IMG/VR virus record: IMGVR_UViG_3300037423_001547
Source of the DNA: a virus
Strand: one strand, 5' to 3'
DNA: 64,000 nucleotides
Part shown: positions 1 to 64,000 of the stretch, piece after piece
How the letters are laid out: each line of letters begins with the position of its first letter
Numbering within the stretch: position 1 is the first letter of the stretch
The notes under the pieces: generated by a model
What the model was told of the DNA's origin: nothing
Database searches by the model: none
The model's input: the letters and a program-made list of their open reading frames with translations, nothing else
Program-made: the position numbers and the translations under genes

Positions 1-18
1 CCTTCGGCGTAGATGGGG

Positions 19-204
19 TCAGGCGGCGTCGGCCGCCGGCGCCGTTGTCGGCTGGGCCACCGGGATGGGGCCGCCGGGGTTGGTCATGATTCGGCGGAGT
101 TCTTCGACGAGTTCGTCTGTGGGCTCCGGGGCCTGCGCTACGCGGGCGCGGATAGCGGCGACGACGTCGGGGCCGAGGATCGCGAGGCGCTCTTCGCGGG
201 TCAC
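19..204 (-). CDS. hypothetical protein, 61 aa
   Basis: GTG start overlaps the stop of the cro-like gene (GTGA at 201-204), so it is translationally coupled. Strong G/C third-position bias. No recognisable motif. Confidence 0.5.
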   Translation of the reverse strand: MTREERLAILGPDVVAAIRARVAQAPEPTDELVEELRRIMTNPGGPIPVAQPTTAPAADAA

Positions 205-431
205 GCCATGGCCTTGGCGGTCTCGGTGACCTCATCCATCACGTCGCGGATGTCGAAGTCGTACGTTTCCGACAGGCGGATCGCCGTGATCAGGTCAGGT
301 TGTGCGGCGCCTCGAAGGATTCGATAGACGGTGGTCGGGTTGATGCCGGTCCGCTTCTGGATGGCGTGGCCGCTCTTGTCGCCTGCTTCCTCTGCCTTTT
401 CGCGGAGCTTGGTGACGTTCAGCTGGTACAT
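201..431 (-). CDS. Cro-like XRE-family helix-turn-helix regulator, 76 aa
   Basis: ATG at 431 is preceded by GGAAGGAGG. HTH segment GHAIQKRTGINPTTVYRILRG. Divergent from a second HTH gene. The 103-aa ORF-track version carries an unlikely N-extension. Confidence 0.75.
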   Translation of the reverse strand: MYQLNVTKLREKAEEAGDKSGHAIQKRTGINPTTVYRILRGAAQPDLITAIRLSETYDFDIRDVMDEVTETAKAMA

Positions 432-668
432 GGGTGTGCGCCTCCTTCCGCAGGTAGCGGGGGGTTTCTGCCTCACGAGGAAGACTCTGACAGAAGAATG
501 CCTGCCGCGCAAGGCAGGTGTCAGGCAAGGCAGGTGCGAATTTCCAGCCGAATGCTTGTTCGATCCCGGGTGTGACCAGTGTTAATGCAGGTCAGTGGCC
601 GGATGGTGCACCTTCCTCGCGAGGCAGTCCCTAGCTACTGCCTACCTAGGCAGGTACTGTCTAGGGAC
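432..668. promoter_or_regulatory. divergent immunity-switch region with reiterated GGCAGG(T) operator-like elements
   Basis: AAGGCAGGTG at 511-520 and 527-536; TAGGCAGGTA at 647-656; CCTGCC-N6-GGCAGG at 501-518; 16-bp palindrome CTGCCTACCTAGGCAG at 638-653. Confidence 0.55.
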
Positions 669-1130
669 ATGACGGATGCCCCCCAGGGCCGCGTACAGCA
701 GTTCTTCGCGGTCGTCCTCCCCGCCCTCACAGAAGCCGGCTACACCGGCTACGGATCGCAGCAGCGCCTCGCCGACGCCACCGGCATGTCCCCCGGCACG
801 GTGTCCCGGCTCGTCCGCGGCAAGACGATTCCGGACATCCAGTTTTTCCCGGCCCTCGCCGAGGCGATTGGCATGTCCCCACTCAAGCTGCTCGTTCTCG
901 CGGGCGTCTTCCCCGAAGAGACGCTTGAGTCCCACCAGCCACTGTCCGAAACTAACCAGTCACAGGTAGGCTCCGAAGGAATCACTCCGGAGAAGGCTGC
1001 GGACCGGCTCGGCTTCCACGACGACGTCCGGCGCGCAATCTTCGTAGGATTCGTCGAATCCCTCAGAAAAACCGAACCCGAGGGCCCCGGCGAGACCAAG
1101 GACTCCGGAGACGCAGCAGCACAGATGTGA
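669..1130 (+). CDS. CI-like XRE-family HTH repressor candidate, 153 aa, no peptidase domain
   Basis: HTH QQRLADATGMSPGTVSRLVRGKTIP. Divergent to the cro-like gene and adjacent to int. ATG 669 has no SD, so the mRNA may be leaderless. ORF-track start 579 is the alternative. Confidence 0.75.
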   Translation: MTDAPQGRVQQFFAVVLPALTEAGYTGYGSQQRLADATGMSPGTVSRLVRGKTIPDIQFFPALAEAIGMSPLKLLVLAGVFPEETLESHQPLSETNQSQVGSEGITPEKAADRLGFHDDVRRAIFVGFVESLRKTEPEGPGETKDSGDAAAQM

Positions 1131-1137
1131 TGCGGGG

Positions 1138-1698
1138 GTGCGGTGGATGAGTCTCACAGGCAGTACGCGGACCACAACGACGGCAGGCATAGCGCTCCTG
1201 GCCGCCGGCCTGGCTCTCTGCACCAGCGGAGCCATCCGCGACAGCCTCCCCCACGCCCTCGGCGGAACGTGCCTCACCACTGTCGCGCTCACACTGATCG
1301 CACTGACCCTCATCCGGCAATGGGTCAGTGACACGCGGCACGAGCGGAAAGACTTGGCTGCCGCACGCCACGACGCCGAGGCGCAGCAGCGTAAGTTCTT
1401 CGCTCTTCAGGCGGCTAACGAAGGTGAGATGGCCCGTTTCAAACGGGACATGAACATGGAGAAGGCCCGCATCGTCGAGACGCTCAGGGTTGAGCGGGAG
1501 GCGATGCGGGCCCAGTTCGAAGAGGAACGCCTGCAAGTCAGCCAGAACGCGTTCCGGATGGGCGTTGAGATGGAGCGGTCCGGGGCGCTGAGGGCCGTGA
1601 AGCCGGTCCAGCTCGACAATCTCATCCCGTTCCCGGAGCAGGCCTCCCGAGCGTCGGAGCATCAGCGGTCTCGGGAGCACGGAGTGGTCGGTCCCTGA
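1138..1698 (+). CDS. membrane protein, two N-terminal TM helices plus a coiled-coil tail, 186 aa
   Basis: Hydrophobic AGIALLAAGLALC and LTTVALTLIALTLI, then a charged heptad-like region. Starts 7 nt after the repressor stop. Alternative ATG at 1147. The 3' end overlaps int by 77 nt (convergent). Confidence 0.6.
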   Translation: MRWMSLTGSTRTTTTAGIALLAAGLALCTSGAIRDSLPHALGGTCLTTVALTLIALTLIRQWVSDTRHERKDLAAARHDAEAQQRKFFALQAANEGEMARFKRDMNMEKARIVETLRVEREAMRAQFEEERLQVSQNAFRMGVEMERSGALRAVKPVQLDNLIPFPEQASRASEHQRSREHGVVGP

Positions 1699-3262
1699 AC
1701 CCTGGCTCTCCTGCAAACGCCAGCGTGACACGGCCGTCTTCAATTGTCCGGACAGTCGAACTACGCGCCTTCCACAGCCGCACAGTCACCACCTGCCTTA
1801 TGACTTCACGCTTCTGCTCCAGCGACAGCGCCCGCACCGCTGGCCGCCCCTCCTCTTCCGGCGCACCGTTCCACACCACGTCCGGGTCCGGCGCGTTGAT
1901 GAGCGCCAGGAGCACGGGGTCCACACCAGTGATCTCGCGCAGCTTCTTCCGTTCGGCTTCCAGCCTCGGCACGAGCCTCTGCTCCAGCGAGGCCAGCGAG
2001 GCCGCAGAGAGCCTGAACCGCCCCGTCTCCTCGTCGTACTCCTCGGCGGTGCGTCGGGCCTCGGCGAGCTGCTCCTCGAAGGCGTTGATGCGGCGCTGTG
2101 CGGCCGCCATCTCGTCCTCGACAGCACCATCGTCGGGGATCAGAGCGGAGATGGCTTTGGACTTGTCGCGGAACCAGTTGACCACTGCTTCTTCGACGTA
2201 GGCATCGAGCCAGCGTTCCCGGATCGACGTGTCCTTCTTCTCACCGCACTCCAACTTCGGGCCTCTCCCGGCATTGGGGTTCCCCCTCAGCAGCGCGTGG
2301 TCGCCGCAGGGGCCGCACAGGGCAATCAGCGACAGGAGGTGTACGGGCTCAGAGCCGCGCTGCGTGCGCCGAGTTGGGTCCGTCAGCTTGGCCGTGACCC
2401 GGTTGAACATGGCCCGGCCTTCTGGGGTTTCGAGTCCACGGATCGGGGGCCATGTCGCCTTCTTCCAGTCCCCTCCGTTCTTCCGCTCTCCCAAGTACGC
2501 GCGGTTGAGGAGCATCAGCCGGACGTTACGTGTGGTCCACGGGCGGCCGTCCGTGCGGGCCGCTTCCGGTTCGCCGTTCAGCCAGCGGATGAGGGAGGCG
2601 ACGGAGTCCCCGCGATCGATGTGCACGAGCGACTGGTACACGAACGGGCCGGTCGTCTTGTTCTCATACTGGCGGACGCACCTGAGCTGTCCGTTGACGA
2701 CCTCGTAGTCGCGGCTGTAGCCGAACAGGAGCCTGCCGTGCGGGTCGCCGGCCGCGGCCGTGCGCTGGGCGGTGCGCACGTTGCGGTCCCGGATGTCGTC
2801 TGCCTCCCCTTCCGCATTGATGGCGTCCATGGCGGTTGCCCTGCGGTCGTCGCTGCGGCTGAGGTCGTAGACGGTGCCCTTGTAGCAGAGGAGGACGCCG
2901 GCGTGGAGGCAGGCGGCGCGGAGCCTGACGTAGGCCTCAAGGTCGCGGTAGTACCTGCTGGCTTCGTAGGCGACGACGATGCGGGTGATGCCGGGGCGGG
3001 TGGGGGTGGTTTCGATGGCTTCGAGGAGGTCTTCGAAGTCGTCGCGTGCGCGGGTGGCGTGGCGGGATGCTGAGAGGCCGAGGTCTTTGAACTCTTCGAC
3101 GATGCGCCAGCCGTAGTTGTGGCAGATTGCCCGTCCTGCGATGAGCTGGTCTTCGACGCTGTCTCCGCGTTTGTTGGGGTCGCGGGAGGCGCGTCCGTAG
3201 AGCAGTGCTTCGAACTCGGTGTTGGGGAGTACGAGGTGCAGGTATGACGGGTCGTAGGGCAT
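1622..3262 (-). CDS. int: large serine recombinase (phage integrase), 546 aa
   Basis: Resolvase-type catalytic domain with YGRASRD (nucleophile Ser), a recombinase domain, a Cys-containing zinc-ribbon region (CGPCG...LECGE) and a C-terminal coiled-coil. This is the phiC31/Bxb1-type architecture. Confidence 0.95.
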   Translation of the reverse strand: MPYDPSYLHLVLPNTEFEALLYGRASRDPNKRGDSVEDQLIAGRAICHNYGWRIVEEFKDLGLSASRHATRARDDFEDLLEAIETTPTRPGITRIVVAYEASRYYRDLEAYVRLRAACLHAGVLLCYKGTVYDLSRSDDRRATAMDAINAEGEADDIRDRNVRTAQRTAAAGDPHGRLLFGYSRDYEVVNGQLRCVRQYENKTTGPFVYQSLVHIDRGDSVASLIRWLNGEPEAARTDGRPWTTRNVRLMLLNRAYLGERKNGGDWKKATWPPIRGLETPEGRAMFNRVTAKLTDPTRRTQRGSEPVHLLSLIALCGPCGDHALLRGNPNAGRGPKLECGEKKDTSIRERWLDAYVEEAVVNWFRDKSKAISALIPDDGAVEDEMAAAQRRINAFEEQLAEARRTAEEYDEETGRFRLSAASLASLEQRLVPRLEAERKKLREITGVDPVLLALINAPDPDVVWNGAPEEEGRPAVRALSLEQKREVIRQVVTVRLWKARSSTVRTIEDGRVTLAFAGEPGFRDRPLRAPETADAPTLGRPAPGTG

Positions 3263-3350
3263 GCGGTGAAGGTACCGCCCTGTGGGGGATGTTAGCTACA
3301 GATTCGGGGGACAGTGTCGCTTAGGTTCACTGGTGCCGTTTCCTGGTTTG

Positions 3351-3385
3351 CCGGGTCCGCCGCGCGGGGGTGGTGGCGGACCCGG
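3351..3385 (-). terminator. hairpin with 11-bp perfect stem CCGGGTCCGCC/GGCGGACCCGG and 13-nt loop
   Basis: Lies 18 nt downstream of the stop of 3403..3609. No U-tract. Confidence 0.45.
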
Positions 3386-3402
3386 CGAACTGCATGGGGT
3401 GC

Positions 3403-3609
3403 TCAGTCGCCGTTGATTTCCTCGACGAGGTTCAGCATGTCGTCGAGTCGGCCGCGCAGCGTCTCGACGAGGAGGATGAGGCCGGCGGCGTCGAGTTGTG
3501 CGAGGTCTTCGGATCGGGCGTATTCGTAGTCTCTACGCGCGTAGTCGACGCGGGTGCGCTGGAGGTCGGTGAGGGGTCCCGGGGGGTGTGGGGACGGCTC
3601 ATCGGTCAT
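3403..3609 (-). CDS. hypothetical protein, 68 aa
   Basis: ATG at 3609 (MTDEPSPH...). Coding-type G/C3 bias. The ORF-track N-extension runs into AT-rich non-coding DNA. Confidence 0.5.
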   Translation of the reverse strand: MTDEPSPHPPGPLTDLQRTRVDYARRDYEYARSEDLAQLDAAGLILLVETLRGRLDDMLNLVEEINGD

Positions 3610-3735
3610 GGTGTGCCACCTGTTTGACGTGCTCATCAGTGGTTGCTGTAACGGCCAATAGTTGACTGTTGAAGTCATATTTTTCAATGGGGCAAGGATC
3701 ACGTCACTCGAACGGGCGTTTTAATCATTCCGTGA

Positions 3736-4050
3736 TTGCGTTCTGGCCGGAAAGCGCACTCACGATGTACCAGAGATGGTACAGACATTGATCATCGCGG
3801 GCAGCAGCGTGTACCCGTGCCATCCGATCCGCTGCCCGACTGGGTACTCACCCGCCGCCGGGCCATCGGAGATGCCGTCCGCGCAGCCCGCACCGCCAAG
3901 AAGCTCAGCCAGGAGACCTTAGGCGAGCTGACGGGCCTCGACCGCAAAACCGTCAACCGGATCGAGCAAGGCACACACCCCACGACCATCGACCGCCTCC
4001 TCCTCATCGCCGACGCGCTTGACACACCTCTCGCTGACCTCGTCAGGTGA
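3736..4050 (+). CDS. XRE-family HTH protein, up to 104 aa
   Basis: HTH LSQETLGELTGLDRKTVNRIEQG. Start uncertain: TTG 3736 or GTG 3817. Followed by an intrinsic terminator. Confidence 0.7.
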   Translation: MRSGRKAHSRCTRDGTDIDHRGQQRVPVPSDPLPDWVLTRRRAIGDAVRAARTAKKLSQETLGELTGLDRKTVNRIEQGTHPTTIDRLLLIADALDTPLADLVR

Positions 4051-4083
4051 CGGACCGCCTCTCGTTCTACGCGGGAGGGCGGG

Positions 4084-4114
4084 GCGTCCGTCGCGTCGGA
4101 CGCGGACTTTTTTT
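4084..4114 (+). terminator. rho-independent terminator
   Basis: GCGTCCG-TCGCGT-CGGACGC stem-loop followed by GGAC and a run of seven T, which is conspicuous in this GC-rich DNA. Confidence 0.75.
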
Positions 4115-4305
4115 GGCGGGCTCCCGTAGCACGCCTCACCAGCACGTCCGCTGACCCAGCCTGTCGGCCCGTACAGGGTGCGGACATAGACCGGCCCGCT
4201 GCAAGGGATCACGGCGGCGTGTCTACGTCATGTCGCAGGCTCGCCAACAGGAGGCCCCGCCCATCCGCCACGGGGGAGGCAGACGGACGGGGCCAGCCAG
4301 TGGTG

Positions 4306-4758
4306 CTACACGGCCGCCGGGACGGGCACGAGAGCACGAGCCTGCTCCATCAGTCCCGCGTCCTCAACCGCGAACCTGCCGGCCGTCACCCGCAGGTGCC
4401 CGTAGTAGGCGCTGTCGAGGTCGACCGTGCGGGTCATGTCCAGCGACCACGAGGCCTCGGGGACGTCGATCGTCCCGGCCTTACGGACAGTGCGGGAGCC
4501 CGAGCCGGTGCACGCGAGCCAGCATCCGGCGCGCTGCTCATGCTGGCCCTTCCACTCGCCGACGAACCCATGCCGGGCGGCCATCGCGAACAGATCACCC
4601 GGTTCGTGGACGTTACCTTCGACGGGGATGACGCCGAGGACGGCGGTGAGTCCGCCGTCGGTGGTGGTGTAGGCGAGGACGCAGCGGGAGCTGGTTTCCC
4701 AGTCGTGGAGGAACGGGAAGATCGTGACGCGGCCGTGTCCCTTGATGTCTCTCGCCAT
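4306..4758 (-). CDS. hypothetical protein, 150 aa
   Basis: ATG 4758 preceded by GAGAGGA. Coding bias. No motif recognised. Confidence 0.6.
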   Translation of the reverse strand: MARDIKGHGRVTIFPFLHDWETSSRCVLAYTTTDGGLTAVLGVIPVEGNVHEPGDLFAMAARHGFVGEWKGQHEQRAGCWLACTGSGSRTVRKAGTIDVPEASWSLDMTRTVDLDSAYYGHLRVTAGRFAVEDAGLMEQARALVPVPAAV

Positions 4759-4822
4759 CGCGTGGTCCTCTCTTCGGGGTGTCGGCCCCGCCACTGTACG
4801 GGCGGGGACCGACACACTTATC

Positions 4823-5299
4823 TCAGTTGGCGTGCCCGCAGTCCGGAGGGTTGCCCGGAACGCCGTCGTCTCCGCAGGTGTCCTCGCAGTCGACGCGGGT
4901 GTCCTGCCACAGTTCCGGCAGCACCACGTAGCCGGCGCGCTCGATCGCTTCCACGGTCAGTGGCAGCACCGTGGCGGCCGGAGGGTACGCAACCCCCTGG
5001 CTGTCGCACGGGTTGTGATGGACCTTCGGCCAGCCGTGTGAGTCGAAGAACTGGTCGTACTCGCGGGTGTACTCCAGGAAGGCGTGCCAGCCCATGTCGA
5101 CGGCTGGGCTCATGTAGAGCGTCGGGCTTCCCGCTGGCTTCTGCGCGCAGGTGGCCAGGTAGGCGAAGATCTGGTCGGTGACCTGGACCGCCAGTTCCCG
5201 GGCTATGCCGTTCTTGGTCATGACCCGTCGGATGAGCCGCTCGAAGAAGACGGGCTCTGCCAGAGATCGGCCGGTCACGCGTACTGCGGTTGCTGCCAT
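4823..5299 (-). CDS. hypothetical protein, 158 aa, Cys-rich acidic C-terminus
   Basis: ATG 5299 preceded by AAGGAGAGAG. The ORF-track 261-aa version is an unlikely extension. Contains a WHAFLEYTREY segment; family not recognised with confidence. Confidence 0.6.
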   Translation of the reverse strand: MAATAVRVTGRSLAEPVFFERLIRRVMTKNGIARELAVQVTDQIFAYLATCAQKPAGSPTLYMSPAVDMGWHAFLEYTREYDQFFDSHGWPKVHHNPCDSQGVAYPPAATVLPLTVEAIERAGYVVLPELWQDTRVDCEDTCGDDGVPGNPPDCGHAN

Positions 5300-5451
5300 G
5301 CTCTCTCCTTGCGTAGGTGGAGTAGTGCACGTGCGGTGGGGTCTGCCGCCGGGACGGGGTAGCACCGGCGGCAGACCCGCGGCCTCCCACGAGGGGGTCG
5401 GCGAGGCCGCCCGGCACCGTCTTGCCGCGGTGCCGAGTCTGAGAGGGGCTG

Positions 5452-5613
5452 TCAGTGGCCGCGCGGCCGTGTCGGGTACCGCTGATGCGGCACAGCCTGG
5501 CAGCGCTCCTTGTGGACGTACACGGTGTGGCCTGGGCCAGTTGGCGCGATGTGGTCGACCCGCCGGTATTCCTCGTCGGGCAGGATCGGCTGGTCGCAGC
5601 GGGCGCACACCAT
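5452..5613 (-). CDS. small zinc-ribbon-like protein, 53 aa
   Basis: CARC...HKERC pattern. ATGA overlap with the stop of 5613..5951. Confidence 0.5.
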   Translation of the reverse strand: MVCARCDQPILPDEEYRRVDHIAPTGPGHTVYVHKERCQAVPHQRYPTRPRGH

Positions 5614-5951
5614 CAGCGGCGTCCTTCCCGGATGAGGCGGCGCAGCCCGCGCCCGACCTGGCAGTGGTCGGCGTTGTCGACGCACTGTTCGCACAGGGGG
5701 CCGTGGTCGAGGAGCGCCCGGTACGCGGCCGTGCCGGTACAGGAGCGGCAGCCGCGAGGGAACCAGGAAACAGGCTCGCCGACCCGCTTGAACTTGCGTG
5801 GGCCGAGGTCGACCGCCGTGCTGGGGGTGAGGGCGATGCCGTCCCATACGCAGGTGTAGCCGCGTACCTGGTCCTGCGACAGGCTGTTTATCGGCGGCAG
5901 GTCCAGTAGGGCGAGCACCTCCGTCAGGGTGCTCGCGGTCTCGCTCGGCAT
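5613..5951 (-). CDS. hypothetical Cys-rich protein, 112 aa
   Basis: Complete ORF with coding bias. CRSC...CEQC...HC cysteine pattern. Confidence 0.55.
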   Translation of the reverse strand: MPSETASTLTEVLALLDLPPINSLSQDQVRGYTCVWDGIALTPSTAVDLGPRKFKRVGEPVSWFPRGCRSCTGTAAYRALLDHGPLCEQCVDNADHCQVGRGLRRLIREGRR

Positions 5952-6020
5952 GGGTCAGGCCTCCACGGTCACGGTGATCCGTCTCACACCACCGACCGTA
6001 GAAGCCGGGCAACGCCGCAA

Positions 6021-6040
6021 CGCTCACAAATCTGTGAGCG
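6021..6040 (-). terminator. short hairpin CGCTCACA-N4-TGTGAGCG
   Basis: 8-bp stem 10 nt downstream of the stop of the XRE-TPR gene. Confidence 0.35.
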
Positions 6041-6049
6041 CTGTGAGTG

Positions 6050-7234
6050 TTACAGGCCGACCCAGGCCGCCATGTGGTTCAGCGTGTCCGGCGTCCGACG
6101 GGCCACATGTACCAGCCCGCGGATCGTCTCCCGCGCGCCAGGGTGGTAGCGGGTCTGCTCCGGCGCCGCGTGACGGGCATCGACCAGCGACTGCAACGCC
6201 GCCTCCGTGTGCCCAGTCTCCATCTCCGTGCGGGCCCGGTCGATGAAGAAGTGGGCGCGGCGGCTGGTGGCGAGCGACGGCGGCAGCTTGATCCTGCGGG
6301 CCTGCGTCAGTGCGGCGTCGTAGTGACGCATCTCCACGGCCGCCGACATCCGGTGCAACATCACATTGGTCGGGCCGAACGACAGCCAGTGAACGTCGGA
6401 GGCGTCCCCGATCCGCTGCGCGATCTGCCGTGCCTCGGAGATGTGGCTGACGACGGTGCTCGTCTGCCGGGCCCGTGCTGCGATGACGGACGCCCCGAGG
6501 TGCAGCTGTCCCATGACCGCGTGCGCTTCGCGGGTGGGTTCGGCCTGCGCAACGGTTGTGTGCCCGGACGCGATGAGTCGCTGGCCGATGGTGTACTCGC
6601 CCTCCCGGAAGTAGACGAGGGCGCGCATGTACTGGCGGACCGCCCCCAAGCACGGGTCCGAAGCACGCTCGGCAGCCCACGCCATCCGGTCCAGGGCGAC
6701 CGCCGACAGATCGTAGTAGCCGAGCTTCACGCTGATGTCGTGGGCGGTCCGGTACGTCGAAGCCAGCGCCTGCCACAGCTCGGTCGACGGCATTGCCCAA
6801 GCAGTGTGCGTGAGTTCGGCGATCGCGCCGGGCAGTGCGCGGGCGGCGTTGCGGAGGTGGGTGGCGCGCACCTGCTCGCACAGCCGGTCCGCCTCCGTGA
6901 TGAGGACGTCGGCCGGCCGGGCGCGCAGGTCCGGGTTGGCGCCGAGGTCGTACAGGTCGAGGGCCTCGCGGATCGGGCGGACCAGTTCGGCGAGCCGGTC
7001 GCGTTGGAGTTCGGTCACGTAGGGCTGTCCCGTGAGGGTGGTGACGTCGACCTTCAGGGCGTGTGCTACGGCTGCGACGAAGTCGGCTGTGGCGGGGCGG
7101 GCGCCGCACTCCACTTGGTTGAGGAGGCTGTACGAGTAGGGGATGCGGTCGGCGAGTGAGCGTTGGGTGAGCCTGGCCAGTTTGCGTTGTTCGCGGATCC
7201 GCGCGCCGGTGTGGTCGTCGTCCAGTGTGGGCAT
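6050..7234 (-). CDS. XRE-family HTH regulator with a long helical-repeat (TPR-like) C-terminal domain, 394 aa
   Basis: N-terminal GARIREQRKLARLTQRSLADRIPYSYSLLNQVECGAR, then about 320 aa of helical repeat. GGAGA RBS before ATG 7234. Confidence 0.85.
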   Translation of the reverse strand: MPTLDDDHTGARIREQRKLARLTQRSLADRIPYSYSLLNQVECGARPATADFVAAVAHALKVDVTTLTGQPYVTELQRDRLAELVRPIREALDLYDLGANPDLRARPADVLITEADRLCEQVRATHLRNAARALPGAIAELTHTAWAMPSTELWQALASTYRTAHDISVKLGYYDLSAVALDRMAWAAERASDPCLGAVRQYMRALVYFREGEYTIGQRLIASGHTTVAQAEPTREAHAVMGQLHLGASVIAARARQTSTVVSHISEARQIAQRIGDASDVHWLSFGPTNVMLHRMSAAVEMRHYDAALTQARRIKLPPSLATSRRAHFFIDRARTEMETGHTEAALQSLVDARHAAPEQTRYHPGARETIRGLVHVARRTPDTLNHMAAWVGL

Positions 7235-7298
7235 ACTGGTCTCCGTTCTAAGCAGCCACTTGGAACAGTACCCACGCAGGGCCGTGTGGGTGATGCTT

Positions 7299-7329
7299 CC
7301 GCCCCCGACTCCGCCCGGAGCGGGGGCGG
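7299..7329 (+). promoter_or_regulatory. GC hairpin in the flavoprotein 5' region
   Basis: CCGCCCCCGACTCCG-CC-CGGAGCGGGGGCGG (one bulge), ending 22 nt before ATG 7352. Confidence 0.4.
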
Positions 7330-7351
7330 TTGCATGTGATCAGATACCGGC

Positions 7352-7900
7352 ATGACCTCTCGTGTGCTGTACCTGTTCGGCTCGGCGGCTCCTCCGGTCT
7401 TCGACATCGCGGCCGTGATCCGGGATGCGCAAGCGCGTGGGTTCGACGTGTGCCTCGGCCTCACTCCCACCGCGAACCGGTGGCTCAGCGAGCAGCTCCC
7501 CGACCTGGAGGAGCTGACCGGGCGCCCAGTCCGGTCCGAGTACAAGCTGCCCGGCGAGCCCGACGTGTGGCCCAAGGCCGACGTCATCGCCGTCGCGCCG
7601 GCGACCTTCAACACGGTCAACGCGTGGGCGCTCGGCATCACCCGGGACTTCGTTGTCGGTGTCGTCGCCGAGGGCATCGGCAAGGGGATCCCGATCGTGA
7701 CCATGCCCTGTGTGAACGCGGCCTACGTGCAGCACCGGCAGTTCGAGCGGAGCGTCGGCGAGCTACGGGAGATGGGGGTGCAGGTGCTGTACGGGGAGGG
7801 CGGGTTCGTGCCGAACCTGCCGGGCCAGGGAAAGCCGAAGGAGTATCCGTGGCACCTGGTGCTCGACACGGCAGAGCGGATTGCGGCGTCAACCCCGTAG
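7352..7900 (+). CDS. flavoprotein of the HFCD / phosphopantothenoylcysteine-decarboxylase-like family, 182 aa
   Basis: Rossmann-like start VLYLFGSAAP and the family clamp motif VAPATFNTVNAWALGI (PASANT-type). Size typical of EpiD/CoaC-type proteins. Confidence 0.8.
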   Translation: MTSRVLYLFGSAAPPVFDIAAVIRDAQARGFDVCLGLTPTANRWLSEQLPDLEELTGRPVRSEYKLPGEPDVWPKADVIAVAPATFNTVNAWALGITRDFVVGVVAEGIGKGIPIVTMPCVNAAYVQHRQFERSVGELREMGVQVLYGEGGFVPNLPGQGKPKEYPWHLVLDTAERIAASTP

Positions 7901-7909
7901 GCTTGGATC

Positions 7910-8092
7910 ATGTCCCCCGACCCTGCCGTCTCTGGCACCGTGCGGTCGTCTGTCGTCCTCAACGCGCAGATACGGGCCCTGTGGCAGCGTGGCGGCGGCC
8001 AGTTGGGGACAGCCGAGCTGCGGGCGGAGTACGAGCGGCTTGTCGTCGAATGGGCGGCAGCAGTACGGCGCGAGACGGCTGAGGCGGTGTGA
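7910..8092 (+). CDS. hypothetical protein, 60 aa
   Basis: Starts 10 nt after the flavoprotein stop. Coding bias only. Confidence 0.4.
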   Translation: MSPDPAVSGTVRSSVVLNAQIRALWQRGGGQLGTAELRAEYERLVVEWAAAVRRETAEAV

Positions 8093-8104
8093 CGAAGCCC
8101 CGCC

Positions 8105-8121
8105 TCCGCCGCGCGGGCGGA
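8105..8121. terminator. short bidirectional hairpin TCCGCC-N5-GGCGGA
   Basis: Sits between convergent genes 7910..8092 and 8123..8323. Confidence 0.35.
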
Positions 8122-8122
8122 C

Positions 8123-8323
8123 TCACGGCTCCTCAGGCCACACAGACAGCTCCTCGCCGGTCTCCTCATCGACGAGGGCGACCCGGACGCCGGGCATGCT
8201 GCCGTACTCGCCGACCCAGCCGATGAACTTCCGGCGGGCGACTTCCTCGCTACCCCACCAGCCGTGCTGCACTGGCCGGCCGTGCGTGGCGAGCAGGAGG
8301 TGGTAGCGGCCTGGGCTGGTCAT
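8123..8323 (-). CDS. hypothetical protein, 66 aa
   Basis: ATGA overlap with the upstream LexA-like gene. No motif recognised. Confidence 0.5.
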   Translation of the reverse strand: MTSPGRYHLLLATHGRPVQHGWWGSEEVARRKFIGWVGEYGSMPGVRVALVDEETGEELSVWPEEP

Positions 8324-8538
8324 GCGAGCCGGATCCCGCGGTAGCGGCCGGGCTCGCGGACGATCGCGCGCTTCGCTTCGAGTTCGACGAGCTGGTAGTG
8401 GACGGAGGCGCGGCTACGCAGGCCGACGGCGGCGCCGATCTCCCGGATGCTCGGTGCTTCGCCGTGGTCGGTGATGTGCTGGCGGATGGCGCGGAGGATG
8501 CGCTCCTGGGTGTCGGTGAGGTGGTCTACGCGGTGCAT
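8320..8538 (-). CDS. LexA N-terminal DNA-binding-domain-only protein (winged helix), 72 aa
   Basis: LTDTQERILRAIRQHITDHGEAPSIREIGAAVGLRSRASVHYQLVELEAKRAIVREP matches the LexA DBD pattern (LT..Q..IL...G.PSIREIG.AVGL.S.SSV). No cleavage site and no S24 peptidase domain. Confidence 0.8.
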   Translation of the reverse strand: MHRVDHLTDTQERILRAIRQHITDHGEAPSIREIGAAVGLRSRASVHYQLVELEAKRAIVREPGRYRGIRLA

Positions 8539-8546
8539 GCAACGAC

Positions 8547-8562
8547 TAGAGCACGTGTTCGA
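8547..8562 (-). promoter_or_regulatory. SOS-box-like site TCGAAC-ACGT-GCTCTA
   Basis: Minus-strand reading: left half matches the actinobacterial LexA box TCGAAC-N4-GTTCGA perfectly, right half 4/6. It abuts a TAAAAT -10-like hexamer (8563-8568) and lies 8 nt before ATG 8538. Confidence 0.5.
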
Positions 8563-8621
8563 ATTTTATGGCAAGGTGACGCACCAGGCAGGGCCCCGCA
8601 CGCGCGCGGCGGACGGGGCCC

Positions 8622-8900
8622 TCACCGGTTGCTGATCGTGAGGTGGATCGACCGCTCGTCGATCAGCCCCCCGACAGTGGTGATCTGGCAGACCAGCGTG
8701 TACGCGCTGTCGACCGTCCCACCCGACACCCGCTGAGTCACCACCGTGCCCGTCACAACAGGCGCCCCGACAGCAGTAAGCCCGGCAGGCACGGTGACCG
8801 TCGCAGAACTGATCGTGTCAGCGACCTCCGCGAGCCACGCCGACCAGTCCCAGGTGTAATCCAGCAGCGCGGAAGGATCCTTGACGTAACTGTCGGCCAC
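8622..8900 (-). CDS. putative fibre-tail adaptor-like virion protein, 92 aa
   Basis: The pattern DP.ALLDYTWDWS.WL...DTI...TV...GLT...........V.GGT.....Y.L...ITT.GG....RSI.L.I resembles small phage fibre-adaptor proteins. Assignment is from memory only. Confidence 0.5.
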   Translation of the reverse strand: MADSYVKDPSALLDYTWDWSAWLAEVADTISSATVTVPAGLTAVGAPVVTGTVVTQRVSGGTVDSAYTLVCQITTVGGLIDERSIHLTISNR

Positions 8901-8905
8901 GCGAC

Positions 8906-9970
8906 CTACCTCCGGATTATCAGGGTTCGCGGCTCGGCAGCCACGGCCAGGGTTCGGGATTCGGCGGCCACAGTCAGGCGCCGCCGCTCGGCGGGAATCA
9001 TGAGGGTGCGCTCCGGGCTGGGCACGGTGGTGGACGGCACGGTGAGCGGGCGCGCCGTGTCGACCTCCAGTGCGGGCGTCAGAACCGCCGTCTTGACGCC
9101 TACGAGGGGTAGTGCCGTCTCCACGGATCCGGCGGCGGCCAGCGTCGCCGTGACAGTCGACGCGAGCGGCTGGGCGGCCTCGACGGATCCGGCTGCCCCG
9201 AGCGCACCTGCCTTCACGCCGACGAGGGCCTGCGCGGTGTCCTGTTCGACAACCGGTACGAGAGTAGCGGTCTTGGTACCGACGAGCGCCTGCGCGCCGT
9301 CGGTCTCCGAGGCGATGCCGAGCGTGACTGTCTTGCTGGCGACCAGTTGCTGCGCTGCCTCGGTGGCGGATGCGACGCTGAGCGTTGTCGTCTTGCTGCC
9401 GGTCAGCGTCTGTGCGGTCTCGGTGGCGGACGCGATGCCGAGGGTCGCGCCGTTGACCACATCCGCGGCGGTGAAGTCATCGAAGCGAAGGGAGGACGTG
9501 GATTCAGCGCGGACGCCGACGCTGGTGCCGGTCGTGACAGCCGAGTCGGTGACGGAGATCCGCAGGGTCCCGTTGATGTACCCCTTGATCGCGGTCCCGA
9601 CGACTTGAAGTTTCACGACGTCGCCCGCTACGGCGGCCGCGGCGTAACTGCCGATGCTGGTGAAGCTGCCGCCGACCACCGAGAAGAGGTTCCACGAGGT
9701 GCCGTCGTTACGGAGCAAGTAGCCCTGGGTGATGTTCGCGTTGCCTCTGGCCCATACGCCGTGGCTGACGGCTGCTGTGGCGGCGATGGTCATCTGGACT
9801 GAGTGGTCGGAAGTGGCCATCGCTCCGGCAGCGCGCAGGATGATCGTGCCGCCCGCCGAGCCGCTGCTGAGTTGGTTGGAGATGATCGACCAGTCGCCGG
9901 ACACCTCAACCCACCCGGCCCCCAGGTCGGTGGAGTTGGCGCGGTTGAAGTCGTCGCTGAAGCTGGCCAC
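8906..9970 (-). CDS. minor tail / fibre-like protein: LamG (concanavalin-like) N-domain plus tandem 20-aa repeats, 354 aa
   Basis: N-terminal FSDDFNRANSTDLGAGWVEVSGDWSI... is typical of actinophage minor tail jelly-roll domains. Followed by about 6.8 repeats of TLGIASATETAQ.LVG.KT. Confidence 0.75.
   Translation of the reverse strand: MASFSDDFNRANSTDLGAGWVEVSGDWSIISNQLSSGSAGGTIILRAAGAMATSDHSVQMTIAATAAVSHGVWARGNANITQGYLLRNDGTSWNLFSVVGGSFTSIGSYAAAAVAGDVVKLQVVGTAIKGYINGTLRISVTDSAVTTGTSVGVRAESTSSLRFDDFTAADVVNGATLGIASATETAQTLTGSKTTTLSVASATEAAQQLVASKTVTLGIASETDGAQALVGTKTATLVPVVEQDTAQALVGVKAGALGAAGSVEAAQPLASTVTATLAAAGSVETALPLVGVKTAVLTPALEVDTARPLTVPSTTVPSPERTLMIPAERRRLTVAAESRTLAVAAEPRTLIIRR
9038..9445 (-). 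repeat. about 6.8 tandem 60-bp (20-codon) coding repeats
   Basis: aa 176-311 of the 8906..9970 product: TLGIASATETAQTLTGSKTT / TLSVASATEAAQQLVASKTV / TLGIASETDGAQALVGTKTA and so on. Confidence 0.85.
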
Positions 9971-9997
9971 GGGTGCCTCCTGCTCGGGCCGCCGGCG

Positions 9998-10450
9998 TTA
10001 CGCGGTGGAGCTGGCCCGGAAGAAGTCGTTGATCGTCAGCGAGAAGTTGTTTCCGTCCGGCGTCCAGGTCAGGTCGTGCTTGGTGAGTGGGATGAGGTCG
10101 GCGTCGGTGCCGCCCGTGGTGTCGGGGTCGTAGCAGATGACGAGGGCGCCGATCGGGTTGCCGGTTGGCGACGTCCACGTGACGTCCGCGGCGTCCAAGG
10201 CGATGCGGTCGTTGGTGTCGTCGACGGTGACCGTGACGCTCGCGAGGGTCTTGCGGCCGACGGTGGTCTGTTCGTTCGTGGTCCCGGCAACCAGCGAGGC
10301 GAAGTCGTCCTTGTCGCGCAGGACGGAATCTGCCTCCAGACCGCTGGACTCCAGGGCGATCAGGATGAGGGCGTCGTTCGCGGCGGGCAGTGAGGCGTAG
10401 TACGCCACCTTGCCCAAGGCGATGTTGAAGGTGATGGTGGCCATGCTCAC
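9998..10450 (-). CDS. hypothetical protein, about 148-150 aa
   Basis: Complete ORF with coding bias, between the collagen-like and LamG fibre genes. Likely start at ATG 10444. Confidence 0.6.
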   Translation of the reverse strand: MSMATITFNIALGKVAYYASLPAANDALILIALESSGLEADSVLRDKDDFASLVAGTTNEQTTVGRKTLASVTVTVDDTNDRIALDAADVTWTSPTGNPIGALVICYDPDTTGGTDADLIPLTKHDLTWTPDGNNFSLTINDFFRASSTA

Positions 10451-10455
10451 TACTC

Positions 10456-11085
10456 CTATACGTACTGCCTGCGCTGGGGGTCCAGCGCCAAGGCCTGCGG
10501 ACTCTTACCGTCGTCGGGATCGCTGGGCTGCGGAGCGCCGTCCTTCCGGCACACCAGCGCATCCGGATCCCACGACGGCACCTGCGGCGAGTAGCCGGTC
10601 GGGCATGCGGGGCCCGCAGGGCCTCGCTCTCCCTGCGGCCCTTGCTCTCCCCTGGGACCAGCCGGTCCGGGCTCGCCTTGCGGGCCCTGCTGCCCGGCCG
10701 GCCCGACGGGACCCGTTGGGCCGGTCGAACCGGCGGGTCCCGTCGTACCGTCGGTCCCGTTCTTCCCGTTCTTGCCGGGGGAGCCAGAGGGGCCGGGTTC
10801 GCCCTGTGGTCCGGTCGGTCCTTCAGGACCCGGTGGACCAGTGACGGTCTTACCTGGTTCGCCGCGAGATCCGGGCGGTCCCGCGACGGGCTTCTCACCG
10901 AGCTGCTCCACCTGCCGGGCGAGCGCGTCACGGGCGGCATTGGCCGTGTGCAGTTCATTGGTGAGGCCCTGCACGCTCAGCACGATCCACGCAAGCGCAG
11001 CCCCGAGCATCAGCGCCGCTGTTATAGCCAGCACATCGCCGCGGCGCCACCGCCGCTCTTCCGCCCTGACTTGCACCCGGCTCAC
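10456..11085 (-). CDS. membrane-anchored collagen-like (Gly-X-Y) protein, 209 aa
   Basis: GTG 11085 sits 2 nt after the upstream stop. TM helix [21 protein letters not shown], a short coiled coil, about 30 uninterrupted GXY triplets (10609-10881), then a Cys-containing C-terminal domain. Confidence 0.8.
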
Positions 11086-11087
11086 GA

Positions 11088-11378
11088 TCAACGCCCCTGT
11101 GTCAGCAGGATGATGACGGGGAGAAGGATCCCGACGAGCGGCACGATCACCGCGCCGATCAGCCACCTGCGGGTGGCGACCAACTTCTCGGTGTCCTTCT
11201 CTCTCAGGGTCTCCAGCGTTGCGACCCGTGCGGCGAGTGCTTCGTGCCGCAGGTCGTAGATCCGCTGGTCGACTTTCTCGTCCATGCGGCGGCCGAGCTG
11301 CTGGATGTCGTCGCGGACGTCGGCGAACCTCTCGTCGAAGCGTCTGACGACTTCACCCAGCGTCGGCTCGTCCGGCAC
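11088..11378 (-). CDS. tail-anchored membrane protein with coiled coil (lysis-cassette accessory), 96 aa
   Basis: C-terminal [23 protein letters not shown]. Position directly after the holin. Confidence 0.6.
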
Positions 11379-11390
11379 GTGCAGCTCCGA

Positions 11391-11657
11391 TCAGACCCGG
11401 GGAGCGGAAGAAGCGGAGTTGGTGAAGCCGATCCCGCGGGCCAGCAGCCCCTTCACGAGGGACACGACAGCGGCGACCCCGGCCGTGCCCACCGCCTGCC
11501 AGAAGCTGACGTTGAACATGTCCGCCGGGCCGGCGGCAAGGGCGACGCTGGCGACCGCGGCAAGGAAGGTCCAGATGACGCGTTCGGTGAGGTCGATGGC
11601 GTAGGTCTTGGCGGTCTTCACGATCGTGTTGACGTCGGGCAGGGATGGAGTGGACAT
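11391..11657 (-). CDS. holin candidate, two TM segments, 88 aa
   Basis: Immediately downstream of the endolysin. TM segments VIWTFLAAVASVALAA and AVGTAGVAAVVSLVKGLLA. Resembles r1t-type holins. Confidence 0.7.
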   Translation of the reverse strand: MSTPSLPDVNTIVKTAKTYAIDLTERVIWTFLAAVASVALAAGPADMFNVSFWQAVGTAGVAAVVSLVKGLLARGIGFTNSASSAPRV

Positions 11658-11690
11658 GGGTTCTCTCTTCTGTGGGTTGGAGTGGGAGGG

Positions 11691-12635
11691 TTACTGGGCG
11701 AGGCGCGCGGCGAGTTTGGCCGCGACCTTCTCTGCGATCTGTTCGGCGAGTGCCGGGTTCGCGGCGACCGCTGCGGCGAGCGCCGTGATCTGCGCGTCCG
11801 ACACGACCGGCGTCGTCAGCGTGTCGACCTTCTTCGCGAGCTCGCGCAGGCGGGTGTTGGTGTCCTTGAGGTAGGACTGGGGCTGCCAGGTCGTGTTGGT
11901 GGCCGCGTCCGGCGCATCCGGCGGGGCGGCGACCTGGTCGGTCTTCCAGACGGCGTCGTAGATGTCGGCCTTGGTGATTCCGGCCATGGGGTCCTCTTCC
12001 TGGGTGGGTCCTGCACGGAGGGTGGAGGCCACGTCGGAGCGGACCGCAGGCATGGCCATGATCTTGCCCGGGGCGTAGCCGGGGTCCCACTTGTCGTCGG
12101 ACCATTCGCCGTGCGCGATGACCGAGCGTTCCGTCCAGCCGTGGAAATCGAGGACCGCCGCCGACAACCGGCGGGCCGCCGCATACTGCGCCGCGCTCAT
12201 CTCATGCGATCCGCTGTACTGGATCTCGACGCCGTAGAAGTGGGCGTTGCCGTCCACCCCGTCGCTGTTGCCGCGCGTCGGGTGCAACTGGCCCGTGTAG
12301 TCCTCGTTGATGACGTGCTGCAGCACCGCCGGGTCGCCGCCGCCAGCGTGGTTCGCTCGGCCCCAGCCGATCAGGTAGACGGTGCCGTCGGCGCCGATGG
12401 AGAAGTGGCAGAGCGGGCCCGGCAGGTCGGAGAGTCCGTTGTAGAGGGTGCCTGCGGCGTAGGCCTTGGCGTCTTTCACGTCGGCGCCGGTGTGGTGCCA
12501 GATGAAGCCGTTGACCGGCCCCCACGCGCCCTTGCTGTTGCGGTTGTGGGTGGCCCAGCCGGAGATCTCGACGTACCGGAGACCCCACTTCTTCAGCTGG
12601 GTGACGGCCTCCGTGGCCGTCATCGGGGTCGCCAT
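11691..12635 (-). CDS. endolysin, N-acetylmuramoyl-L-alanine amidase (PGRP/Amidase_2 type), 314 aa
   Basis: WHHTG...GPLCHF.IG.DG.VYLIGWGRANHAG...HFYGVEI...IAHGEW...K.DPG motif series. ATG 12635 preceded by GGAG. The ORF-track start 12734 lies inside the regulatory motif. Confidence 0.9.
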   Translation of the reverse strand: MATPMTATEAVTQLKKWGLRYVEISGWATHNRNSKGAWGPVNGFIWHHTGADVKDAKAYAAGTLYNGLSDLPGPLCHFSIGADGTVYLIGWGRANHAGGGDPAVLQHVINEDYTGQLHPTRGNSDGVDGNAHFYGVEIQYSGSHEMSAAQYAAARRLSAAVLDFHGWTERSVIAHGEWSDDKWDPGYAPGKIMAMPAVRSDVASTLRAGPTQEEDPMAGITKADIYDAVWKTDQVAAPPDAPDAATNTTWQPQSYLKDTNTRLRELAKKVDTLTTPVVSDAQITALAAAVAANPALAEQIAEKVAAKLAARLAQ

Positions 12636-12710
12636 CTCAGGCTCCGTTCGCGCTGGCGTGGCGGGCGAGTGACGATTCCGCGGGCATGCTGGCCTCCCAC
12701 AGGCTAGGTT

Positions 12711-12726
12711 CCTTTGAATCGTAGCC
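12711..12726 (-). promoter_or_regulatory. late-gene motif copy (minus strand GGCTACGATTCAAAGG)
   Basis: AT-rich 15-mer shared with 37112..37126 and 39609..39623. Lies 23 nt before an RBS-preceded ATG (12687). Confidence 0.5.
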
Positions 12727-12742
12727 TGTAGCACCCCATTGA

Positions 12743-12757
12743 CCTATGAATCGCAGG
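12743..12757 (-). promoter_or_regulatory. variant late-gene motif copy (minus strand CCTGCGATTCATAGG)
   Basis: Second tandem copy, 32 nt upstream (in the minus sense) of the first. Confidence 0.4.
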
Positions 12758-12877
12758 CTATAGTTCGTTCATCCCTGGCTCAGGGGATGGCGGCGGGAGC
12801 GTGTCCGTGCGGGTCGCGCTCTCGCCGCGCCAGGCACCGGCACCCCCACCCGCACAAACCCGCACGCAGGAGCAGCC

Positions 12878-13615
12878 ATGCATGACCCGCTCACCGTCGC
12901 GTTCGAGATCCGCCGCCCCTGGCCGGAGCGCTCCACCCTCCCCGCCGCAGGCGACAAGGCCGCGCGCTGGCGCATCCGCCTCCACCACGACTGTGGCACC
13001 TGGTGCGCCGACGACCCACCTCACAAGGGCGGCGCGTTCCCCTGGTGGAAGCCCTCCAGCTACAGCGCGTTCTGGCGCCTCGCAGGCCGGGACTACTACT
13101 TCCCGCCCGTGATCACCGTGTGGCACCGGGAGCCTGGTGGGCGTGACGGCCTGACGGTGTGCAGCAGACGTGTCCAGCGTCGCGACGGTACGTGGCGGCG
13201 CACGCGCGGCTGGCGTTGGCACATTCACCATTACAAGATCCAGTTGCGGCCCTTCCAGAAGTGGCGCCGACGCCTGCTCACCCGCTGCGCCTGGTGCGGT
13301 GGCCGCTCCGTGAAGGGCGACCAAGTCAACGTCTCCCACTCCTGGAACGGCTCGCGATCCCGCTGGTGGCAGGGCGAACGTGGCTTGTTCCACCGGGACT
13401 GCTCCCCGATCGAACGGGCCCACGCCACCTGCGTGTGCACGCGGCCCGTGCTGGACCACGACACCTACGGGAGGTGCGCCAGCTGCGGCCGGTTCCGGCC
13501 CTTCGGCCTCACCGACGCCAACCTCGCCCGCGCCCGCGACCTCCAGACCATCCCGAAGGGCAGCCGCCGCGCCGACGCCGAGGAGAAGCCCGTGGCGGAC
13601 GGGGACGAGTCGTGA
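12878..13615 (+). CDS. hypothetical Trp/Arg/Cys-rich protein, 245 aa
   Basis: ATG preceded by GCAGGAG. First gene of the plus-strand island. CAWCGG...FHRDC and CASCG cysteine pairs. No family recognised. Confidence 0.65.
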   Translation: MHDPLTVAFEIRRPWPERSTLPAAGDKAARWRIRLHHDCGTWCADDPPHKGGAFPWWKPSSYSAFWRLAGRDYYFPPVITVWHREPGGRDGLTVCSRRVQRRDGTWRRTRGWRWHIHHYKIQLRPFQKWRRRLLTRCAWCGGRSVKGDQVNVSHSWNGSRSRWWQGERGLFHRDCSPIERAHATCVCTRPVLDHDTYGRCASCGRFRPFGLTDANLARARDLQTIPKGSRRADAEEKPVADGDES

Positions 13616-13715
13616 GCTACCTGTGCGCCGCGTTGGCGTTCCTGTTCGCGTTCGTCGTCCTCGCCCCACACGCCGAAGTCCACGTAGAGCCCGTACCTGC
13701 CGCGTGGAGCGGCCG

Positions 13716-13874
13716 ATGAACACCGCCGTCACCATCACCGCGATCATCGCCGCCGTCGCCCTGCTGAACAGCGGCATCACCGCCCTACGCGACATCGCCA
13801 AAGCGAAACACCAGACCGTCACTAAGCACTGCAAGACCTGCACCTGCGACAACAGCAAGGAGTCAGAGGCATGA
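13716..13874 (+). CDS. small membrane protein, 52 aa
   Basis: TM VTITAIIAAVALLNSGI, then KHCKTCTC. Its stop overlaps the epimerase start. Confidence 0.45.
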   Translation: MNTAVTITAIIAAVALLNSGITALRDIAKAKHQTVTKHCKTCTCDNSKESEA

Positions 13875-15547
13875 AGGTTCTGATCACGGGTGGCAGCGGC
13901 TTCATCGCCTCATGGTGCCGCCGGGAACTCCTCGCGCGAGGCCACAGCGTGCTGGTCATGGACCACCAGGACCGCCGCCAGCACCTCGCAGACGGCGAGG
14001 AGTTCTTCCTCGGCGACGTCCGTGACGCAACCGCCGTCACCGAAGCCGCCGCCCACGTCGACGGGATCATCCACCTCGCCGCCGTCCTCGGCACCCAGGA
14101 GACCATCAGCAACCCGCGGCCCAGCGCCGAGACGAACATCCTCGGCAGCCTGAACGTCTTCGAGGCCGCCGTGCAGTACAACCTCCCTGCGGTCTATGCA
14201 GGGGTGGGGAACGCGTGGATGCGGGACCACGGAACCGGCTCCTACACGATCAGCAAGACGGCGGCCGAGGACTTCGTCCGCATGTTCAACGCCTACCGCA
14301 GCGGCCGTATCACGATCGTCCGCCCCGTCAACGCCTACGGGCCGGGGCAGAGCATCGCCGCCCCCTACGGCTGCGTCGATCCGAGCACACCCGTACTGTG
14401 CGCCGACCTCGTCTGGAGGCCGATCTCCAGCCTGCGGGAAGGTGACGAGATCGTCGGCATCGACGAGTACGCGCCAGCGAAGAAGCAGCGAAAGCTGCGT
14501 CGGTCCACCGTGACGGGCTCGTGGGCAACGCGAAAGCATGCCGTCCGTCTCCACTTCGACGACGGCCGGTCGGTCACCTGCTCGCTCGATCACCCCTGGC
14601 TCGCATCCTCACCGTCGGGGCAGATCCGCCAGTGGATCGAGGCGCGGAAGCTCCGCACAGGGGACCGCGTCGTGTGGGCCACGGATCAGACCTGGGACGC
14701 TGGGGACAGCCGTTCCCACGGCTACGTCTCTGGACTCCTCGACGGCGAGGGGCATGTAGGCGGCCACGGCCCGGTATTCACGCAGAACCCCGGCCCCGTG
14801 CTGGACGAGTACCTCTACCTCCTCAAAGAGTTCGGGTTCGAGCCCCAGACCCGGACGAAGGAGAACGGCCGGATCGTCGTGGACACGTCGGTCTCGGGAC
14901 TGACTTCACGACTTCGGCTGCTGGGCGAGTTCCGCCCCGTCCGTCTCCTTGCGAGGGCCTCGCAGCTCTGGGAAGACAAGGCGCCGAACGGCGGCCGGGC
15001 GACCATCACGGCCATCGAAGAGCTGGGCGAGACGGACCTGTGGGACGTCGAGACCACGTCGCACACCTACATCGCCAACGGGTTCGCGTCACACAACTCC
15101 AGCAAGGTCCGCAAGATCATGCCCGCCCTGACGTGCCGTGCGCTGACCGGTGCGGACATCGAGGTGTACGGCGACGGCACCCAGATCTCCGACTGCGTGT
15201 ACGTCGGCGACGTGGCGCGGACGTTCGTGACCGCGTTTGAGCACACCGCCGCGCACGGGCCGACGGAGAAGCCGGTGGAGGTCGGGCCGCTCACGTCGGT
15301 CACCGTCAACGACATCGCCCGCCTGGTCGCTGAGGAGGCCGCGCGGGTGACGGGGCGGGAGCCGGTCGGGTTGAAGCATCTGCCGATGCGGCCGGGTGAG
15401 GTCCCGAACGCTGTCGTCTCCTCCGACACCAGCACGCTGCAGCAGATCGGGATGACGGCCGCGGACTTCGTGCCGCTCGACGAGGGCATCCACCACACGG
15501 TCCGCTACTACGCCGAGCAGTGGCTCCCCGGCTACCTGGCCGCCTGA
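13871..15547 (+). CDS. NAD-dependent sugar epimerase/dehydratase (extended SDR) interrupted by an intein, 558-aa precursor
   Basis: GGSGFIAS Rossmann motif, catalytic YTISK (YxxxK) and NAYGPGQ. The exteins (167 + 149 aa) join into a normal 316-aa SDR. Confidence 0.9.
   Translation: MKVLITGGSGFIASWCRRELLARGHSVLVMDHQDRRQHLADGEEFFLGDVRDATAVTEAAAHVDGIIHLAAVLGTQETISNPRPSAETNILGSLNVFEAAVQYNLPAVYAGVGNAWMRDHGTGSYTISKTAAEDFVRMFNAYRSGRITIVRPVNAYGPGQSIAAPYGCVDPSTPVLCADLVWRPISSLREGDEIVGIDEYAPAKKQRKLRRSTVTGSWATRKHAVRLHFDDGRSVTCSLDHPWLASSPSGQIRQWIEARKLRTGDRVVWATDQTWDAGDSRSHGYVSGLLDGEGHVGGHGPVFTQNPGPVLDEYLYLLKEFGFEPQTRTKENGRIVVDTSVSGLTSRLRLLGEFRPVRLLARASQLWEDKAPNGGRATITAIEELGETDLWDVETTSHTYIANGFASHNSSKVRKIMPALTCRALTGADIEVYGDGTQISDCVYVGDVARTFVTAFEHTAAHGPTEKPVEVGPLTSVTVNDIARLVAEEAARVTGREPVGLKHLPMRPGEVPNAVVSSDTSTLQQIGMTAADFVPLDEGIHHTVRYYAEQWLPGYLAA
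14372..15097 (+). mobile_element. intein, 242 aa, with a single LAGLIDADG-like motif
   Basis: Starts with Cys1 (CVDPSTPVLCADL). Block-B-like SLDH. GYVSGLLDGEGHV. Ends ...YIANGFASHN followed by Ser(+1) at 15098. Confidence 0.85.
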
Positions 15548-15562
15548 ACGAAGGAGGCGGCC

Positions 15563-16165
15563 GTGGCCCGCTTGCAGATCCTGCAACTTCCCGAAGGCGC
15601 TGGCGACGACCGGCCGCCGTTCGTCCTCGTCATCGACCAGCACCAGCCGCAGCGCTACGCACTCGGCATCGGCGAGGACGAGCCCGAGATGGTCGACGAG
15701 TTCGCCGGCGTCGCCGAGCAGATCGGGGCCCGTGTCGTGTTGGTGTTCCAAGAGACCGTCGAGATCCCTGCGAATGAGACCGCCGTGCACGCGCAACCCC
15801 TGATGCGCGTCGCGGACTTCGCGGGGCTCGACGAGATCAAGCGGCTGACCGAAGAGCGTGACGAAGCCCGCCTGTGGGCCCGACACGGCTACGAGATCGG
15901 GCAACGCCACTGCGGCTGGTCCGACCACGGCGTCGCACCCGACTGGCTCACCGAAGGTTGGCCGCCCCACTTCGACGACTGCGAGCACTTCAAGCGTGCG
16001 GCGGACTACGACGAGGCGCTCACCCGCGTCCGCAACCTGCCCGAGGAGCCCAAGTTCATGGATGCCCTGCACTCCGACTCCGCTGGCTACCGGCACGGCT
16101 ACCGAGTGGCCATCGGCGATGCCAAGCGCGCCACCCGAGCCCGAGCCGCAGAGGACGGAGGCTGA
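15563..16165 (+). CDS. hypothetical protein, 200 aa
   Basis: GTG preceded by AAGGAGG. Coding bias. No motif recognised. Confidence 0.65.
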   Translation: MARLQILQLPEGAGDDRPPFVLVIDQHQPQRYALGIGEDEPEMVDEFAGVAEQIGARVVLVFQETVEIPANETAVHAQPLMRVADFAGLDEIKRLTEERDEARLWARHGYEIGQRHCGWSDHGVAPDWLTEGWPPHFDDCEHFKRAADYDEALTRVRNLPEEPKFMDALHSDSAGYRHGYRVAIGDAKRATRARAAEDGG

Positions 16166-16166
16166 C

Positions 16167-17180
16167 GTGCGCTGCCACTTCTGGTCCGCTGACCAGGCGG
16201 GTTCCAGTCTGTACAGGGCTACCCTGCCCGGGATGAGCTTGCAGTGGCTCGGTCACAATGTGTCCGGCGGCATGCGACTCCCCCAGGACTGGCCTGCCCT
16301 CGACGCGGTCGTTGGCTGCCGGGTGGCCAAGCGGGAGCCGTCCCTGATGTGGCACAAGCTGAAGGACGAGGGGAAGCGGCTCGTCCTCGACCTCGACGAC
16401 GACTACTTCCACATCGACCCCAGCAACGCCCACGCCCGCCAGGTCTGGGACACCGACATGCTCGGCAGGCTCGTCGCCAACATGCAGATCGCAGACCTCG
16501 TCACCTGCTGCTCCGAACCCCTCGCCGACGTCCTCCGCAACTACGCCGAAAACGTGCGAGTGATTCCGAACGGGCTGCCGGCGCAGTACCTGGGCACGCC
16601 CCGCGACTACGAGGCCGCGGATCGTCCGCTGTTCGTGGGCTGGGCTGGCACGTCGTCCACGGTGGCGGAGTTGCCAGAGACTGTTCGCGCCCTCAACCGG
16701 ATCGCCCAGTACCCGCGGCCCGGCGGCGGGGTGCAGGTCCGCATCGTTGGGATCAGCCCGGAGCACGCGATGGGCCTGGGGCTGCGCGGCCGGCGGGTCG
16801 GTGCGTTGGGTTGGGTGGAGCGGTTCGAGCACTACCTGCACGCGGTGTCCGAGTTCGACGTGTGGTGTGCGCCGTACAGGGACACGGCGTTCAACCGGGC
16901 GAAGTTCGCTACGAAGTGGCTGGAGGCCTCGGTGCTGGGGATCCCGCTGATCGCCTCCGATATCGAGCCGTACCGGCGGGTGATCCGGCATGGGGAGAAC
17001 GGGTTCCTCGTGAAGTACGAGCACGAGTGGGGACGCTGGCTTAAGCGGCTCGCCGACGACCCGGAGCTGCGCCAGCGGATCGGGATGACGGCGCGGGGTG
17101 AGGCGTCGGGCAGCATCATGCAGGCGTTGCATCACCAGTGGGAGGCGGCCGTCCGCATGCCTGCGGAGGTGACCGCATGA
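16167..17180 (+). CDS. GT-B fold glycosyltransferase (GT4/GT1-like), 337 aa
   Basis: GTG 16167 follows GGACGGAGG, 1 nt after the previous stop. C-terminal half FVGWAG...E..A..LGIP.IASD....R.VI.HGENGFLV is the retaining GT-B signature. Confidence 0.85.
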   Translation: MRCHFWSADQAGSSLYRATLPGMSLQWLGHNVSGGMRLPQDWPALDAVVGCRVAKREPSLMWHKLKDEGKRLVLDLDDDYFHIDPSNAHARQVWDTDMLGRLVANMQIADLVTCCSEPLADVLRNYAENVRVIPNGLPAQYLGTPRDYEAADRPLFVGWAGTSSTVAELPETVRALNRIAQYPRPGGGVQVRIVGISPEHAMGLGLRGRRVGALGWVERFEHYLHAVSEFDVWCAPYRDTAFNRAKFATKWLEASVLGIPLIASDIEPYRRVIRHGENGFLVKYEHEWGRWLKRLADDPELRQRIGMTARGEASGSIMQALHHQWEAAVRMPAEVTA

Positions 17181-17422
17181 TCGCCCGCCTGACCTGGATC
17201 CCTGACAACGGCGAGAGCGAGACCCTCACCGTAGACATCGCAGCACCCTGGCTCGAAGAGTTCCGCTCCTTGATCGGCACGCCCGAGTGGGCAAGCAGCG
17301 AAGCCGTCATGTGGATCCCCTGCCGTACCCGCGATGACCAGCCCATGACGAAGCGTCTGTTCCGGCTCGCACGCATCATCGCACTCGAACCCGTCCCAGC
17401 TGCGGAGAGGTCGACGCCTTGA
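17177..17422 (+). CDS. hypothetical protein, 81 aa
   Basis: ATGA overlap with the glycosyltransferase stop. GCGGAGG RBS. Confidence 0.5.
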   Translation: MIARLTWIPDNGESETLTVDIAAPWLEEFRSLIGTPEWASSEAVMWIPCRTRDDQPMTKRLFRLARIIALEPVPAAERSTP

Positions 17423-17604
17423 CCGGGCCAGATCATTACCGCGAAGGCGAGCACCTCCTCGGCCGCTGCCTGGAATGGGGCCACGGCGAGCAACGCCAAG
17501 CCCTGGCCGTCGAAGCCGTCGCCCACTTTCTTGCCGCGCTCGTCGCCGCCACAGCCACCCACCAGCACCCCGAATCCGTCCGATGGCAGGAGGCCACCGA
17601 ATGA
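17419..17604 (+). CDS. hypothetical protein, 61 aa
   Basis: TTG start overlapping the previous stop, GGAGAGG RBS. Confidence 0.4.
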   Translation: MTGPDHYREGEHLLGRCLEWGHGEQRQALAVEAVAHFLAALVAATATHQHPESVRWQEATE

Positions 17605-18470
17605 TCGACGGCAAAAGAGTCATTGCGTGGACCCCCTACGGCCGGGTCCGGACGTACAGCATCCTCTTCCAGTACCTGCGGCGGGACTTCGAGGATGGCC
17701 TCCTCGACGAGGTCTGGCTGTACATGAACACCGACCCGACCGGCCAGGAAGACGACATTGCCTACGCCCACCAGCTCGCCGAGGAGCACTCGACCTGGGT
17801 CAAGCTCAAGCACCGGCCCGAAGGCGTCCACCTCGGCCACCTGCCCAAGCAGAGGTACACCGGCCTGGCCTACCGGGAAATGATCGACCCGGACACGGTC
17901 TACCTGCGGCTCGACGATGATGTCGTCTACCTGCACGAGGACGCGATCGAGAACCTCGTGCGCGCCCGCATCGAGATGCCGGCGCCGACCGCCGTGTTCC
18001 CGATCATCGTCAACAACGCGATCTGCTCCCACTTCCTCCAGGTCTGCGGGAAGGTCCCCATGGAGTGGGGTGAGGTCAAGCCGTACTGCATGGACCCGAC
18101 CGGCTGGGCCAACGGGCCCTTCGCCGTCAAGCTGCACGAGATGCTCCTCGACCACATCGACGCCGGCACCGTCGACCAGCTCTACCTGTACCAGGACTTC
18201 CCGCTCCAGCCAGGCACGCAGTTCTCCGTGTCCTGCTTCGCGAGCCTCGGCAGCATGTACGCCGGCCTCCCGCACGGGCCCGGCATCCTCGTGCCGGATG
18301 AAGAGGAGAGCTGGCACACCATCCACCGGCCGCTCGCCACCGGCGCCCCGAACATCCTCCGCGGCGACGCGATCGTCAGCCACTGGTCGTTCTTCCCGCA
18401 GCATCCGTTCCTCAACAACACCACGCTCCTGGACCGGTACCGGGAGATCGCAGACAAGGCGGTGGCCTGA
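17601..18470 (+). CDS. putative nucleotide-diphospho-sugar transferase (GT-A-like, DxD), 289 aa
   Basis: ATGA overlap and GGCAGGAGG RBS. YLRLDDDVVYL DxD-type motif. Family not firmly recognised. Confidence 0.55.
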   Translation: MIDGKRVIAWTPYGRVRTYSILFQYLRRDFEDGLLDEVWLYMNTDPTGQEDDIAYAHQLAEEHSTWVKLKHRPEGVHLGHLPKQRYTGLAYREMIDPDTVYLRLDDDVVYLHEDAIENLVRARIEMPAPTAVFPIIVNNAICSHFLQVCGKVPMEWGEVKPYCMDPTGWANGPFAVKLHEMLLDHIDAGTVDQLYLYQDFPLQPGTQFSVSCFASLGSMYAGLPHGPGILVPDEEESWHTIHRPLATGAPNILRGDAIVSHWSFFPQHPFLNNTTLLDRYREIADKAVA

Positions 18471-18676
18471 TGGCCCAGATCAGCGTCGAGGACGCCCTCG
18501 AAGAGTTCCGGAAGCAGTACGGCAAGGCCGTCGACGAAAACGTCCTCCTCCGCGCGCAGAACACGGCCTTGGAGCGGCGGGTGACGGAGCTGGAGCAGCA
18601 ACTCGAAGGCCGCCCCGCACCCGCCGGCCCGGATCTGGCCGCGCAGCCCCCGTTCCTGGAGGGCGAGCAGGGTTAG
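18470..18676 (+). CDS. small coiled-coil protein, 68 aa
   Basis: ATG overlaps the previous TGA. Last gene of the plus-strand island. Its stop overlaps the stop of the convergent fibre gene. Confidence 0.45.
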   Translation: MAQISVEDALEEFRKQYGKAVDENVLLRAQNTALERRVTELEQQLEGRPAPAGPDLAAQPPFLEGEQG

Positions 18677-19740
18677 GCGATTCGGCGGATGTACATGTAG
18701 GAGCTGGTCAGCACCGATACGGCGGCCGCGTTCGACACGGACTGCGACCACTGGTAGGTGATGTTGCCTGCGCTGCCGACGGTGACGATGGACTCCTCGA
18801 TGATGGCGATCGACAGGGTGTCGGCCTGGTAGATGGTGGTGGTTGTGTAGCCGTGGCCGGAGAATCGGCCTTGGGTCTGCTGACGTGAGGTGAATCCGGC
18901 GGTGACGTCGCAGGGGCCGTGTACGAGTTTCAGGCCGGTGGTGCTGGCGGGTACGGCCCAGGCGGATTTGAAGTCGGTGTTGGCGGTGTCCGCGGTCGTC
19001 GCGAAGATCACGAAGCGGACGAGGTAGATGCCTCCGGAGACGACGCTTGCTGTCAGGTGGGGGTCGTCTGCGACGGTGGCGTTGTTGGTGCGGGCGGTGT
19101 CGGACGGTTTGAGAACGTATCGTTCCTGCCCGATTCCGGTGGCGGAGAGGTTCCCGCCGACGGCGAGGTTCCCGGTGATGTTGGCGCTGCTTGCCACGCT
19201 GAGGTTGATGCCGACGTTGAGGCTGTCGTCGGTGGCCAGTGTGTTGGCGGCGGATCGGTAGAGGTTGACGTCGGGGGCGGTGGACCCGCCTGGCCCCCAG
19301 TTGTGGGTGCCGTCGGTGTCGATCTCGAATCGGTCCTGGGTGTCTCCGGTGACGCGGCTGGAGATCAGGTCGGTGGTGGTGGCGGCGTTGACGACGGCGA
19401 GGCTGGCGCTGCTGCCGCTGGAGTTGATGTTGATCTGTTTGCCGGACGCCAGCCGCAGCGTGGAGTTGAAGCTTGCGCTGCCGTTGGGGATTTCCACCCA
19501 GGAGCCGGACGCCGGGCTGGTGCCGTTGGAGAAGTAGGTCCGGTAGCTGGTGTCGGTCTCGAAGATGCCCTTGCCCGAGTACGGAGACGAGGGCCGCGTC
19601 GACGACGTGCACGATGCGAAGCCGACTGCGGCGTCGACCTTGTCCCAGTTCTGGCCGATGTCCTGGCTGTAGTTGACCAGTTCGGAGCCGTCGCTCTTGC
19701 TCTTGTACAGGCCGAGGCGTGTGGTGGACGGGTCAGGCAT
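18673..19740 (-). CDS. tail fibre / minor tail protein, 355 aa
   Basis: The N-terminus PDPSTTRLGLYKSKSDGSELVNYSQDIGQNWDKVD is typical of actinophage fibre N-termini. Ser/Thr/Asn-rich beta-type body. Confidence 0.8.
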   Translation of the reverse strand: MPDPSTTRLGLYKSKSDGSELVNYSQDIGQNWDKVDAAVGFASCTSSTRPSSPYSGKGIFETDTSYRTYFSNGTSPASGSWVEIPNGSASFNSTLRLASGKQININSSGSSASLAVVNAATTTDLISSRVTGDTQDRFEIDTDGTHNWGPGGSTAPDVNLYRSAANTLATDDSLNVGINLSVASSANITGNLAVGGNLSATGIGQERYVLKPSDTARTNNATVADDPHLTASVVSGGIYLVRFVIFATTADTANTDFKSAWAVPASTTGLKLVHGPCDVTAGFTSRQQTQGRFSGHGYTTTTIYQADTLSIAIIEESIVTVGSAGNITYQWSQSVSNAAAVSVLTSSYMYIRRIA

Positions 19741-20203
19741 GCCGGGTCTCCTTTGCGGCCTTGGCGTGGCGGGTGCGTTCAGCGAGGACGGATCGGCGCA
19801 TGGCGGCGATCTCCTGGCCGGATGCGCGCGGCCATTGCCGGATCACGTCCAGGGGGTCCGCGGCGCGGGTCTTCTGTGGCGGAACCACGGCCTTGGCGAC
19901 TTCCTGTTTGGCGCGTTCCAGCAGTGTCAGGTGGCTGTCACGGGCGACCTGCACGCTGTCAGCAGTGAACAGCGCCGGGACTTCTCCGGGTTCGCGGAGG
20001 CGGGCGGCGAACGGTTCGTGCAGGATCATGTCGAGGGCGGTTTCCGCGTCGACGTCGTACTCGGCCATCCGCCAGTCGACGGCATTCTTCGGGAATACGT
20101 GCAGGTGAGTGCTGCCGTCGGGGCGTTCCATGACGATCATCCAGCAGGGTGTTTCCCGATCTGGTCGGTATTCCTTCACATCGGTGATGGTGTAGGTGTC
20201 CAT
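19733..20203 (-). CDS. hypothetical protein, 156 aa
   Basis: Complete ORF between the Tal-like and fibre genes. Coding bias. Confidence 0.6.
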   Translation of the reverse strand: MDTYTITDVKEYRPDRETPCWMIVMERPDGSTHLHVFPKNAVDWRMAEYDVDAETALDMILHEPFAARLREPGEVPALFTADSVQVARDSHLTLLERAKQEVAKAVVPPQKTRAADPLDVIRQWPRASGQEIAAMRRSVLAERTRHAKAAKETRHA

Positions 20204-20212
20204 GGGGTCTCC

Positions 20213-23122
20213 TCAGATCCGGAAGCACCAGAAGTAGATGGACCAGAGCCCGGATCCGGCGGGGCTGATGGTGGCGGTGAACCCGGTGGCGTCGGATGCA
20301 GTGCAAGAGTTCGAATGGACCACATCGTCACGAATGGTGTAGATGGGCAGCATTTGGGATGCCTTGGTGGAACCGAAGGAGATGGAGATGGACGATGAGC
20401 CGCTGGTGGCGTCGATGGACCCGGTGAAAAGTCCCATGTTCGTGCCGCGGTCGGTGAAGTCGTCCCACTTGCCGGTGTGGTGGGTGATGCTGTCGTTGCC
20501 GAACCAGAGCACGTTTTCGTTGCCGGTTCCCTGCCCGAACCCGACAAAGGCTTGGTTCGCGTCAGCGTAGAATTCCCCGCCTTGACCGTATGAGACCTGC
20601 GCTTTGTTCGAGTCGGCGTAAAAGTTTCCCCCCTCGGTTCCGCCTCTGTTGAACCCGGCGTAGAGGGCTCCCGGCGCGGCCCATACGTAGCCGCCGCGTC
20701 GTTGCTCGCTGGGGAACGTGATGCTTTCGAGGGCGGCGGCGGAACTGGTCAGATAGACGCGGTTGGCGCACGTGACGCCTGCGTCGTCGAAGGGGCTGGA
20801 GTTGACGCCGACGGAGACGTCCGTGCCTGCCGAGACGCCGTTGATGGACCCGTAGTCGGTGCCGGTGTTGGCGTAGAAGCGGATCTCGGGCAGGAGTGTG
20901 GCGGTTGGGTTGATCTCGATACGGCGGCCGCTGGTCCCGGATTTGAGCTGCCCGATGATGGACACCGACCCGTCAGCCGCCGCGATGTTCACCGTCTGCG
21001 TGCCTGAGCCGTTGTAGGCAAGCAGCCCTGCGCTGGAGAGTTCAACGCGCGCCCCGCTGTCGGCGGTCTTGATGCGCGAGCCGACGATCCAGTCCGCGCT
21101 GATCGTGCCAGCGGTGACCTTGGTGACGGTGAGATCAGAGATGTGGGCGTCGTCGATGAGGAGCGCGGTCGCCGTGGCCGCATCCGAGGGCCCGCTCTTG
21201 TTGCCCGCCTTGTCGACCGCGATCACCCGGACGTAGCGGGCCGATGTCTCCTCCACCTGCACCGTGAAGACGACCGGGATCTGCGCCTGCATCATGCCCG
21301 CGTTTGCGACGGCCTTGCCGAGCAGCGTCGAGGTGGACGGCGTGAACGTCGGCTCGTAGCTCACGTGGACTTCGAGGTGGTCGAGGTCCGCCTCCAGGTT
21401 GTACGTACCGCCACTGGACTTGCCAAGGGTGTGCGTGATCTGCACAGCGATCCGTGAGCCGGCCACCGACGGGGCCGCCGGCGTGGACGGCGGAATGTTG
21501 TCCGAGGTTGCCACGAACGTCGTGGTAGCCGACCAGGCGCCAGTGTTGCCGGTGGAGTCGACGCCACGGATCTGCACGTCGTAGCCGACACCAGGGCTGA
21601 GGTCGAGGAGTTCGGCGGTGGTGTGGTCCCAGGCCACCGTCATGTACTGCCACTGGGTGGACGGTGCGGCAAACGGCTGCTTCCAGACCTGCATGTCCTG
21701 CCAGCGGATCTGGCTGACCTGGGACCAGGTGGCCGGGTAGATCATGTCGGTGTCGATGGCCCAGCGGATGTCGTAGTGGTCGCCGTCCAGGACGGTGGAG
21801 CCGTCGACGTTGTTCGGGGCGTTCCAGGACAGGATCGTGCGGGCGCGGGTGAAACCGCGGTTGTCGAGGTAGGCGGCGCCGGTGAATGGGGTGATGAATA
21901 CCGGTACGCCTGGCGTCGAGGTGTCGCTGTTGGGGCGGGAGCCGACGGGTTCGGTGCTGGTGTTGGTGAGCTGGCGGGAGAAGTCGCCGACGGTCACCGT
22001 GGACGTGGCGTCGGTTTCCCATTCGACGTACTGGGTGAGATCAGTCCAGGTGCCGTTCGCGTCGCGGTAGGCGACCGTGTACTGCTCGGTGATCGCCCAC
22101 TGGGTTTCGGCGACTTGCAGTTTGATCGGGTTGATTCGTACGCCCCGGAACGTGATCTCCGTGCTCGTGTCGACGAGCCCACTGTCCGGGTCGTACACCC
22201 ACACTCGGTCACCGACGACGAAGCTGCCGTGGACGTCGTAGTCGGCCGTGCTGAGGGTGAGGGCGTTGCGGGTCGACGTGAACTGGGACAGGGCCAGTTG
22301 CGCCCGTGTGGCCGCGTTTGCGGTCGCCGTGTCCGACTCGGACACCAGCCGTGTCAGCTTCAGCGCGTTGCCGTGGATGTCCTTGTACGGAGTCGCCGGG
22401 CTGATGTTCGCCGACCCGGTGGCGATGCTGGAGCCCTCGCCCTCCGCGAGGAGCACCACCCGCGTGCTGTAGTCCTCCACATCCCGGGTGACGTCCACGC
22501 TGCCGGGCAGCGCACGGAGGAACATGTCCTCCCCGGTCTCCTTGGTGGTGATCACACAGGTGGGGTTGGTGACGAACAGGCTGCTGTCCGGGCCCGCGTC
22601 CAACGTCCCGTTGCCGTTGACCCGCCAGGACACCGGCACCGAAGTGGTGGACATGGTGTCGCACACGTAGGTGATCGCCTCACGGGGCGACTCGTACTGA
22701 TGCCGGCCGGTGTACTGCCCGGACACGCTGTAGATGGTGCCTGCGGTGACCGCGCCGCTGGCTGGCAGGAGCATGTTGATGGCGGTGGCGAAGGATGCGG
22801 ACGCGGGCTCAACCGCGTTCTCGTAGACGTCGCCCTTGCCGTCCTCGTCCCCCAGCCAGAACGCCATGCCGACCCCGCCGATGGACAGATCGTCTTGGGG
22901 AGCCGCGGTGCGGCCGTCGTCGCCGATGGTGCGGGTGCGGAGGACACCGACGTAGCGGGCGGCAGTCAGCAGGTTGTCGCCGTACTGGGCCGGGTCCAAC
23001 CGGCCGGGGATGATCGCGACATGCCCGAAGTAATCGAGGCGGTCGAGGACGTCGCGGGGCGTCCCAGGGAGGAGCTTGACCTCCCACGAGCCGAGGGCTT
23101 TGAGAACCTCCTGGACAGCCAC
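20213..23122 (-). CDS. large minor tail protein (Tal-like tip protein with FN3-type repeats), 969 aa
   Basis: Position after Dit. N-terminal tail-tip-like domain, FN3-like segments (PPSTPAAPSV...), Gly/Ser-rich C-terminal receptor-binding-like region. Confidence 0.85.
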   Translation of the reverse strand: MAVQEVLKALGSWEVKLLPGTPRDVLDRLDYFGHVAIIPGRLDPAQYGDNLLTAARYVGVLRTRTIGDDGRTAAPQDDLSIGGVGMAFWLGDEDGKGDVYENAVEPASASFATAINMLLPASGAVTAGTIYSVSGQYTGRHQYESPREAITYVCDTMSTTSVPVSWRVNGNGTLDAGPDSSLFVTNPTCVITTKETGEDMFLRALPGSVDVTRDVEDYSTRVVLLAEGEGSSIATGSANISPATPYKDIHGNALKLTRLVSESDTATANAATRAQLALSQFTSTRNALTLSTADYDVHGSFVVGDRVWVYDPDSGLVDTSTEITFRGVRINPIKLQVAETQWAITEQYTVAYRDANGTWTDLTQYVEWETDATSTVTVGDFSRQLTNTSTEPVGSRPNSDTSTPGVPVFITPFTGAAYLDNRGFTRARTILSWNAPNNVDGSTVLDGDHYDIRWAIDTDMIYPATWSQVSQIRWQDMQVWKQPFAAPSTQWQYMTVAWDHTTAELLDLSPGVGYDVQIRGVDSTGNTGAWSATTTFVATSDNIPPSTPAAPSVAGSRIAVQITHTLGKSSGGTYNLEADLDHLEVHVSYEPTFTPSTSTLLGKAVANAGMMQAQIPVVFTVQVEETSARYVRVIAVDKAGNKSGPSDAATATALLIDDAHISDLTVTKVTAGTISADWIVGSRIKTADSGARVELSSAGLLAYNGSGTQTVNIAAADGSVSIIGQLKSGTSGRRIEINPTATLLPEIRFYANTGTDYGSINGVSAGTDVSVGVNSSPFDDAGVTCANRVYLTSSAAALESITFPSEQRRGGYVWAAPGALYAGFNRGGTEGGNFYADSNKAQVSYGQGGEFYADANQAFVGFGQGTGNENVLWFGNDSITHHTGKWDDFTDRGTNMGLFTGSIDATSGSSSISISFGSTKASQMLPIYTIRDDVVHSNSCTASDATGFTATISPAGSGLWSIYFWCFRI

Positions 23123-23125
23123 CCG

Positions 23126-24334
23126 CTACCTCCGAACCCCATAGACGCTCTCCGGCATGCATGCCACGTACTGGTTCCGCAGATCCGTCGCCGCGTCCCC
23201 TGAGACCGCGCTGCCGCCGCCGGCTACGACTCCGATCCAGAAGTCCATGCTCGTCGTACTCGCCTTGGTGACGCCGCCGTTCGTGTGTGCGGTGAAGGTG
23301 CGGGCGGAGCCGACGGCGAACCGGTTGCCGTCGGAGTCGTTCGCCGTGGCGGTGACGTATCCGGATGCCGCGAAGCTGGTGTTGGTCTCCAGCGTGGACC
23401 GGTAGGCGGCCAACGTGGCGGAGGTGCCGGTCTGGAGGTAGCCCTCAACGAACCGGGAGCCGCGGCGGAGGGTGAGGTCGAGGGTGGTGCGCCCGGGGTT
23501 CTGGCTCTTGATGAGCCTCACGACGGCCATCTCGGGGTCGTTGCGGATGAGGGTGGCTGCGTCCCAGGTGGTGATGCTGCTGGCGGATCCGGCGACGGAG
23601 ACGTTCCACAGCTTCGAGTGGTAGGCGCCGCCGGTGTAGGCCTGTACGTCGAGGGTGGCCGAGGCGCTGGGTGTGACGTTGACGAGGCCGTTCGACAGGG
23701 CCCAACCAGCGGCCGAGAGCGGCACGTCGACGCCGTACACCTCCTGCGACGCCGTGGTGGTGACCTTCACGCGGCCCGTCAGGTAGCTGGTCGGGGCGCA
23801 GCCCCAGCGTGGGCTGATGTTGGCGGGGACGCTGCGGTAGACGGTGATCGTGCCGTCCGCGCTGGCGCGGGTCATCGTGGTCGGGTTGGTGGTGCCGGTG
23901 TAGTAGCCGTAGTGGCCGATCGGCGGGGCGTGCCAGCGCTCGCCGGTCAGGGAGAAGTCGTTCAACCGGACGGCGCCGGTGAGGCGGGACTGGAGGTCGG
24001 TCTCCGAGTCGGAGCCGACCCGGTCCAGGCTGACTTTCCAGTCGGCGGTCACCATGTCCGTGCGGTACTCGGTGTACGTGCTGCTCGCGGCCTTGACCGT
24101 GTAGTAGCCGTTCCGCTCCGGCTTGTCCGTCCACGTGACGGGGATGCACTGGCCCGGGATCAGCGCGTTGATCCCGTCGTGTCGGGCCACCACCTGCGCG
24201 CGGGTGAGCGGCGGATACGACTCCTGCCCTTCGATGTCGAGGCTACGGTCGTCGCCGCCAGACTCTCCGACGGCGAACGTCTCCCGCAATGGGATCCGCC
24301 CGAGCTGGACGTCGCCCCAGTTGTACAAGGCCAT
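23126..24334 (-). CDS. distal tail protein (Dit-like), 402 aa
   Basis: ATGA overlap with the tape-measure stop (ATG 24334). Synteny TMP-Dit-Tal. The ORF-track 499-aa version overlaps TMP and is unlikely. Confidence 0.75.
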   Translation of the reverse strand: MALYNWGDVQLGRIPLRETFAVGESGGDDRSLDIEGQESYPPLTRAQVVARHDGINALIPGQCIPVTWTDKPERNGYYTVKAASSTYTEYRTDMVTADWKVSLDRVGSDSETDLQSRLTGAVRLNDFSLTGERWHAPPIGHYGYYTGTTNPTTMTRASADGTITVYRSVPANISPRWGCAPTSYLTGRVKVTTTASQEVYGVDVPLSAAGWALSNGLVNVTPSASATLDVQAYTGGAYHSKLWNVSVAGSASSITTWDAATLIRNDPEMAVVRLIKSQNPGRTTLDLTLRRGSRFVEGYLQTGTSATLAAYRSTLETNTSFAASGYVTATANDSDGNRFAVGSARTFTAHTNGGVTKASTTSMDFWIGVVAGGGSAVSGDAATDLRNQYVACMPESVYGVRR

Positions 24335-27300
24335 CAGCGCGCCCTCTCCCGGTCGTAGGTCCGCAGCGCTTCCTTGATCTCGACGACCAGCTCCTGCGCG
24401 GCCTGCCTGCGCGCGGACCGGCTGGAGAAGTCGAAGCTGCCCGAGACGGTGATGTTCTCGATCGTGACGCTGCCGCCACCCCGACCGGAGACGAGCTGCT
24501 CGAACATCGCCGTCTGCCGGGCGTCCAGCACGCGCTCCGGGCGTCCGGTCCGGTTGATGGCCATCGTGGCGCCGGGCTGCAGCAGGCCACCGCTGTCGTA
24601 CTTGGCGGCCGGCGCGAAGCCCCACCGGCTGGTGAACAGGCTGTCGCGGTAGGAGCGGGCGCGCGGGCCGACGATGACGCCGGCGCCGCCCCGGGACTCG
24701 ACGTTGACGCCTGCGATGGTGCCTGCGGTGTGGCCGACACCGGAGTTGGTGATCCCGACCATGAAGGGGCTGTTGAGGTTGCGGACCCAGCCGGACGGGC
24801 CGTTGTTCCCGACGAACGCGCCGGTCGCCCAGCGGCGGTGCGGGCGCTCGCCACGGATCACAGACTCAATCGCCGACATGAACCCGGAGCAGTCCCAGCT
24901 GGGGTTCCCGTTTCCGGCCCACTGATAGGGCAGGCCAGCCTGGGTCTTCGCCCACGCCAGCGCCCGCTGTACGGCTGGCCCGCCCACGGCCTTCTTGTCC
25001 TCGTTGCCCAGGAAAGACAGCATCCCGTCGAGGGCCTTGTTGGAGAGGCCCTTCAGGAGGGAGCCGACGCCGCCGCCGGGGATCCGGCCGATGAGCGGGC
25101 GGACGATGGCGGCGATGGCTTTCTGCGCGGCCGACTTGAGTCCACCGATCACCAGGTCTTTCGCCCAGTCGACTGCGCCGCCGATGGCTCCTCCGATGCC
25201 GGAGGTGATGCTGCCGACGATGCCGCCGGAGGCGTAGTGCTGGGTGCCGCCTTGGTACCGGCGGCGTTCCTCTTGCCTGCTGGGGTTGCCGCCGGTTTTG
25301 GTGGGGTGGTCCTGGCCGAGCATGGCGTCGATGCCGCGGTGTCCGCCGAGCTGGGCGACCTGCTGCTTGGAGAGGATGCGCTCGCCGGGGGTGAGCATGG
25401 CGGGGACGGTGTCGGTGTTGCCGGTGCCGGGGACGACGCCGCCCTTGTTGAAGCCGAGGCTGATGGTGGGCAGCGTCAGCTTGGAGTTGATTTTTCCGGC
25501 GATGGTGTTCCACATCTTCCGGATGCCTGAGTTGTACACATGTGACACCACCCATTTCACGGGGGCCGCGAACTTGGACTGGATGCCCGCGAACAGGGTT
25601 CCGGTGCCGTCACGGATCGCGCGGACACCGTTGAGGAAGGCGTTCTTGAAGTCGCTGAGCTTGCCTCGCAGGGTGGAGAAGACGCTGGTGACCTTGGACA
25701 CGGCGCTGTTCCACAGCCCGTTCCAGGTGTTCGTGACCGAAGTCCTCAGCCCGGACACCCAGTTCACTACCGACGTCTTCGCGCCGGTGAGGGCCTTCCA
25801 CAGTCCGGACCAGAAGCTGTCCCACTTCGATCGGGCGCTGTTCCACAGGTTGTTCCAGGTGTCGACGACCCACTTGCGCAGGTTGTTGAAGATCTCCTTC
25901 GACTTCGTCCAGAGCTTGGTGAACCAGTCGATGATCGCGTGCACCAGATCCGGGATGATCGAGTGCCCGACGAGAACGTCATACAGCCACGTGAACTTGT
26001 CGACGATCCACTTGACGCCGTCCGTGATCGCCTTGGTGAACGTGGTGATCCACCCGATGACCGTCGTAATCGCCGGGACCAGCGTGGTGATCGCGCTCGT
26101 GAGTACGGTCGTCAGCATGGTCGCGAGCTGGAGGATCAGCGGCATCAAAGGTGTGAGCACCTGCAACGCCAGGTCCAACAGCGCGATCGTGAGCTGCGAC
26201 AGCGGCGGAATCAACGGCAACACCGCAAGCATCAGCTGCGGGAACAAAGGAGCCAACTGCCCGAGGAACTGGCCGAACTGCTGCACGATCGGCACCAGCG
26301 CCCCGACGACCGGCAACAAGCCCTGCGTCAACGCGCCGATCAGCGGCACCAACTGGGCGCCGAACGCCGAGATCATCGGCCCCAGCGCCTCGACGATAGC
26401 CCCGATCAGCTCACCGAGCGGCGGCAGCAGCGGCATGACCGCCTGCACCAGCCCGACGATGATGTCCCCGACATCCGACACGATCGGCAGCAGCGCGTCC
26501 ACGATCGGCATCAACGCCTTGCCCAGCGCAGCGGCGAGGTCGGCGAGGACGGGCCCGAACTTTTCCGCCAACTCGGTCACGACTGGCGCCAGCGCGGCGA
26601 GCAGCGGCAGCAGCGCCTCGATCACCGCACCCAGGGTTCCCGCGAACAGCTTCGCGATCGAGTTGACCGCCGTAAAGATCGACGTGAGGGCCTTCTGCAC
26701 CTCCGGCATCGCTGTGATCTTCCGCAGCTCCGCGAACACGGCCCCCAACGAACCGAGCGCGTCACCACCACCTGCGGATGCCGCCTTGAAGATGTTCTTG
26801 ACCGTGCCGAAGATGTCACCGAGGAGCTGCCCGAACTGCTTCGCGATGTCGACACCGTTGTTGATGGCGTCCTCAAGAGCACCCGACTTGAACGCGTCCG
26901 ACAACTTCTTCGAGATGCGGTCCGCCGCAGTGCCGGCCGCCGTCGTCAGCCGCTCGAACGCTGGCGACGCGGCGATGCTGATCTGCGTGAGCGCGGTGAC
27001 GATCTGCCCGGGGATCCGGGTCAGCTGGCTCGTGGCGTCGTTGAGGCCCTGGAACATCTTCCGCAGTTGGCCGGTCTTCGCCAGCTCGATCACAGCGTTC
27101 GCGGCGTTCGTCGCCATCGCGTTGAGATTGCTGGCCATGCCGACCAGCCCAGCCCGCAGCGAGGGGATCACCGCCGTGGACAGCTCGGTGAACTTCTGCC
27201 CCAACCCTTGGAAGAGGGCGTTCTGAACGTCCAGCTTCAGGCCCCGCCACGCATCCCGCTGCGCGAGCACAGAGTTGACGAAGGCCTGCGCGTTCGGCGC

Positions 27301-28776
27301 CAGGTTGGCGATCGCTGTACCCAGCTTGTCGGTGGCTGAGGCGCCGGCCTCCTGCGCGGCCGCGAGCGCCTCCGCGGCTTCCTTCGCTGCCTCCTGGGCG
27401 TCGGCGATCTGCCGGGCCCCGTCCTTGGCGGCCTGCGCTGCCGCGGCCTGGGCGTCCGCGACGTCCCGCTGGGCTTTCGCGATCCGCTGCGCCCCGTCTA
27501 CCTGGGCGCGGGCGGCGTCGATCTGGGCGTCCTTCAGCTCCTGGGTCTTGTCCTTGATCTCCTGGTTGGCGTCACGCTCCTTCTCTTTGGCGTCCTTGAC
27601 CTTCTTGCTGCCTTCGACCCCGGCCTCGTTCGCTGCGGTGGTCTGCTCCTGAAGGCGCTGCGTCTCGGTCTGCTGCTCGTTGAGTGCCTGCAGGGCTTTG
27701 TCGTAGGCCAGCTGCGCCTTGTCGATTTCCTCCTGCGTTGCCTTCGAGCCCTTGGCTTTGACCGCGGCCAGCTCCTGCTCGGCGTCCTGCAGGTCCAGCA
27801 CCTTCTGCCGCTGGTCCAACTGGGCGTCGGCGAGCCGGTCGTTCAAGTCCTGGAGATCTTCGGCGGCCTGCTTGCGAGCATCGTTGAGGTCTTCCTGTGC
27901 CCGCTTCGCTGCCCGCTGCGCATCCGCGAGGTCCCGCTCCGCCTGCTCCACCTGTTCGGCCGCCCGCCGGCTGGCGTCGGCCACGTCCTGGACGGTGTTC
28001 TTCAGGTTCTGCTGCGCGTCCTCGATGTCCCGGGCTGCCCTCACGCGGGCCTCGGCAGCGTTGACCTCGGCGTCCTTCACAGCCCGCTGTGCCTTCGCAA
28101 GGGACCGCTGCGCCGACTCCACCCGCCGCGTCGCGTTCTCCGCGGTGGCCGCGCTCTTCGTGGCCGGCGCGAACGCGGCCTTGAAAGCGTCCCCGATCCC
28201 GGACGTGCCGATCTTGATGGCGGCGAACGCGGCACCCAGCGACAGCACCGCCGGCGCGGCCAGCGCTGCGGCCGGACCCATCTGGATGATGGCCTGTCCG
28301 AGCGAAGCCAGCGTGGGGAGTGCGCCAGTGGCTAGGACTTTCAGGTTGGTCAGGGCAGAGGTGAGGCTGCCGATTCCGGCCGAGCTGCCTCCCGCTCCTC
28401 CCACGCTCCCGGTGAGGCGCGAGAGCGCGGACCGGTCGAGGTCGACGCGGACGTTGATGCGGCGGTCGCGGGTGAGGGTGTCGAGATCGGCGCGGGCGCG
28501 GCCGGTGTCGGCGTCTGCGGTGATCCGTGTGGTGCGGGCACGGGTGAGGAGTGCCAGGTCGTCGGCTGCCGCACGGGTGTCGACGTCGGCGGTGATCCGG
28601 GCGGTGCGGTCCCGCATCAAGGCGTCGAGGCGAGCGAGGGCGGACCGGTCGTCGAGTTCGACGCCCACCTTGACGATGTACCGGCGGGACTGGAGCCGCT
28701 GCATGGACCGGTTGAACGAGGTCTCATCGGCCGTGACCTCGACGAAACCCTCAGCGATCCGAAACGCGCCGGCCAT
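24334..28776 (-). CDS. tape measure protein with C-terminal NlpC/P60 peptidase domain, 1480 aa
   Basis: Long Ala/Gln/Lys coiled-coil, hydrophobic Gly/Ala/Leu/Pro-rich middle region, LPYQWAGNGNPSWDCSGF...GHTAG (NlpC/P60 Cys-His). Follows the G/GT chaperones. Confidence 0.95.
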   Translation of the reverse strand: MAGAFRIAEGFVEVTADETSFNRSMQRLQSRRYIVKVGVELDDRSALARLDALMRDRTARITADVDTRAAADDLALLTRARTTRITADADTGRARADLDTLTRDRRINVRVDLDRSALSRLTGSVGGAGGSSAGIGSLTSALTNLKVLATGALPTLASLGQAIIQMGPAAALAAPAVLSLGAAFAAIKIGTSGIGDAFKAAFAPATKSAATAENATRRVESAQRSLAKAQRAVKDAEVNAAEARVRAARDIEDAQQNLKNTVQDVADASRRAAEQVEQAERDLADAQRAAKRAQEDLNDARKQAAEDLQDLNDRLADAQLDQRQKVLDLQDAEQELAAVKAKGSKATQEEIDKAQLAYDKALQALNEQQTETQRLQEQTTAANEAGVEGSKKVKDAKEKERDANQEIKDKTQELKDAQIDAARAQVDGAQRIAKAQRDVADAQAAAAQAAKDGARQIADAQEAAKEAAEALAAAQEAGASATDKLGTAIANLAPNAQAFVNSVLAQRDAWRGLKLDVQNALFQGLGQKFTELSTAVIPSLRAGLVGMASNLNAMATNAANAVIELAKTGQLRKMFQGLNDATSQLTRIPGQIVTALTQISIAASPAFERLTTAAGTAADRISKKLSDAFKSGALEDAINNGVDIAKQFGQLLGDIFGTVKNIFKAASAGGGDALGSLGAVFAELRKITAMPEVQKALTSIFTAVNSIAKLFAGTLGAVIEALLPLLAALAPVVTELAEKFGPVLADLAAALGKALMPIVDALLPIVSDVGDIIVGLVQAVMPLLPPLGELIGAIVEALGPMISAFGAQLVPLIGALTQGLLPVVGALVPIVQQFGQFLGQLAPLFPQLMLAVLPLIPPLSQLTIALLDLALQVLTPLMPLILQLATMLTTVLTSAITTLVPAITTVIGWITTFTKAITDGVKWIVDKFTWLYDVLVGHSIIPDLVHAIIDWFTKLWTKSKEIFNNLRKWVVDTWNNLWNSARSKWDSFWSGLWKALTGAKTSVVNWVSGLRTSVTNTWNGLWNSAVSKVTSVFSTLRGKLSDFKNAFLNGVRAIRDGTGTLFAGIQSKFAAPVKWVVSHVYNSGIRKMWNTIAGKINSKLTLPTISLGFNKGGVVPGTGNTDTVPAMLTPGERILSKQQVAQLGGHRGIDAMLGQDHPTKTGGNPSRQEERRRYQGGTQHYASGGIVGSITSGIGGAIGGAVDWAKDLVIGGLKSAAQKAIAAIVRPLIGRIPGGGVGSLLKGLSNKALDGMLSFLGNEDKKAVGGPAVQRALAWAKTQAGLPYQWAGNGNPSWDCSGFMSAIESVIRGERPHRRWATGAFVGNNGPSGWVRNLNSPFMVGITNSGVGHTAGTIAGVNVESRGGAGVIVGPRARSYRDSLFTSRWGFAPAAKYDSGGLLQPGATMAINRTGRPERVLDARQTAMFEQLVSGRGGGSVTIENITVSGSFDFSSRSARRQAAQELVVEIKEALRTYDRERAR

Positions 28777-29576
28777 CTACCCTCCCTGTGCCACGCTCAC
28801 GAGTCCCGGGAATTGCGCCCGGAACTGGGTCAGCGAGACTTCCGTCTTCTCGCTGCTGCCGCGTCCCTGAGGCGCGGCGGTTGTGCTCGTGCGGGTTTGG
28901 GTGGTGTTAGTCGGCTGCCGGTCCTCGCGTTCGGCTTCGACGCGGGCGGCCATCACGCCTTGGTAGGCGGTCAGCCGGTGCGCCAGTGCAAAGTAGCGTC
29001 GGGCGCTGATGTCGACTTGCTCAAGGTCGATGCGGTAGATGGCCAGGAAGTCGGCGTCCAAGTCGTCTTCGTGGTCGAGGACCCAGCCGATCTCATCGAT
29101 CCGGTCCAGTACCGGTCGGGAAAAGTCTCGGCGGCGAAACCCCTCATCCAGGAGCCGCGCCCATGCAGGTCCTACGCTTTTCCCTCCTTCTTCTCTCCCC
29201 GGCCGAGGGCCAGGTCGATGACGATCTGGATGATCCGTTCGAGCTGTTCGCCCTTCAGCCCCCGGGACTTCTCCAGCGCCTTGTACGCCTCCGTACCAAG
29301 GACCCGGGTCAAGAGGGCCGGGGCGGCGAGCTCCTGGCCGATCTCGGCTGCGATCCGCAGGTATTCGAGGCCGACACCGACGGGGATCTCCTTGGGGATC
29401 GTGTACTCGGTGTCGCCGATGTAGAAGAGCGGGACACGTTCCTCGACGACGTCCTCGTCGGCCTCGATGTGGATCGGTTCGAAGTCCAGGGCCGCCGCGG
29501 GGCCGGTCGGCTTGCTTGCCGGGCGCTTCCGGGCGGCCGTGGTCTGGCGGGTACGGGCGGGGGTGGTGGATGCCAT
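28777..29576 (-). CDS. tail assembly chaperone G-T fusion made by -1 programmed frameshift
   Basis: The open -1 frame continues from the slippery site to the stop at 28777: ...GKSVGPAWARLLDEGFRRRDFSRPVLDRIDEIGWVLDHEDDLDADFLAIYRIDLEQ... Confidence 0.8.
29172..29576 (-). CDS. tail assembly chaperone (G product), 134 aa
   Basis: Lies between the major tail and tape-measure genes. Ends ...GRGEKKEGKA with the slippery heptamer 4 nt before the stop. Confidence 0.85.
   Translation of the reverse strand: MASTTPARTRQTTAARKRPASKPTGPAAALDFEPIHIEADEDVVEERVPLFYIGDTEYTIPKEIPVGVGLEYLRIAAEIGQELAAPALLTRVLGTEAYKALEKSRGLKGEQLERIIQIVIDLALGRGEKKEGKA
29178..29184 (-). other. -1 ribosomal slippery heptamer G GGA AAA
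   Basis: Minus strand reads GAG GGA AAA GCG TAG. This is the X XXY YYZ pattern in the zero frame, and the downstream ORF is in the -1 frame. Confidence 0.8.
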
Positions 29577-29614
29577 GGGTGGTGCTCCTCGCTACGGGCA
29601 GGGACAGGCGCCGG

Positions 29615-30175
29615 TCAGCTGGTCTGGTCGACGATGTGGAACGGCGTGATACTGGCGCTGACGTAGTGGCCGGCGAATTTGATCGGGATGAGCGTCTGCT
29701 TGTCCTTGGTGTAGGCCAGCTCGCTGCTGTCGGTGTTCAGCATGCGCCGGCCGATCACGCGGCGCCGGAACTGGGACGGGGCGTAGCCGTCCATGATGAT
29801 CGCGAAGTATGTCGGCTGGGTGGCTGAGCTGCTGACGTTCGGGTCGTAGCTCTTCCAGCCGGAGCCGCTGGCTGCGGTGCCGCCGTTGAGGCTGAGCGAC
29901 AGGTTCTCCAACGTGGGCTCGGCCAGGGAGGTCTCGATCGTGAAGTCGGCCTTGGTCAGTCGGGAGCCGACGCGGAGGGTGATCTGGTCGACTTCCAGCT
30001 CCGAGTAGGTCTGGTCGACGGACAGCTTGACGCCGTCCTGGGTCCCGCCCAGGTCGGTCCAGCTGGACGCGGCCGGGGTGGTGTTGACCTGGGTGTCGGT
30101 CGGCTCAACGGCACCGAAAGCGCCCTGGTAGAGGGTCGCGGGCCCCTGGATGAGGTTGGTGGTGGTGACGGCCAT
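29615..30175 (-). CDS. major tail protein, 186 aa
   Basis: Position before the chaperones. Thr/Ser-rich beta-type sequence beginning MAVTTTNLIQGPATLYQG. Confidence 0.85.
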   Translation of the reverse strand: MAVTTTNLIQGPATLYQGAFGAVEPTDTQVNTTPAASSWTDLGGTQDGVKLSVDQTYSELEVDQITLRVGSRLTKADFTIETSLAEPTLENLSLSLNGGTAASGSGWKSYDPNVSSSATQPTYFAIIMDGYAPSQFRRRVIGRRMLNTDSSELAYTKDKQTLIPIKFAGHYVSASITPFHIVDQTS

Positions 30176-30176
30176 G

Positions 30177-30356
30177 TCAGCTCTCCTTGTTTCCGGCCGA
30201 CGTCTTCTTGGTGGTGACCGGCGGCGCGGAGGCGGCCGGGGCTTCGGTGGTGTGGGCGTCTTCGACGAGGAGGCCCTGCGCCTTCAGGTCGGCGTACTCG
30301 ACGTCCCCGACCTCGATCGGCTGATCGGGGCGCATGGTGGTCCGGACGATGGGCAT
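30177..30356 (-). CDS. hypothetical protein, 59 aa
   Basis: ATGA overlap with the upstream gene. Its stop is 1 nt before the major tail start. Confidence 0.45.
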   Translation of the reverse strand: MPIVRTTMRPDQPIEVGDVEYADLKAQGLLVEDAHTTEAPAASAPPVTTKKTSAGNKES

Positions 30357-30583
30357 CAGGGGTAGTCCTCCCGACGAAGTGGGAACCGGTGGTGGGCGAA
30401 CTGCGGCAGGAGCGGCAGCGCGATGGTCTGCTCGGGCGGGATACTCCGCGGGCACTCGACGATCCGGATGTCCCCGGTCAGGAGGAACTCCAGCTCCCCA
30501 CGGGAGTTGTGGACGATGACCCGTCCGTTCCAGGTGAGGAGGTCGCCGCCGAGCCCGGCGTCCTGGATGGCGTAGCGGCTCAC
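30356..30583 (-). CDS. hypothetical protein, 75 aa
   Basis: GTGA overlap with the stop of 30580..31029. Confidence 0.5.
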   Translation of the reverse strand: MSRYAIQDAGLGGDLLTWNGRVIVHNSRGELEFLLTGDIRIVECPRSIPPEQTIALPLLPQFAHHRFPLRREDYP

Positions 30584-31029
30584 GACGGCACCTCCGTCCA
30601 CGCGATGACGAGGCCGGGGATGCTGTACCGGGCATACGAGGAGGCGTCGTCGTGGATACGGCGGTGCTCGCCTGTGGTGTACGCGGACAGCACCCGCGCC
30701 TGCGGGTAGCCGGTCGGCAGCGTGAGCGTCTGAGGGATCGCTGGGTGGTCGTAGCAGGCGGCCTGGATCGCCTCAGCCAACGCGGCGGCCTTGTTCCATG
30801 GCGGCTTCTGCGACTGCGGGTTGTTGGCCCAGCAGTCCACGCCGACCGCGGGCTCGCGCAACGGCACGTACAGGTTCGGGGTGCCGCCGGCCACGACGAG
30901 CGTGCAGAACCCGGACGCCGCCCACGAGGTGTTGTCCTTCGGGAGGGTGGTGGCGACGCGGTCGCCGACGACGGTCTTCAGCCAGGCGGTGGCCACGAGT
31001 TCCGGGGTCGGGCGCAGGCGGAGGCTCAT
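30580..31029 (-). CDS. tail terminator-like protein (DUF3168-like), 149 aa
   Basis: Synteny between the gp10-like and major tail genes, with a general sequence pattern like tail terminators. Confidence 0.6.
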   Translation of the reverse strand: MSLRLRPTPELVATAWLKTVVGDRVATTLPKDNTSWAASGFCTLVVAGGTPNLYVPLREPAVGVDCWANNPQSQKPPWNKAAALAEAIQAACYDHPAIPQTLTLPTGYPQARVLSAYTTGEHRRIHDDASSYARYSIPGLVIAWTEVPS

Positions 31030-31397
31030 GGCGTCCTCCGTTGGAACAGGGCCGGCCGGAGGTACGGCATGGGCTGTGTGCCGGGGTGGTTGACGCGGGC
31101 CACGGGGTGGTCCGCGCCGGGCCAGTACAGGGCCTTCTTGTTGCGGGGCAGGATCACGTGCGGGCTGGTGCCCATTTCCACGTCGGTGGCGTAGTTGCAG
31201 TCGAGGGAGCCGACCCTGAGCACTTTGTCGTGGACTTCGCGGCGGAGGCTGTCGTGGAGGCGGCCGGTGCGCTTGTGCACGTAGTTCCGGGCGTCGCCGA
31301 GGATGGCGTCGCCGATGGTGTCCTGGAGCCAGTCGTTGATCGCCTGGTCGACGTGTGCGCGCGCTGAAGGGTCGATCCGCACACCGGATCGCGCCAT
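31026..31397 (-). CDS. HK97 gp10-like head-tail joining / tail completion protein, 123 aa
   Basis: ARNYVHKRTGRLHDSL...MGTSPHVI.P....ALYWPG...PV..V.HPGT is the gp10-family pattern. ATG 31397 follows GGAGAGGAGG. Confidence 0.75.
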   Translation of the reverse strand: MARSGVRIDPSARAHVDQAINDWLQDTIGDAILGDARNYVHKRTGRLHDSLRREVHDKVLRVGSLDCNYATDVEMGTSPHVILPRNKKALYWPGADHPVARVNHPGTQPMPYLRPALFQRRTP

Positions 31398-31472
31398 GGC
31401 CGCCTCCTCTCCGAAGGTGGTCTCGTGCCGGCCGCCCGGTCTCCCCGAGCTGTGTGGCCCTGTTCGGTTGTT

Positions 31473-31502
31473 GATCGCGTTGCGGACAGCCGCAAAGCGA
31501 TC
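31473..31502 (-). terminator. 13-bp-stem hairpin inside the late operon
   Basis: GATCGCGTTGCGG-ACAG-CCGCAAAGCGATC (one mismatch), overlapping the stop of 31501..31830. Confidence 0.4.
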
Positions 31503-31830
31503 AAGTCGTGCGCCGCAGATCCAGCCGGCGGTCGACCCTGATGGCCGGGTTATCCATCCCAGACACCGCGTCGACGATGTACTTCGCGCCCGTGCACTCA
31601 TCGAGCACCCGGTCCTGATCCGTCACGTCCGTATCCGCCGGCACCCGGGCGACGGCGTAGCGGACGATGCGAGGCGTCGGATCGTCCCTGGTCGTCACCC
31701 GCCGGGACTGCTCGGTCAGCGACGCGGGAATGCCCGTGTAGACCGCGGTGTCGGTGTCCTGCTCGTCGCCATAGGCGTCGGTGGTGGTGCCGCGGAGGAC
31801 GCTGATCCGGGTGGTCGCGACTGCCTGCAT
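31501..31830 (-). CDS. head closure / head-tail adaptor protein, 109 aa
   Basis: ATGA overlap with the connector gene. Size and synteny. Confidence 0.6.
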   Translation of the reverse strand: MQAVATTRISVLRGTTTDAYGDEQDTDTAVYTGIPASLTEQSRRVTTRDDPTPRIVRYAVARVPADTDVTDQDRVLDECTGAKYIVDAVSGMDNPAIRVDRRLDLRRTT

Positions 31831-32276
31831 CACGCACCTCCGTGGTACGGGGCCCAGACGAGCGAGTCGTCCATGCTGTCCGACAGCGCGTCCCCGACCA
31901 GCGGGCCAGCGCCCTCGACCGCGGACCGGATGTGCACGGTCCTCGACCGCATCCACGACACTCGCTTCAGTGCGCGGGCGGCCATGGGTGCGAGGACCAG
32001 GCCGTCGCCCTGCAGCGTGGTGGAGACCTGGTCCTGCTGGATCTGCGTGGCATCCAGCCGCGTCTCCAGCCCGAACTGCCCCGCGATCCATGCTGCTTGG
32101 TAGGCGACGGCCTGGCCCAGCCAGTGAAGGTCCCGTGTACGCATCCGGTCCTGGTCGGTGTAGATGCGGTTGCTGAAGACCTCGATTGCAGCCTGCGCCT
32201 GAACAAGCTGCTGACCCGTCACCGACACCCCAGTGGTGTCGAGGACGTCCTGCACAGTCGCCCAGGCGTTGACCAC
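31830..32276 (-). CDS. head-tail connector (gp6-like), 148 aa
   Basis: The start WATVQDVLDTTGVSVTGQQLVQAQAAIEVFSNR is typical of gp6-like connectors. Synteny after the capsid gene. Confidence 0.7.
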   Translation of the reverse strand: MVNAWATVQDVLDTTGVSVTGQQLVQAQAAIEVFSNRIYTDQDRMRTRDLHWLGQAVAYQAAWIAGQFGLETRLDATQIQQDQVSTTLQGDGLVLAPMAARALKRVSWMRSRTVHIRSAVEGAGPLVGDALSDSMDDSLVWAPYHGGA

Positions 32277-32277
32277 G

Positions 32278-32655
32278 TCAGCCCTCGCCCTCGATCACAT
32301 CGCGCGGGGTGGTGGTGTCCTCCGGGTGGTGATCGACAGAGGCCGGGGCCGTCTCCACCGAGTACGTCAGCACCAGAGACAGACCGTCCGCATGCTGTTC
32401 GGCGCCATCGAAGGCCACGCCACCGTGAGGGTGCAGGCCGCGCTGGATCGCCTCGTTGACGACGCCGGCGCGGTTGGCCTCGTGCTGGTAGTCCTCGTCG
32501 TTCCACCGTGCGGCAAGCACGACGAACTGCTTGACGAACCGCATGCCTTGCGCGCCGTCGGCGGTCCGCTCGTCGACCTCGACTTCGGGCTCACCGGCCT
32601 TCGCCGGATGCTGTCGGGCCCGCGCGCTGGCGGTGGTCTTCTTCGCTGCTGCCAC
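32278..32655 (-). CDS. hypothetical structural-region protein, 125 aa
   Basis: Complete ORF between the capsid and connector genes. Confidence 0.55.
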   Translation of the reverse strand: MAAAKKTTASARARQHPAKAGEPEVEVDERTADGAQGMRFVKQFVVLAARWNDEDYQHEANRAGVVNEAIQRGLHPHGGVAFDGAEQHADGLSLVLTYSVETAPASVDHHPEDTTTPRDVIEGEG

Positions 32656-32676
32656 GGCTCGCCTCCCTGCCTGCTG

Positions 32677-32707
32677 CTGTACCGCCCGGAGCCGTCGGGC
32701 GGTACAG
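32677..32707 (-). terminator. 12-bp perfect hairpin just after the capsid gene
   Basis: CTGTACCGCCCG-N7-CGGGCGGTACAG, 14 nt downstream of the capsid stop at 32722. Confidence 0.6.
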
Positions 32708-32721
32708 CGTCGTGAGGTGGG

Positions 32722-33636
32722 TCAGCCGACGAGGATGGACGCGCCGTTGGGGTGGCCGTAGGCGAAGCCGCGGCGGGCGCGCATCTTCAGGATCGACTCG
32801 TCCGTCAACGCGCTGAGGCCGTCGCGTCCGTCGATGAACACCGACTCCGGGCCTGAGCGGATACCGAGGAGCATCAGCTCCGGGTTGACGAACGCCATGA
32901 TCGACCGGCCGGTCGGCGCCGAGGTGGCGGTCGCGGCGAGCTTCGCACCCAGCGACCAGCGGATCGGCACGCTGAAGATGGTGTCGGGGGTTCCGGCCGT
33001 GCCCTGGATGAAGATCGGGCGGGACTGGCCGTCGAGGACACCGCGGAGGCTCTTACGGAACGACGGGTGCGCGATGGCGACCATGCTGCCGGGGTCGAAG
33101 TAGTCGCCGGACTCGACGTTGCCGATCGCGGTGGAGAACTCCGCGTAGGTCGGTGCGCCCGAGCTGGCGGCGGTGGTGATGTTCGCGCCACCGGTGTAGG
33201 AGAGGGTCGCGTCGGTGGTGTTCAGCAACTGATACAGCGACGTGAACGGGACCGTCGTACCGTTGCTGGCCGCGCTGACGGCGAGGCTCGCGTTGTCGAT
33301 CATCTTGGCGTAGGACTTGCCCCAGCCCATCATCTTCGACTCGATGACGTTCGCCACCGAGTCATCGATGTCCTCCTCGGCGATACGGACGGCCTTGCCG
33401 AACTTCACCGCGGACAGGAGGACTTCGTCGTTGAGGGAGGTGTCCTCGCCGTAGGTGCCGCCCTTCGCGACGACCGCGACGTCCATGCCCGCGGTGCGGG
33501 GAACGTGCTTGGTGTCGGAGCCCATGGGGATACGGGCGGCGAGGGATTCGACGGCGGAGATCTGGGTGATGGACTGGACGACCTTGGACGTCTCCCACTC
33601 TTCGGGAATCCACGGTTCCATGGTGTTGCGGGCCAC
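32722..33636 (-). CDS. major capsid protein (HK97 fold), 304 aa
   Basis: GTG 33636 follows AGGAGGG. Follows the scaffold gene. Sequence pattern typical of actinophage major capsid proteins. Confidence 0.9.
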   Translation of the reverse strand: MARNTMEPWIPEEWETSKVVQSITQISAVESLAARIPMGSDTKHVPRTAGMDVAVVAKGGTYGEDTSLNDEVLLSAVKFGKAVRIAEEDIDDSVANVIESKMMGWGKSYAKMIDNASLAVSAASNGTTVPFTSLYQLLNTTDATLSYTGGANITTAASSGAPTYAEFSTAIGNVESGDYFDPGSMVAIAHPSFRKSLRGVLDGQSRPIFIQGTAGTPDTIFSVPIRWSLGAKLAATATSAPTGRSIMAFVNPELMLLGIRSGPESVFIDGRDGLSALTDESILKMRARRGFAYGHPNGASILVG

Positions 33637-33656
33637 GGTTGCCCTCCTGTGGGCGT

Positions 33657-33695
33657 CGTGATGGGGAAGCGTTTGTCGGCTCGGGCCCCATCACG
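33657..33695 (-). promoter_or_regulatory. 10-bp perfect hairpin in the capsid 5' leader
   Basis: CGTGATGGGG-N19-CCCCATCACG, ending 20 nt upstream of the capsid start and directly 5' of its RBS. Confidence 0.45.
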
Positions 33696-33773
33696 GGCGC
33701 CTACAAGCAAAGGGCGGTGGTTGGCTCCGATCACCGGAGTTATTTCACCTGATGATGAATATACCTCTGTACG

Positions 33774-34496
33774 TCAAGCCTTACCCAAGATCCGGGCCGC
33801 GTGCTGTTCCGCCGTCGACTTCGGCTTGTCCGGGGCCGCCGGGCGAGGCGCACCCGTCGGCCGCGCCTTCGGCTTCGGCCGTTCCTGCGGCAGCAGCTCC
33901 GGGTAGTCCGACTTCACCCGGTCCACCTCCGCCTCGACACCGAGGAGGTCGCCGTCGTCGTCGACGCTGATGGCATCCCAGTCGATCAGCTTCATCAGCC
34001 GGTCCGGGCTCGTGAACCCCGCTTCGGCCAGCGCCGCGCGGACACCGGACTTCTTCATCGGCTCCCGGAACCGGCGCTCCCCCTCCTCACGGGCCTCGCG
34101 TAGCGCCTTCTCGTGCTCGGTCTCGTCGCCGCGGGCCTTCTCCTCCAACTCCTTGTTGCGGAGCCGGTGCCGCTTCGCGTCGTCGTTGGCCTTCTTCAAA
34201 GCGGCCTGCGTCCGCGCCCACTCGTCCTTCGACGGCGGCTTGAAGTCGTCCCCGGTGTCGTCGGTCTTCTTGGCCGGAGGCTTCGGCTTCGGCGTCTCGT
34301 CGGGCTCCGGCTCGTAGTCCGGGCCAGGCTCGGTCTCCGGCTCCTCCTCGTCGGAGACCTCGACGTCCGGCTCGTCGTCGGTTTCGGCGCCGCCGGCGAT
34401 GACGTGGATCGGGCGGCCGTCTGCGCGGTAGCCGAGGATCGTGCCCGGGGGCAGGCTGATGCCTTCAGCCTGCTCAGTGTTGGGGTGGATGCCCAT
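33774..34496 (-). CDS. scaffolding protein, 240 aa
   Basis: Acidic and charged helical sequence (EEPETEPGPDYEPEPDE, KRHRLRNKELEEKARGDETEHEKALREAREEGERR), immediately upstream of the capsid gene. Confidence 0.8.
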   Translation of the reverse strand: MGIHPNTEQAEGISLPPGTILGYRADGRPIHVIAGGAETDDEPDVEVSDEEEPETEPGPDYEPEPDETPKPKPPAKKTDDTGDDFKPPSKDEWARTQAALKKANDDAKRHRLRNKELEEKARGDETEHEKALREAREEGERRFREPMKKSGVRAALAEAGFTSPDRLMKLIDWDAISVDDDGDLLGVEAEVDRVKSDYPELLPQERPKPKARPTGAPRPAAPDKPKSTAEQHAARILGKA

Positions 34497-34546
34497 GGTG
34501 TTCTCCCATCACGGGGTTGGCGACGCCCATCGTCGGGCGCCGGGGT

Positions 34547-35563
34547 TCATGCGGCGGCCGGGAAGCGGCCGGTCCTGATCGCGGTGCGGGCGCGGGCCTC
34601 GACCGCGGGCAGCAGATCGTCGACGGTGCGCAACAACTCGCGGGCGGCGCGCAGCCGTACCGCACGGGACTCGGACGGGCGGGCGGTGCCGTAAGCGAGG
34701 GAACGGTGTGCCTCCCGCTGCAGTGCCAGCGGGAACGGCACGCCCTCGGTGGTCCACGCGTCGTCCCAGGGGACTGCTCTGCACCTGCAGTGCGCGTGCA
34801 AGGGCGGCCCGTCCACGCCCGGACGGTGCGCACCACGCTGCCGGGGATCCCAGGACAAGCCGCCCGGGAACGGCTCGTCCTTCTTGACGACGCGGCCGGT
34901 GTACGCGCTGCAACGAACGCAGGCATCCGCTTCCGATACCCACACCCTGAGCGGAGCCGCCGCCCGCACCACCGCGTCCAGGCCCTCGTGCACGGCGGTG
35001 TTGATGACCCACGCGATATGCGCACGCACCGCAGGCAGCGCGGCGCGGGCTGCGCCGAGCCCGGCCAGCATGTGCGACCAGCGCGACACCCGGTCCGGAT
35101 GCAGCAAGAACAGTGCACGGTCGCGGCGCTCGGTCACCATCTCCCGGATCCGGCGCGCCTCGTCCCGCAGCGAACGGCTGACGGACGGGACACGCGGTTC
35201 CCGGCGCCGTCGGCCCGACGCGGCTCGAACGAACTCGGTGCCCTGCCGCACCCCCATCGCGAGCGCCGGGCCGAGCCCGTCGGCGAGTGCGGCGGGGGCC
35301 CGGTCGGCGATGCCGGCGAGGAGTCGCTGGACGGCTGCCTTCGCGGTGGCAAGGATCCGGCGCAGCGCGTCAGCCGAGGCAGCCGCATGGTGGGGTCCGC
35401 CGAACGCGCGGGTCCACGCATCGAGGATGCGACGGATCAGCTCCTCGAACGCCCGGTCGGCGCCGCGGAGCGCACGGGCGGCGATCCCGTTCTCCAGGTC
35501 AACGACCTCGCCCGTGTGCTCGTCCTGCACCAGGTTCATGAGGCGGTCGCTGGAGTACGGCAT
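34547..35563 (-). CDS. MuF-like minor capsid / head morphogenesis protein, 338 aa
   Basis: C-terminal WVSEADACVRCSAYTG...PPLHAHCRCRAVPW is the Phage_Mu_F / SPP1 gp7 signature. ATGA overlap with the portal stop. Confidence 0.85.
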   Translation of the reverse strand: MPYSSDRLMNLVQDEHTGEVVDLENGIAARALRGADRAFEELIRRILDAWTRAFGGPHHAAASADALRRILATAKAAVQRLLAGIADRAPAALADGLGPALAMGVRQGTEFVRAASGRRRREPRVPSVSRSLRDEARRIREMVTERRDRALFLLHPDRVSRWSHMLAGLGAARAALPAVRAHIAWVINTAVHEGLDAVVRAAAPLRVWVSEADACVRCSAYTGRVVKKDEPFPGGLSWDPRQRGAHRPGVDGPPLHAHCRCRAVPWDDAWTTEGVPFPLALQREAHRSLAYGTARPSESRAVRLRAARELLRTVDDLLPAVEARARTAIRTGRFPAAA

Positions 35564-37152
35564 CAGCCCTCCTCCTGCACCTGCGCGAGGGCTTCGAGGT
35601 CGTCGATCGCCCCAGACAGCAGTGCGGTGACCTGCTCGCCGGTGATGACCCCGAGCGCGGCCGCAGACCCCAGCTTCTGAGCGGAGTCGGCCAGGGAGGC
35701 GAGGACATCGACACGGCGCTGCAACTCGGCATCATCGGTACCCGCGAGCCACGCGTCGACCTGCTCGGCCCGGTAGCCGGCCTCCATGAGGGCCTGCTTA
35801 CGCGGCACACCAGCATCGATCTTCGCCTTGACGGTCTGCCAGCCTTCGACGCTCGACACGGACCGGGCCGGCACCCAGTCGACGGTTACGACCGGGTTCT
35901 CGACGCCGAGGCGGCGCAGCGCGAACACGAACGCCTCATGCAAGGATGCGCCGTAGCTGGTCTGCCGGTTCTCCACCTTCGAGATGAACGGGCCGTCCTC
36001 CTCGCGGTAGGACTCGCCCGAGCGCTGGCTGGAGGACTGGGGGTCGAACATGCGCAGCGGGGTGTCGGTGATCTGTGCCATCGCCCGAACGTTGAAGTTG
36101 ATCGGGTCGAGGAACACGTCAGGTTGGGCGGCGTCGAACTGCCCGACCTGCTTGAAGCCGCGTAGCAGCAGCATCTCGCCCGGCCCGGCTTTCAGGCTGC
36201 TGTCGTCACCGGAGTCGGAGGGGCCGGTGCCGTTCTCGTTGAGGGGCCAATCGTCGTCGTCGAAGTCGCCGGGTTCCAGATCGCTGGTGTCGGTGTTGGC
36301 GGTCTCGGTGAGCGCGTACCGCTGCGGGAAACCCTGGTAGTCGACGGTACCCATGTGGGTGGCCTGGAGCTTGGTGATGGCGTTCTGCGGGCCGTAGGCG
36401 CCGTAATGCTCAGGACATCCGTAAGGGCGATCGTTCCTGAAGTGGAAGACGGGCTGCTCGCCCCAGTCATGGTCGATGACCCACGACTCAGGGTCGTCCG
36501 GGTCTGCGGGCCAATGGTTCCAGTCGGCCGGCTTGTCGCCTCGGGAGTTCTCTCCGGTGGTCCAGCGTTCGGTGCGGTCGTCGTACAGCAGCTCGGCCCG
36601 CTGGTATCTGCCCTCACACCATCGCTTGATCGTGAAGTCTTTGCGGCGCGGGTTGTCCTCGGCGTAGATGACGCGGACGGTCTGCGGGGAGTTGTAGAAC
36701 ATCTCGACCCGCAGCACGTTGCCCTGCTCGTCCTCGACAGGCAGGACCATCAGGTAGGCGTCGCCGTACTCGCCGGCCCGGCGGAACAGGTCGGGGAGTT
36801 CGAGGTTGAGCTGGTTGTCCTTCCAGATTTTGGAGATGAGGGTGTTCGTGGCTGGGTCGGGGCTGGTGATCGAGGCGACCTTGAGCCGGTTGGTGACCGC
36901 GTTGACGGGGGTTTTGGCGAAGTTGAGGTCGAAGTCGATGTGGTGGGCGCGGAGGGCGCGGCGGATCCGGGTCGACGTGAAGACTTCGGGGACTTTGCCG
37001 TCGTAGTAGATCTGGGCCTGGTCGTAGCCGGGGCGGGCTTCCTTCAGCTCTTCGATTCCGAGCATGAGGTCGGCGCGTGACTCGTCCACCAGTGCGACCT
37101 CCCACCCTTGACCTTTGAATCGAAGGATAGACGGTCGATCGAGTCGCGTCAC
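35563..37152 (-). CDS. portal protein, 508-529 aa
   Basis: Size and synteny (terL-portal-MuF). The start is probably GTG 37089 (GGGAGG 8 nt upstream) rather than GTG 37152. Confidence 0.9.
   Translation of the reverse strand: MTRLDRPSILRFKGQGWEVALVDESRADLMLGIEELKEARPGYDQAQIYYDGKVPEVFTSTRIRRALRAHHIDFDLNFAKTPVNAVTNRLKVASITSPDPATNTLISKIWKDNQLNLELPDLFRRAGEYGDAYLMVLPVEDEQGNVLRVEMFYNSPQTVRVIYAEDNPRRKDFTIKRWCEGRYQRAELLYDDRTERWTTGENSRGDKPADWNHWPADPDDPESWVIDHDWGEQPVFHFRNDRPYGCPEHYGAYGPQNAITKLQATHMGTVDYQGFPQRYALTETANTDTSDLEPGDFDDDDWPLNENGTGPSDSGDDSSLKAGPGEMLLLRGFKQVGQFDAAQPDVFLDPINFNVRAMAQITDTPLRMFDPQSSSQRSGESYREEDGPFISKVENRQTSYGASLHEAFVFALRRLGVENPVVTVDWVPARSVSSVEGWQTVKAKIDAGVPRKQALMEAGYRAEQVDAWLAGTDDAELQRRVDVLASLADSAQKLGSAAALGVITGEQVTALLSGAIDDLEALAQVQEEG
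37112..37126 (-). promoter_or_regulatory. late-gene motif copy (minus strand CCTTCGATTCAAAGG)
   Basis: Lies 22 nt upstream of the RBS-preceded GTG 37089. Confidence 0.5.
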
Positions 37153-37191
37153 ACCTCACCACAGGTAGCCCCTACCTTCGAAAGCGAGGCG

Positions 37192-38799
37192 CTACGCATA
37201 CGTGGCGGCCCGAGCCGACGGCGCCGCCTTCTTCACCGGCGGCATGAATCGCCGGACGGCCGACCCCACCGCATCGACCATGTCGTCGTTCGGGCCCTTG
37301 GGGAACGTGCACATCTGCTGCTCCAACTCCGGCAGCCTGCGCGCGTGAAACACCCGGCCACGCTGATACAGCCCGAGCAACCCCTCAGCCCGCGTGAACT
37401 TCGGCTCGCTCTGGTGAACCGTCTTCACCCTCACCGGCAAGCTGTGGAGGATCGCCTGCCACGCGTCGCCGCCCTGGTTGACCTCGATCAGGACCAGTCC
37501 GATCCGCGGGAACTCATCCAGCAACGCCAGCACCCGCTCCCTCAGCTCCGGGCCCGGGCGGACCTTAAGCGCCATCGCCGCGTGCACGGTGCACCGCTTA
37601 TGCTGCGCCGACCACGACACCACGGCCAGCCCGGTGAAGTCGGACGCCCTCTTGGCGGTGGTGGCCGGGTCGATGCTGAGCATCATGTGGGTAATCGGGT
37701 CGGCGCCGGTGACCGGGTCGACGCGGTCTTCGATGTTCAGGGCGCCGTTGAGGCGTTCCAGTGCGGTCGGCGGTGTCGGGTAGCGGAAGTCGTCCGGTGT
37801 CCACAGTGCGCCGTCCGCGGCCAGCGGATCGTTCGCCATGTTCTTCGCATAAGACCTGGTGTGCCGTATCTCGGTCAGGTACCCGATGGGCCACTTCGCC
37901 GGCCACATGGACCGCTCCGTGCCGTCGGGGCGTTCCACGATCGGCAGGCTGTGGTGCGCGCGGATCCCCTCGTCCTGGATCCACTGGGCGACGTTGACAC
38001 CCTTCGCGGCCCGGACCAGCTGGTGGATGATGCTGCCCGGCATGGTGACGGTCCCGCAGATCGCGACGCGGGCGTAGATGTTCAGCGGCAGGATTGCGTC
38101 CAGCAGGGTGGTGAGTCGCTTCGAGGCGAGGGCGGCGGAGTAGCTGCTCTCGTCGGGCTCCACATCGTCGCAGAGAAGCAGGTCAGGTCGCTTCTCCTCC
38201 ACCTTCATACCGAGGGCACTCGAATCGATGCCGTGAGCTGCGAAGATGAACCCGCTCTTGGCGATGTACATGCTGTGCGTGTCCGCGATGTTCTGCCCGG
38301 ACGGCCGTTTCGCCGCGGTGCATAGGTCTGGGAAGTCACGGCGCAGCAAGGCGTTACCGTCCAGCTCCCGCTTGAACGTGCTGAGATGCCGTTCCGCCTG
38401 GGTGGCGGCCGATGCGAATGCTGCTGCGAACTTCACGTGCCCGTGCGCGGCAGCCCACATCGGCAGGATCAGGAACCACCACGTCGTCTTGCCGGTGTTG
38501 CGGGGCGCGATCCAGGCGTCGCGCTCCTCGGCCGGCCCGGTGGGCGGTCGTACCCAGCGGCGGCCGGCCCTGCACCAGTCGAGGTGGGCGTCACCGAAGG
38601 TGATCCGACCTTCCTCGTCTTTGAGATGGTGCCTGAGGTAAACGAGGGCGAACAGCAGGGGATCGAGCCGGGTGAGGGTGCGCCGGCCTTCGGGGTCGGC
38701 GAGGAGCCGCGCGTCGAACTGGGCGAGGTAGGCGTCCAGGTTGAAGGTCTCTGCGTCGAGGCCTTCGAGGTAGCCGACCGTGCGGGTTGCGGTCGTCAC
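37192..38799 (-). CDS. terL: terminase large subunit, 535 aa
   Basis: Walker A-like APRNTGKTTW, ATPase and nuclease halves, synteny. GTG 38799 lies 4 nt after the upstream stop. ORF-track start 38901 overlaps the previous gene. Confidence 0.9.
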   Translation of the reverse strand: MTTATRTVGYLEGLDAETFNLDAYLAQFDARLLADPEGRRTLTRLDPLLFALVYLRHHLKDEEGRITFGDAHLDWCRAGRRWVRPPTGPAEERDAWIAPRNTGKTTWWFLILPMWAAAHGHVKFAAAFASAATQAERHLSTFKRELDGNALLRRDFPDLCTAAKRPSGQNIADTHSMYIAKSGFIFAAHGIDSSALGMKVEEKRPDLLLCDDVEPDESSYSAALASKRLTTLLDAILPLNIYARVAICGTVTMPGSIIHQLVRAAKGVNVAQWIQDEGIRAHHSLPIVERPDGTERSMWPAKWPIGYLTEIRHTRSYAKNMANDPLAADGALWTPDDFRYPTPPTALERLNGALNIEDRVDPVTGADPITHMMLSIDPATTAKRASDFTGLAVVSWSAQHKRCTVHAAMALKVRPGPELRERVLALLDEFPRIGLVLIEVNQGGDAWQAILHSLPVRVKTVHQSEPKFTRAEGLLGLYQRGRVFHARRLPELEQQMCTFPKGPNDDMVDAVGSAVRRFMPPVKKAAPSARAATYA

Positions 38800-38803
38800 C
38801 GGG

Positions 38804-39043
38804 TCAGCCCTCGTCGTCGCGGCTGCTGACGTAGCCGCCGTTCTCGATCTCCAAGGCGGCCGTGAGCATGCCGAGCGTGGTGATCCAGTCGAGGGATTCA
38901 CTGGCCGCCTTGACGAGGCTGACGACCCCGTCAGCCTTTACGATCTTCAGGATGACGTGGGCGTCGGTCGGCATGTCACCCTCGTCCAGGTCGACGGTGA
39001 CGCCGAGCGCGTCGAGGAGCTGCCCGATCTTCTGGTCAGGCAT
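38804..39043 (-). CDS. hypothetical protein between terS and terL, 79 aa
   Basis: Complete ORF overlapping the terS end by 8 nt. Confidence 0.55.
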   Translation of the reverse strand: MPDQKIGQLLDALGVTVDLDEGDMPTDAHVILKIVKADGVVSLVKAASESLDWITTLGMLTAALEIENGGYVSSRDDEG

Positions 39044-39584
39044 TGGCGCCTCCGTCGAGGATCTGCTGCTCTTCCAACTGGGTGCGGGCCTTGGCCTCGC
39101 GGAGCATCTCCTGCAGCTCCACGTCCTGCTGCGTGACCTGGTGGACGGTGGCGTCGACCTTGACGGGCTGATTGAGGCCCATCATGATCCGGAAGCTGTC
39201 GAGGGTCTGCCGGGCTTCGCGGAGCGCGGCAAGCACTGGCGCGTGGTCGCGGAGGGGCTTGCCGTCCTCGTCGCAGATGACCTTGCCGTGGGAGACCATC
39301 ACATGGTCCGCTTCGGCGATCTCGATGGCCTTGGCGTAGGCGTACTCCAGGCGGCTGGCGTGGACTCGGATGGCCTCTTGGCCGGCGTCTTGGACGACGG
39401 CTTGGACGGCGCGTTGGACGCTGCGCATGGCGGTCCATTTACTGACGCCGAGCTGTTCGCCGATCTCCCTGTAGTTGAGGCCCTGGCTGAAGAGGCGCGC
39501 TGCTTGGGCGTCTTGTTCTGCGGTCTCGATGGTGCGGGTGTACTTGCCTTTGCCGTTGCGGGCGTCCTGGTTGGGGTTGGCCAT
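39036..39584 (-). CDS. terS: terminase small subunit with N-terminal HTH, 182 aa
   Basis: LFSQGLNYREIGEQLGVSKWTAMRSV HTH, then a coiled-coil oligomerisation-type region. Directly upstream of terL. GAGGAGG RBS. Confidence 0.8.
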   Translation of the reverse strand: MANPNQDARNGKGKYTRTIETAEQDAQAARLFSQGLNYREIGEQLGVSKWTAMRSVQRAVQAVVQDAGQEAIRVHASRLEYAYAKAIEIAEADHVMVSHGKVICDEDGKPLRDHAPVLAALREARQTLDSFRIMMGLNQPVKVDATVHQVTQQDVELQEMLREAKARTQLEEQQILDGGANA

Positions 39585-39608
39585 GGTGGGTGCCTCCTCA
39601 AGCCTGTA

Positions 39609-39623
39609 CCTTTGAATCGTAGG
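39609..39623 (-). promoter_or_regulatory. late-gene motif copy (minus strand CCTACGATTCAAAGG)
   Basis: Lies 24 nt upstream of the terS ATG 39584. Confidence 0.5.
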
Positions 39624-39667
39624 TCAGAGTGCCATCTCATCTTCGATTCCAGCGTGAGGCGGGTTTG

Positions 39668-39874
39668 ATGGCCAGCAAGCGGAGCAGCAAGAAGAAGACG
39701 CCGAAGCTCGGCACCGGCAAGCGGTTCGCCGCGGTCGAAGCCAGCGCCGCGAAGTCCGGCGCCCGCAACCCGGCGGCCGTCGCCGCGGCGATGGGGCGGA
39801 AGAAGTTCGGGGCGAAGAAGATGGCCGCACTCGCGGCGGCCGGCCGACGGCGCGCCGCGCGCAAGGGGCGCTGA
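39668..39874 (+). CDS. highly basic Lys/Arg/Ala-rich small protein, 68 aa
   Basis: MASKRSSKKKTPKLGTGKRFAA...GRKKFGAKKMAALAAAGRRRAARKGR. Divergent from terS. Confidence 0.55.
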   Translation: MASKRSSKKKTPKLGTGKRFAAVEASAAKSGARNPAAVAAAMGRKKFGAKKMAALAAAGRRRAARKGR

Positions 39875-39877
39875 GCC

Positions 39878-40075
39878 TTGGTCTCTTCGAAGGGCGGTCG
39901 CGCCGGCTTCGTGTACCGCGCGCGCTTCGCCGTGTACCGCGCTCTGCGGCGGCAGGGTGCGTCGAAGTCGAAGGCGGCGAGGATCTCGAACGCGGGTCGG
40001 ACCCACGCTCAGCGTTCGGCCATGAGTCGCAAGGCGGCCCGCACGCGGCAGGCACGCGGGCGCAAGCGTCACTGA
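39878..40075 (+). CDS. highly basic small protein, 65 aa
   Basis: TTG start 3 nt after the previous stop. Arg/Lys-rich throughout. Confidence 0.4.
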   Translation: MVSSKGGRAGFVYRARFAVYRALRRQGASKSKAARISNAGRTHAQRSAMSRKAARTRQARGRKRH

Positions 40076-40093
40076 GGGCAGTGGCGGGTGGCA

Positions 40094-40129
40094 GAGGCCC
40101 CGGAGGCTGTGGCGGCGCTCCGGGGCCTC
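40094..40129. terminator. bidirectional terminator hairpin with 12-bp perfect stem
   Basis: GAGGCCCCGGAG-N12-CTCCGGGGCCTC between convergent genes 39878..40075 and 40137..40763. Confidence 0.7.
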
Positions 40130-40136
40130 GCCATGT

Positions 40137-40763
40137 TCAGGGGCAGTGCTCGCCGTACTTGACCGCGTTCAGCGTGACCGGCTGCCCGTTCAGCTTCGTC
40201 CCGGCGGCCGGTTCCTGGGAGCAGACCTGCCAGTTGGACTCGATGAGGACCAGCCGCCCGGCCTTGGTCGCGTCGTTGACGGTGATCGACGTGCTGGAGT
40301 CAAGGGCGCCCCGTGCGGCCTTGACGCTCTTGCCGTGGAAGTCGGGCATCGTCCCGCCAGCAGCCGATGGCGGAGCCTGGTCGTGGGCCGGGCAGGTCTC
40401 GTCGAGCTTGACCGCGCCGAAGTCCAGCTCGGTGTTCGTCGCGGCCTGGCTGCCGGCCTTGATGTTCTGGGAGCAGACCTTCCAGTCGCGGTCGAGGATT
40501 TGCATGCGGGCGCGGCCGGATGAGTCGTGGCTCTTGAGGCTGTAGAAGCCGACCTCTTGGGCCTTGTCTTGGGCGGATTGGAGACCCATGCCGACGAAGT
40601 TGGGCACGGTCTCCTTGGTGCCGGTCTTGCTGTCGCTGCTGGTGGTTGCCGTCGCGGTGGCGGTGCTGCCGCTGCTGCCCGTCGTCGTGGCGGGATCGCA
40701 GGCGGTGGCCGCGCCGAGGATGGCGATGACGGCGGTGGTGCAGGCGAGTGTTCTGCGGTGCAT
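40137..40763 (-). CDS. secreted lipoprotein with two PASTA-like repeats, 208 aa
   Basis: Signal peptide plus lipobox AILGAATA-C. Two roughly 70-aa repeats: VPNFVGMGLQSAQ...WKVCSQNIKAGS...CP and MPDFHGKSVKAAR...WQVCSQEPAAGT...CP. AGGGGGG RBS. Confidence 0.8.
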   Translation of the reverse strand: MHRRTLACTTAVIAILGAATACDPATTTGSSGSTATATATTSSDSKTGTKETVPNFVGMGLQSAQDKAQEVGFYSLKSHDSSGRARMQILDRDWKVCSQNIKAGSQAATNTELDFGAVKLDETCPAHDQAPPSAAGGTMPDFHGKSVKAARGALDSSTSITVNDATKAGRLVLIESNWQVCSQEPAAGTKLNGQPVTLNAVKYGEHCP

Positions 40764-40782
40764 GGTGGTCCCCCCTGGGTGT

Positions 40783-40818
40783 GCGGGTGTCGGGGGTGAG
40801 GGTACGGCGGGTGTCGGG
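40783..40818 (-). promoter_or_regulatory. direct 12-bp repeat GCGGGTGTCGGG x2 upstream of the lipoprotein gene
   Basis: Copies at 40783-40794 and 40807-40818, 24 bp apart, 20-55 nt upstream of ATG 40763. Confidence 0.4.
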
Positions 40819-40867
40819 TGTGTGGGGGTTATGTGATGGTGCTGTGACCGGATCGGGTGGTGCGCGA

Positions 40868-41098
40868 TCAGGAGTAGTTCCGCGGCGGGAGTGGCTCGGC
40901 CTGCGACTCGTCGATGATCCAAACGCAGCTGATGTAGTTCGGGTTGATCAGCACGTCCTGATCCCGGTCCGCCACATGCACCGCAATCGGTTTCCCGGAG
41001 TCGTGGTGTTGAGTGACAGTGCCTTCGATCGTGACACCGCTCGACAGGACAAACTCGTAGCGGCCGCCCTTCTTCACCTTGCGGTCCATCAAATCCAT
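40868..41098 (-). CDS. hypothetical protein, 76 aa
   Basis: ATG 41098 follows AGGAG. The ORF-track 128-aa version is unlikely. Confidence 0.5.
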   Translation of the reverse strand: MDLMDRKVKKGGRYEFVLSSGVTIEGTVTQHHDSGKPIAVHVADRDQDVLINPNYISCVWIIDESQAEPLPPRNYS

Positions 41099-41215
41099 GA
41101 GGGTGCTCCTGTCACAGGATGTTGGGCTGGACGTCGCCACTGGGCATGGCTGCTCCTTGTGCGGGTTAGTGTTGCGGTGGAGGAGAGCGACAGGCTTTGG
41201 GCCTGTGCTGCGTGG

Positions 41216-41246
41216 AGCCCCCGCCGGGTTGTTGGAGGCGGGGGCT
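41216..41246 (-). terminator. hairpin with 10-bp stem AGCCCCCGCC/GGCGGGGGCT
   Basis: Lies 16 nt downstream of the stop of 41262..41501. Confidence 0.6.
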
Positions 41247-41261
41247 TCGGCCATGCAGGGG

Positions 41262-41501
41262 TCAGGCGCCCTGGCGGGTCTGCTTGGCGTGCCGCCGGGA
41301 CTCGGTGAGGGGGCACAGGTAGACGCAGGTGCTCTCCCGGCATAGGGGGCAGATATCCGTGTGGAGCGCCGTGTCGATGTTCTGAGCGACCGTGAGGAGC
41401 CGGGCCCGGTCCTCGGGGCCCTCCAGGTGCTCGGCTGCCAGGCGCAGCGCGGCGGCGACCATCGCGTCGACGGGTACGCGGGTTCCGGTCATGTCTCGCA
41501 T
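41262..41501 (-). CDS. hypothetical protein, 79 aa
   Basis: Complete ORF with a CPLCRESTCVYLC cysteine cluster. Confidence 0.5.
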   Translation of the reverse strand: MRDMTGTRVPVDAMVAAALRLAAEHLEGPEDRARLLTVAQNIDTALHTDICPLCRESTCVYLCPLTESRRHAKQTRQGA

Positions 41502-41731
41502 GGGTGGCTCCCGAGGTGGTTGGGCTGGATGTCGAAGGTAAGCGTGACGGGGGTTGCTCCGTCGGAGAGTCCGGCTTCGTCGAGTACGGCGGACCGGATC
41601 CGCAGGTACAGGTCGTAGCGGGTCTCGTCTGGCTCCCAGTTGCAGGTGCCGGAGCGGGAGCCGATGCCGTCGAGGGTGATCAGCCAGTGGTGGGTGCCCT
41701 GTTCGTGGAGGGGGTCGATTCTGTTGGGCAT
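41489..41731 (-). CDS. hypothetical protein, 80 aa
   Basis: ATG 41731 follows AAAGGAGGGG. Confidence 0.5.
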   Translation of the reverse strand: MPNRIDPLHEQGTHHWLITLDGIGSRSGTCNWEPDETRYDLYLRIRSAVLDEAGLSDGATPVTLTFDIQPNHLGSHPCET

Positions 41732-41750
41732 CAGCCCCTCCTTTGATCGT

Positions 41751-42122
41751 TCAGGTGGTGCTGGCGTGAACTCGGGGGTGCCAGCGCACTGTCAGGATCA
41801 CTGATGGGGCGAGTGCTTGCCAAGCGTGGCGAACGCCGGGGCCGAAGTACACGAACTGGCCCTGTTCGTGGAGGGTGACGTGGTTGGGGGTTTGGTCGGG
41901 GAAGTCGAGGCGGAATCGGCCGTCGATGAGGACGGCGATGCTGGCGGTTTCGGCGGCTGCTGAGAGTTCGTGGCGGTGGTCGCCGATGGGGTGCCGGCTC
42001 CATTTGAGTTCGAGGTCGTTGGTTTTGAGGGGGCCGTGGGTGTCGTCGAGGAATGCGCCGACGAACCAGCCGCGGGTTTCGGGGAAGTTTTCGGCGTTGC
42101 CGATGTGGATGGTGCCGGTCAT
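41751..42122 (-). CDS. cupin-fold protein, 123 aa
   Basis: GWFVGAF...LELKWSRHPIGD...AVLIDGRF...V.L...G.FVYFGPGVRHAW is a cupin-type motif pair. Confidence 0.65.
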   Translation of the reverse strand: MTGTIHIGNAENFPETRGWFVGAFLDDTHGPLKTNDLELKWSRHPIGDHRHELSAAAETASIAVLIDGRFRLDFPDQTPNHVTLHEQGQFVYFGPGVRHAWQALAPSVILTVRWHPRVHASTT

Positions 42123-42207
42123 GGGGTTCGTCCTGTCGTGTCGGGCGGTCAGACGGCGGGTGGTCAGCGGACGCGGCGGTCGGGGCCTTCGGGGTTGTGG
42201 TGGCCTG

Positions 42208-42468
42208 CTACTGCTTGCGGTAGTAGCCGTCGAGGAACTCGCGCGTGCCACGGATCGACCGTGCGAGGTCCTCGTCGAACTCGTCGGCGCGTTCAGCCAG
42301 GTCGTCGAGCATGGTGAGGGTGCCGTCGATGCCGTACTCCAGGCTGGAGATGCGCTGCTGGTAGCTGCGGTAGAGGCGTTCGTCGGCCTCGGCTTTGGCT
42401 TCGGCGGCGTCGCGGGCGGTGAACTCGTCGTCCACTTCGGTGTCTGTGTGCTGCGAGTTGATGGTCAT
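42208..42468 (-). CDS. small strongly acidic helical protein, 86 aa
   Basis: About 22 Asp/Glu versus 11 Lys/Arg by count. Complete ORF. Confidence 0.55.
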   Translation of the reverse strand: MTINSQHTDTEVDDEFTARDAAEAKAEADERLYRSYQQRISSLEYGIDGTLTMLDDLAERADEFDEDLARSIRGTREFLDGYYRKQ

Positions 42469-42495
42469 GGTGGGTACTCCTGTCAGGTCGGGCGG

Positions 42496-42765
42496 TCAGG
42501 CGAGCTGTGTTGCGGTGATCAGCGGGTGCGGCTCCAAGGAGACCCAGTCGCAGCCACCGTGGGCGTGGACCGCGCCGCTCTCCTCGTCCTGCCACGCGCT
42601 GTCCAGGTCGAACGGGATGCGGCGCGCGGCTTCAGCGAACGGGCCCTTAGCGGCGTCCTTGCTGGCGTACACGCCGAGGACTTCGCCGCCCTCGTGGTCC
42701 TCGCCCGTGGAGAGAACCCAGACGATCGGTTCGGACGGCTGCTGGCAGTGGGCGAGTTCGGACAC
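42496..42765 (-). CDS. hypothetical protein, 89 aa
   Basis: GTG 42765 follows AAAGGA. The longer ORF-track version is unlikely. Confidence 0.5.
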   Translation of the reverse strand: MSELAHCQQPSEPIVWVLSTGEDHEGGEVLGVYASKDAAKGPFAEAARRIPFDLDSAWQDEESGAVHAHGGCDWVSLEPHPLITATQLA

Positions 42766-42809
42766 GGCTGGGGTCCTTTCGTGGCGGTGGGTTGAGCGTA
42801 TGGCGGGGG

Positions 42810-42986
42810 TCAGAGGGCGCGGACGCCCCACTTGCATTCGGTGCAACGCCAGATGGGGCCGAGGCTGAGCCGGCACCCGTGATAGTCGGTGTAGTCCTCG
42901 ACGCGGACGAACGTGATGGAGCCGCATTCGGGGCACAGGTCGGGCTCGTCGTCGTACTCGACCGGCTGGGGGCTGGTGGCGGTCAT
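42810..42986 (-). CDS. zinc-ribbon protein, 58 aa
   Basis: CPECG...CTEC pair. ATG 42986 follows GAGAGGAA. Confidence 0.5.
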   Translation of the reverse strand: MTATSPQPVEYDDEPDLCPECGSITFVRVEDYTDYHGCRLSLGPIWRCTECKWGVRAL

Positions 42987-43020
42987 GGCGGTTCCTCTCG
43001 GTGGGTTGAGCGTATGGGGG

Positions 43021-43179
43021 TCAAACGGCGACACGGGCGGCGCGCTTCCACTGCTGCCGCTCGGAGCGCTTCACACGCCGGCGGGCGGTCTTGCGGTCAC
43101 GGCCGGGGGCCTGACCGCAGCAGTGGCAGTCGCGGCCGCCGGGTCCGTCAGGGGCGTGGCGGCCGATCATGCGGGGCAT
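43021..43179 (-). CDS. small basic protein, 52 aa (not in the ORF track)
   Basis: ATG 43179 follows AAGGAGAA. Sequence MPRMIGRHAPDGPGGRDCHCCGQAPGRDRKTARRRVKRSERQQWKRAARVAV. Confidence 0.4.
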   Translation of the reverse strand: MPRMIGRHAPDGPGGRDCHCCGQAPGRDRKTARRRVKRSERQQWKRAARVAV

Positions 43180-43191
43180 CGGGTTCTCCTT

Positions 43192-43536
43192 TCAGGCGGC
43201 GGGCCGGTAGGGGCCCCAGTCGCCGCGCAGCATCGGGTTGTACGGGCGGTCCTCCAGCTCCAACGGCAGGTCGGACCAGACCAGCATGGTGATGCCGAGG
43301 TCGACGGCGGCGGCCACACGGTGGTGACCGTCGACCAGCCACGGCCGGCCGTTGAAGGTGCGGACCATGACGGGGAGGGCGATGCCGTCCCGGCGGATCT
43401 CCTCCAGCAGGCCGGCGTAGTGCTCGGAGGTTTGCTTGTGGTTGAGGACGTCGCGGACGTACAGGGCGTCGGGGGTCTCGTCGTCGTCGACGGTGAGCAT
43501 GTCCAGGACGGTTGCGGTGGGGATGATGCCAAGCAC
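43192..43536 (-). CDS. ParB-like nuclease-domain (ParB/Srx fold) protein, 114 aa
   Basis: GIALPVMV....GRPWLVDGHHRVAAA is the ParB N-domain signature. GTG follows AAGGAG. Confidence 0.8.
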   Translation of the reverse strand: MLGIIPTATVLDMLTVDDDETPDALYVRDVLNHKQTSEHYAGLLEEIRRDGIALPVMVRTFNGRPWLVDGHHRVAAAVDLGITMLVWSDLPLELEDRPYNPMLRGDWGPYRPAA

Positions 43537-43560
43537 GTCGGGGCTCCTTACGCGGCGCGG

Positions 43561-43737
43561 TCAGGTGTTGTTTCGGCGGTCGAGTTCGTCGCTGATGCGG
43601 TCGGCGTAGTCGGCGTGGAACTCGACCACGGAGGGGCTGCACATGTCGTAGCGGGGGTCGATCAACCGCAGGCAAGCGGCGCGTTCGTCGTGGAGTCCGT
43701 TGGTGGTCATGGTGGCGAGGTGTTCGGAACGGGTCAT
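43561..43737 (-). CDS. small hypothetical protein, 58 aa (not in the ORF track)
   Basis: ATG 43737. Fills the gap between the SWIM and ParB-like genes in the coding-biased frame. Confidence 0.35.
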   Translation of the reverse strand: MTRSEHLATMTTNGLHDERAACLRLIDPRYDMCSPSVVEFHADYADRISDELDRRNNT

Positions 43738-43746
43738 GGCGGGTTC

Positions 43747-44103
43747 CTAGGCGGCGAGGCTGAGGATGTGGGCGGCGATGCGGTGCTTGCAGGGGTGGAG
43801 GCCCTTGATGCCGGCCGGGCATGAGCAGGCGGTGCGGTGGGCCTTGTAGGTGCGCGTGCCGTCGGAGGAGGGGGCGAGGTAGATGCCGGCGCGGAGGGGG
43901 ATGAGGGCGCCCTGCTCGATGAGTTCTTCGGCCTTGGCGACCTGGTGGGGCTTGTACTGGGCGACGACCTCGGCCTTGGCTGCCTCGCGGACCTTGCGGT
44001 GGCAGGTGGGGCCGTAGCCGAGAGCGGTCGACTTGGCGGACCGGAGCCCCCTGCCGCAGCGGAGGCAGTTGGTGTGCTGGTGGGTGGTGGCTGCGGCGTT
44101 CAT
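43747..44103 (-). CDS. SWIM zinc-finger protein, 118 aa
   Basis: CSCPAGIKGLHPCKHRIA (CxC...CxH SWIM motif) plus an N-terminal CLRCGR...CHRK ribbon. Start at ATG 44103. Confidence 0.75.
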   Translation of the reverse strand: MNAAATTHQHTNCLRCGRGLRSAKSTALGYGPTCHRKVREAAKAEVVAQYKPHQVAKAEELIEQGALIPLRAGIYLAPSSDGTRTYKAHRTACSCPAGIKGLHPCKHRIAAHILSLAA

Positions 44104-44237
44104 GTCGTTCCCCTCACTTCGTCGTGCTGATATAGACAAGGTAGTTCCGTAGCCCTAACCTTGTCAATATGAATGCAGCGAAGTTCCTGGAGGGTGTGGC
44201 GCTAGACTTTGTCTACGCCACATCGACAGGGGGAACC

Positions 44238-44480
44238 ATGGCCGACCCGAACGCCGACTACTGGACCGTCGCCGACATCGCCGAACACTGGGGGGTCACC
44301 GCGCAGACGATCCGCACCTACCGCTCACGCAAGCGCGGTGAACTGCCCGAGCCCGACAACGTCTTCGGCCGCTCCCCGGTCTGGCGGCCGGCCACCATCA
44401 TCAACTTCCAGCGGCCCGGCCAAGGCGCACGGACCGACCTGCCGGAGCGCCCGGTGAGCAGCGAGGAGAAGACCGGATGA
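44238..44480 (+). CDS. MerR/excisionase-type (HTH_17-like) DNA-binding protein, 80 aa
   Basis: YWTVADIAEHWGVTAQTIRTYRSR....LPEPD.....SPVWRPATI pattern. Plus strand, divergent from the SWIM gene. Confidence 0.7.
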   Translation: MADPNADYWTVADIAEHWGVTAQTIRTYRSRKRGELPEPDNVFGRSPVWRPATIINFQRPGQGARTDLPERPVSSEEKTG

Positions 44481-44728
44481 ACAGTGTTGGCATCCAGCTC
44501 GTCGGCGGCCCGGCCGACGGCAGGCTCCTCGTGATCCCCGGCGATCCGGCGAACCCGCCCCGCGTCTATGACGGGCTGATCTATGAGATGGGCAAGCGCA
44601 GGCTGATCTATCGGCGCGCGGACGGCCGGGGTGTCCTGGGAAGGCGGACGCCGGGCGCCGAGGGACTGCCGTGGCGCTACCAGTACGACGGCGACCGCCC
44701 GGTGCGCCCGGACGAGGAGCCCACATGA
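44477..44728 (+). CDS. hypothetical protein, 83 aa
   Basis: ATGA overlap with the previous gene. Confidence 0.55.
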   Translation: MNSVGIQLVGGPADGRLLVIPGDPANPPRVYDGLIYEMGKRRLIYRRADGRGVLGRRTPGAEGLPWRYQYDGDRPVRPDEEPT

Positions 44729-45126
44729 CCGCCCTCGCCGTCCGTGCCCTGCCGCACTGTCCGAACCCGCGCCGTATCCCCGCATCGGACCGCTGGACCG
44801 GTGACTACATCGCCGAAGTCTGCGACTGCCCGCGCGACCACCCCCACCACTGGCGCGTCCACTGGGTCCACCAGGACGGCCGCCCCATGCACTGCCCGTG
44901 CGGGCTGAGGCAGCGCGTGAACGCCCCGCCGGACGACTACCTGATCACCATGAACGACGGCTACGTCTGCGCCGCGTGCGTGCCACGCGTGCCATCCACG
45001 GTCCGATTGCAGGGAACACCGCTGGTAGCTGATCTGCCCTGCTGCTACTGCCCGGGAACAGCTCGGGCAGGCAGCGGATACGGGATCGACGGGCCGTACC
45101 ACCCCGAGCTGGAGCCCACCGCATGA
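44725..45126 (+). CDS. Cys/His-rich hypothetical protein, 133 aa
   Basis: ATGA overlap. CDCPRDHPHH, HCPCG, CAAC and CCYC clusters. Confidence 0.55.
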   Translation: MTALAVRALPHCPNPRRIPASDRWTGDYIAEVCDCPRDHPHHWRVHWVHQDGRPMHCPCGLRQRVNAPPDDYLITMNDGYVCAACVPRVPSTVRLQGTPLVADLPCCYCPGTARAGSGYGIDGPYHPELEPTA

Positions 45127-45129
45127 CGA

Positions 45130-45156
45130 CGGCCCCGCCCAACCCGGGCGGGGCCG
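45130..45156. terminator. bidirectional terminator hairpin with 11-bp perfect stem
   Basis: CGGCCCCGCCC-N5-GGGCGGGGCCG between convergent genes 44725..45126 and 45176..45592. Confidence 0.7.
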
Positions 45157-45175
45157 CTGCATGTCGAGGCGGACG

Positions 45176-45592
45176 CTAGCTGCCGAGACTCTCCACCATC
45201 TTCAGCTTGTCGAACCGACCATCCTTGCCCGTCCAACCCAACCCATCAAGCGCCTTCGCCATCAGCAGCACGGTGTAGTCATCCTCCGAAAGCGACTCGC
45301 ACGCCCCCGGCCGGCCCTTCCCGCCCTCCTTGGTCTTCTTGCCGAGCGTGTCGAACGCGTCGTTGGCCACGCCCTCGTACCCGGACCGGACCATGCCGGC
45401 GAGCGTCTTGTCGAAGGCATCGACCCGCTTCTTCGCCTCGCCGACGGTCGGCTTGTCTGCGGTATCGCCTCCGGTCCGCTCGGTGAGCGCGGCGGCGCAG
45501 TCCGTGGCTTTCTCGTCGCCGGACTTCGAGCAGCCGGCCGCCCCTACGGCGAGCAGGGCGGCGGCGAGCAGGGCGGTGGTGGTGTAGCGCAT
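45176..45592 (-). CDS. secreted lipoprotein, 138 aa
   Basis: Signal peptide with lipobox LLAVGAAG-C. ATG 45592. The ORF-track 253-aa version is unlikely. Confidence 0.8.
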   Translation of the reverse strand: MRYTTTALLAAALLAVGAAGCSKSGDEKATDCAAALTERTGGDTADKPTVGEAKKRVDAFDKTLAGMVRSGYEGVANDAFDTLGKKTKEGGKGRPGACESLSEDDYTVLLMAKALDGLGWTGKDGRFDKLKMVESLGS

Positions 45593-45686
45593 GGTCCCCC
45601 CATTGGCGCGTGAGATCTGTCGCCGCATCATCCGCCCGTGTGAACGCGGCGTGGAGGCGGTGTCACCGGACTGTGACCGAATGGGC

Positions 45687-45723
45687 GAGAGCCCCACCGG
45701 ACGGGGAGGCCAGTGGGGCTCTC
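45687..45723 (-). terminator. 11-bp perfect hairpin GAGAGCCCCAC-N15-GTGGGGCTCTC
   Basis: Lies in the 360-bp non-coding stretch between the translocase and lipoprotein genes. Confidence 0.55.
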
Positions 45724-45859
45724 TCAGGGGGTAGCCGTGGCGCTCGAAACCCGACCACGAACCCAGTGTCCCAACACTGTCAAACGGTGTCCGCGGGATC
45801 CGGTTGCGCGTCCCTGGCTTCCGGGGCGGCGGAACAGGGCGGCCGATCCTCCCGGAACC

Positions 45860-45940
45860 GTGAACACGGGGGTTGACCTGCATGGATGCGTGTTCACCGC
45901 GCAGGGCGGGGTGTTCAACGGCGGCCGCGCTGAACACCCC
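45860..45940. repeat. cluster of GTGAACAC / GTGTTCA(C) half-sites
   Basis: GTGAACAC 45860-45867; GTGTTCAC 45890-45897; perfect 10-bp inverted repeat GGGGTGTTCA-N13-TGAACACCCC at 45908-45940. Directly downstream of the translocase stop. Confidence 0.5.
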
Positions 45941-45953
45941 GTGAGCGGGCCTC

Positions 45954-47846
45954 TCAGAGGCTCTTGATGATGGCGTTGACCTTCCCGAGGGACACCCCGG
46001 TCGCCTCCGCCGTAGCGCGCTGCGTCGCCCCCGGGTTGGCCGTGAGGAACGCCCGCACCTTGTCTTCGGGGGACGCGCCGAACGCTGGCGTGGCCGTGTC
46101 CACGGCGGCGGCCGGCAGCTCCCGGACCGCGTTGTCGTCCATGGTCCAGGTGCGGATCAGGACGGGACCGTAGCCCTTGAGGAAGCCGTGGCCGCGGAAT
46201 GCTCGGTCGTCGGGGATCGACTGGGGTTCGTAGTAGGCGCAGTCGTCCAGTGCGACCTGGGCGTGGGTGCCGTTCGCGACGCGCAGGGAGAAGCGTTGCA
46301 GCATGTTCGGGGCGATCATCTTGTGAATGCCGGGCGCATCACCGCTGGTCACGCCGTACTGGGTCTGCCACCACAGCACCACGCCACGGGACCGGCCGAG
46401 CGATGACAGCTCGATCAGCTTCTGCAGAAGGTCGTCCTTCCCCTTCTTCAACCCCGCGATCACCGCGAGGATGACCTGACCCTCGTCGATGTTCACGGTG
46501 AGCTGCCGGCCGTCCCATACGGACAGGCCGCGGGCTCGCATCTCGCTCTTTCGGCTGGTCATCACGTCGTGCGCGTACTCGATCGCGTCGACGACCTCGG
46601 GCGTGTCGGTGGCGCAGCGGCAGATCCCGTCCCACACGTTGGCCTCCTCGCCCTTGCCGTCGATCAGGATCAGCTCGCCACGCAGGTGCGCGTGCGCCAT
46701 CAACGGGCGTGTCGACCACGACTTGCCAGTACCGGACGCGCCGGTGATCAGGAGCCGCTCGTCGAACCTGATGAGGACTTCCTCACCGGTCTCCGTGTCC
46801 GTGCCGAGGGACACCATCAGGCCTTCCGGCGGCGGCATGACGTCCGCTGTCCACGCTGTCCGGACACCGGTCGCGGCATGGCTGGACACGAACTTGACCA
46901 GCAGTTCGTTCGTGACACGGCCCTCGGAGACGATGAACCGGCCGTCGGCACGCATCGCGGTCTGGATCTTGTCCCAGCCTGTCCGGGCTTCCTTCCTGGA
47001 CAGCTTGGACAGGCCGACGGTGGCCTTCCACCCGGACAAGGTCGACGTGACCTCGCAGGTCAGCACCTGCTCGCTGAACACCTGCCAGAACGCTTCACGG
47101 AGCGCACGTTCCTCACCCGTCGATCCGCCAAGGTAAGGGGCCTGTTCCTGCTGCATGAGGGTCTGCAGCCGGGCCAGGTCGAGGGCGGTCTTCACCTGGG
47201 ACTGTGCTGCGATGGCGTCACCGCGGAACGTCTCGGTACGCGTCCGGGCCTGCTTGAGCCGGATGTCTTCCCGCTTCTCTTCGAGGTCAAGGCGGTGCCC
47301 GGCATTGTTGCGCTCATACATCAGCTTGAAGCCGAGCGCGGCCGCCGTCCCGCCGAGCCACGCGAAGAAGTCGACCCAGCCGCTTCCGGTGGCTGCGGTG
47401 GTCCAGGTGATCCCACCGACCGCGAGGCCGAGGACGACGGAGTTGAAGCCCTGCGGCCACGATCGGTTCATGCCGGCGATCCCGGCGATGGTGCCGATGA
47501 CGGTGGCCGTACCGCCGCAGAGGGACGGCCAAAGAGGGCCGTAGGCGTGGACGGCGATGTTCGCGCAGCCGGTGACCAGGGTTGGTACGGCGACAGTCCA
47601 GTAGCTGGTCTTCGCAGTGTCGGACTTCGCCCAGTCGGGGACCTTGCCGGCGTGTTGGGCGGGCTCGGGTGCGGCGTCCTTGACGACCCGTTGAGCGGCC
47701 ACCAGCGCAGCCGTGAGGGCTTGGATGTCGAGTTCCCCCACGCGGGGTGCGGCAGGCGCTCCAGCGGCCTCCAGGGGGCTGGCGTGCCCGTCCACGAAGT
47801 CATCCCACGCCGGATCAGGGGCACCCGGGAACGGGTCGACAGCCAT
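45954..47846 (-). CDS. FtsK/SpoIIIE-family dsDNA translocase with TraB-like architecture, 630 aa
   Basis: N-terminal TM helices, Walker A GASGTGKSW, Walker B-like LTVNIDEGQ, C-terminal wHTH ATQRATAEATGVSLGKVNAIIKSL. GAGGAG RBS. Confidence 0.9.
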   Translation of the reverse strand: MAVDPFPGAPDPAWDDFVDGHASPLEAAGAPAAPRVGELDIQALTAALVAAQRVVKDAAPEPAQHAGKVPDWAKSDTAKTSYWTVAVPTLVTGCANIAVHAYGPLWPSLCGGTATVIGTIAGIAGMNRSWPQGFNSVVLGLAVGGITWTTAATGSGWVDFFAWLGGTAAALGFKLMYERNNAGHRLDLEEKREDIRLKQARTRTETFRGDAIAAQSQVKTALDLARLQTLMQQEQAPYLGGSTGEERALREAFWQVFSEQVLTCEVTSTLSGWKATVGLSKLSRKEARTGWDKIQTAMRADGRFIVSEGRVTNELLVKFVSSHAATGVRTAWTADVMPPPEGLMVSLGTDTETGEEVLIRFDERLLITGASGTGKSWSTRPLMAHAHLRGELILIDGKGEEANVWDGICRCATDTPEVVDAIEYAHDVMTSRKSEMRARGLSVWDGRQLTVNIDEGQVILAVIAGLKKGKDDLLQKLIELSSLGRSRGVVLWWQTQYGVTSGDAPGIHKMIAPNMLQRFSLRVANGTHAQVALDDCAYYEPQSIPDDRAFRGHGFLKGYGPVLIRTWTMDDNAVRELPAAAVDTATPAFGASPEDKVRAFLTANPGATQRATAEATGVSLGKVNAIIKSL

Positions 47847-47917
47847 TGCAGTGTGCTCCTCAGATGGCGGGTGCGGGCGGGCCCGAGACGCGGTAGTCCC
47901 GGGCCGGCAGGGGTGGG

Positions 47918-48862
47918 TTAGCTGTACGGGTTGCCGATCCGCTTGGCGGTGCGGCGGATACTGTCGGCGTTCATGTCCGGGCGGAGCCGTGTGGCTGTCC
48001 GGACCAGGTCGTCGTGACGGACACCGTTGTCCGAGAGTGCCCGGACGAGGGCGGCCGGCCCGGACGCCTTGTCGGCAAGCGCCCGGAGAGCGTCCGAGTA
48101 TGTGTCCGTGCCGGTCAGGACGTTGTTCGCGTCTGCTGTCCGGATGCTGCCGGATACCTCATCCGGACTGTCTGGGGACGTGTCCGGGCGGTCTCCGGAC
48201 AGCATGTCCAGGGTGTCCGCCCCGACCTCCGCGACGGTGTCCGAAGGGGCCGGCCGGGCCGCGCTGACGGTGATGCCGAGAGGGGATCGGCGGGACAGCT
48301 CGTCCCGCTTCCGGATCCGCTCCAACCCGACCTGGAAGGTGACGTCGTCCCGCTCCAGGGCGACCTTCCCCTGAGCGCGGATCAGGGCGACCTCCTCGGC
48401 AGCCTCCCGCTCGATCTCCGCCGCGCGCCGCCGGGAGATGTATTCGCTGTCCCGGATGACGGCGTTGATCTCCGCCTCCTGCTCTGCGGTGAGTGCGGTC
48501 GGATCCCGGCGGAGCCTGATGTCACCAACCCATGCGATCTTCGCGACGATCGGGGGGAGGGCGCCGGCGAACGCGGCGGCTGGGGTGATGTGCCAGCCGT
48601 GCCAGGCGAGGAGGGTGCAGGCGACGCCGAGGGTGATCCACTCGACGACCTCGATGATGCGGCCGCCGATGCCCTTGTAGGACAGGTATTGGACTACGCC
48701 CCACAGGCCGTCGACGGAGACGGCGGCGAGGAGTCCCCACGCGCCGGACTGCACCAGGTCGGTGATGGACCATCCGGTCCAGCCGAGGGATACGAGGGTG
48801 AACAGGATGGCGACGGGCGTGAGGGCGGTCGTGCGGGGCGCGGGTGCGTCGGCGGTCTTCAC
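47918..48862 (-). CDS. polytopic membrane protein (DUF2637-like N-half) with a charged C-terminal half, 314 aa
   Basis: Four hydrophobic helices in the first 125 aa, then a coiled-coil and charged tail. GTG follows GGAGA. Family assignment is from memory. Confidence 0.6.
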   Translation of the reverse strand: MKTADAPAPRTTALTPVAILFTLVSLGWTGWSITDLVQSGAWGLLAAVSVDGLWGVVQYLSYKGIGGRIIEVVEWITLGVACTLLAWHGWHITPAAAFAGALPPIVAKIAWVGDIRLRRDPTALTAEQEAEINAVIRDSEYISRRRAAEIEREAAEEVALIRAQGKVALERDDVTFQVGLERIRKRDELSRRSPLGITVSAARPAPSDTVAEVGADTLDMLSGDRPDTSPDSPDEVSGSIRTADANNVLTGTDTYSDALRALADKASGPAALVRALSDNGVRHDDLVRTATRLRPDMNADSIRRTAKRIGNPYS

Positions 48863-48883
48863 GGTCGTCTCCGGGTGGGTGGG

Positions 48884-49123
48884 TCAGTGGATGTGGGGTC
48901 GGTGGGTGAGGGCGTTATGGGCGATCAGGGCGAGGCCGACAACGAGGGCGGTGGCGCCGAGGTGCTGGACGGCGGCCGTGGCGACGCCTTCGACGATGGC
49001 GAGGAGCAGGCCGGTGACGAGTTGGGCGAGGTGGCGGGTGCCGTCGGGGTGCATGGCGGCGAGGATGATCAGGCTGGCGTAGAGCAGGTTGCGGATGAGG
49101 TGGTCGGGGCGGCGGCGTCGCAT
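48884..49123 (-). CDS. small two-TM membrane protein, 79 aa
   Basis: ATG 49123 follows CAGGAGG. Hydrophobic LLYASLIILAA and LVTGLLLAIV...LVVGLALIA. Confidence 0.55.
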   Translation of the reverse strand: MRRRRPDHLIRNLLYASLIILAAMHPDGTRHLAQLVTGLLLAIVEGVATAAVQHLGATALVVGLALIAHNALTHRPHIH

Positions 49124-49377
49124 CGGAGCCTCCTGAGCGGGTCGGGTGGGTGGCTGGCGGTTCTCCTTGGCACCCCCGCGGGTCGGGTGCCGCGGGCAGC
49201 CGTCAGTCGTCGGGGTTGTCGGCTTGGCGGCAGCCTTCGCTGCAGTAGGGGTGTCCGCCGGGGGCGCCACAGTTGATGCATTCGTTGTCCACGGGCTACT
49301 TCTCCTCAGGGTTTGGGCCGGGCTGGCGGGACGGGAGGGGACCGGTCTGGCCGCCAGCCCGGCGGCATGGGGTGGGG

Positions 49378-49545
49378 TTAGCGGGTGCGGGCTTCTTGCG
49401 CGGCGAGGGTTTGCCGGACGTCGGCGGCGGCCGCGTAGTCGGCGGCGCACGCCTGGACGGTGGCCGGCTCGGCGAGGATCCGGTTCGGTTGCGGCGCGAG
49501 GGACACGGGGGTGGGCTCACCTTGGGTTTGGCCGTTACGCTGCAT
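49378..49545 (-). CDS. small hypothetical protein, 55 aa (not in the ORF track)
   Basis: ATG 49545 follows AGGAGAG. Confidence 0.35.
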   Translation of the reverse strand: MQRNGQTQGEPTPVSLAPQPNRILAEPATVQACAADYAAAADVRQTLAAQEARTR

Positions 49546-49645
49546 GCGGTCATCTCTCCTGGTAGGCAGGCGGATGGCTGGCCCGACGGGAGGTGCAACT
49601 CCCGCCGGGCCGTTCTGTTGGTGCCGGAATCAAAGTACCGACCTT

Positions 49646-49661
49646 GTTGCCACGTGGCAAC
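49646..49661. promoter_or_regulatory. 16-bp perfect palindrome GTTGCCACGTGGCAAC
   Basis: Lies in the divergent region 50 nt upstream of the plus-strand HTH gene at 49711. Overlaps a TTGCCA -35-like hexamer. Confidence 0.5.
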
Positions 49662-49710
49662 TAGGTCAGACAGGATGGTGTCCATGGGCGAGGCCGAAGG
49701 AGGGCCGGAC

Positions 49711-49950
49711 ATGGTGTCGTTCCGCGAACTCGCGCGAAGACTGGTAGCCGATGGGATCGTTGAGACGATCTCGCATCAGCGGTTGTCGAAGATCTCGCGC
49801 GACGATCCGGACTTCCCGCCCGTGGTGAAGGTCGGCAGTTCGAATGCTGTCGACTATCGGCTTGCCGTGCCGTACTTCCGAAGCCGGGTGACGCGGCCCG
49901 GGTGGCGGACGGACGTGAAGGGCAAGCCGCCGAGAGCAGAGTCGGAGTAG
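49711..49950 (+). CDS. excisionase/MerR-like small DNA-binding protein, 79 aa
   Basis: ATG follows GAAGGAGGG. VSFRELARRLVADGIVETISHQRLSKISRDDPDFPPVV pattern. Isolated plus-strand gene. Confidence 0.6.
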   Translation: MVSFRELARRLVADGIVETISHQRLSKISRDDPDFPPVVKVGSSNAVDYRLAVPYFRSRVTRPGWRTDVKGKPPRAESE

Positions 49951-49969
49951 CCGCGCCCGGACAGACGAG

Positions 49970-49992
49970 AGCCCCGGTCGTCGGCCGGGGCT
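49970..49992 (+). terminator. hairpin AGCCCCGG-N7-CCGGGGCT
   Basis: Lies 20 nt after the stop of 49711..49950. A second hairpin, CCGGGCGG-N7-CCGCCCGG at 50017-50039, serves the convergent gene. Confidence 0.55.
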
Positions 49993-50088
49993 TCGTCGTG
50001 CCCGAGGTGCTGTCCACCGGGCGGGTAGCGGCCGCCCGGCGCGAGCCAGAGTGTGGCGCCGGCGGTTGGGTTCAGGGTAGGCGGGCTG

Positions 50089-50439
50089 TCAAACGGGGCG
50101 GTAGAACGGAGATGCCTCGCACTCACCCATCGTGCAGACCACCCTCTCGTCGCCCGGAGTGTCTGGGGAGGCGCCGCGGCGGAGGCTCCAGCATCCGCAC
50201 TCGGGGCAGGGCTCTTGCGGGCCGGGCTTGGTCGTAGCAAGCCATTCGGCGAACGGCTGGGGCATGGGCCAGCGCTCGCGAGCGGGTTGCGGCCCGTTGG
50301 CCATCCACTCGTTGACGCTGCTGACGATCTGGTCGTCGCTGAGCTGGTCGTTCCAAGGGGTGTGCGGAACGGTGATGGTGTAGCGGGTGCCGTCGTCGTC
50401 TTCGCGGCTGACGATGCGGTGGTCGTCGTGTTCGGTCAT
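50089..50439 (-). CDS. hypothetical protein with C-terminal CPECGC zinc-ribbon-like motif, 116 aa
   Basis: ATG 50439 follows GAGGGA. Confidence 0.55.
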   Translation of the reverse strand: MTEHDDHRIVSREDDDGTRYTITVPHTPWNDQLSDDQIVSSVNEWMANGPQPARERWPMPQPFAEWLATTKPGPQEPCPECGCWSLRRGASPDTPGDERVVCTMGECEASPFYRPV

Positions 50440-50638
50440 GGCTGGTTTCCCTCTGGTGGCGTGAGGGTTCATGGTGCGCTCGGGTTGGGGGAGGTTCAAG
50501 GGTGCATACATCTACCGCTTGCCGTCGTGTGGGCGTAGCGTCTGCTTCCCCGCGAAGGGGCGCCCTTCGAGGCACCATGGCCCGCTGGCTGGCGGGGTAC
50601 CAGCCGGCGGGCCGCGCCATGCCCGGGTGCCACGACCG

Positions 50639-50770
50639 TCAAGCCGGGTGCGTGCTGCCTTGGTTCATCGGCCAGCGGCGGCCGCAGCGGACGCATTCGT
50701 ACTGGCCGCCCTTGATGACCTTGACGGCTCCGGGGCGGCCTTTGCTGCTGCATGGGGCGACGCTGGTCAC
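50639..50770 (-). CDS. mini zinc-ribbon protein, 43 aa (not in the ORF track)
   Basis: GTGA overlap with the nuclease gene stop. C...CVRCG pattern. Confidence 0.3.
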   Translation of the reverse strand: MTSVAPCSSKGRPGAVKVIKGGQYECVRCGRRWPMNQGSTHPA

Positions 50771-51132
50771 GGCTGCGGTTCCTTCACATGCTCGGCTGCG
50801 CGGGGCCAGGGGACCGCGTGCCCGGTGGCGAGTAGCTCGGTGTTGAGGCAGGCCCCGTCGGGTGCGGTGATGGTGCCGAGGAGCCGTCCGTATGCGTCGT
50901 TGCGGTCCTTCTGCGTGCGGACGGTGAGTATGCCGTCGGGGCAGTGCTGCCCGAACCAGTCGATGACCCAGGCGAGGGCGGCGCTTCCCTCCACCGTGGA
51001 GAGTTCGGGGGCGTTGAGGCCGGCGGCGCGGATGCGGATGCCGTGCTGCCAGACGTGCATTCCGAGATCCACGTCGAGGATCAGGGTGTCTGCGTCGACC
51101 AGGCGGACGAGGCGGGCGGTGTACTCATACAC
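50767..51132 (-). CDS. staphylococcal-nuclease-like (thermonuclease fold) protein, 121 aa
   Basis: ARLVRLVDADTLILDV.......IRIRAAGLNAPE matches the SNase pattern V.RV.DGDT...RL.GIDAPE. AAGGAG RBS. Confidence 0.8.
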   Translation of the reverse strand: MYEYTARLVRLVDADTLILDVDLGMHVWQHGIRIRAAGLNAPELSTVEGSAALAWVIDWFGQHCPDGILTVRTQKDRNDAYGRLLGTITAPDGACLNTELLATGHAVPWPRAAEHVKEPQP

Positions 51133-51343
51133 GGGGCTGCTCCTTGCGTCGGGCGGCGCGCTGCATGGCGCGCCGGGTTGCGCGGTTCGCGGCGGGCGGG
51201 GCGGGGAGTTCGCGCCAGCCGAAGGGGCTTTCGTCGTCGTCCAGGTCGACGACTTGCTCGCCGAGGCTGACGAGGTGGGTGTTCCAGGTGGCCGGGACGG
51301 TTCCGGCGCGTTCTCCGCGGGGTGTGCTGGATGGCCCGGTCAT
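51125..51343 (-). CDS. hypothetical protein, 72 aa
   Basis: ATGA-type coupling with neighbouring genes. Coding bias. Confidence 0.45.
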   Translation of the reverse strand: MTGPSSTPRGERAGTVPATWNTHLVSLGEQVVDLDDDESPFGWRELPAPPAANRATRRAMQRAARRKEQPRV

Positions 51344-51732
51344 GCGTGCTGCTCCTGGTGCTCCTCGGTGACGTGCCGGTCGCGGGCGCGTTCGGCGGAC
51401 TGCTGGCTGGTGTGGTCGAGGGAGAGCCAGCCGTCGCAGGTGTCGGCGCCCCAGCAGCGGAACACCCAGGCGGGGTCGCCTCGGTCGGTGCGGTAGGGCT
51501 GGACGACGAGGCCGGTGGTGACGGCGGGCTGGGGCTGCTCCTGTGCGGCTGCTTGGCGTCGGGTGTCACGCAGGCCGGCGACCAACTCTTCGATGCGGTC
51601 GACGGGGATGCGGACGGGGATGGTGGCGAACTCGCCGCGGGCCCAGATCGTGACGACGGGCTCGTTGCCCCAGTGGGTTTCGGGGGTGGTTTCGATCTCG
51701 TGGCCGTCGGGGTCGGTGTAGTGGAAGGTCAC
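51340..51732 (-). CDS. hypothetical protein, 130 aa
   Basis: Complete ORF, first gene after the hairpin at 51846-51871. Confidence 0.55.
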   Translation of the reverse strand: MTFHYTDPDGHEIETTPETHWGNEPVVTIWARGEFATIPVRIPVDRIEELVAGLRDTRRQAAAQEQPQPAVTTGLVVQPYRTDRGDPAWVFRCWGADTCDGWLSLDHTSQQSAERARDRHVTEEHQEQHA

Positions 51733-51845
51733 GGTGTGGCTCCTGAGGGGCTGTGCGCCTCAGTGGGGCGCGTTGAGGGTGCGGGGTGATGTCGGGGGCT
51801 TACGCGAGCTGTGAGGCCGTCAGGCGCCCGTACAGCCGCCTCCGT

Positions 51846-51871
51846 GGGGCCGCGCTGCTCCACGCGGCCCC
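51846..51871 (-). terminator. hairpin GGGGCCGCG-N8-CGCGGCCCC
   Basis: Lies 7 nt downstream of the stop of 51879..52118. Confidence 0.55.
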
Positions 51872-51878
51872 GGCAGGC

Positions 51879-52118
51879 TCAGCTCTGGCGGGCCTCGGTC
51901 TGGAACTCGATGACGATCTCTTCGTCCCGGACGTGGAACCGGAGCGCGTCGTCGGCGATCGTCTGTCCCTCCGTCAGCCCGTGTGCCTCCCGGTAGGCGC
52001 GGCAGGCGGCTGCGCAGGCGGCGTTGATGTCGCCGATGCAGGCACCCCAGGGTTCGGCCGCGGGGATGATCCAGCGGTGCACGGTGCTGGTGACGGTCTC
52101 GGTGGTGTAGGTGGCCAC
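51879..52118 (-). CDS. hypothetical protein, 79 aa
   Basis: GTG 52118 follows GGAGG, 2 nt after the upstream stop. Confidence 0.5.
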   Translation of the reverse strand: MATYTTETVTSTVHRWIIPAAEPWGACIGDINAACAAACRAYREAHGLTEGQTIADDALRFHVRDEEIVIEFQTEARQS

Positions 52119-52120
52119 GG

Positions 52121-53194
52121 TCAGGCCTCCGTGTCGGGCTGGCCGGACCGCGCCACGGCGGCGGGGTCCTCCACGGTGTACGTCGTGGTCGCACGGACGA
52201 GGCGGCGCTGAACGGGCGTGCCGTCCTTCCACTTCGGTCCGATGGCGCTGGCGTGGGCCAGGTGCTTCACGGCGCGGTCGCGGTCGGGGTATCGGGTGCC
52301 TGGCACCCACTCGTCGGCGACTGGGTCATACAGCTCGGCAGCCCACCTGTGTTCAGCCGGGTGCGCCTCCGTGCCGTCCTGTGTCGGGTCCTGCCGCGCC
52401 TCGCGGGCTGACTCCGGAAGCGGCTGCACAACGACCGTCGTGGTCTGCCGGGCCACCCGGTACTCGAAGTGCGGCATCTCACCTCGATACGCGGCCAACT
52501 GACGATTCGCTTCGTCGAGGTCTTCCAACGTGAGAATGGGCGATTCCCACCCGCCGTCCTCGGCGCGGCATTCGAGGAAGTACAGGACCGTCTCACGGCG
52601 AACAGCATCCGGCTCGGAGCCCTCCGAGTCCTCGGCGGTCAGAGGACGCAGCTCGTCGGGGTCCTGCGGCTGCGGCTGCTCCCCGGGCTCGGGCTGTTCC
52701 TCTGGCTGCCAGACCGGATGCTCGGCCCGCTTGCTGATCGTCAGCATCTCCAGCAGCCGCTCCGCCATGAAGCGGGCCACGGTCGACGTGAGTTCGATGG
52801 GGTAGGGCGTCGAGTTGTCCAGGGCGTGGGCGAGTTCGTCGACGGTGACGGCGGTCTGCTGGTCGGGCGCGGGCAGCTCGGCCCGGCTCGCGTCGTAGGC
52901 GGCGAGCAGCTCCTCCGGCGTTCCGTAGCCGAGGCCCTGGCAGTACGAGAAGTCCAGCGCATGCAGCAGTTGGGCGCGGACGTCGTCGGTGGCGGGCGCC
53001 GGGCCGGCAGGAGCGGCGGCAACGGTCAGCCTCGGCAGCAGCCAGCGGGCAGCCTTCCGGTAGTCGTCCTGACCGCGCCCGTGCTGAGCGACGGACAACT
53101 GCTGCCAGGTCGGGTGGTCGCCGTCGTGGACGTGGACGTCGGCGGCGCACAGCATGCGCGCCCACACTTCGATGGCGGCGGTCGGGTCGGTCAT
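52121..53194 (-). CDS. hypothetical acidic protein with a Pro/Glu/Gln linker, 357 aa
   Basis: Complete ORF with strong coding bias. Central EEQPEPGEQPQPQDPDE linker. No family recognised. Confidence 0.65.
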   Translation of the reverse strand: MTDPTAAIEVWARMLCAADVHVHDGDHPTWQQLSVAQHGRGQDDYRKAARWLLPRLTVAAAPAGPAPATDDVRAQLLHALDFSYCQGLGYGTPEELLAAYDASRAELPAPDQQTAVTVDELAHALDNSTPYPIELTSTVARFMAERLLEMLTISKRAEHPVWQPEEQPEPGEQPQPQDPDELRPLTAEDSEGSEPDAVRRETVLYFLECRAEDGGWESPILTLEDLDEANRQLAAYRGEMPHFEYRVARQTTTVVVQPLPESAREARQDPTQDGTEAHPAEHRWAAELYDPVADEWVPGTRYPDRDRAVKHLAHASAIGPKWKDGTPVQRRLVRATTTYTVEDPAAVARSGQPDTEA

Positions 53195-53514
53195 CGCTGG
53201 TCACTTCCGTCGGCGAAGAGGATCGGGGTGGCAGGGCAGGCGTCGTCACCGCGCGCCTGCCGGACGGCCTCACGCCCGGCCTCGATGCCTCGCAGGTTGG
53301 TCGCTCGCGGCTCCGGGTAGGCCGGGTTCGGCGCAGCGGTGTCGGCATCGGTGTGGATCGGGTGATCGGCCGGGTAGGCGCACACGCACAGGTTGCTGCG
53401 GTAGGCCTGCGTGTAGGCGTGGGGGTGGGCTCGGGATTCCTCGGCCATGCCGCACTCGCAGTTGCCTGCGTTGCTGTGGCGAGAGCGCTGGTACGGGTGC
53501 AAGGTCACGGTCAC
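53191..53514 (-). CDS. hypothetical protein, 107 aa
   Basis: ATGA overlap with the downstream gene. CECG and CVC motifs. Confidence 0.5.
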   Translation of the reverse strand: MTVTLHPYQRSRHSNAGNCECGMAEESRAHPHAYTQAYRSNLCVCAYPADHPIHTDADTAAPNPAYPEPRATNLRGIEAGREAVRQARGDDACPATPILFADGSDQR

Positions 53515-53536
53515 TCCTGGTGGCTGGTGCGGGCGG

Positions 53537-53866
53537 TCAGGCGGCAGCGTTGACTGAGTTCACGGCGCATCCGTGGTGTGGCTCGGTGCACCAGTGGCGT
53601 CCGGCCCAGGTGATTCCGCCGGGCTGCAGTGCTCCGAGGGCGATGGCGCCGGCGAGAGCGGTGAGCGCTGCGGCTCGCTCCCGCCGGTCTTCGAAGTTGC
53701 CGGGTGCGGTGAGCCGGTCGGCTCCGGCCGCGAGTTCGTCGGCGTAGTGGACGGCGAGACGCTGCCGGGCCCGGTCGGTCAGGTCGGCGAGCTGGACGAG
53801 GTGCAGGGGGATCAGGCCCTCGATGGCGGTGAGCAGCATCGGCGGGATCCCGGTGCTGGCGGTCAT
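53537..53866 (-). CDS. hypothetical protein, 109 aa
   Basis: ATGA overlap at 53863-53866. Confidence 0.5.
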   Translation of the reverse strand: MTASTGIPPMLLTAIEGLIPLHLVQLADLTDRARQRLAVHYADELAAGADRLTAPGNFEDRRERAAALTALAGAIALGALQPGGITWAGRHWCTEPHHGCAVNSVNAAA

Positions 53867-54129
53867 CGGCCGTCTCCGATCTCGTCGAGGGCGGTGCGGA
53901 TGGCGTGCTGCTGCTCGCGGTCGGGGTAGCCGAGGCCGGAGAGTTGAGCGGCGGCGATCAGGTCGGCGTGGGTGGGGGTGTCGGGGTCGGTGTGGCCGTG
54001 GTCGGCGAGGATGCGGGCTGCGTCGGCCGGGGTGGCGGTCACGTCGGTCCTTTCGGTCGTGGTGTGGGAGGCTGGGGCCGGCCCGGGCGTGGTAACGACA
54101 CGCCCGGGCTCTTGCGTGGGTGCGGTCAT
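53863..54129 (-). CDS. hypothetical protein, 88 aa
   Basis: ATGA overlap at 54126-54129. Confidence 0.45.
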   Translation of the reverse strand: MTAPTQEPGRVVTTPGPAPASHTTTERTDVTATPADAARILADHGHTDPDTPTHADLIAAAQLSGLGYPDREQQHAIRTALDEIGDGR

Positions 54130-54410
54130 GCGGCACGCTTGGCGGCCGAAGCTCGACGCGGGCTCCCGCCGGACCGGCCAGTGCGCTTGTCGTAGTCCCG
54201 CATGTAGGGCCGCATGTAGGCCGAGTTCGCGGCCCTCGACTCCTCGCAGGCGGGCAGGTTCCCTGTGCGCTGGTGCCACTGGTAGCCGCGCCGATCTCCC
54301 GTGCAGCAGCTGAGCGTTGCGTGCTCCGGCTCGGGCTCCGGCTCGGGCCGGGCGGTCGGCTTCATCGGGATGGCTCGGAGTTCGGCGAGCGCCCGCTGGA
54401 TCGGGTCCAT
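54126..54410 (-). CDS. hypothetical protein, 94 aa
   Basis: ATG 54410 lies 1 nt after the upstream stop. The CCTGDRRGYQWHQRTGNLPACEESRAAN motif is common in actinophage proteins of unknown role. Confidence 0.5.
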   Translation of the reverse strand: MDPIQRALAELRAIPMKPTARPEPEPEPEHATLSCCTGDRRGYQWHQRTGNLPACEESRAANSAYMRPYMRDYDKRTGRSGGSPRRASAAKRAA

Positions 54411-54411
54411 G

Positions 54412-54597
54412 TCAGTCCTCGCATTCGTGGTCGTGGCCTGCTCCGGCACATTGGCCGCAGTCGAGGCAGGTGTCGCAGTGGGTGCAGTGGCCGCAGGGGC
54501 GTCGGGTGGGCGGGGTGCAGGTGCAGGTGGTGAGGGTGGGTGCGGGGTCGGGCCAGATGGGGAGTTCGATCTGACCGGGGCAGAGAGTGCGGGTCAC
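54412..54597 (-). CDS. Cys-rich mini-protein, 61 aa
   Basis: 11 Cys, including CTCT, CGHCTHCDTCLDCGQC and HDHEC. Confidence 0.5.
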   Translation of the reverse strand: MTRTLCPGQIELPIWPDPAPTLTTCTCTPPTRRPCGHCTHCDTCLDCGQCAGAGHDHECED

Positions 54598-54631
54598 CTG
54601 GTCTCTCCGTTCGGTGTGTGGTGGCTGCTGG

Positions 54632-54994
54632 TCACGGCCGGGCGGCGGCAGACACGGCGGCGGGGTCCTCGATTGCGCGGCGGACGGCGACGATCCACTC
54701 GGGCGTGGGCAGTTCGAACAGGCGGGCCGCCATGTCCTGCTCGTCGCACAGGGCGGTGACGGCGGTCAGCTGGGCGCGGAGGCGGCGGATCTCGGCGGCC
54801 ATGGCGGTTACGTCCTCCGGCGCGTGGACGATGAACTCGCCGTCGGCGGTGTGCCAGTAGCTGGCGAGGTGGTCGCCTTCCGCGTTGTGGATGTCGTTGA
54901 AGTCCTCAGACAGCCGCCACGGCCCCTTGCTGGCGGCGCTGGCGCGGGCTTGGATCGCGTCGAGGTTGAGGGGCTGGCTGGTGGTCATGGGCAT
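54632..54994 (-). CDS. hypothetical protein, 120 aa
   Basis: ATG 54994. The ORF-track 352-aa version overlaps the methyltransferase gene in another frame and is unlikely. Confidence 0.55.
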   Translation of the reverse strand: MPMTTSQPLNLDAIQARASAASKGPWRLSEDFNDIHNAEGDHLASYWHTADGEFIVHAPEDVTAMAAEIRRLRAQLTAVTALCDEQDMAARLFELPTPEWIVAVRRAIEDPAAVSAAARP

Positions 54995-55026
54995 CTCCAG
55001 GGGTGTGTGACGGGACGGGCGGGCGG

Positions 55027-55836
55027 TCAGGCGGAGGCGAACAGGTCGGCGGCATACGGCTCGGACAGCCGGCGGGCAGCGGCCTCGGCGTGCGGCTCGT
55101 GACCCTCGACGGCTATCGCCCGGAGGCCGAGCTGGCGGGCGGCGAGCAGGGTGCTGCAGGAGCCGCCGAACGGATCCACCACCAGACCGGCGGGAGGGCA
55201 GGCGTAACGGATCAGCGGCAGCAGCAGCGGGACGGGCTTCTCGGTGGGGTGGATGCCGCCGTTGCGGTGCATCGACCGGACCTTGATGACGGAGGTCATC
55301 AACCGGGTGCCGTTGTCGGTCCAGCTGCCGGTGGCGTACTCGCCTCGGTGCCCGATCTCCTTCGGCCCCTGCTTGACGACTCGGCCGCGTTCGATGACGC
55401 CGGTGGTGATGCGCTGCGGCTGCCGGTACACGTCCCGCCACGCGCCCTGGTAGAAGAACCCGGCCTGCTCGTGGACGCGGCGGAAGCGGTCGTTGTTCGG
55501 GCCGGACGCGTTGTGCTTCTCCCAGATGACGTCGACGTCGTCGGGGTCGTCTTTGCCGATGGTGTCGTGGGAGAGGTGCCAGCCGGCGGCGCGGAACTGG
55601 TCGGCAAACCGCATGAACGTTCGCAGGCCGCCGAAGCACCACATCGACGGGGCCACGGGCGCGACAGCGTCGAGCCAGCCGTCGGGCCAACGATCCCAGC
55701 CGTGGGAGGTCTCTTCGTAGGGCGGGTCGGCAACGATCAGTTCTGCCTGCAGGCCGAGTTCGGGCAGGATGTCCCGGCAGTCGCCGAGGTAGAGGGTGAG
55801 GCCGCTGTCGGGGTCCTCCCAGTACGGGGTGGGCAT
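55027..55836 (-). CDS. DNA methyltransferase, N6-adenine/N4-cytosine (beta-class, DPPY), 269 aa
   Basis: Motif IV IVADPPYE near the N-terminus and motif I VVDPFGGSCST near the C-terminus, plus HPTEKP. No adjacent restriction gene seen. Confidence 0.9.
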   Translation of the reverse strand: MPTPYWEDPDSGLTLYLGDCRDILPELGLQAELIVADPPYEETSHGWDRWPDGWLDAVAPVAPSMWCFGGLRTFMRFADQFRAAGWHLSHDTIGKDDPDDVDVIWEKHNASGPNNDRFRRVHEQAGFFYQGAWRDVYRQPQRITTGVIERGRVVKQGPKEIGHRGEYATGSWTDNGTRLMTSVIKVRSMHRNGGIHPTEKPVPLLLPLIRYACPPAGLVVDPFGGSCSTLLAARQLGLRAIAVEGHEPHAEAAARRLSEPYAADLFASA

Positions 55837-55879
55837 CGTGTCCTCCGGGTGTGGTGGGTGGTGGTGACGGGGGCGGGGA

Positions 55880-56029
55880 TCAGGCGCGGCGCTGCTGCCA
55901 GTGGCTGGGGTCGTTGCCCGTGCCGCAGCAGGTGGGGCAGTTCCCGGTGTCGGGGTCGCAGTCGTGGCAGCCGTTGCCGTTGCAGTCGGGGTGGGCTCCG
56001 TCGCCGTGGCAGGTGCGGCAGTCGTTCAT
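55880..56029 (-). CDS. Cys-rich mini-protein, 49 aa (not in the ORF track)
   Basis: ATG follows AGGAG. Sequence MNDCRTCHGDGAHPDCNGNGCHDCDPDTGNCPTCCGTGND is a DnaJ-type CxxCxGxG-like zinc finger. Confidence 0.45.
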   Translation of the reverse strand: MNDCRTCHGDGAHPDCNGNGCHDCDPDTGNCPTCCGTGNDPSHWQQRRA

Positions 56030-56092
56030 GGAGTGCTCCTGGTTTTGTACGGACTGGTCAGTTGGGTGCGGCGGTCATTTGGTGCACCGGGG

Positions 56093-56248
56093 TCAGGCGG
56101 CGGGCTCGTAGGCGGTGCGGAGCCGGTTGGTGATCCAGGCGTGGCCGCAGTGGGGGCAGCGGTAGGCGGAGCGGATCTGGGTGTCGTCTCGGCGTTCGGC
56201 GCGGGGGCGTATGCCGCAGCGGCAGCAGTTGGGGCAGGTGTCGGTCAC
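56093..56248 (-). CDS. zinc-ribbon mini-protein, 51 aa (not in the ORF track)
   Basis: GTG follows GGAGA. CPNCC...CPHCG pair. Confidence 0.4.
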   Translation of the reverse strand: MTDTCPNCCRCGIRPRAERRDDTQIRSAYRCPHCGHAWITNRLRTAYEPAA

Positions 56249-56261
56249 GGTTGGTCTCCGT

Positions 56262-56630
56262 TCAAGCGGAGGGTTCGGCGAGGGGGAGCTGGCCGCTGGC
56301 TTCGATGGCGGCGCGTCGGGTGGCGGCTGCCGTCTGTGCGTGGTGGTCGCGGTCGTAGTGGAGGTGGCAGCCCTGGCACATGGCGCGGAGGTTGTCGTCG
56401 TGGCAGTTCTCGGGGGTGTGGTCGAGGTGGGCGACGGTGAGCACCACCTTCGAGCCGGTGCCGTACGCCTGACCGCCGTTGACGTTGGGGCAGCGGCCGA
56501 CGTGTGTGCCGCGTCCGCATTCGCCGTGGCATTCGCAGCGGCCGGCGGCGCGTTCGGTGCGGATGCGGAGGCTGATGGTTTTCCAGTCGGCGGGGTACCG
56601 GTGGCGGTTTTCGGGCCGGATGGGGCTCAT
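56262..56630 (-). CDS. HNH endonuclease, 122 aa
   Basis: CECHGECG...VAHLDH.PENC...NL.AMCQGCHL.YD is an HNH-with-zinc-ligands pattern. Confidence 0.85.
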   Translation of the reverse strand: MSPIRPENRHRYPADWKTISLRIRTERAAGRCECHGECGRGTHVGRCPNVNGGQAYGTGSKVVLTVAHLDHTPENCHDDNLRAMCQGCHLHYDRDHHAQTAAATRRAAIEASGQLPLAEPSA

Positions 56631-56643
56631 GGCTGGTGTCCTG

Positions 56644-58473
56644 TCAGGCGGCGTCGTGGGGTGCGTCGGGGTGGCCGTGGTTGGGCCTGTCGGGGTGGCT
56701 GCCGGTTTCGGGGTCGCAGCCGAGGTGGGTGTCGTAGCCGCGGTCGAGTCGGTAGCCGGTGAGGGGTTCGGTGCAGACGGTGCAGCAGCGTTCTGAGTGC
56801 TGCGCTGTTCCCGGTGTTCCCTCCCCGTTCCCCCTCTTCGAGGGGGGAACGTGGGGAACGGGGGGCGTTCCCGGTGTTTCCCCGAGCGTTCCCGGAAACG
56901 TCTGACCTGCGGTTTCTTCTGTTCCCGGTGTGTTCCGGGAAACGTTTCCGGGAAACGTGGGTTGGGGAACGTCGGGGAAACGTTGCTGGGAAACGTCGAT
57001 ACCGGGCTTTTCGGACCGCGCCTTGCGGTGCTTCACAGCCTCCGCGATCTTTTCGTTGCGGGCGGAGATCTGAAGTTCTGCCAGCTTTGCGCGGACCTGC
57101 CGGTTGCCCGCGTCGTCGGGGACTCCTGCACGGTCCAGGGCGGCGATGATGTGCTCGACGGTGCCGGGGACGGCCGCCATGCCGGCGTCCTGGCCGGGCT
57201 CGGTGTCGTAGGTCATTAGGACGTGCCGGGTGCCGCCCAACGCCCAGTTGTCGCCGTCACGCTGGGACTGGCGCAGCAGGGTGAAGGAGTCGGGGCCGAT
57301 GCCGGTGCGGGTGTGGGTGCGCTTCAGTACGAGGGTGCCGCCGCCCTGGTAGGTCAGCTCCCATACGTGGTCGACGTCCTGCGTCTTTGCTGAGGAGCCC
57401 CGGCCGCCGCGCTCTTTGTCCTTGCCGAAGTGGTCCAGGCGCACGCTCGCGATCCGGTCCCGCTTCAATGGCAGCAGGGTGTGCCGGTACAGCGACAGCC
57501 ACGTATCGGCGTCGTTCTCGGGTCCGCCGATGAATCGGGACACGGTGTCGATGACGACGAGTTCGGCTCCGGTGGCCTTCACCAGGGCCATGAGGTCGGC
57601 GCCGCCGCCGGCTGTGTCGAGGGGGCGGACGGGTGGGAAGGATGCGTACCTCAGTTCGCCCATGCGGAGCGGGCCTGCGCCGAAGGACAGGAACCGTTCC
57701 TGTACCTGTTCCTGTCCGTTTTCGGCGTCGAGGTACAGCACCTTCACGGGGTCCTGTGCGGTGTCGCCGAGGAACGGCTGGCCGGTGGCCATCCGCCACA
57801 TCCACTCTTGCGTGAAGAGGGACTTGCCGGCCTTGCCGTCGCCGACGAGGGTGATCTGCTGGCCGGGGCCCATGAGTTTGCCGGGCAGGAGCTGGATGGC
57901 GCCGAAGTCGGTCGCGAAGAACGTGCCCCAGTTCAGGAGAGAGGCGACGAGGTGGGCGGGTCCGCGACCGGTGTTCTCGCGGAGCTGTTCGCCCTGTTGG
58001 AACTCGGCGACTATGGCGGCGAGTTCGTCACCGCTGACGCCGCGGTCGATGGCGGCTTTCAGCGCGGTGGAGTGGGCGTCGTAGCGGCGTTGCCGCGCGG
58101 TTTCGGCGATGCGTTCGGCGAACGCGGCGGCCATCATCGACGGGATGGTCTCGTTGCCGAGCCGGTAGATGAGGTTGCCGCCCTCGACGCGGTGGAGCTG
58201 CCCCTGCTTTTCGATCTCAGCGCGCACGAGGGCCGGGTGGCATTCCTGGCCGGTGGCGTACAGGCCGGCGGCGATGTCCCAGATGAGCTGGTGCGCGGGC
58301 CGGTACAAGTCGTCGCGGCTGATGAGGAGGGAGCATTCCTCGTAGGCGAGGCGGGAGTGCATGACGACGCCGACGACGTACTGTTCGGCCTCGATGTCGT
58401 GGGGAGGCGGGTTTCGGTTGAGGCCGTCCTGGTCCGCCGTGTCGCGCGGGCTCATGTGGCGGACGTTCTCCAC
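56644..58473 (-). CDS. replicative helicase-like protein: DnaB N-terminal domain + RecA/RepA-type ATPase + wHTH/zinc C-terminus, 609 aa
   Basis: PPHDIEAEQYVVGVVM (DnaB-N), Walker A GDGKAGKS, Walker B LVVIDTVSRF. GTG 58473 lies 7 nt after GAGGAG. Confidence 0.85.
   Translation of the reverse strand: MENVRHMSPRDTADQDGLNRNPPPHDIEAEQYVVGVVMHSRLAYEECSLLISRDDLYRPAHQLIWDIAAGLYATGQECHPALVRAEIEKQGQLHRVEGGNLIYRLGNETIPSMMAAAFAERIAETARQRRYDAHSTALKAAIDRGVSGDELAAIVAEFQQGEQLRENTGRGPAHLVASLLNWGTFFATDFGAIQLLPGKLMGPGQQITLVGDGKAGKSLFTQEWMWRMATGQPFLGDTAQDPVKVLYLDAENGQEQVQERFLSFGAGPLRMGELRYASFPPVRPLDTAGGGADLMALVKATGAELVVIDTVSRFIGGPENDADTWLSLYRHTLLPLKRDRIASVRLDHFGKDKERGGRGSSAKTQDVDHVWELTYQGGGTLVLKRTHTRTGIGPDSFTLLRQSQRDGDNWALGGTRHVLMTYDTEPGQDAGMAAVPGTVEHIIAALDRAGVPDDAGNRQVRAKLAELQISARNEKIAEAVKHRKARSEKPGIDVSQQRFPDVPQPTFPGNVSRNTPGTEETAGQTFPGTLGETPGTPPVPHVPPSKRGNGEGTPGTAQHSERCCTVCTEPLTGYRLDRGYDTHLGCDPETGSHPDRPNHGHPDAPHDAA
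56807..56996. repeat. iteron-like array inside the 3' part of the helicase gene
   Basis: GTTCCCGGTGT at 56807, 56867 and 56921. GGG(G/A)AACGT at 56845, 56937, 56950, 56964, 56974 and 56988 (five copies about 12-14 bp apart). 17-bp palindrome ACGTTTCCGGGAAACGT at 56942-56958. Confidence 0.7.
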
Positions 58474-58484
58474 GGGCGGTCTCC

Positions 58485-58790
58485 TCAGAAGAGCGTTGTC
58501 GTCGGGCACTGGTGCGATATGAGGTGCTGGTGCGGGCAGTCCGGCGGGTGTCGGGTGCCGGTCCAGCGCAGGCGTAGGGGCCGGAAGCGTTGGCGAGGCA
58601 GGCACCAGACGAGGTCGTGTGGTGTGCTTGCTGCGGCGGCCGGCCCGTAGGGGCGGGGCTCGTCGGCGGGTGGGAGGTCGACGCTGGCTTTGATGGCGGC
58701 GACGTGGCCGACCCACTGGGTGAGGACGGGCGCGGAGCAGGCCGGGCAGCGGCTGGTGCTGCTGCCCTTTCCGCTCGCGCGCCCGCTCAT
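58485..58790 (-). CDS. zinc-ribbon hypothetical protein, 101 aa
   Basis: ATGA overlap with the upstream gene. CPAC...C...C...C pattern. Only the last 101 codons of the long ORF-track frame are plausible. Confidence 0.5.
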   Translation of the reverse strand: MSGRASGKGSSTSRCPACSAPVLTQWVGHVAAIKASVDLPPADEPRPYGPAAAASTPHDLVWCLPRQRFRPLRLRWTGTRHPPDCPHQHLISHQCPTTTLF

Positions 58791-59617
58791 CAGGCGGAGG
58801 TCCCGTTCATGACCGCGGTGTCGATCTGTTCGCTGATGGCCTTGACCACGTCCGCGAACGCGGTCTTGCGGATCTCGTCGGGACGTTCCAGCTTGTAGCC
58901 GAGTTGGAGCCCGTTCTGCCCGATGCGGTGGCGGAGGCGGGCGGTGAGCTTGTAGCCCTCGCTGCCGTCGAACGGGACCAGGCCGATGATGAACGTCTCG
59001 GGGACGGTGAGCTGTCCCTTCTGTCCGGCCTTGGACTGGACGGTCTCGACGTACTGGAACTGCCGCTGCCCTGAGGAGAGTCGGCTGGCGGACTGGAAGT
59101 CGACCTTGACGGCGGCCTGGAAGGACTGAGCGATCTCCAGCATGTCCGCGGAGTTCGGCTCCAGCAGTTCGGGGAGGTGGTCCTCCAGGAACTCGGCGAA
59201 CTCCTCCTGTTTCATCAGCTGGCCGTCCTGCTGGGTCCACTGCTGCCAGGCGGTGGTCGGGCGCAGCGCGAGGTGGAGGCGGTGGTCACCCCAGCGGGCG
59301 GCGTCCGCGGCGTTGGCGTTGAGGACGGCGGTGACGGTGAGGCGCTCGCTGTCGGCGTACACCTCGGAGGCGTCGTCGTGGTGCTTGGTCCAGTAGGCGA
59401 GGAAGGACTCGGCGTCGCGGACGGTGGTGGTGCCGGTCTTCCGGGACGGCTGGTCCTTGTACTCCTCGCCGGTGAGGTCGATCTTCTGGACGCCGGCCGG
59501 GGTGCGGAAGGCGTAGACCTTGCCGATCTCCAGCTGGGCGGGCTCGGCCGCGAGGAGCGCGGTGTCGACGATGACCTGCGCTTCGCCGGGCGTGGCGGTG
59601 AGGTTGCTGTAGCTCAC
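58790..59617 (-). CDS. DUF2303 (YfdQ-like) prophage protein, 275 aa
   Basis: Size and the central EEFAEFLEDHLPELLEPNSADMLEIAQSFQA...F.SA.RL.SG...F.Y segment resemble YfdQ-family proteins. Assignment is from memory. Confidence 0.6.
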   Translation of the reverse strand: MSYSNLTATPGEAQVIVDTALLAAEPAQLEIGKVYAFRTPAGVQKIDLTGEEYKDQPSRKTGTTTVRDAESFLAYWTKHHDDASEVYADSERLTVTAVLNANAADAARWGDHRLHLALRPTTAWQQWTQQDGQLMKQEEFAEFLEDHLPELLEPNSADMLEIAQSFQAAVKVDFQSASRLSSGQRQFQYVETVQSKAGQKGQLTVPETFIIGLVPFDGSEGYKLTARLRHRIGQNGLQLGYKLERPDEIRKTAFADVVKAISEQIDTAVMNGTSA

Positions 59618-59620
59618 GGA

Positions 59621-60016
59621 TCAGGCTTCCTTGTAGTCGGTGGTGGTGTCGGCCATGCGGAACTCGGTGGTGCCGTCGGCGTTGCGGTAAACGCCGGGGG
59701 TCATCTGGCGGGGGTCCTCGCGGACGGGCTGGCCGTCGTCGTTGAGGAAGTAGAGGCTCTTGACCGGGGTGGGCTTGGGGGCCTTGACGGCGGACTCGAC
59801 GCCGATGGGCAGCGGCGCGGACTCGACGCCGTTGGCGGGGGGTTCGACGACGATGGTGATCGTCATTTGGCCCTTCTTTCCGTGGGCGCGGACGGCGTCG
59901 AGGAGGGTGTGGAACTCGGCGGAGAGTTCTTCCTCGGTGCGGCCGTTGAGGTGGCTGGCGAGGAATGCGGCGACGGGGGCCTGCATGATTTCGCCGGTGT
60001 CGGGCTGGATGGTCAT
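59621..60016 (-). CDS. hypothetical protein, 131 aa
   Basis: Complete ORF, first gene of this minus-strand operon. Confidence 0.55.
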   Translation of the reverse strand: MTIQPDTGEIMQAPVAAFLASHLNGRTEEELSAEFHTLLDAVRAHGKKGQMTITIVVEPPANGVESAPLPIGVESAVKAPKPTPVKSLYFLNDDGQPVREDPRQMTPGVYRNADGTTEFRMADTTTDYKEA

Positions 60017-60113
60017 ACGGTGGTGCCTTTCTGAGTGGTGTATCCGAGTGAATGTGCTGGTCAGGGCGTGATGCAGTGCCGTGCGCTACGGGCTTCTGAC
60101 GCACATCCATGAT

Positions 60114-60134
60114 GCCACATTGATGTGGCCACAT
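60114..60134. promoter_or_regulatory. overlapping perfect palindromes GCCACATTGATGTGGC and ATGTGGCCACAT
   Basis: 60114-60129 and 60123-60134, with a further TGTGGCCAC at 60171-60179. Lies in the divergent region before the plus-strand gene at 60202. Confidence 0.5.
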
Positions 60135-60201
60135 GCGAGTATCGGAAACGGTTGGGAGGCTGGACTTCCGTGTGGCCACCCTGATGTGCGAACATGTCGA
60201 C

Positions 60202-60429
60202 ATGCCCGCCACCGAGGAGACCGTCGCTGCCCTGCGGAAGGCAGTGCGCGCCAAGACCGCAGCTGAGAAGCGCGCTGATGACGCGCGCGCCGCGCTGGCC
60301 GTTGCCATGGCCGACGCCATACGGGAGGGCATGCGGCAAGGCGAGGTGGTTGAGCTGACCGGGTACACCCGGGAGCATGTCCGCCGGCTGGTGCGTGAGG
60401 TCGAGGAGCAACGCTCCGCTACTTCCTGA
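60202..60429 (+). CDS. small helical DNA-binding-like protein, 75 aa
   Basis: ATG 60202. C-terminal GEVVELTGYTREHVRRLVRE is HTH-like. Isolated plus-strand gene followed by a terminator. Confidence 0.5.
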   Translation: MPATEETVAALRKAVRAKTAAEKRADDARAALAVAMADAIREGMRQGEVVELTGYTREHVRRLVREVEEQRSATS

Positions 60430-60454
60430 CACCGTTCCCTCTCCTTCTCTCCGG

Positions 60455-60479
60455 GCCCCGCACCGCGTTGGTGCGGGGC
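60455..60479. terminator. bidirectional terminator hairpin with 10-bp perfect stem
   Basis: GCCCCGCACC-GCGTT-GGTGCGGGGC between convergent genes 60202..60429 and 60501..60914. Confidence 0.7.
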
Positions 60480-60500
60480 TTCGCTGCGTGCGTCAGGCGG

Positions 60501-60914
60501 TCAGTCGTCGAGTTCGGCGTCGGTCATCAGGTCGTGCGGGATCCGGCCGTTGATGAGGACTTCACGCAGGTCGGCGGCGGCCTTGCGGTAGACGCGGCCC
60601 CGCTCGCCGACTTCGGCGTCCAACGTGGCGGCGGCCGGGCCGGAGAAGCTGCCGATGGCGACATCGCCGTGGTCGGCCATCTGCTGCCAGCGGTCGGCGA
60701 GCAGGTTGAGGGCGGTCAGGGTGGCGCTCTGGTCGCCGTTGCCGCCGTCCCACTGGTTGGCGACGTGGCGGAGGACGTAGGCGGCGCTGTGCTGGTCCAG
60801 GCCGTTCGCGGCGGCCTCGATGGAGACGCCGCCGTCGGTCTGGCCGGGGCGGATGATGACGAAGGCGAGGGCGTCGGTGCCGTCGACGGCGGTGATCGTG
60901 ACGTTGTCGGTCAT
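60501..60914 (-). CDS. hypothetical protein, 137 aa
   Basis: ATG 60914 with ATGA overlap to the upstream gene. Confidence 0.6.
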   Translation of the reverse strand: MTDNVTITAVDGTDALAFVIIRPGQTDGGVSIEAAANGLDQHSAAYVLRHVANQWDGGNGDQSATLTALNLLADRWQQMADHGDVAIGSFSGPAAATLDAEVGERGRVYRKAAADLREVLINGRIPHDLMTDAELDD

Positions 60915-61105
60915 CGGGTGTCCTTCTGTGGTCCCGGGCAGAGGTCCCGGTGTTGAGTGATCGGATCGGATGCGACTAGGTCGGCGACAGCGCGGTGGCC
61001 GGTGGCTCGGCGGTGGTGCCAGCACTGGGTGCAGAGCAGGTCCGCGACGGGGACCTGACCCTTCTCCATGCGGTGCACGTGCAACCCGCCGAGCCAGCCG
61101 GACAT
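60911..61105 (-). CDS. hypothetical protein, 64 aa
   Basis: ATGA overlap with the whiB-like gene stop. Confidence 0.45.
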   Translation of the reverse strand: MSGWLGGLHVHRMEKGQVPVADLLCTQCWHHRRATGHRAVADLVASDPITQHRDLCPGPQKDTR

Positions 61106-61380
61106 CAGGCCGCGTACCGGGCGGCCTTGCGCCGGTTGGCGTGGGTGCGGAGCTGGGTTTGGGTCATGCCGCCCCACACGCCCCACCATTCGCCGTTGGC
61201 GAGGGCGAAGGCCTGGCACTGCACGCGGACGGGGCAGCCGAAGCAGATCGTCTTGGCGCGCTGCACGAGGCTCGTGTTGTCCGTGAAGAACATGTCGGGG
61301 TCGGCGGTGCGGCATGCCGCGTCATCCCGCCAGTCCGCCTTACGCTCGGTCTCGGGGACCGAGCCGCTGTAGTGGCTCAT
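61105..61380 (-). CDS. whiB: WhiB-like (Wbl) iron-sulfur transcription factor, 91 aa
   Basis: Four-Cys pattern C-x24-C-x2-C-x5-C (AACR...ICFGCPVRVQC) followed by the GVWGG turn and a basic tail. Confidence 0.9.
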   Translation of the reverse strand: MSHYSGSVPETERKADWRDDAACRTADPDMFFTDNTSLVQRAKTICFGCPVRVQCQAFALANGEWWGVWGGMTQTQLRTHANRRKAARYAA

Positions 61381-61817
61381 GCTGCTACTCCGAAGATCGT
61401 GCTGAACAAGGCGTCCGCCCGACGCATCGACGCGTCCGTGGCGTGCTCCGGAGCCACACACCACGACTGGCCGCAGCCCGGCATCACACGGCCGACAGGC
61501 GGCCGGCCGTGACCGAGTTCGAACGCGACGCGGCGGGCGCTGTAGTTGCGGTTCCGGTGGACGAGGTTGGGGGTGCATCCGCGGAGGCCGCCCGTCCATC
61601 GGACGTGGCCGCCGGTTACTGACCTGGCGTGGGTGGCCCATTTCTGTTCGAGGGTCAGGCCGCTGGGCCGTGCGGTTTTGGGGAGGCCGAGTTCGGCGCG
61701 GATTTCGCGGGGGCGTGCGGGGCCGACGTGGAGGGTGCGGGCTATGTACTTGTCCGAGTGGCCGTCTTGGAGGAGGGCGATGATGTCGGCGCGGGAGACG
61801 CCTCGGGGTCCGGGCAT
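61377..61817 (-). CDS. HTH plus HNH_3-like (degenerate HNH) DNA-binding protein, 146 aa
   Basis: N-terminal SRADIIALLQDGHSDKYIARTL HTH. C-terminal GGHVRWTGG...RRVAFELGHGRPP.G.V.P.CG...CVAPEH pattern. Confidence 0.6.
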   Translation of the reverse strand: MPGPRGVSRADIIALLQDGHSDKYIARTLHVGPARPREIRAELGLPKTARPSGLTLEQKWATHARSVTGGHVRWTGGLRGCTPNLVHRNRNYSARRVAFELGHGRPPVGRVMPGCGQSWCVAPEHATDASMRRADALFSTIFGVAA

Positions 61818-62404
61818 CAGACGGTCACCGCCTCGCGCTCGGGCCACTGGCAGCCGGCCAGCGCCGCACGGTGCCCCGCGGGGACTTCGGCGAGCGGCTG
61901 TCCGATCCAGTCGAGGCCCATCGCGCGGAGGATCAGCGCGTCGGCTTCGTCGTCGGTCGGGAGGATCGCCCCGTACCGGCGCTGCGCCGCGTCGAGGACC
62001 GCGGCTTTGCGGGAGCCGCCGTTGCCGGTGGCGTACTTGGCGCGGGACATCGGCGGGATAACGGCTACGGGGATGTTCCGTCCGCAGAGGGCGTCAACGA
62101 TGAGCCACCACAGTCCGCCGCGGTCCCAGACCGAGCCGCCCACGGAGTGGTGGGAGGGGCCTTCGACGCAGGCGAGGTGGACGTCGCCGACCTCGGTGAG
62201 GACGGTGTCGGTGATGTGCTTCATGCGGGTGCGGCGCTGGGCAATGGTGTCTTTGCGGCGGCCGGTGGTGGGTACGCGGGTGGTGCCGCCGAGGGTGGCG
62301 ATGCCGGTTCCGGTCAGGCTGATGTCGAGTCCTGCGACTCGGTAGAGCCGGGGCCCGGCCGCCGGGGTAGCGGCCGGGATCTTGGTGTCGAACAGGGTGC
62401 TCAC
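61817..62404 (-). CDS. ruvC: RuvC-like Holliday junction resolvase, 195 aa
   Basis: VAGLDISLTGTG (first catalytic Asp), ACVEGPS (Glu), DEADALILRAMG (terminal acidic pair). GTGA overlap at 62401-62404. Confidence 0.85.
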   Translation of the reverse strand: MSTLFDTKIPAATPAAGPRLYRVAGLDISLTGTGIATLGGTTRVPTTGRRKDTIAQRRTRMKHITDTVLTEVGDVHLACVEGPSHHSVGGSVWDRGGLWWLIVDALCGRNIPVAVIPPMSRAKYATGNGGSRKAAVLDAAQRRYGAILPTDDEADALILRAMGLDWIGQPLAEVPAGHRAALAGCQWPEREAVTV

Positions 62405-62643
62405 TGCTCCCCCTTCTGCTGTTCGTCGCGGATGGCGGCCCATAGCCGGTCGGTGTCGAGGTCGAGGTCGGCGGGCTCGCCGTAGGCGGGCATCGCCCAC
62501 AGGAGTTCGCAGATGTCGTGGTCGCGGGCGGTGGCGGGCTGGGTGTCGCTGTGGCGTGGGGTGCGTCCGACCCGCCAGATCGCGACGGCCAGCAGCAGGA
62601 ACGCGGCCGCGTAGAAGGCGTCGATGACGATGACGGCGGTCAC
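62401..62643 (-). CDS. small membrane protein, 80 aa
   Basis: GTGA overlap. TM VIVIDAFYAAAFLLLAVAIW. Confidence 0.45.
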   Translation of the reverse strand: MTAVIVIDAFYAAAFLLLAVAIWRVGRTPRHSDTQPATARDHDICELLWAMPAYGEPADLDLDTDRLWAAIRDEQQKGEQ

Positions 62644-62870
62644 TGGTCGCCTCCGATCCGGTGGCCCTCGCCGCACAGCAGTGCGGTGCCGTGGACGGTG
62701 GCCCCAGTCAGGCCGCAGGTCGGGCAGTGGGCGAGCGTCTGTGGCACGGCGGCCCCGTAGGCGCGGCGGTGCCGGCCGCGTGCGGGTGTGGGGCTGACAG
62801 CCCAGCGGGTGGCCAGAACGGCGGTGATCACCACGAGGGAGGTGGCTCCGGCAGTGAAGCGGTCGATCAC
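62640..62870 (-). CDS. small membrane protein with CPTCG motif, 76 aa
   Basis: TM ATSLVVITAVLATRWAV. Coupled to flanking genes. Confidence 0.45.
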   Translation of the reverse strand: MIDRFTAGATSLVVITAVLATRWAVSPTPARGRHRRAYGAAVPQTLAHCPTCGLTGATVHGTALLCGEGHRIGGDQ

Positions 62871-63196
62871 GACGCCACCCCCTGCCGGACGTCCTGCAGC
62901 TCAGCCGTCAGACCCTCGTTCGCCCGCTGCAGGTCGTCGAGTTGCTGGGTCATCGAGGCCATCGCGCGCCGCGCCAGGTGCAGTTGGCGACGCAGCTCCG
63001 CATCGCCCTCGGCCGGCCGCGGGTACTGCACCGGGCTGTCCGGCATGGTGTCGCGGAGCCGGGTGATCTCTTCGGCCTGCCGAGTGATCGTGGACAGCCG
63101 CTCGGCGGCGAGCTTCTCCGCGGCCTCGCGGGCTTCGCTGGCACGCTGGTAGCGGTACTGGAGGTCGACGTACTTGCTGGCGGAGACGAGTCTCAT
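62867..63196 (-). CDS. coiled-coil protein, 109 aa
   Basis: Heptad-like charged sequence. ATGA overlap with the exonuclease stop. Confidence 0.5.
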   Translation of the reverse strand: MRLVSASKYVDLQYRYQRASEAREAAEKLAAERLSTITRQAEEITRLRDTMPDSPVQYPRPAEGDAELRRQLHLARRAMASMTQQLDDLQRANEGLTAELQDVRQGVAS

Positions 63197-63942
63197 GCGG
63201 ACTCACCCCCGACCGGGCGCAGCGGCCACGTGCCATCCACGACCGCGCCCGGCTTCCCGGACCGGCGGAGGAAGCCCTGATAGTTCGCGGCCCACCGTTC
63301 GTGCATGGTCACCTGCCAGCCATGCAGCACCCTCGCGGGCACCTGCAGTTGCTCGTGCCGGTCGGCGATTGCCCGGGCGACATCCAAGGCGGCCTGCGCG
63401 TCCGCGTCCGCGGTGTGCGCATCCGTCAACGCCACCCCGTAGTGCTCGGCCAGCGAGCCCAGGTTCCGGCGCCCCTTACGGAACTTGTCGGCCGCGCGGT
63501 CCAGGACAAGGGGGTCCACGACCGGCTGCACCGTGCCGATCCGGTCGGCGACCGTCGGCACGCCGTGGCGCGCGCACTCGGCGTCCAGCAGGCTGAGGTC
63601 GAATGGCGCGTTCATCACGACCAGCGCCGCCCGCCCAGCCGACAACTCACCCGCGAGCGCGTCGGCGATTTCCTCAACGACCTGCTTCGCCGGGCGGCCA
63701 TGCGCGCGGGCGTGCTCGGTGGTGATCCCGTGCACGGCGGTCGCGGCGGCGGGGATCTCGACGCCGTCCACGTCAGTCAGCCAGCGCAGTGTTTCGCCGT
63801 TCGGCCGGATCAGCGCGGCGGACACGATCCGGTCGGTGCCGATCACGGTGCCGGTCGTCTCGCAGTCGTATGCGGCGAGCGGGCCGCGGTGCCAGGGCAC
63901 TTCGACGTGCCCGGTCAGGTCGGGCTGTACGGGGGCGGTCAT
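63193..63942 (-). CDS. DnaQ-like 3'-5' exonuclease (DEDDh), 249 aa
   Basis: ExoI YDCETTG, ExoII VVMNAPFDLSLL, ExoIII HTADADA. Confidence 0.85.
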   Translation of the reverse strand: MTAPVQPDLTGHVEVPWHRGPLAAYDCETTGTVIGTDRIVSAALIRPNGETLRWLTDVDGVEIPAAATAVHGITTEHARAHGRPAKQVVEEIADALAGELSAGRAALVVMNAPFDLSLLDAECARHGVPTVADRIGTVQPVVDPLVLDRAADKFRKGRRNLGSLAEHYGVALTDAHTADADAQAALDVARAIADRHEQLQVPARVLHGWQVTMHERWAANYQGFLRRSGKPGAVVDGTWPLRPVGGESA

Positions 63943-64000
63943 TCGGCACCTCCGGCGGTGAGTTCGGGCAGGACGGCGGCGGTGAGACGGCCCTCGCGCC
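63939..64000 (-). CDS. 3' end of an upstream early gene (partial, runs off the window)
   Basis: The open frame ends ...LTAGGAE with TGA overlapping the exonuclease ATG (ATGA). Confidence 0.3.
   Translation of the reverse strand, partial: REGRLTAAVLPELTAGGAE

Follow-up and report, generated by a model that had tools for sequence, protein, structure and literature searches.

Bacterial DnaB lacks any module for sequence-specific DNA binding and depends on DnaA together with a loader (DnaC, DnaI, DciA or lambda P); its N-terminal domain binds the primase DnaG. In the lambda-type phages (lambda, the Stx phages and P22 with its gene 18), the origin iterons, four to six 19-bp repeats, are located inside the open reading frame of the replication protein, in the part encoding an inter-domain linker and near the part encoding the DNA-binding domain, and the O initiator recruits host DnaB through P. 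The iteron content in such systems alters the length and the sequence of the protein (PMC7466680). In the SaPI Rep helicases of Staphylococcus aureus, the C-terminal domain reads 6-12 iterons situated directly downstream of rep, the iterons form opposed sets around a central region, the specificity types vary among the elements, and no separate loader is used (PMC9371898). Here we describe an iteron array that lies inside a helicase gene, in a 64-kb stretch of viral DNA from a Streptomyces prophage (the whole of which is hereafter the window), and that is likely to be a replication origin.

The putative helicase-initiator gene occupies 56644..58473 on the minus strand. Its likely start is the GTG at 58473, which yields an N-terminus (MENVRHM...) in agreement with those of the homologues; the gene caller placed the start at the ATG at 58455, and the mechanical open reading frame reaches 58716. 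Its homologues number more than 460, almost all of them in Streptomyces genomes. The two-domain body of the protein is that of bacterial DnaB, with a helical domain at the N-terminus and a RecA-like ATPase. The DnaB-like N-terminal domain (58102..58407, minus strand; pLDDT 80-90) matches PF00772 (DnaB_N) with an E-value of 7.5e-16, and the RecA-type ATPase core (57415..57879, minus strand) matches PF13481 (AAA_25, E 2.8e-21) and contains a Walker A motif, GDGKAGKS, that is invariant among relatives. When the AF2 model, which is of moderate quality (mean pLDDT 61), was searched with Foldseek, DnaB helicases were matched over about 440 columns and both domains, with E-values from 6e-15 to ~1e-14. 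Unlike that of DnaB, however, the ATPase scores as AAA_25, with no Pfam match to DnaB_C at E <= 0.01, and about 180 extra residues follow at the C-terminus. Among the curated DnaB models of NCBIfam that were listed, the best score was 57 bits against cut-offs of 385-898, and the N-terminal domain alone aligned. By its DnaB_N domain and DnaB topology, the protein is a DnaB-family (SF4, RecA-type) helicase that falls outside DnaB orthology by these cut-offs.

Behind the ATPase, the protein continues with a three-helix domain, a linker and a zinc-ribbon-like tail. The three-helix domain (57013..57159, minus strand), our candidate iteron reader, was modeled by AF2 with helices at residues 11-21, 29-38 and 45-59 and a pLDDT of ~95. 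In the numbering of the 603-aa protein, the domain covers about residues 425-485. The linker comprises 66 codons, is rich in Pro, Gly and Thr, as the original prediction had noted for the peptide encoded by the array, and is predicted to be disordered (pLDDT ~30-50). The same prediction placed a wHTH domain after the linker; the helices in fact precede it, and we could not classify them as wHTH. Sequence searches of the PDB (single and profile) and of Pfam at E <= 10 returned nothing significant for this domain, Foldseek against the PDB gave a best E of 3 with weak likeness to Fur/Zur, homeodomain and Rho_N folds, and no wing was predicted in the model. The zinc-ribbon-like tail (CxxC...H..C; 56710..56799, minus strand; pLDDT 82-88) has invariant cysteines and is restricted to the Streptomyces, Kitasatospora and mu1/6 lineage, being absent from short relatives. 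Of the isolated phages in the collection, mu1/6 alone has a full-length homologue, gp21 (49% identity, identical domain order), which its record annotates just as "DNA helicase", with no origin feature annotated. No other initiator, primase or polymerase was found among the window ORFs scanned, the recorded Pfam matches for 10 kb upstream or the mu1/6 annotation, and no O or P homologue was found near the helicase gene with Pfam or PHROGs. For many of the small early genes, no family was matched.

The whole iteron array extends over 56800..56997, is overprinted by the 66 linker codons and contains 12 strict copies of CGTTYCC/GGRAACG, or 16 with the relaxed form. The two strands of the window together contain 30 copies of the 7-mer GGRAACG. 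Twelve of these fall within 56826-56995, whereas the density of the other 18 predicts ~0.05 for a segment of 170 bp. The three copies of GTTCCCGGTGT that had been reported at 56807, 56867 and 56921 are present, together with a fourth at 55940 (0.07 expected in the window). A cluster of GGGRAACGT was likewise found, with fewer members than the seven or more originally counted: six strict copies start at 56844, 56937, 56950, 56964, 56975 (previously given as 56974) and 56988, and the window holds nine against 1.06 expected. ACGTTYCC occurs 12 times in the window against 3.6 expected, with eight of the 12 in 56845-56996. Moreover, in an unbiased scan of all 8-mers, ACGTTTCC ranked first for clustering, with six of its seven window copies within 250 bp.

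The copies are organized into two sets. The set proximal to the three-helix domain (56938..56996, minus strand) contains ACGTTYCC five times in the direction of the coding strand, spaced by 13, 11 and 14 bp, and the palindrome GGAAACGTTTCC (56938-56949) arises from a single inverted copy; the set recurs in relatives. A second palindrome, ACGTTTCC-G-GGAAACGT, lies at 56942-58, so both of the overlapping palindromes noted at the outset are present. The distal set (56845..56900, minus strand) is of mixed orientation. Across loci, the layout has a median of 6 + 6 copies on either side of a central core, and the spacing of iterons in the same orientation peaks at 11-13 bp (59 loci), near one helical turn. 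Neither a promoter nor a terminator was found within the array.

The central core, GAAGAAACCGCAGGTCAGAC (56900..56919, minus strand), consists of an A-rich tract and then CAGGTCA, and its G+C is lower than anywhere else in the region. It is present in 51 of 61 loci, across iteron types and in coding and non-coding contexts alike, and we consider it a candidate melting or loading site. It is also a better candidate for unwinding than the segment at 57000-57100 that had been put forward as A/T-richer: that segment is only modestly lower in G+C (58-63% versus ~68-70% nearby) and encodes helices 2-3, and its role as an unwinding element found no support. On the other side of the distal set, a G+C-rich palindrome, CCCCCTCTTCGAGGGGGG (56830-56847), lies within 56826..56860, encodes PPSKRG and is flanked on both sides by convergent iterons. 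The palindrome is kept in all iteron types and in the non-coding relatives, at 61-65 or 71-72 bp from the core.

Such an array could be bound by the three-helix domain of the helicase without being the site of initiation, and would then serve in autoregulation of the operon, in titration or handcuffing of the helicase or as an incompatibility determinant, with the origin elsewhere. DNA-level selection and the covariation described below would suit any cognate binding array, and a strong AT-rich unwinding element is absent at the array, where the G+C trough is modest (57-63% versus ~70%). However, neither the window nor the mu1/6 genome as a whole has a second motif cluster that could be the real origin. 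In the window, GGGAACGG occurs three times at 34.7 kb, lacking the extended motif, and a loose GTCCGGR cluster at 48.0 kb proved to be unrelated; in the complete mu1/6 genome (38 kb), the homologous array in gp21 is itself the top-ranked 7-mer cluster. Additionally, a pure titration site would have no need of a type-independent core and a palindrome held at conserved spacing. We regard this alternative as unlikely. The cumulative GC skew is uninformative on the position of the origin, because it runs monotonically through the array in both the window and mu1/6, with no inflection there, and the test is weak where all phage genes run one way.

The array is not confined to coding DNA. Relatives from Micromonospora, Actinoplanes, Paractinoplanes, Streptosporangium and Nonomuraea have a helicase reading frame that ends right after the three-helix domain, and a homologous array follows as non-coding DNA directly 3′ of the stop codon. 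There, the order is direct iterons, an A-rich and CAGGTCA-like core, further iterons, and a GC palindrome with convergent iterons flanking it. In a short Streptomyces relative (L053), direct iterons occur with the CAGGTCA core and with convergent iterons around a short inverted repeat, and a Catellatospora relative has a GTGCGCA array with the CAGGTCA core; the GC palindrome was not identified at these two loci. The lineages place different motifs, namely ACGTTTCC, ACGTTCCC, ACCTCCCC, SSTTCCCC, ACCTGTCC(CC), ACCTGTACC, CTGTTCC and ACCTGCCC, in one common layout. In mu1/6 gp21, the iteron sequence differs from that of the window, with 8-10 copies of ACCTGCCC in the linker-coding part together with the same core and palindrome. 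A nucleotide search of the phage collection matched solely the neighbouring HNH gene, and the public data that contain this sequence are solely assembled Logan contigs from soil and rhizosphere metagenomes. Our full-text literature search turned up no account of this element.

Comparison of closely related genes connects the iteron type to the three-helix domain. In the type-B genes L006 and L007, the helicase body is 83-85% identical to that of the window, whereas the helix domain is 51-53% identical and there are zero type-A copies. DNA identity between the window and type B drops from 80-90% to 45% at helices 2-3 (57013-57105, minus strand), which marks a recombination breakpoint, and the exchanged unit is helices 2-3 plus the array. 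Array distance correlated with helix 2-3 distance (r = 0.81) and continued to do so when the helicase body was controlled for (0.69; partial Mantel, P <= 0.0005). The zinc tail, which is equally adjacent to the array, gave r = 0.27 and a partial value of 0.14 (P = 0.07). The iteron type follows helices 2-3, and not the helicase body or the zinc tail. Linkage by adjacency is partly expected to produce such covariation; the zinc tail, a single control, argues against this explanation. It is this covariation that suggests a DNA-reading role for the three-helix domain and makes it a putative reader.

The same data bear on whether the array might be the site of another protein, such as a phage regulator or a partition or packaging factor, with a merely positional link to the helicase. 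The three-helix domain matches no DNA-binding family, and its binding to the array is our own supposition. Nevertheless, across several genera the array always directly follows the coding sequence of the helix domain while the downstream genes vary, and the unit swapped between the window and L006/L007 leaves the upstream DUF2303 gene in place, 70-88% identical although the iterons have been replaced. A host factor is an unlikely binder of the array, since the motif varies among phages of one host genus. Recognition by a protein other than the helicase is accordingly a distinctly improbable reading of the locus.

We also considered an element that works as single-stranded DNA or RNA, whose hairpins would be an entry signal for a primosome or primase, or a translational or mRNA element. 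Folded as single-stranded DNA, the coding strand of the array reaches -52.8 kcal/mol, far below shuffled sequences (z = -4.95), and the GC palindrome is conserved. However, inverted copies of one motif give such stability automatically, most copies are direct repeats spaced by 11-13 bp, and no Rfam family scored above threshold in the array. A translational role, moreover, fits poorly with the occurrence of the array in coding and non-coding contexts alike. The chance that the element acts through such a fold is, in our judgement, very small.

Several observations indicate that the repeats are maintained as DNA. Synonymous resampling of the 66 linker codons produced 0.67±0.78 copies (at most 5 in 20,000 resamplings) against the 12 observed. 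GC3 is 0.61 in the array versus 0.885 over the rest of the gene, and all five Val codons in the array are GTT, a codon with a background frequency of 3%. The motif copies occupy all three reading frames and both orientations. A 27-mer, ACGTTTCCCGGAAACGTTTCCCGGAAC (56932..56958, minus strand), is identical in 11 genes and is read in frame 0 in six of them (TFPGNVSRN) and in frame 2 in the other five (RFPETFPGT), and compensating 1-nt indels preserve an open reading frame. Conservation at the three codon positions is 0.81/0.82/0.76 in the array versus 0.78/0.81/0.66 in the helicase body. The original prediction had proposed to check whether the repeats are conserved beyond the needs of the protein and would have been contradicted by relatives that kept the peptide while scrambling the DNA; we found the reverse, in that the DNA is retained among relatives while the peptide varies, as the 27-mer in two frames and the non-coding arrays illustrate. 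Selection acts on the array DNA, not on the encoded peptide. The idea that the repeats are a by-product of a Pro/Gly/Thr-rich linker with recurring TPGT and TFPG units, functionless as DNA, was rejected and has next to no chance of being right, given the resampling result, the three frames, the dual-frame 27-mer, the non-coding homologues and the conserved third codon positions.

Because the repeats are selected at the DNA level, the array is most likely a replication origin. The candidate origin first suggested for this region gains support from the resampling excess, from the covariation of iterons and helix domain and from the non-coding homologues, all computational checks put forward with it spoke for it, and we think it probable that the 190-bp array is the iteron-type origin of the prophage and serves a self-loading helicase-initiator of the DnaB family, where we infer both binding and firing. 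In the putative mechanism, the three-helix domain would bind the 8-bp iterons, which start a few codons past the stretch that encodes it. Several protomers, bound to both sets of iterons, would assemble the helicase around the A-rich/CAGGTCA core, a step that would need no separate initiator or loader, and the DnaB-like N-terminal domain, judging from its role in DnaB, would then bring in the primase and polymerase of the host. In the Streptomyces-type phages, the reading frame continues through the putative origin and reaches the zinc-ribbon tail, and the disordered Pro/Gly/Thr linker would for that reason be a by-product of the binding sites. We give roughly even credence to a broader proposal, in which the DnaB-family (SF4) helicase of actinobacterial phages is its own initiator and loader, a C-terminal three-helix module of exchangeable specificity reads an iteron origin at the 3′ end of the gene, and the gene of the Streptomyces branch has extended across this origin. 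The linker would therefore be a translation of the protein's own binding sites.

To our knowledge, hardly any replication origin has been mapped for Streptomyces phages, or for most actinophages. The array provides a precise candidate origin for the isolated phage mu1/6 and for a family of prophages present in hundreds of Streptomyces genomes; the family has at least six natural specificity types, which might be used as compatible, orthogonal replicons for Streptomyces genetics. The self-loading initiator-helicases that we know of are found mainly among AAA+ and SF3 proteins, and the present protein, if confirmed, would be a DnaB-type addition to them. If the broader proposal is true, it would describe a loader-free and DnaA-free way to place a DnaB-type helicase on DNA, and would show with unusual clarity how a cis-element can dictate coding sequence, with the same DNA read in different frames in different phages. 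The locus is a clean natural example of overprinting, in which the codons are dictated by the binding sites and even the frame in which they are read can vary. It also carries a warning for annotation, as a "low-complexity linker" can be a cis-element.

The analogy with lambda that accompanied the original prediction holds for position but not for protein family. Here too, iterons lie inside the reading frame of a replication protein, in an inter-domain linker near the part encoding a putative DNA-binding domain, and in both cases the specificity modules vary between related phages. However, the protein of the window is a DnaB-like helicase (DnaB_N plus AAA_25) and does not belong to the O-type initiators, which recruit DnaB through P; about 12 iterons of 8 bp are present; no marked AT-rich tract follows the array; and the putative DNA-binding domain is C-terminal to the ATPase. 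The SaPI systems offer a parallel in logic. A SaPI Rep unites the helicase and, after the ATPase, an origin-recognition domain in one chain, and here the ATPase is followed by a confidently modeled three-helix domain as the putative reader. The SaPI layout of gene and then ori is matched by the short relatives with a non-coding array at the stop codon, whereas the reading frame of the window passes through the array. In the window and its relatives, two iteron sets flank the core, as opposed sets do the central region of the SaPI ori, and convergent iterons flank the palindrome. In contrast, the SaPI Reps are AAA+ MCM-like, 3′-5′ helicases with a winged-helix C-terminal domain and an ori with a clear AT-rich centre, while Pfam and Foldseek identify the protein described here as RecA-type and DnaB-like; it has no predicted wing and would act, if our reading is correct, at an origin with only a modest G+C trough. 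By analogy, the array resembles the lambda ori-in-O in its position and the SaPI Rep/ori in its logic.

The helicase gene (56644-58473, minus strand) likely starts at a GTG at 58473 (MENVRHM..., in agreement with homologues), which is preceded by GGAGA; the public gene call places the start at an ATG at 58455 and a separate 101-aa gene upstream. The mechanical ORF runs 87 codons further upstream (58456-58716, minus strand), an Arg/Pro-rich extension that homologues do not support. The protein combines a DnaB N-terminal domain with an AAA_25 RecA-type ATPase, and its AF2 model aligns to bacterial DnaB helicases across both domains (E 6e-15). A second structure model, made for the last 181 residues, has a three-helix bundle predicted with confidence (pLDDT about 95), followed by ~70 disordered residues and then a small zinc-ribbon-like module. 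Sequence, profile and fold comparisons assigned the three-helix domain to no DNA-binding family. The disordered stretch is encoded by the very DNA (56807-56996) in which the original prediction placed an iteron array.

The observation of clustered repeats was confirmed. Three copies of GTTCCCGGTGT and two palindromes are present in the array as described, and GGGRAACGT was counted six times rather than the at least seven claimed. Of the 30 copies of the core 7-mer GGRAACG in the 64 kb, 12 lie within 56826-56995, and eight of the 12 copies of ACGTTYCC (3.6 expected) fall in the array. This cluster ranks first in an unbiased scan of all 8-mers in the window. Second in the k-mer cluster scan, and far weaker, is 47960-48270, where GTCCGG(A/G)-type words cluster loosely together with short inverted repeats inside a 314-aa ORF without a family match. 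Three copies of GGGAACGG that fall inside a head-module gene, 170 bp or less apart (34699-34872, plus strand), occur without the extended ACGTTYCC form and are probably due to chance.

We consider it almost certain that the array is a conserved DNA element which acts in cis and is overprinted by coding sequence. Five independent tests, based on resampling, reading frames, a shared 27-mer, third codon positions and non-coding homologues, indicated that the repeats are conserved beyond the needs of the peptide. When the 66-residue peptide was fixed and codons were redrawn from local usage in 20,000 draws, 0.67±0.78 motif copies were expected (maximum 5 in 20,000), compared with 12 observed. The GC3 of array codons is 0.61 versus 0.885 elsewhere in the gene, and the array uses GTT for five of five Val (background 3%), GGA for six of ten Gly (8%) and ACA for five of ten Thr (2%). 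The 12 copies are spread over all three reading frames and both orientations, yielding the peptides DVS, RFP, DVP, TFP, GNV, NVS, PGT, PVP, HVP and GNG. The DNA of this segment aligns well among 27 related genes. Six genes translate one unchanged 27-mer, ACGTTTCCCGGAAACGTTTCCCGGAAC, as TFPGNVSRN, and five translate it in a frame shifted by one as RFPETFPGT; 1-nt indels on either side, a deletion ahead of the 27-mer and an insertion behind it, keep the ORF open. Among 13 same-type genes, the linker-coding segment is the best-conserved DNA of the helicase gene; its third positions are about as conserved as the first and second (0.81/0.82/0.76), whereas the helicase body (0.78/0.81/0.66) and the helix domain (0.76/0.81/0.57) follow the usual pattern. 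In more distant relatives, which come from Micromonospora, Actinoplanes, Paractinoplanes, Streptosporangium and Nonomuraea, the ORF of the helicase stops right after the three-helix domain, and a recognisably homologous, non-coding array lies 3′ of the stop codon. Arrays of a short Streptomyces relative (L053) and of Catellatospora are likewise non-coding and carry the CAGGTCA core, but in neither was a GC palindrome identified. The proteins of relatives with non-coding arrays retain the same DnaB_N and AAA_25 body. In the Streptomyces violascens locus L030 (about 4600-4686), the frame is lost within the array and the zinc tail is untranslated (tail identity 6%) with the iterons intact; either this prophage is decaying or the assembly is wrong here.

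All arrays compared share one layout. A direct iteron set begins at most a few codons past the helix-domain coding sequence, and a second set comes after a type-independent core composed of an A-rich tract and CAGGTCA (consensus RAAACCSCAGGTCARAC; 56900-56919 in the window). A G+C-rich palindrome (56830-56847 in the window) lies between convergent iteron pairs, 61-65 or 71-72 bp from the core. Each side of the core has a median of six iterons, and same-orientation spacing peaks at 11-13 bp. The Catellatospora locus L049 (about 4030-4480) has a non-coding array built on the near-palindromic unit GTGCGCA and, ~300 bp past it, a different repeat cluster, TCTAGACC/GGTCTAGA, in 5-6 copies.

The repeat unit varies by lineage, and the copies change in concert. 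Among the arrays compared, it is ACGTTTCC (window), ACGTTCCC, ACCTCCCC, SSTTCCCC, ACCTGTCC(CC), ACCTGTACC, CTGTTCC, GTGCGCA and, in the Streptomyces phage mu1/6, ACCTGCCC. Iteron type goes with the sequence of helices 2-3 in the upstream three-helix domain: for example, KIAEAVRxRKAR pairs with ACGTTTCC, KV(S/A)RIVKARQ with ACGTTCCC, and GSPRVIKRCADLGI..KIEEAVRIRKNR with ACCTCCCC. Two genes of another iteron type, type B, share 83-85% protein identity with the window helicase in the body versus 51-53% in the helix domain; at the DNA level the body is 80-90% and the upstream DUF2303 gene 70-88% identical, but the value drops to 45% precisely where helices 2-3 and the first iterons lie. In a partial Mantel test of 56 loci, array composition correlated with helix 2-3 distance (r = 0.81; 0.69 with the helicase body controlled, P <= 0.0005), and the value for the body given the helices was 0.17. 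Linkage alone might make neighbouring segments co-vary, so the zinc tail, which borders the array on its opposite side, was taken as a control; it gave r = 0.27 (partial 0.14, P = 0.07), compared with 0.77 and 0.73 for helices 2-3 in the same test.

The prophage (~68% G+C overall in the window, whose contig was found only in soil and rhizosphere metagenomes) spans about 63.9 kb down to 18.7 kb and is transcribed from the minus strand. The early region encodes an exonuclease (63193-63942), a YfdP-like protein, DUF2303, the helicase, an HNH endonuclease, a methyltransferase and an FtsK-like ATPase, and is followed by structural genes including the large terminase (37192-38901) and tape measure (24334-28776). 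The FtsK/SpoIIIE-like ATPase (630 aa, 45954-47846, minus strand; winged-helix match at its C-terminus) sits between the early and structural modules as unusual cargo. The HNH gene (56262-56630, minus strand), directly downstream of the helicase gene, shares 80-90% nucleotide identity with those of Mycobacterium phages (Ksquared, KilKor, SkinnyPete and others). The rest of the 3-kb query that contained it matched no phage record, which suggests that the HNH gene moved recently between distant actinophage groups. Between the HNH and methyltransferase genes lie two tiny Cys-rich ORFs (55880-56029 and 56093-56248, minus strand). The 49-aa one has three CxxC-type repeats (CRTCHGDG, CHDCDPDTG, CPTCCGTG), its CDPDTG resembling CDPETG of the helicase zinc tail, and at 55940 includes one more exact copy, the fourth, of the 11-mer GTTCCCGGTGT, read as DTGN. 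Below 18.5 kb, host-like sugar-metabolism genes occur. Among the host-side genes, an NAD-dependent epimerase/dehydratase gene (13871-15547, plus strand) has its epimerase domain in two separate stretches, with a LAGLIDADG_3 match (E 2.6e-5) and a weak Intein_splicing match; an intein that includes a LAGLIDADG homing-endonuclease domain seems to split this gene.

We propose, as quite probable, that the array is the phage replication origin of a self-loading DnaB-family helicase-initiator. The helicase would bind the array via its three-helix domain; from binding onward, we infer that it would assemble around the core on the DNA with no need for a dedicated initiator or loader, and that its DnaB-like N-terminal domain would then bring in host primase. 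In support, neither the window ORFs scanned, nor the Pfam matches on record for 10 kb upstream, nor the annotation of the whole mu1/6 genome showed any further initiator, primase or polymerase. Across all 38 kb of mu1/6, no other short-repeat cluster is as strong as the homologous array. GC skew was uninformative on origin position in both the window and mu1/6. The A/T-richer DNA noted in the original prediction at 57000-57100 does have an A+T excess, but a mild one, and it codes for helices 2-3. No strong unwinding element was found, and the conserved A-rich core would be the better melting candidate.

Full-text literature searches returned no account of the array element in searchable full texts, and the mu1/6 record annotates gp21, the homologue of the window helicase, as a helicase only. 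In position the array resembles the lambda origin inside the O gene, but the window protein is a helicase and not an O-type initiator. The Rep proteins of SaPIs are helicases that also initiate; their C-terminal domain reads 6-12 short iterons, which directly follow rep and form opposed sets on either side of a central region (PMC9371898). SaPI Rep is closest to the window system in logic, although it is an AAA+ protein and the window helicase is RecA-type and DnaB-like.
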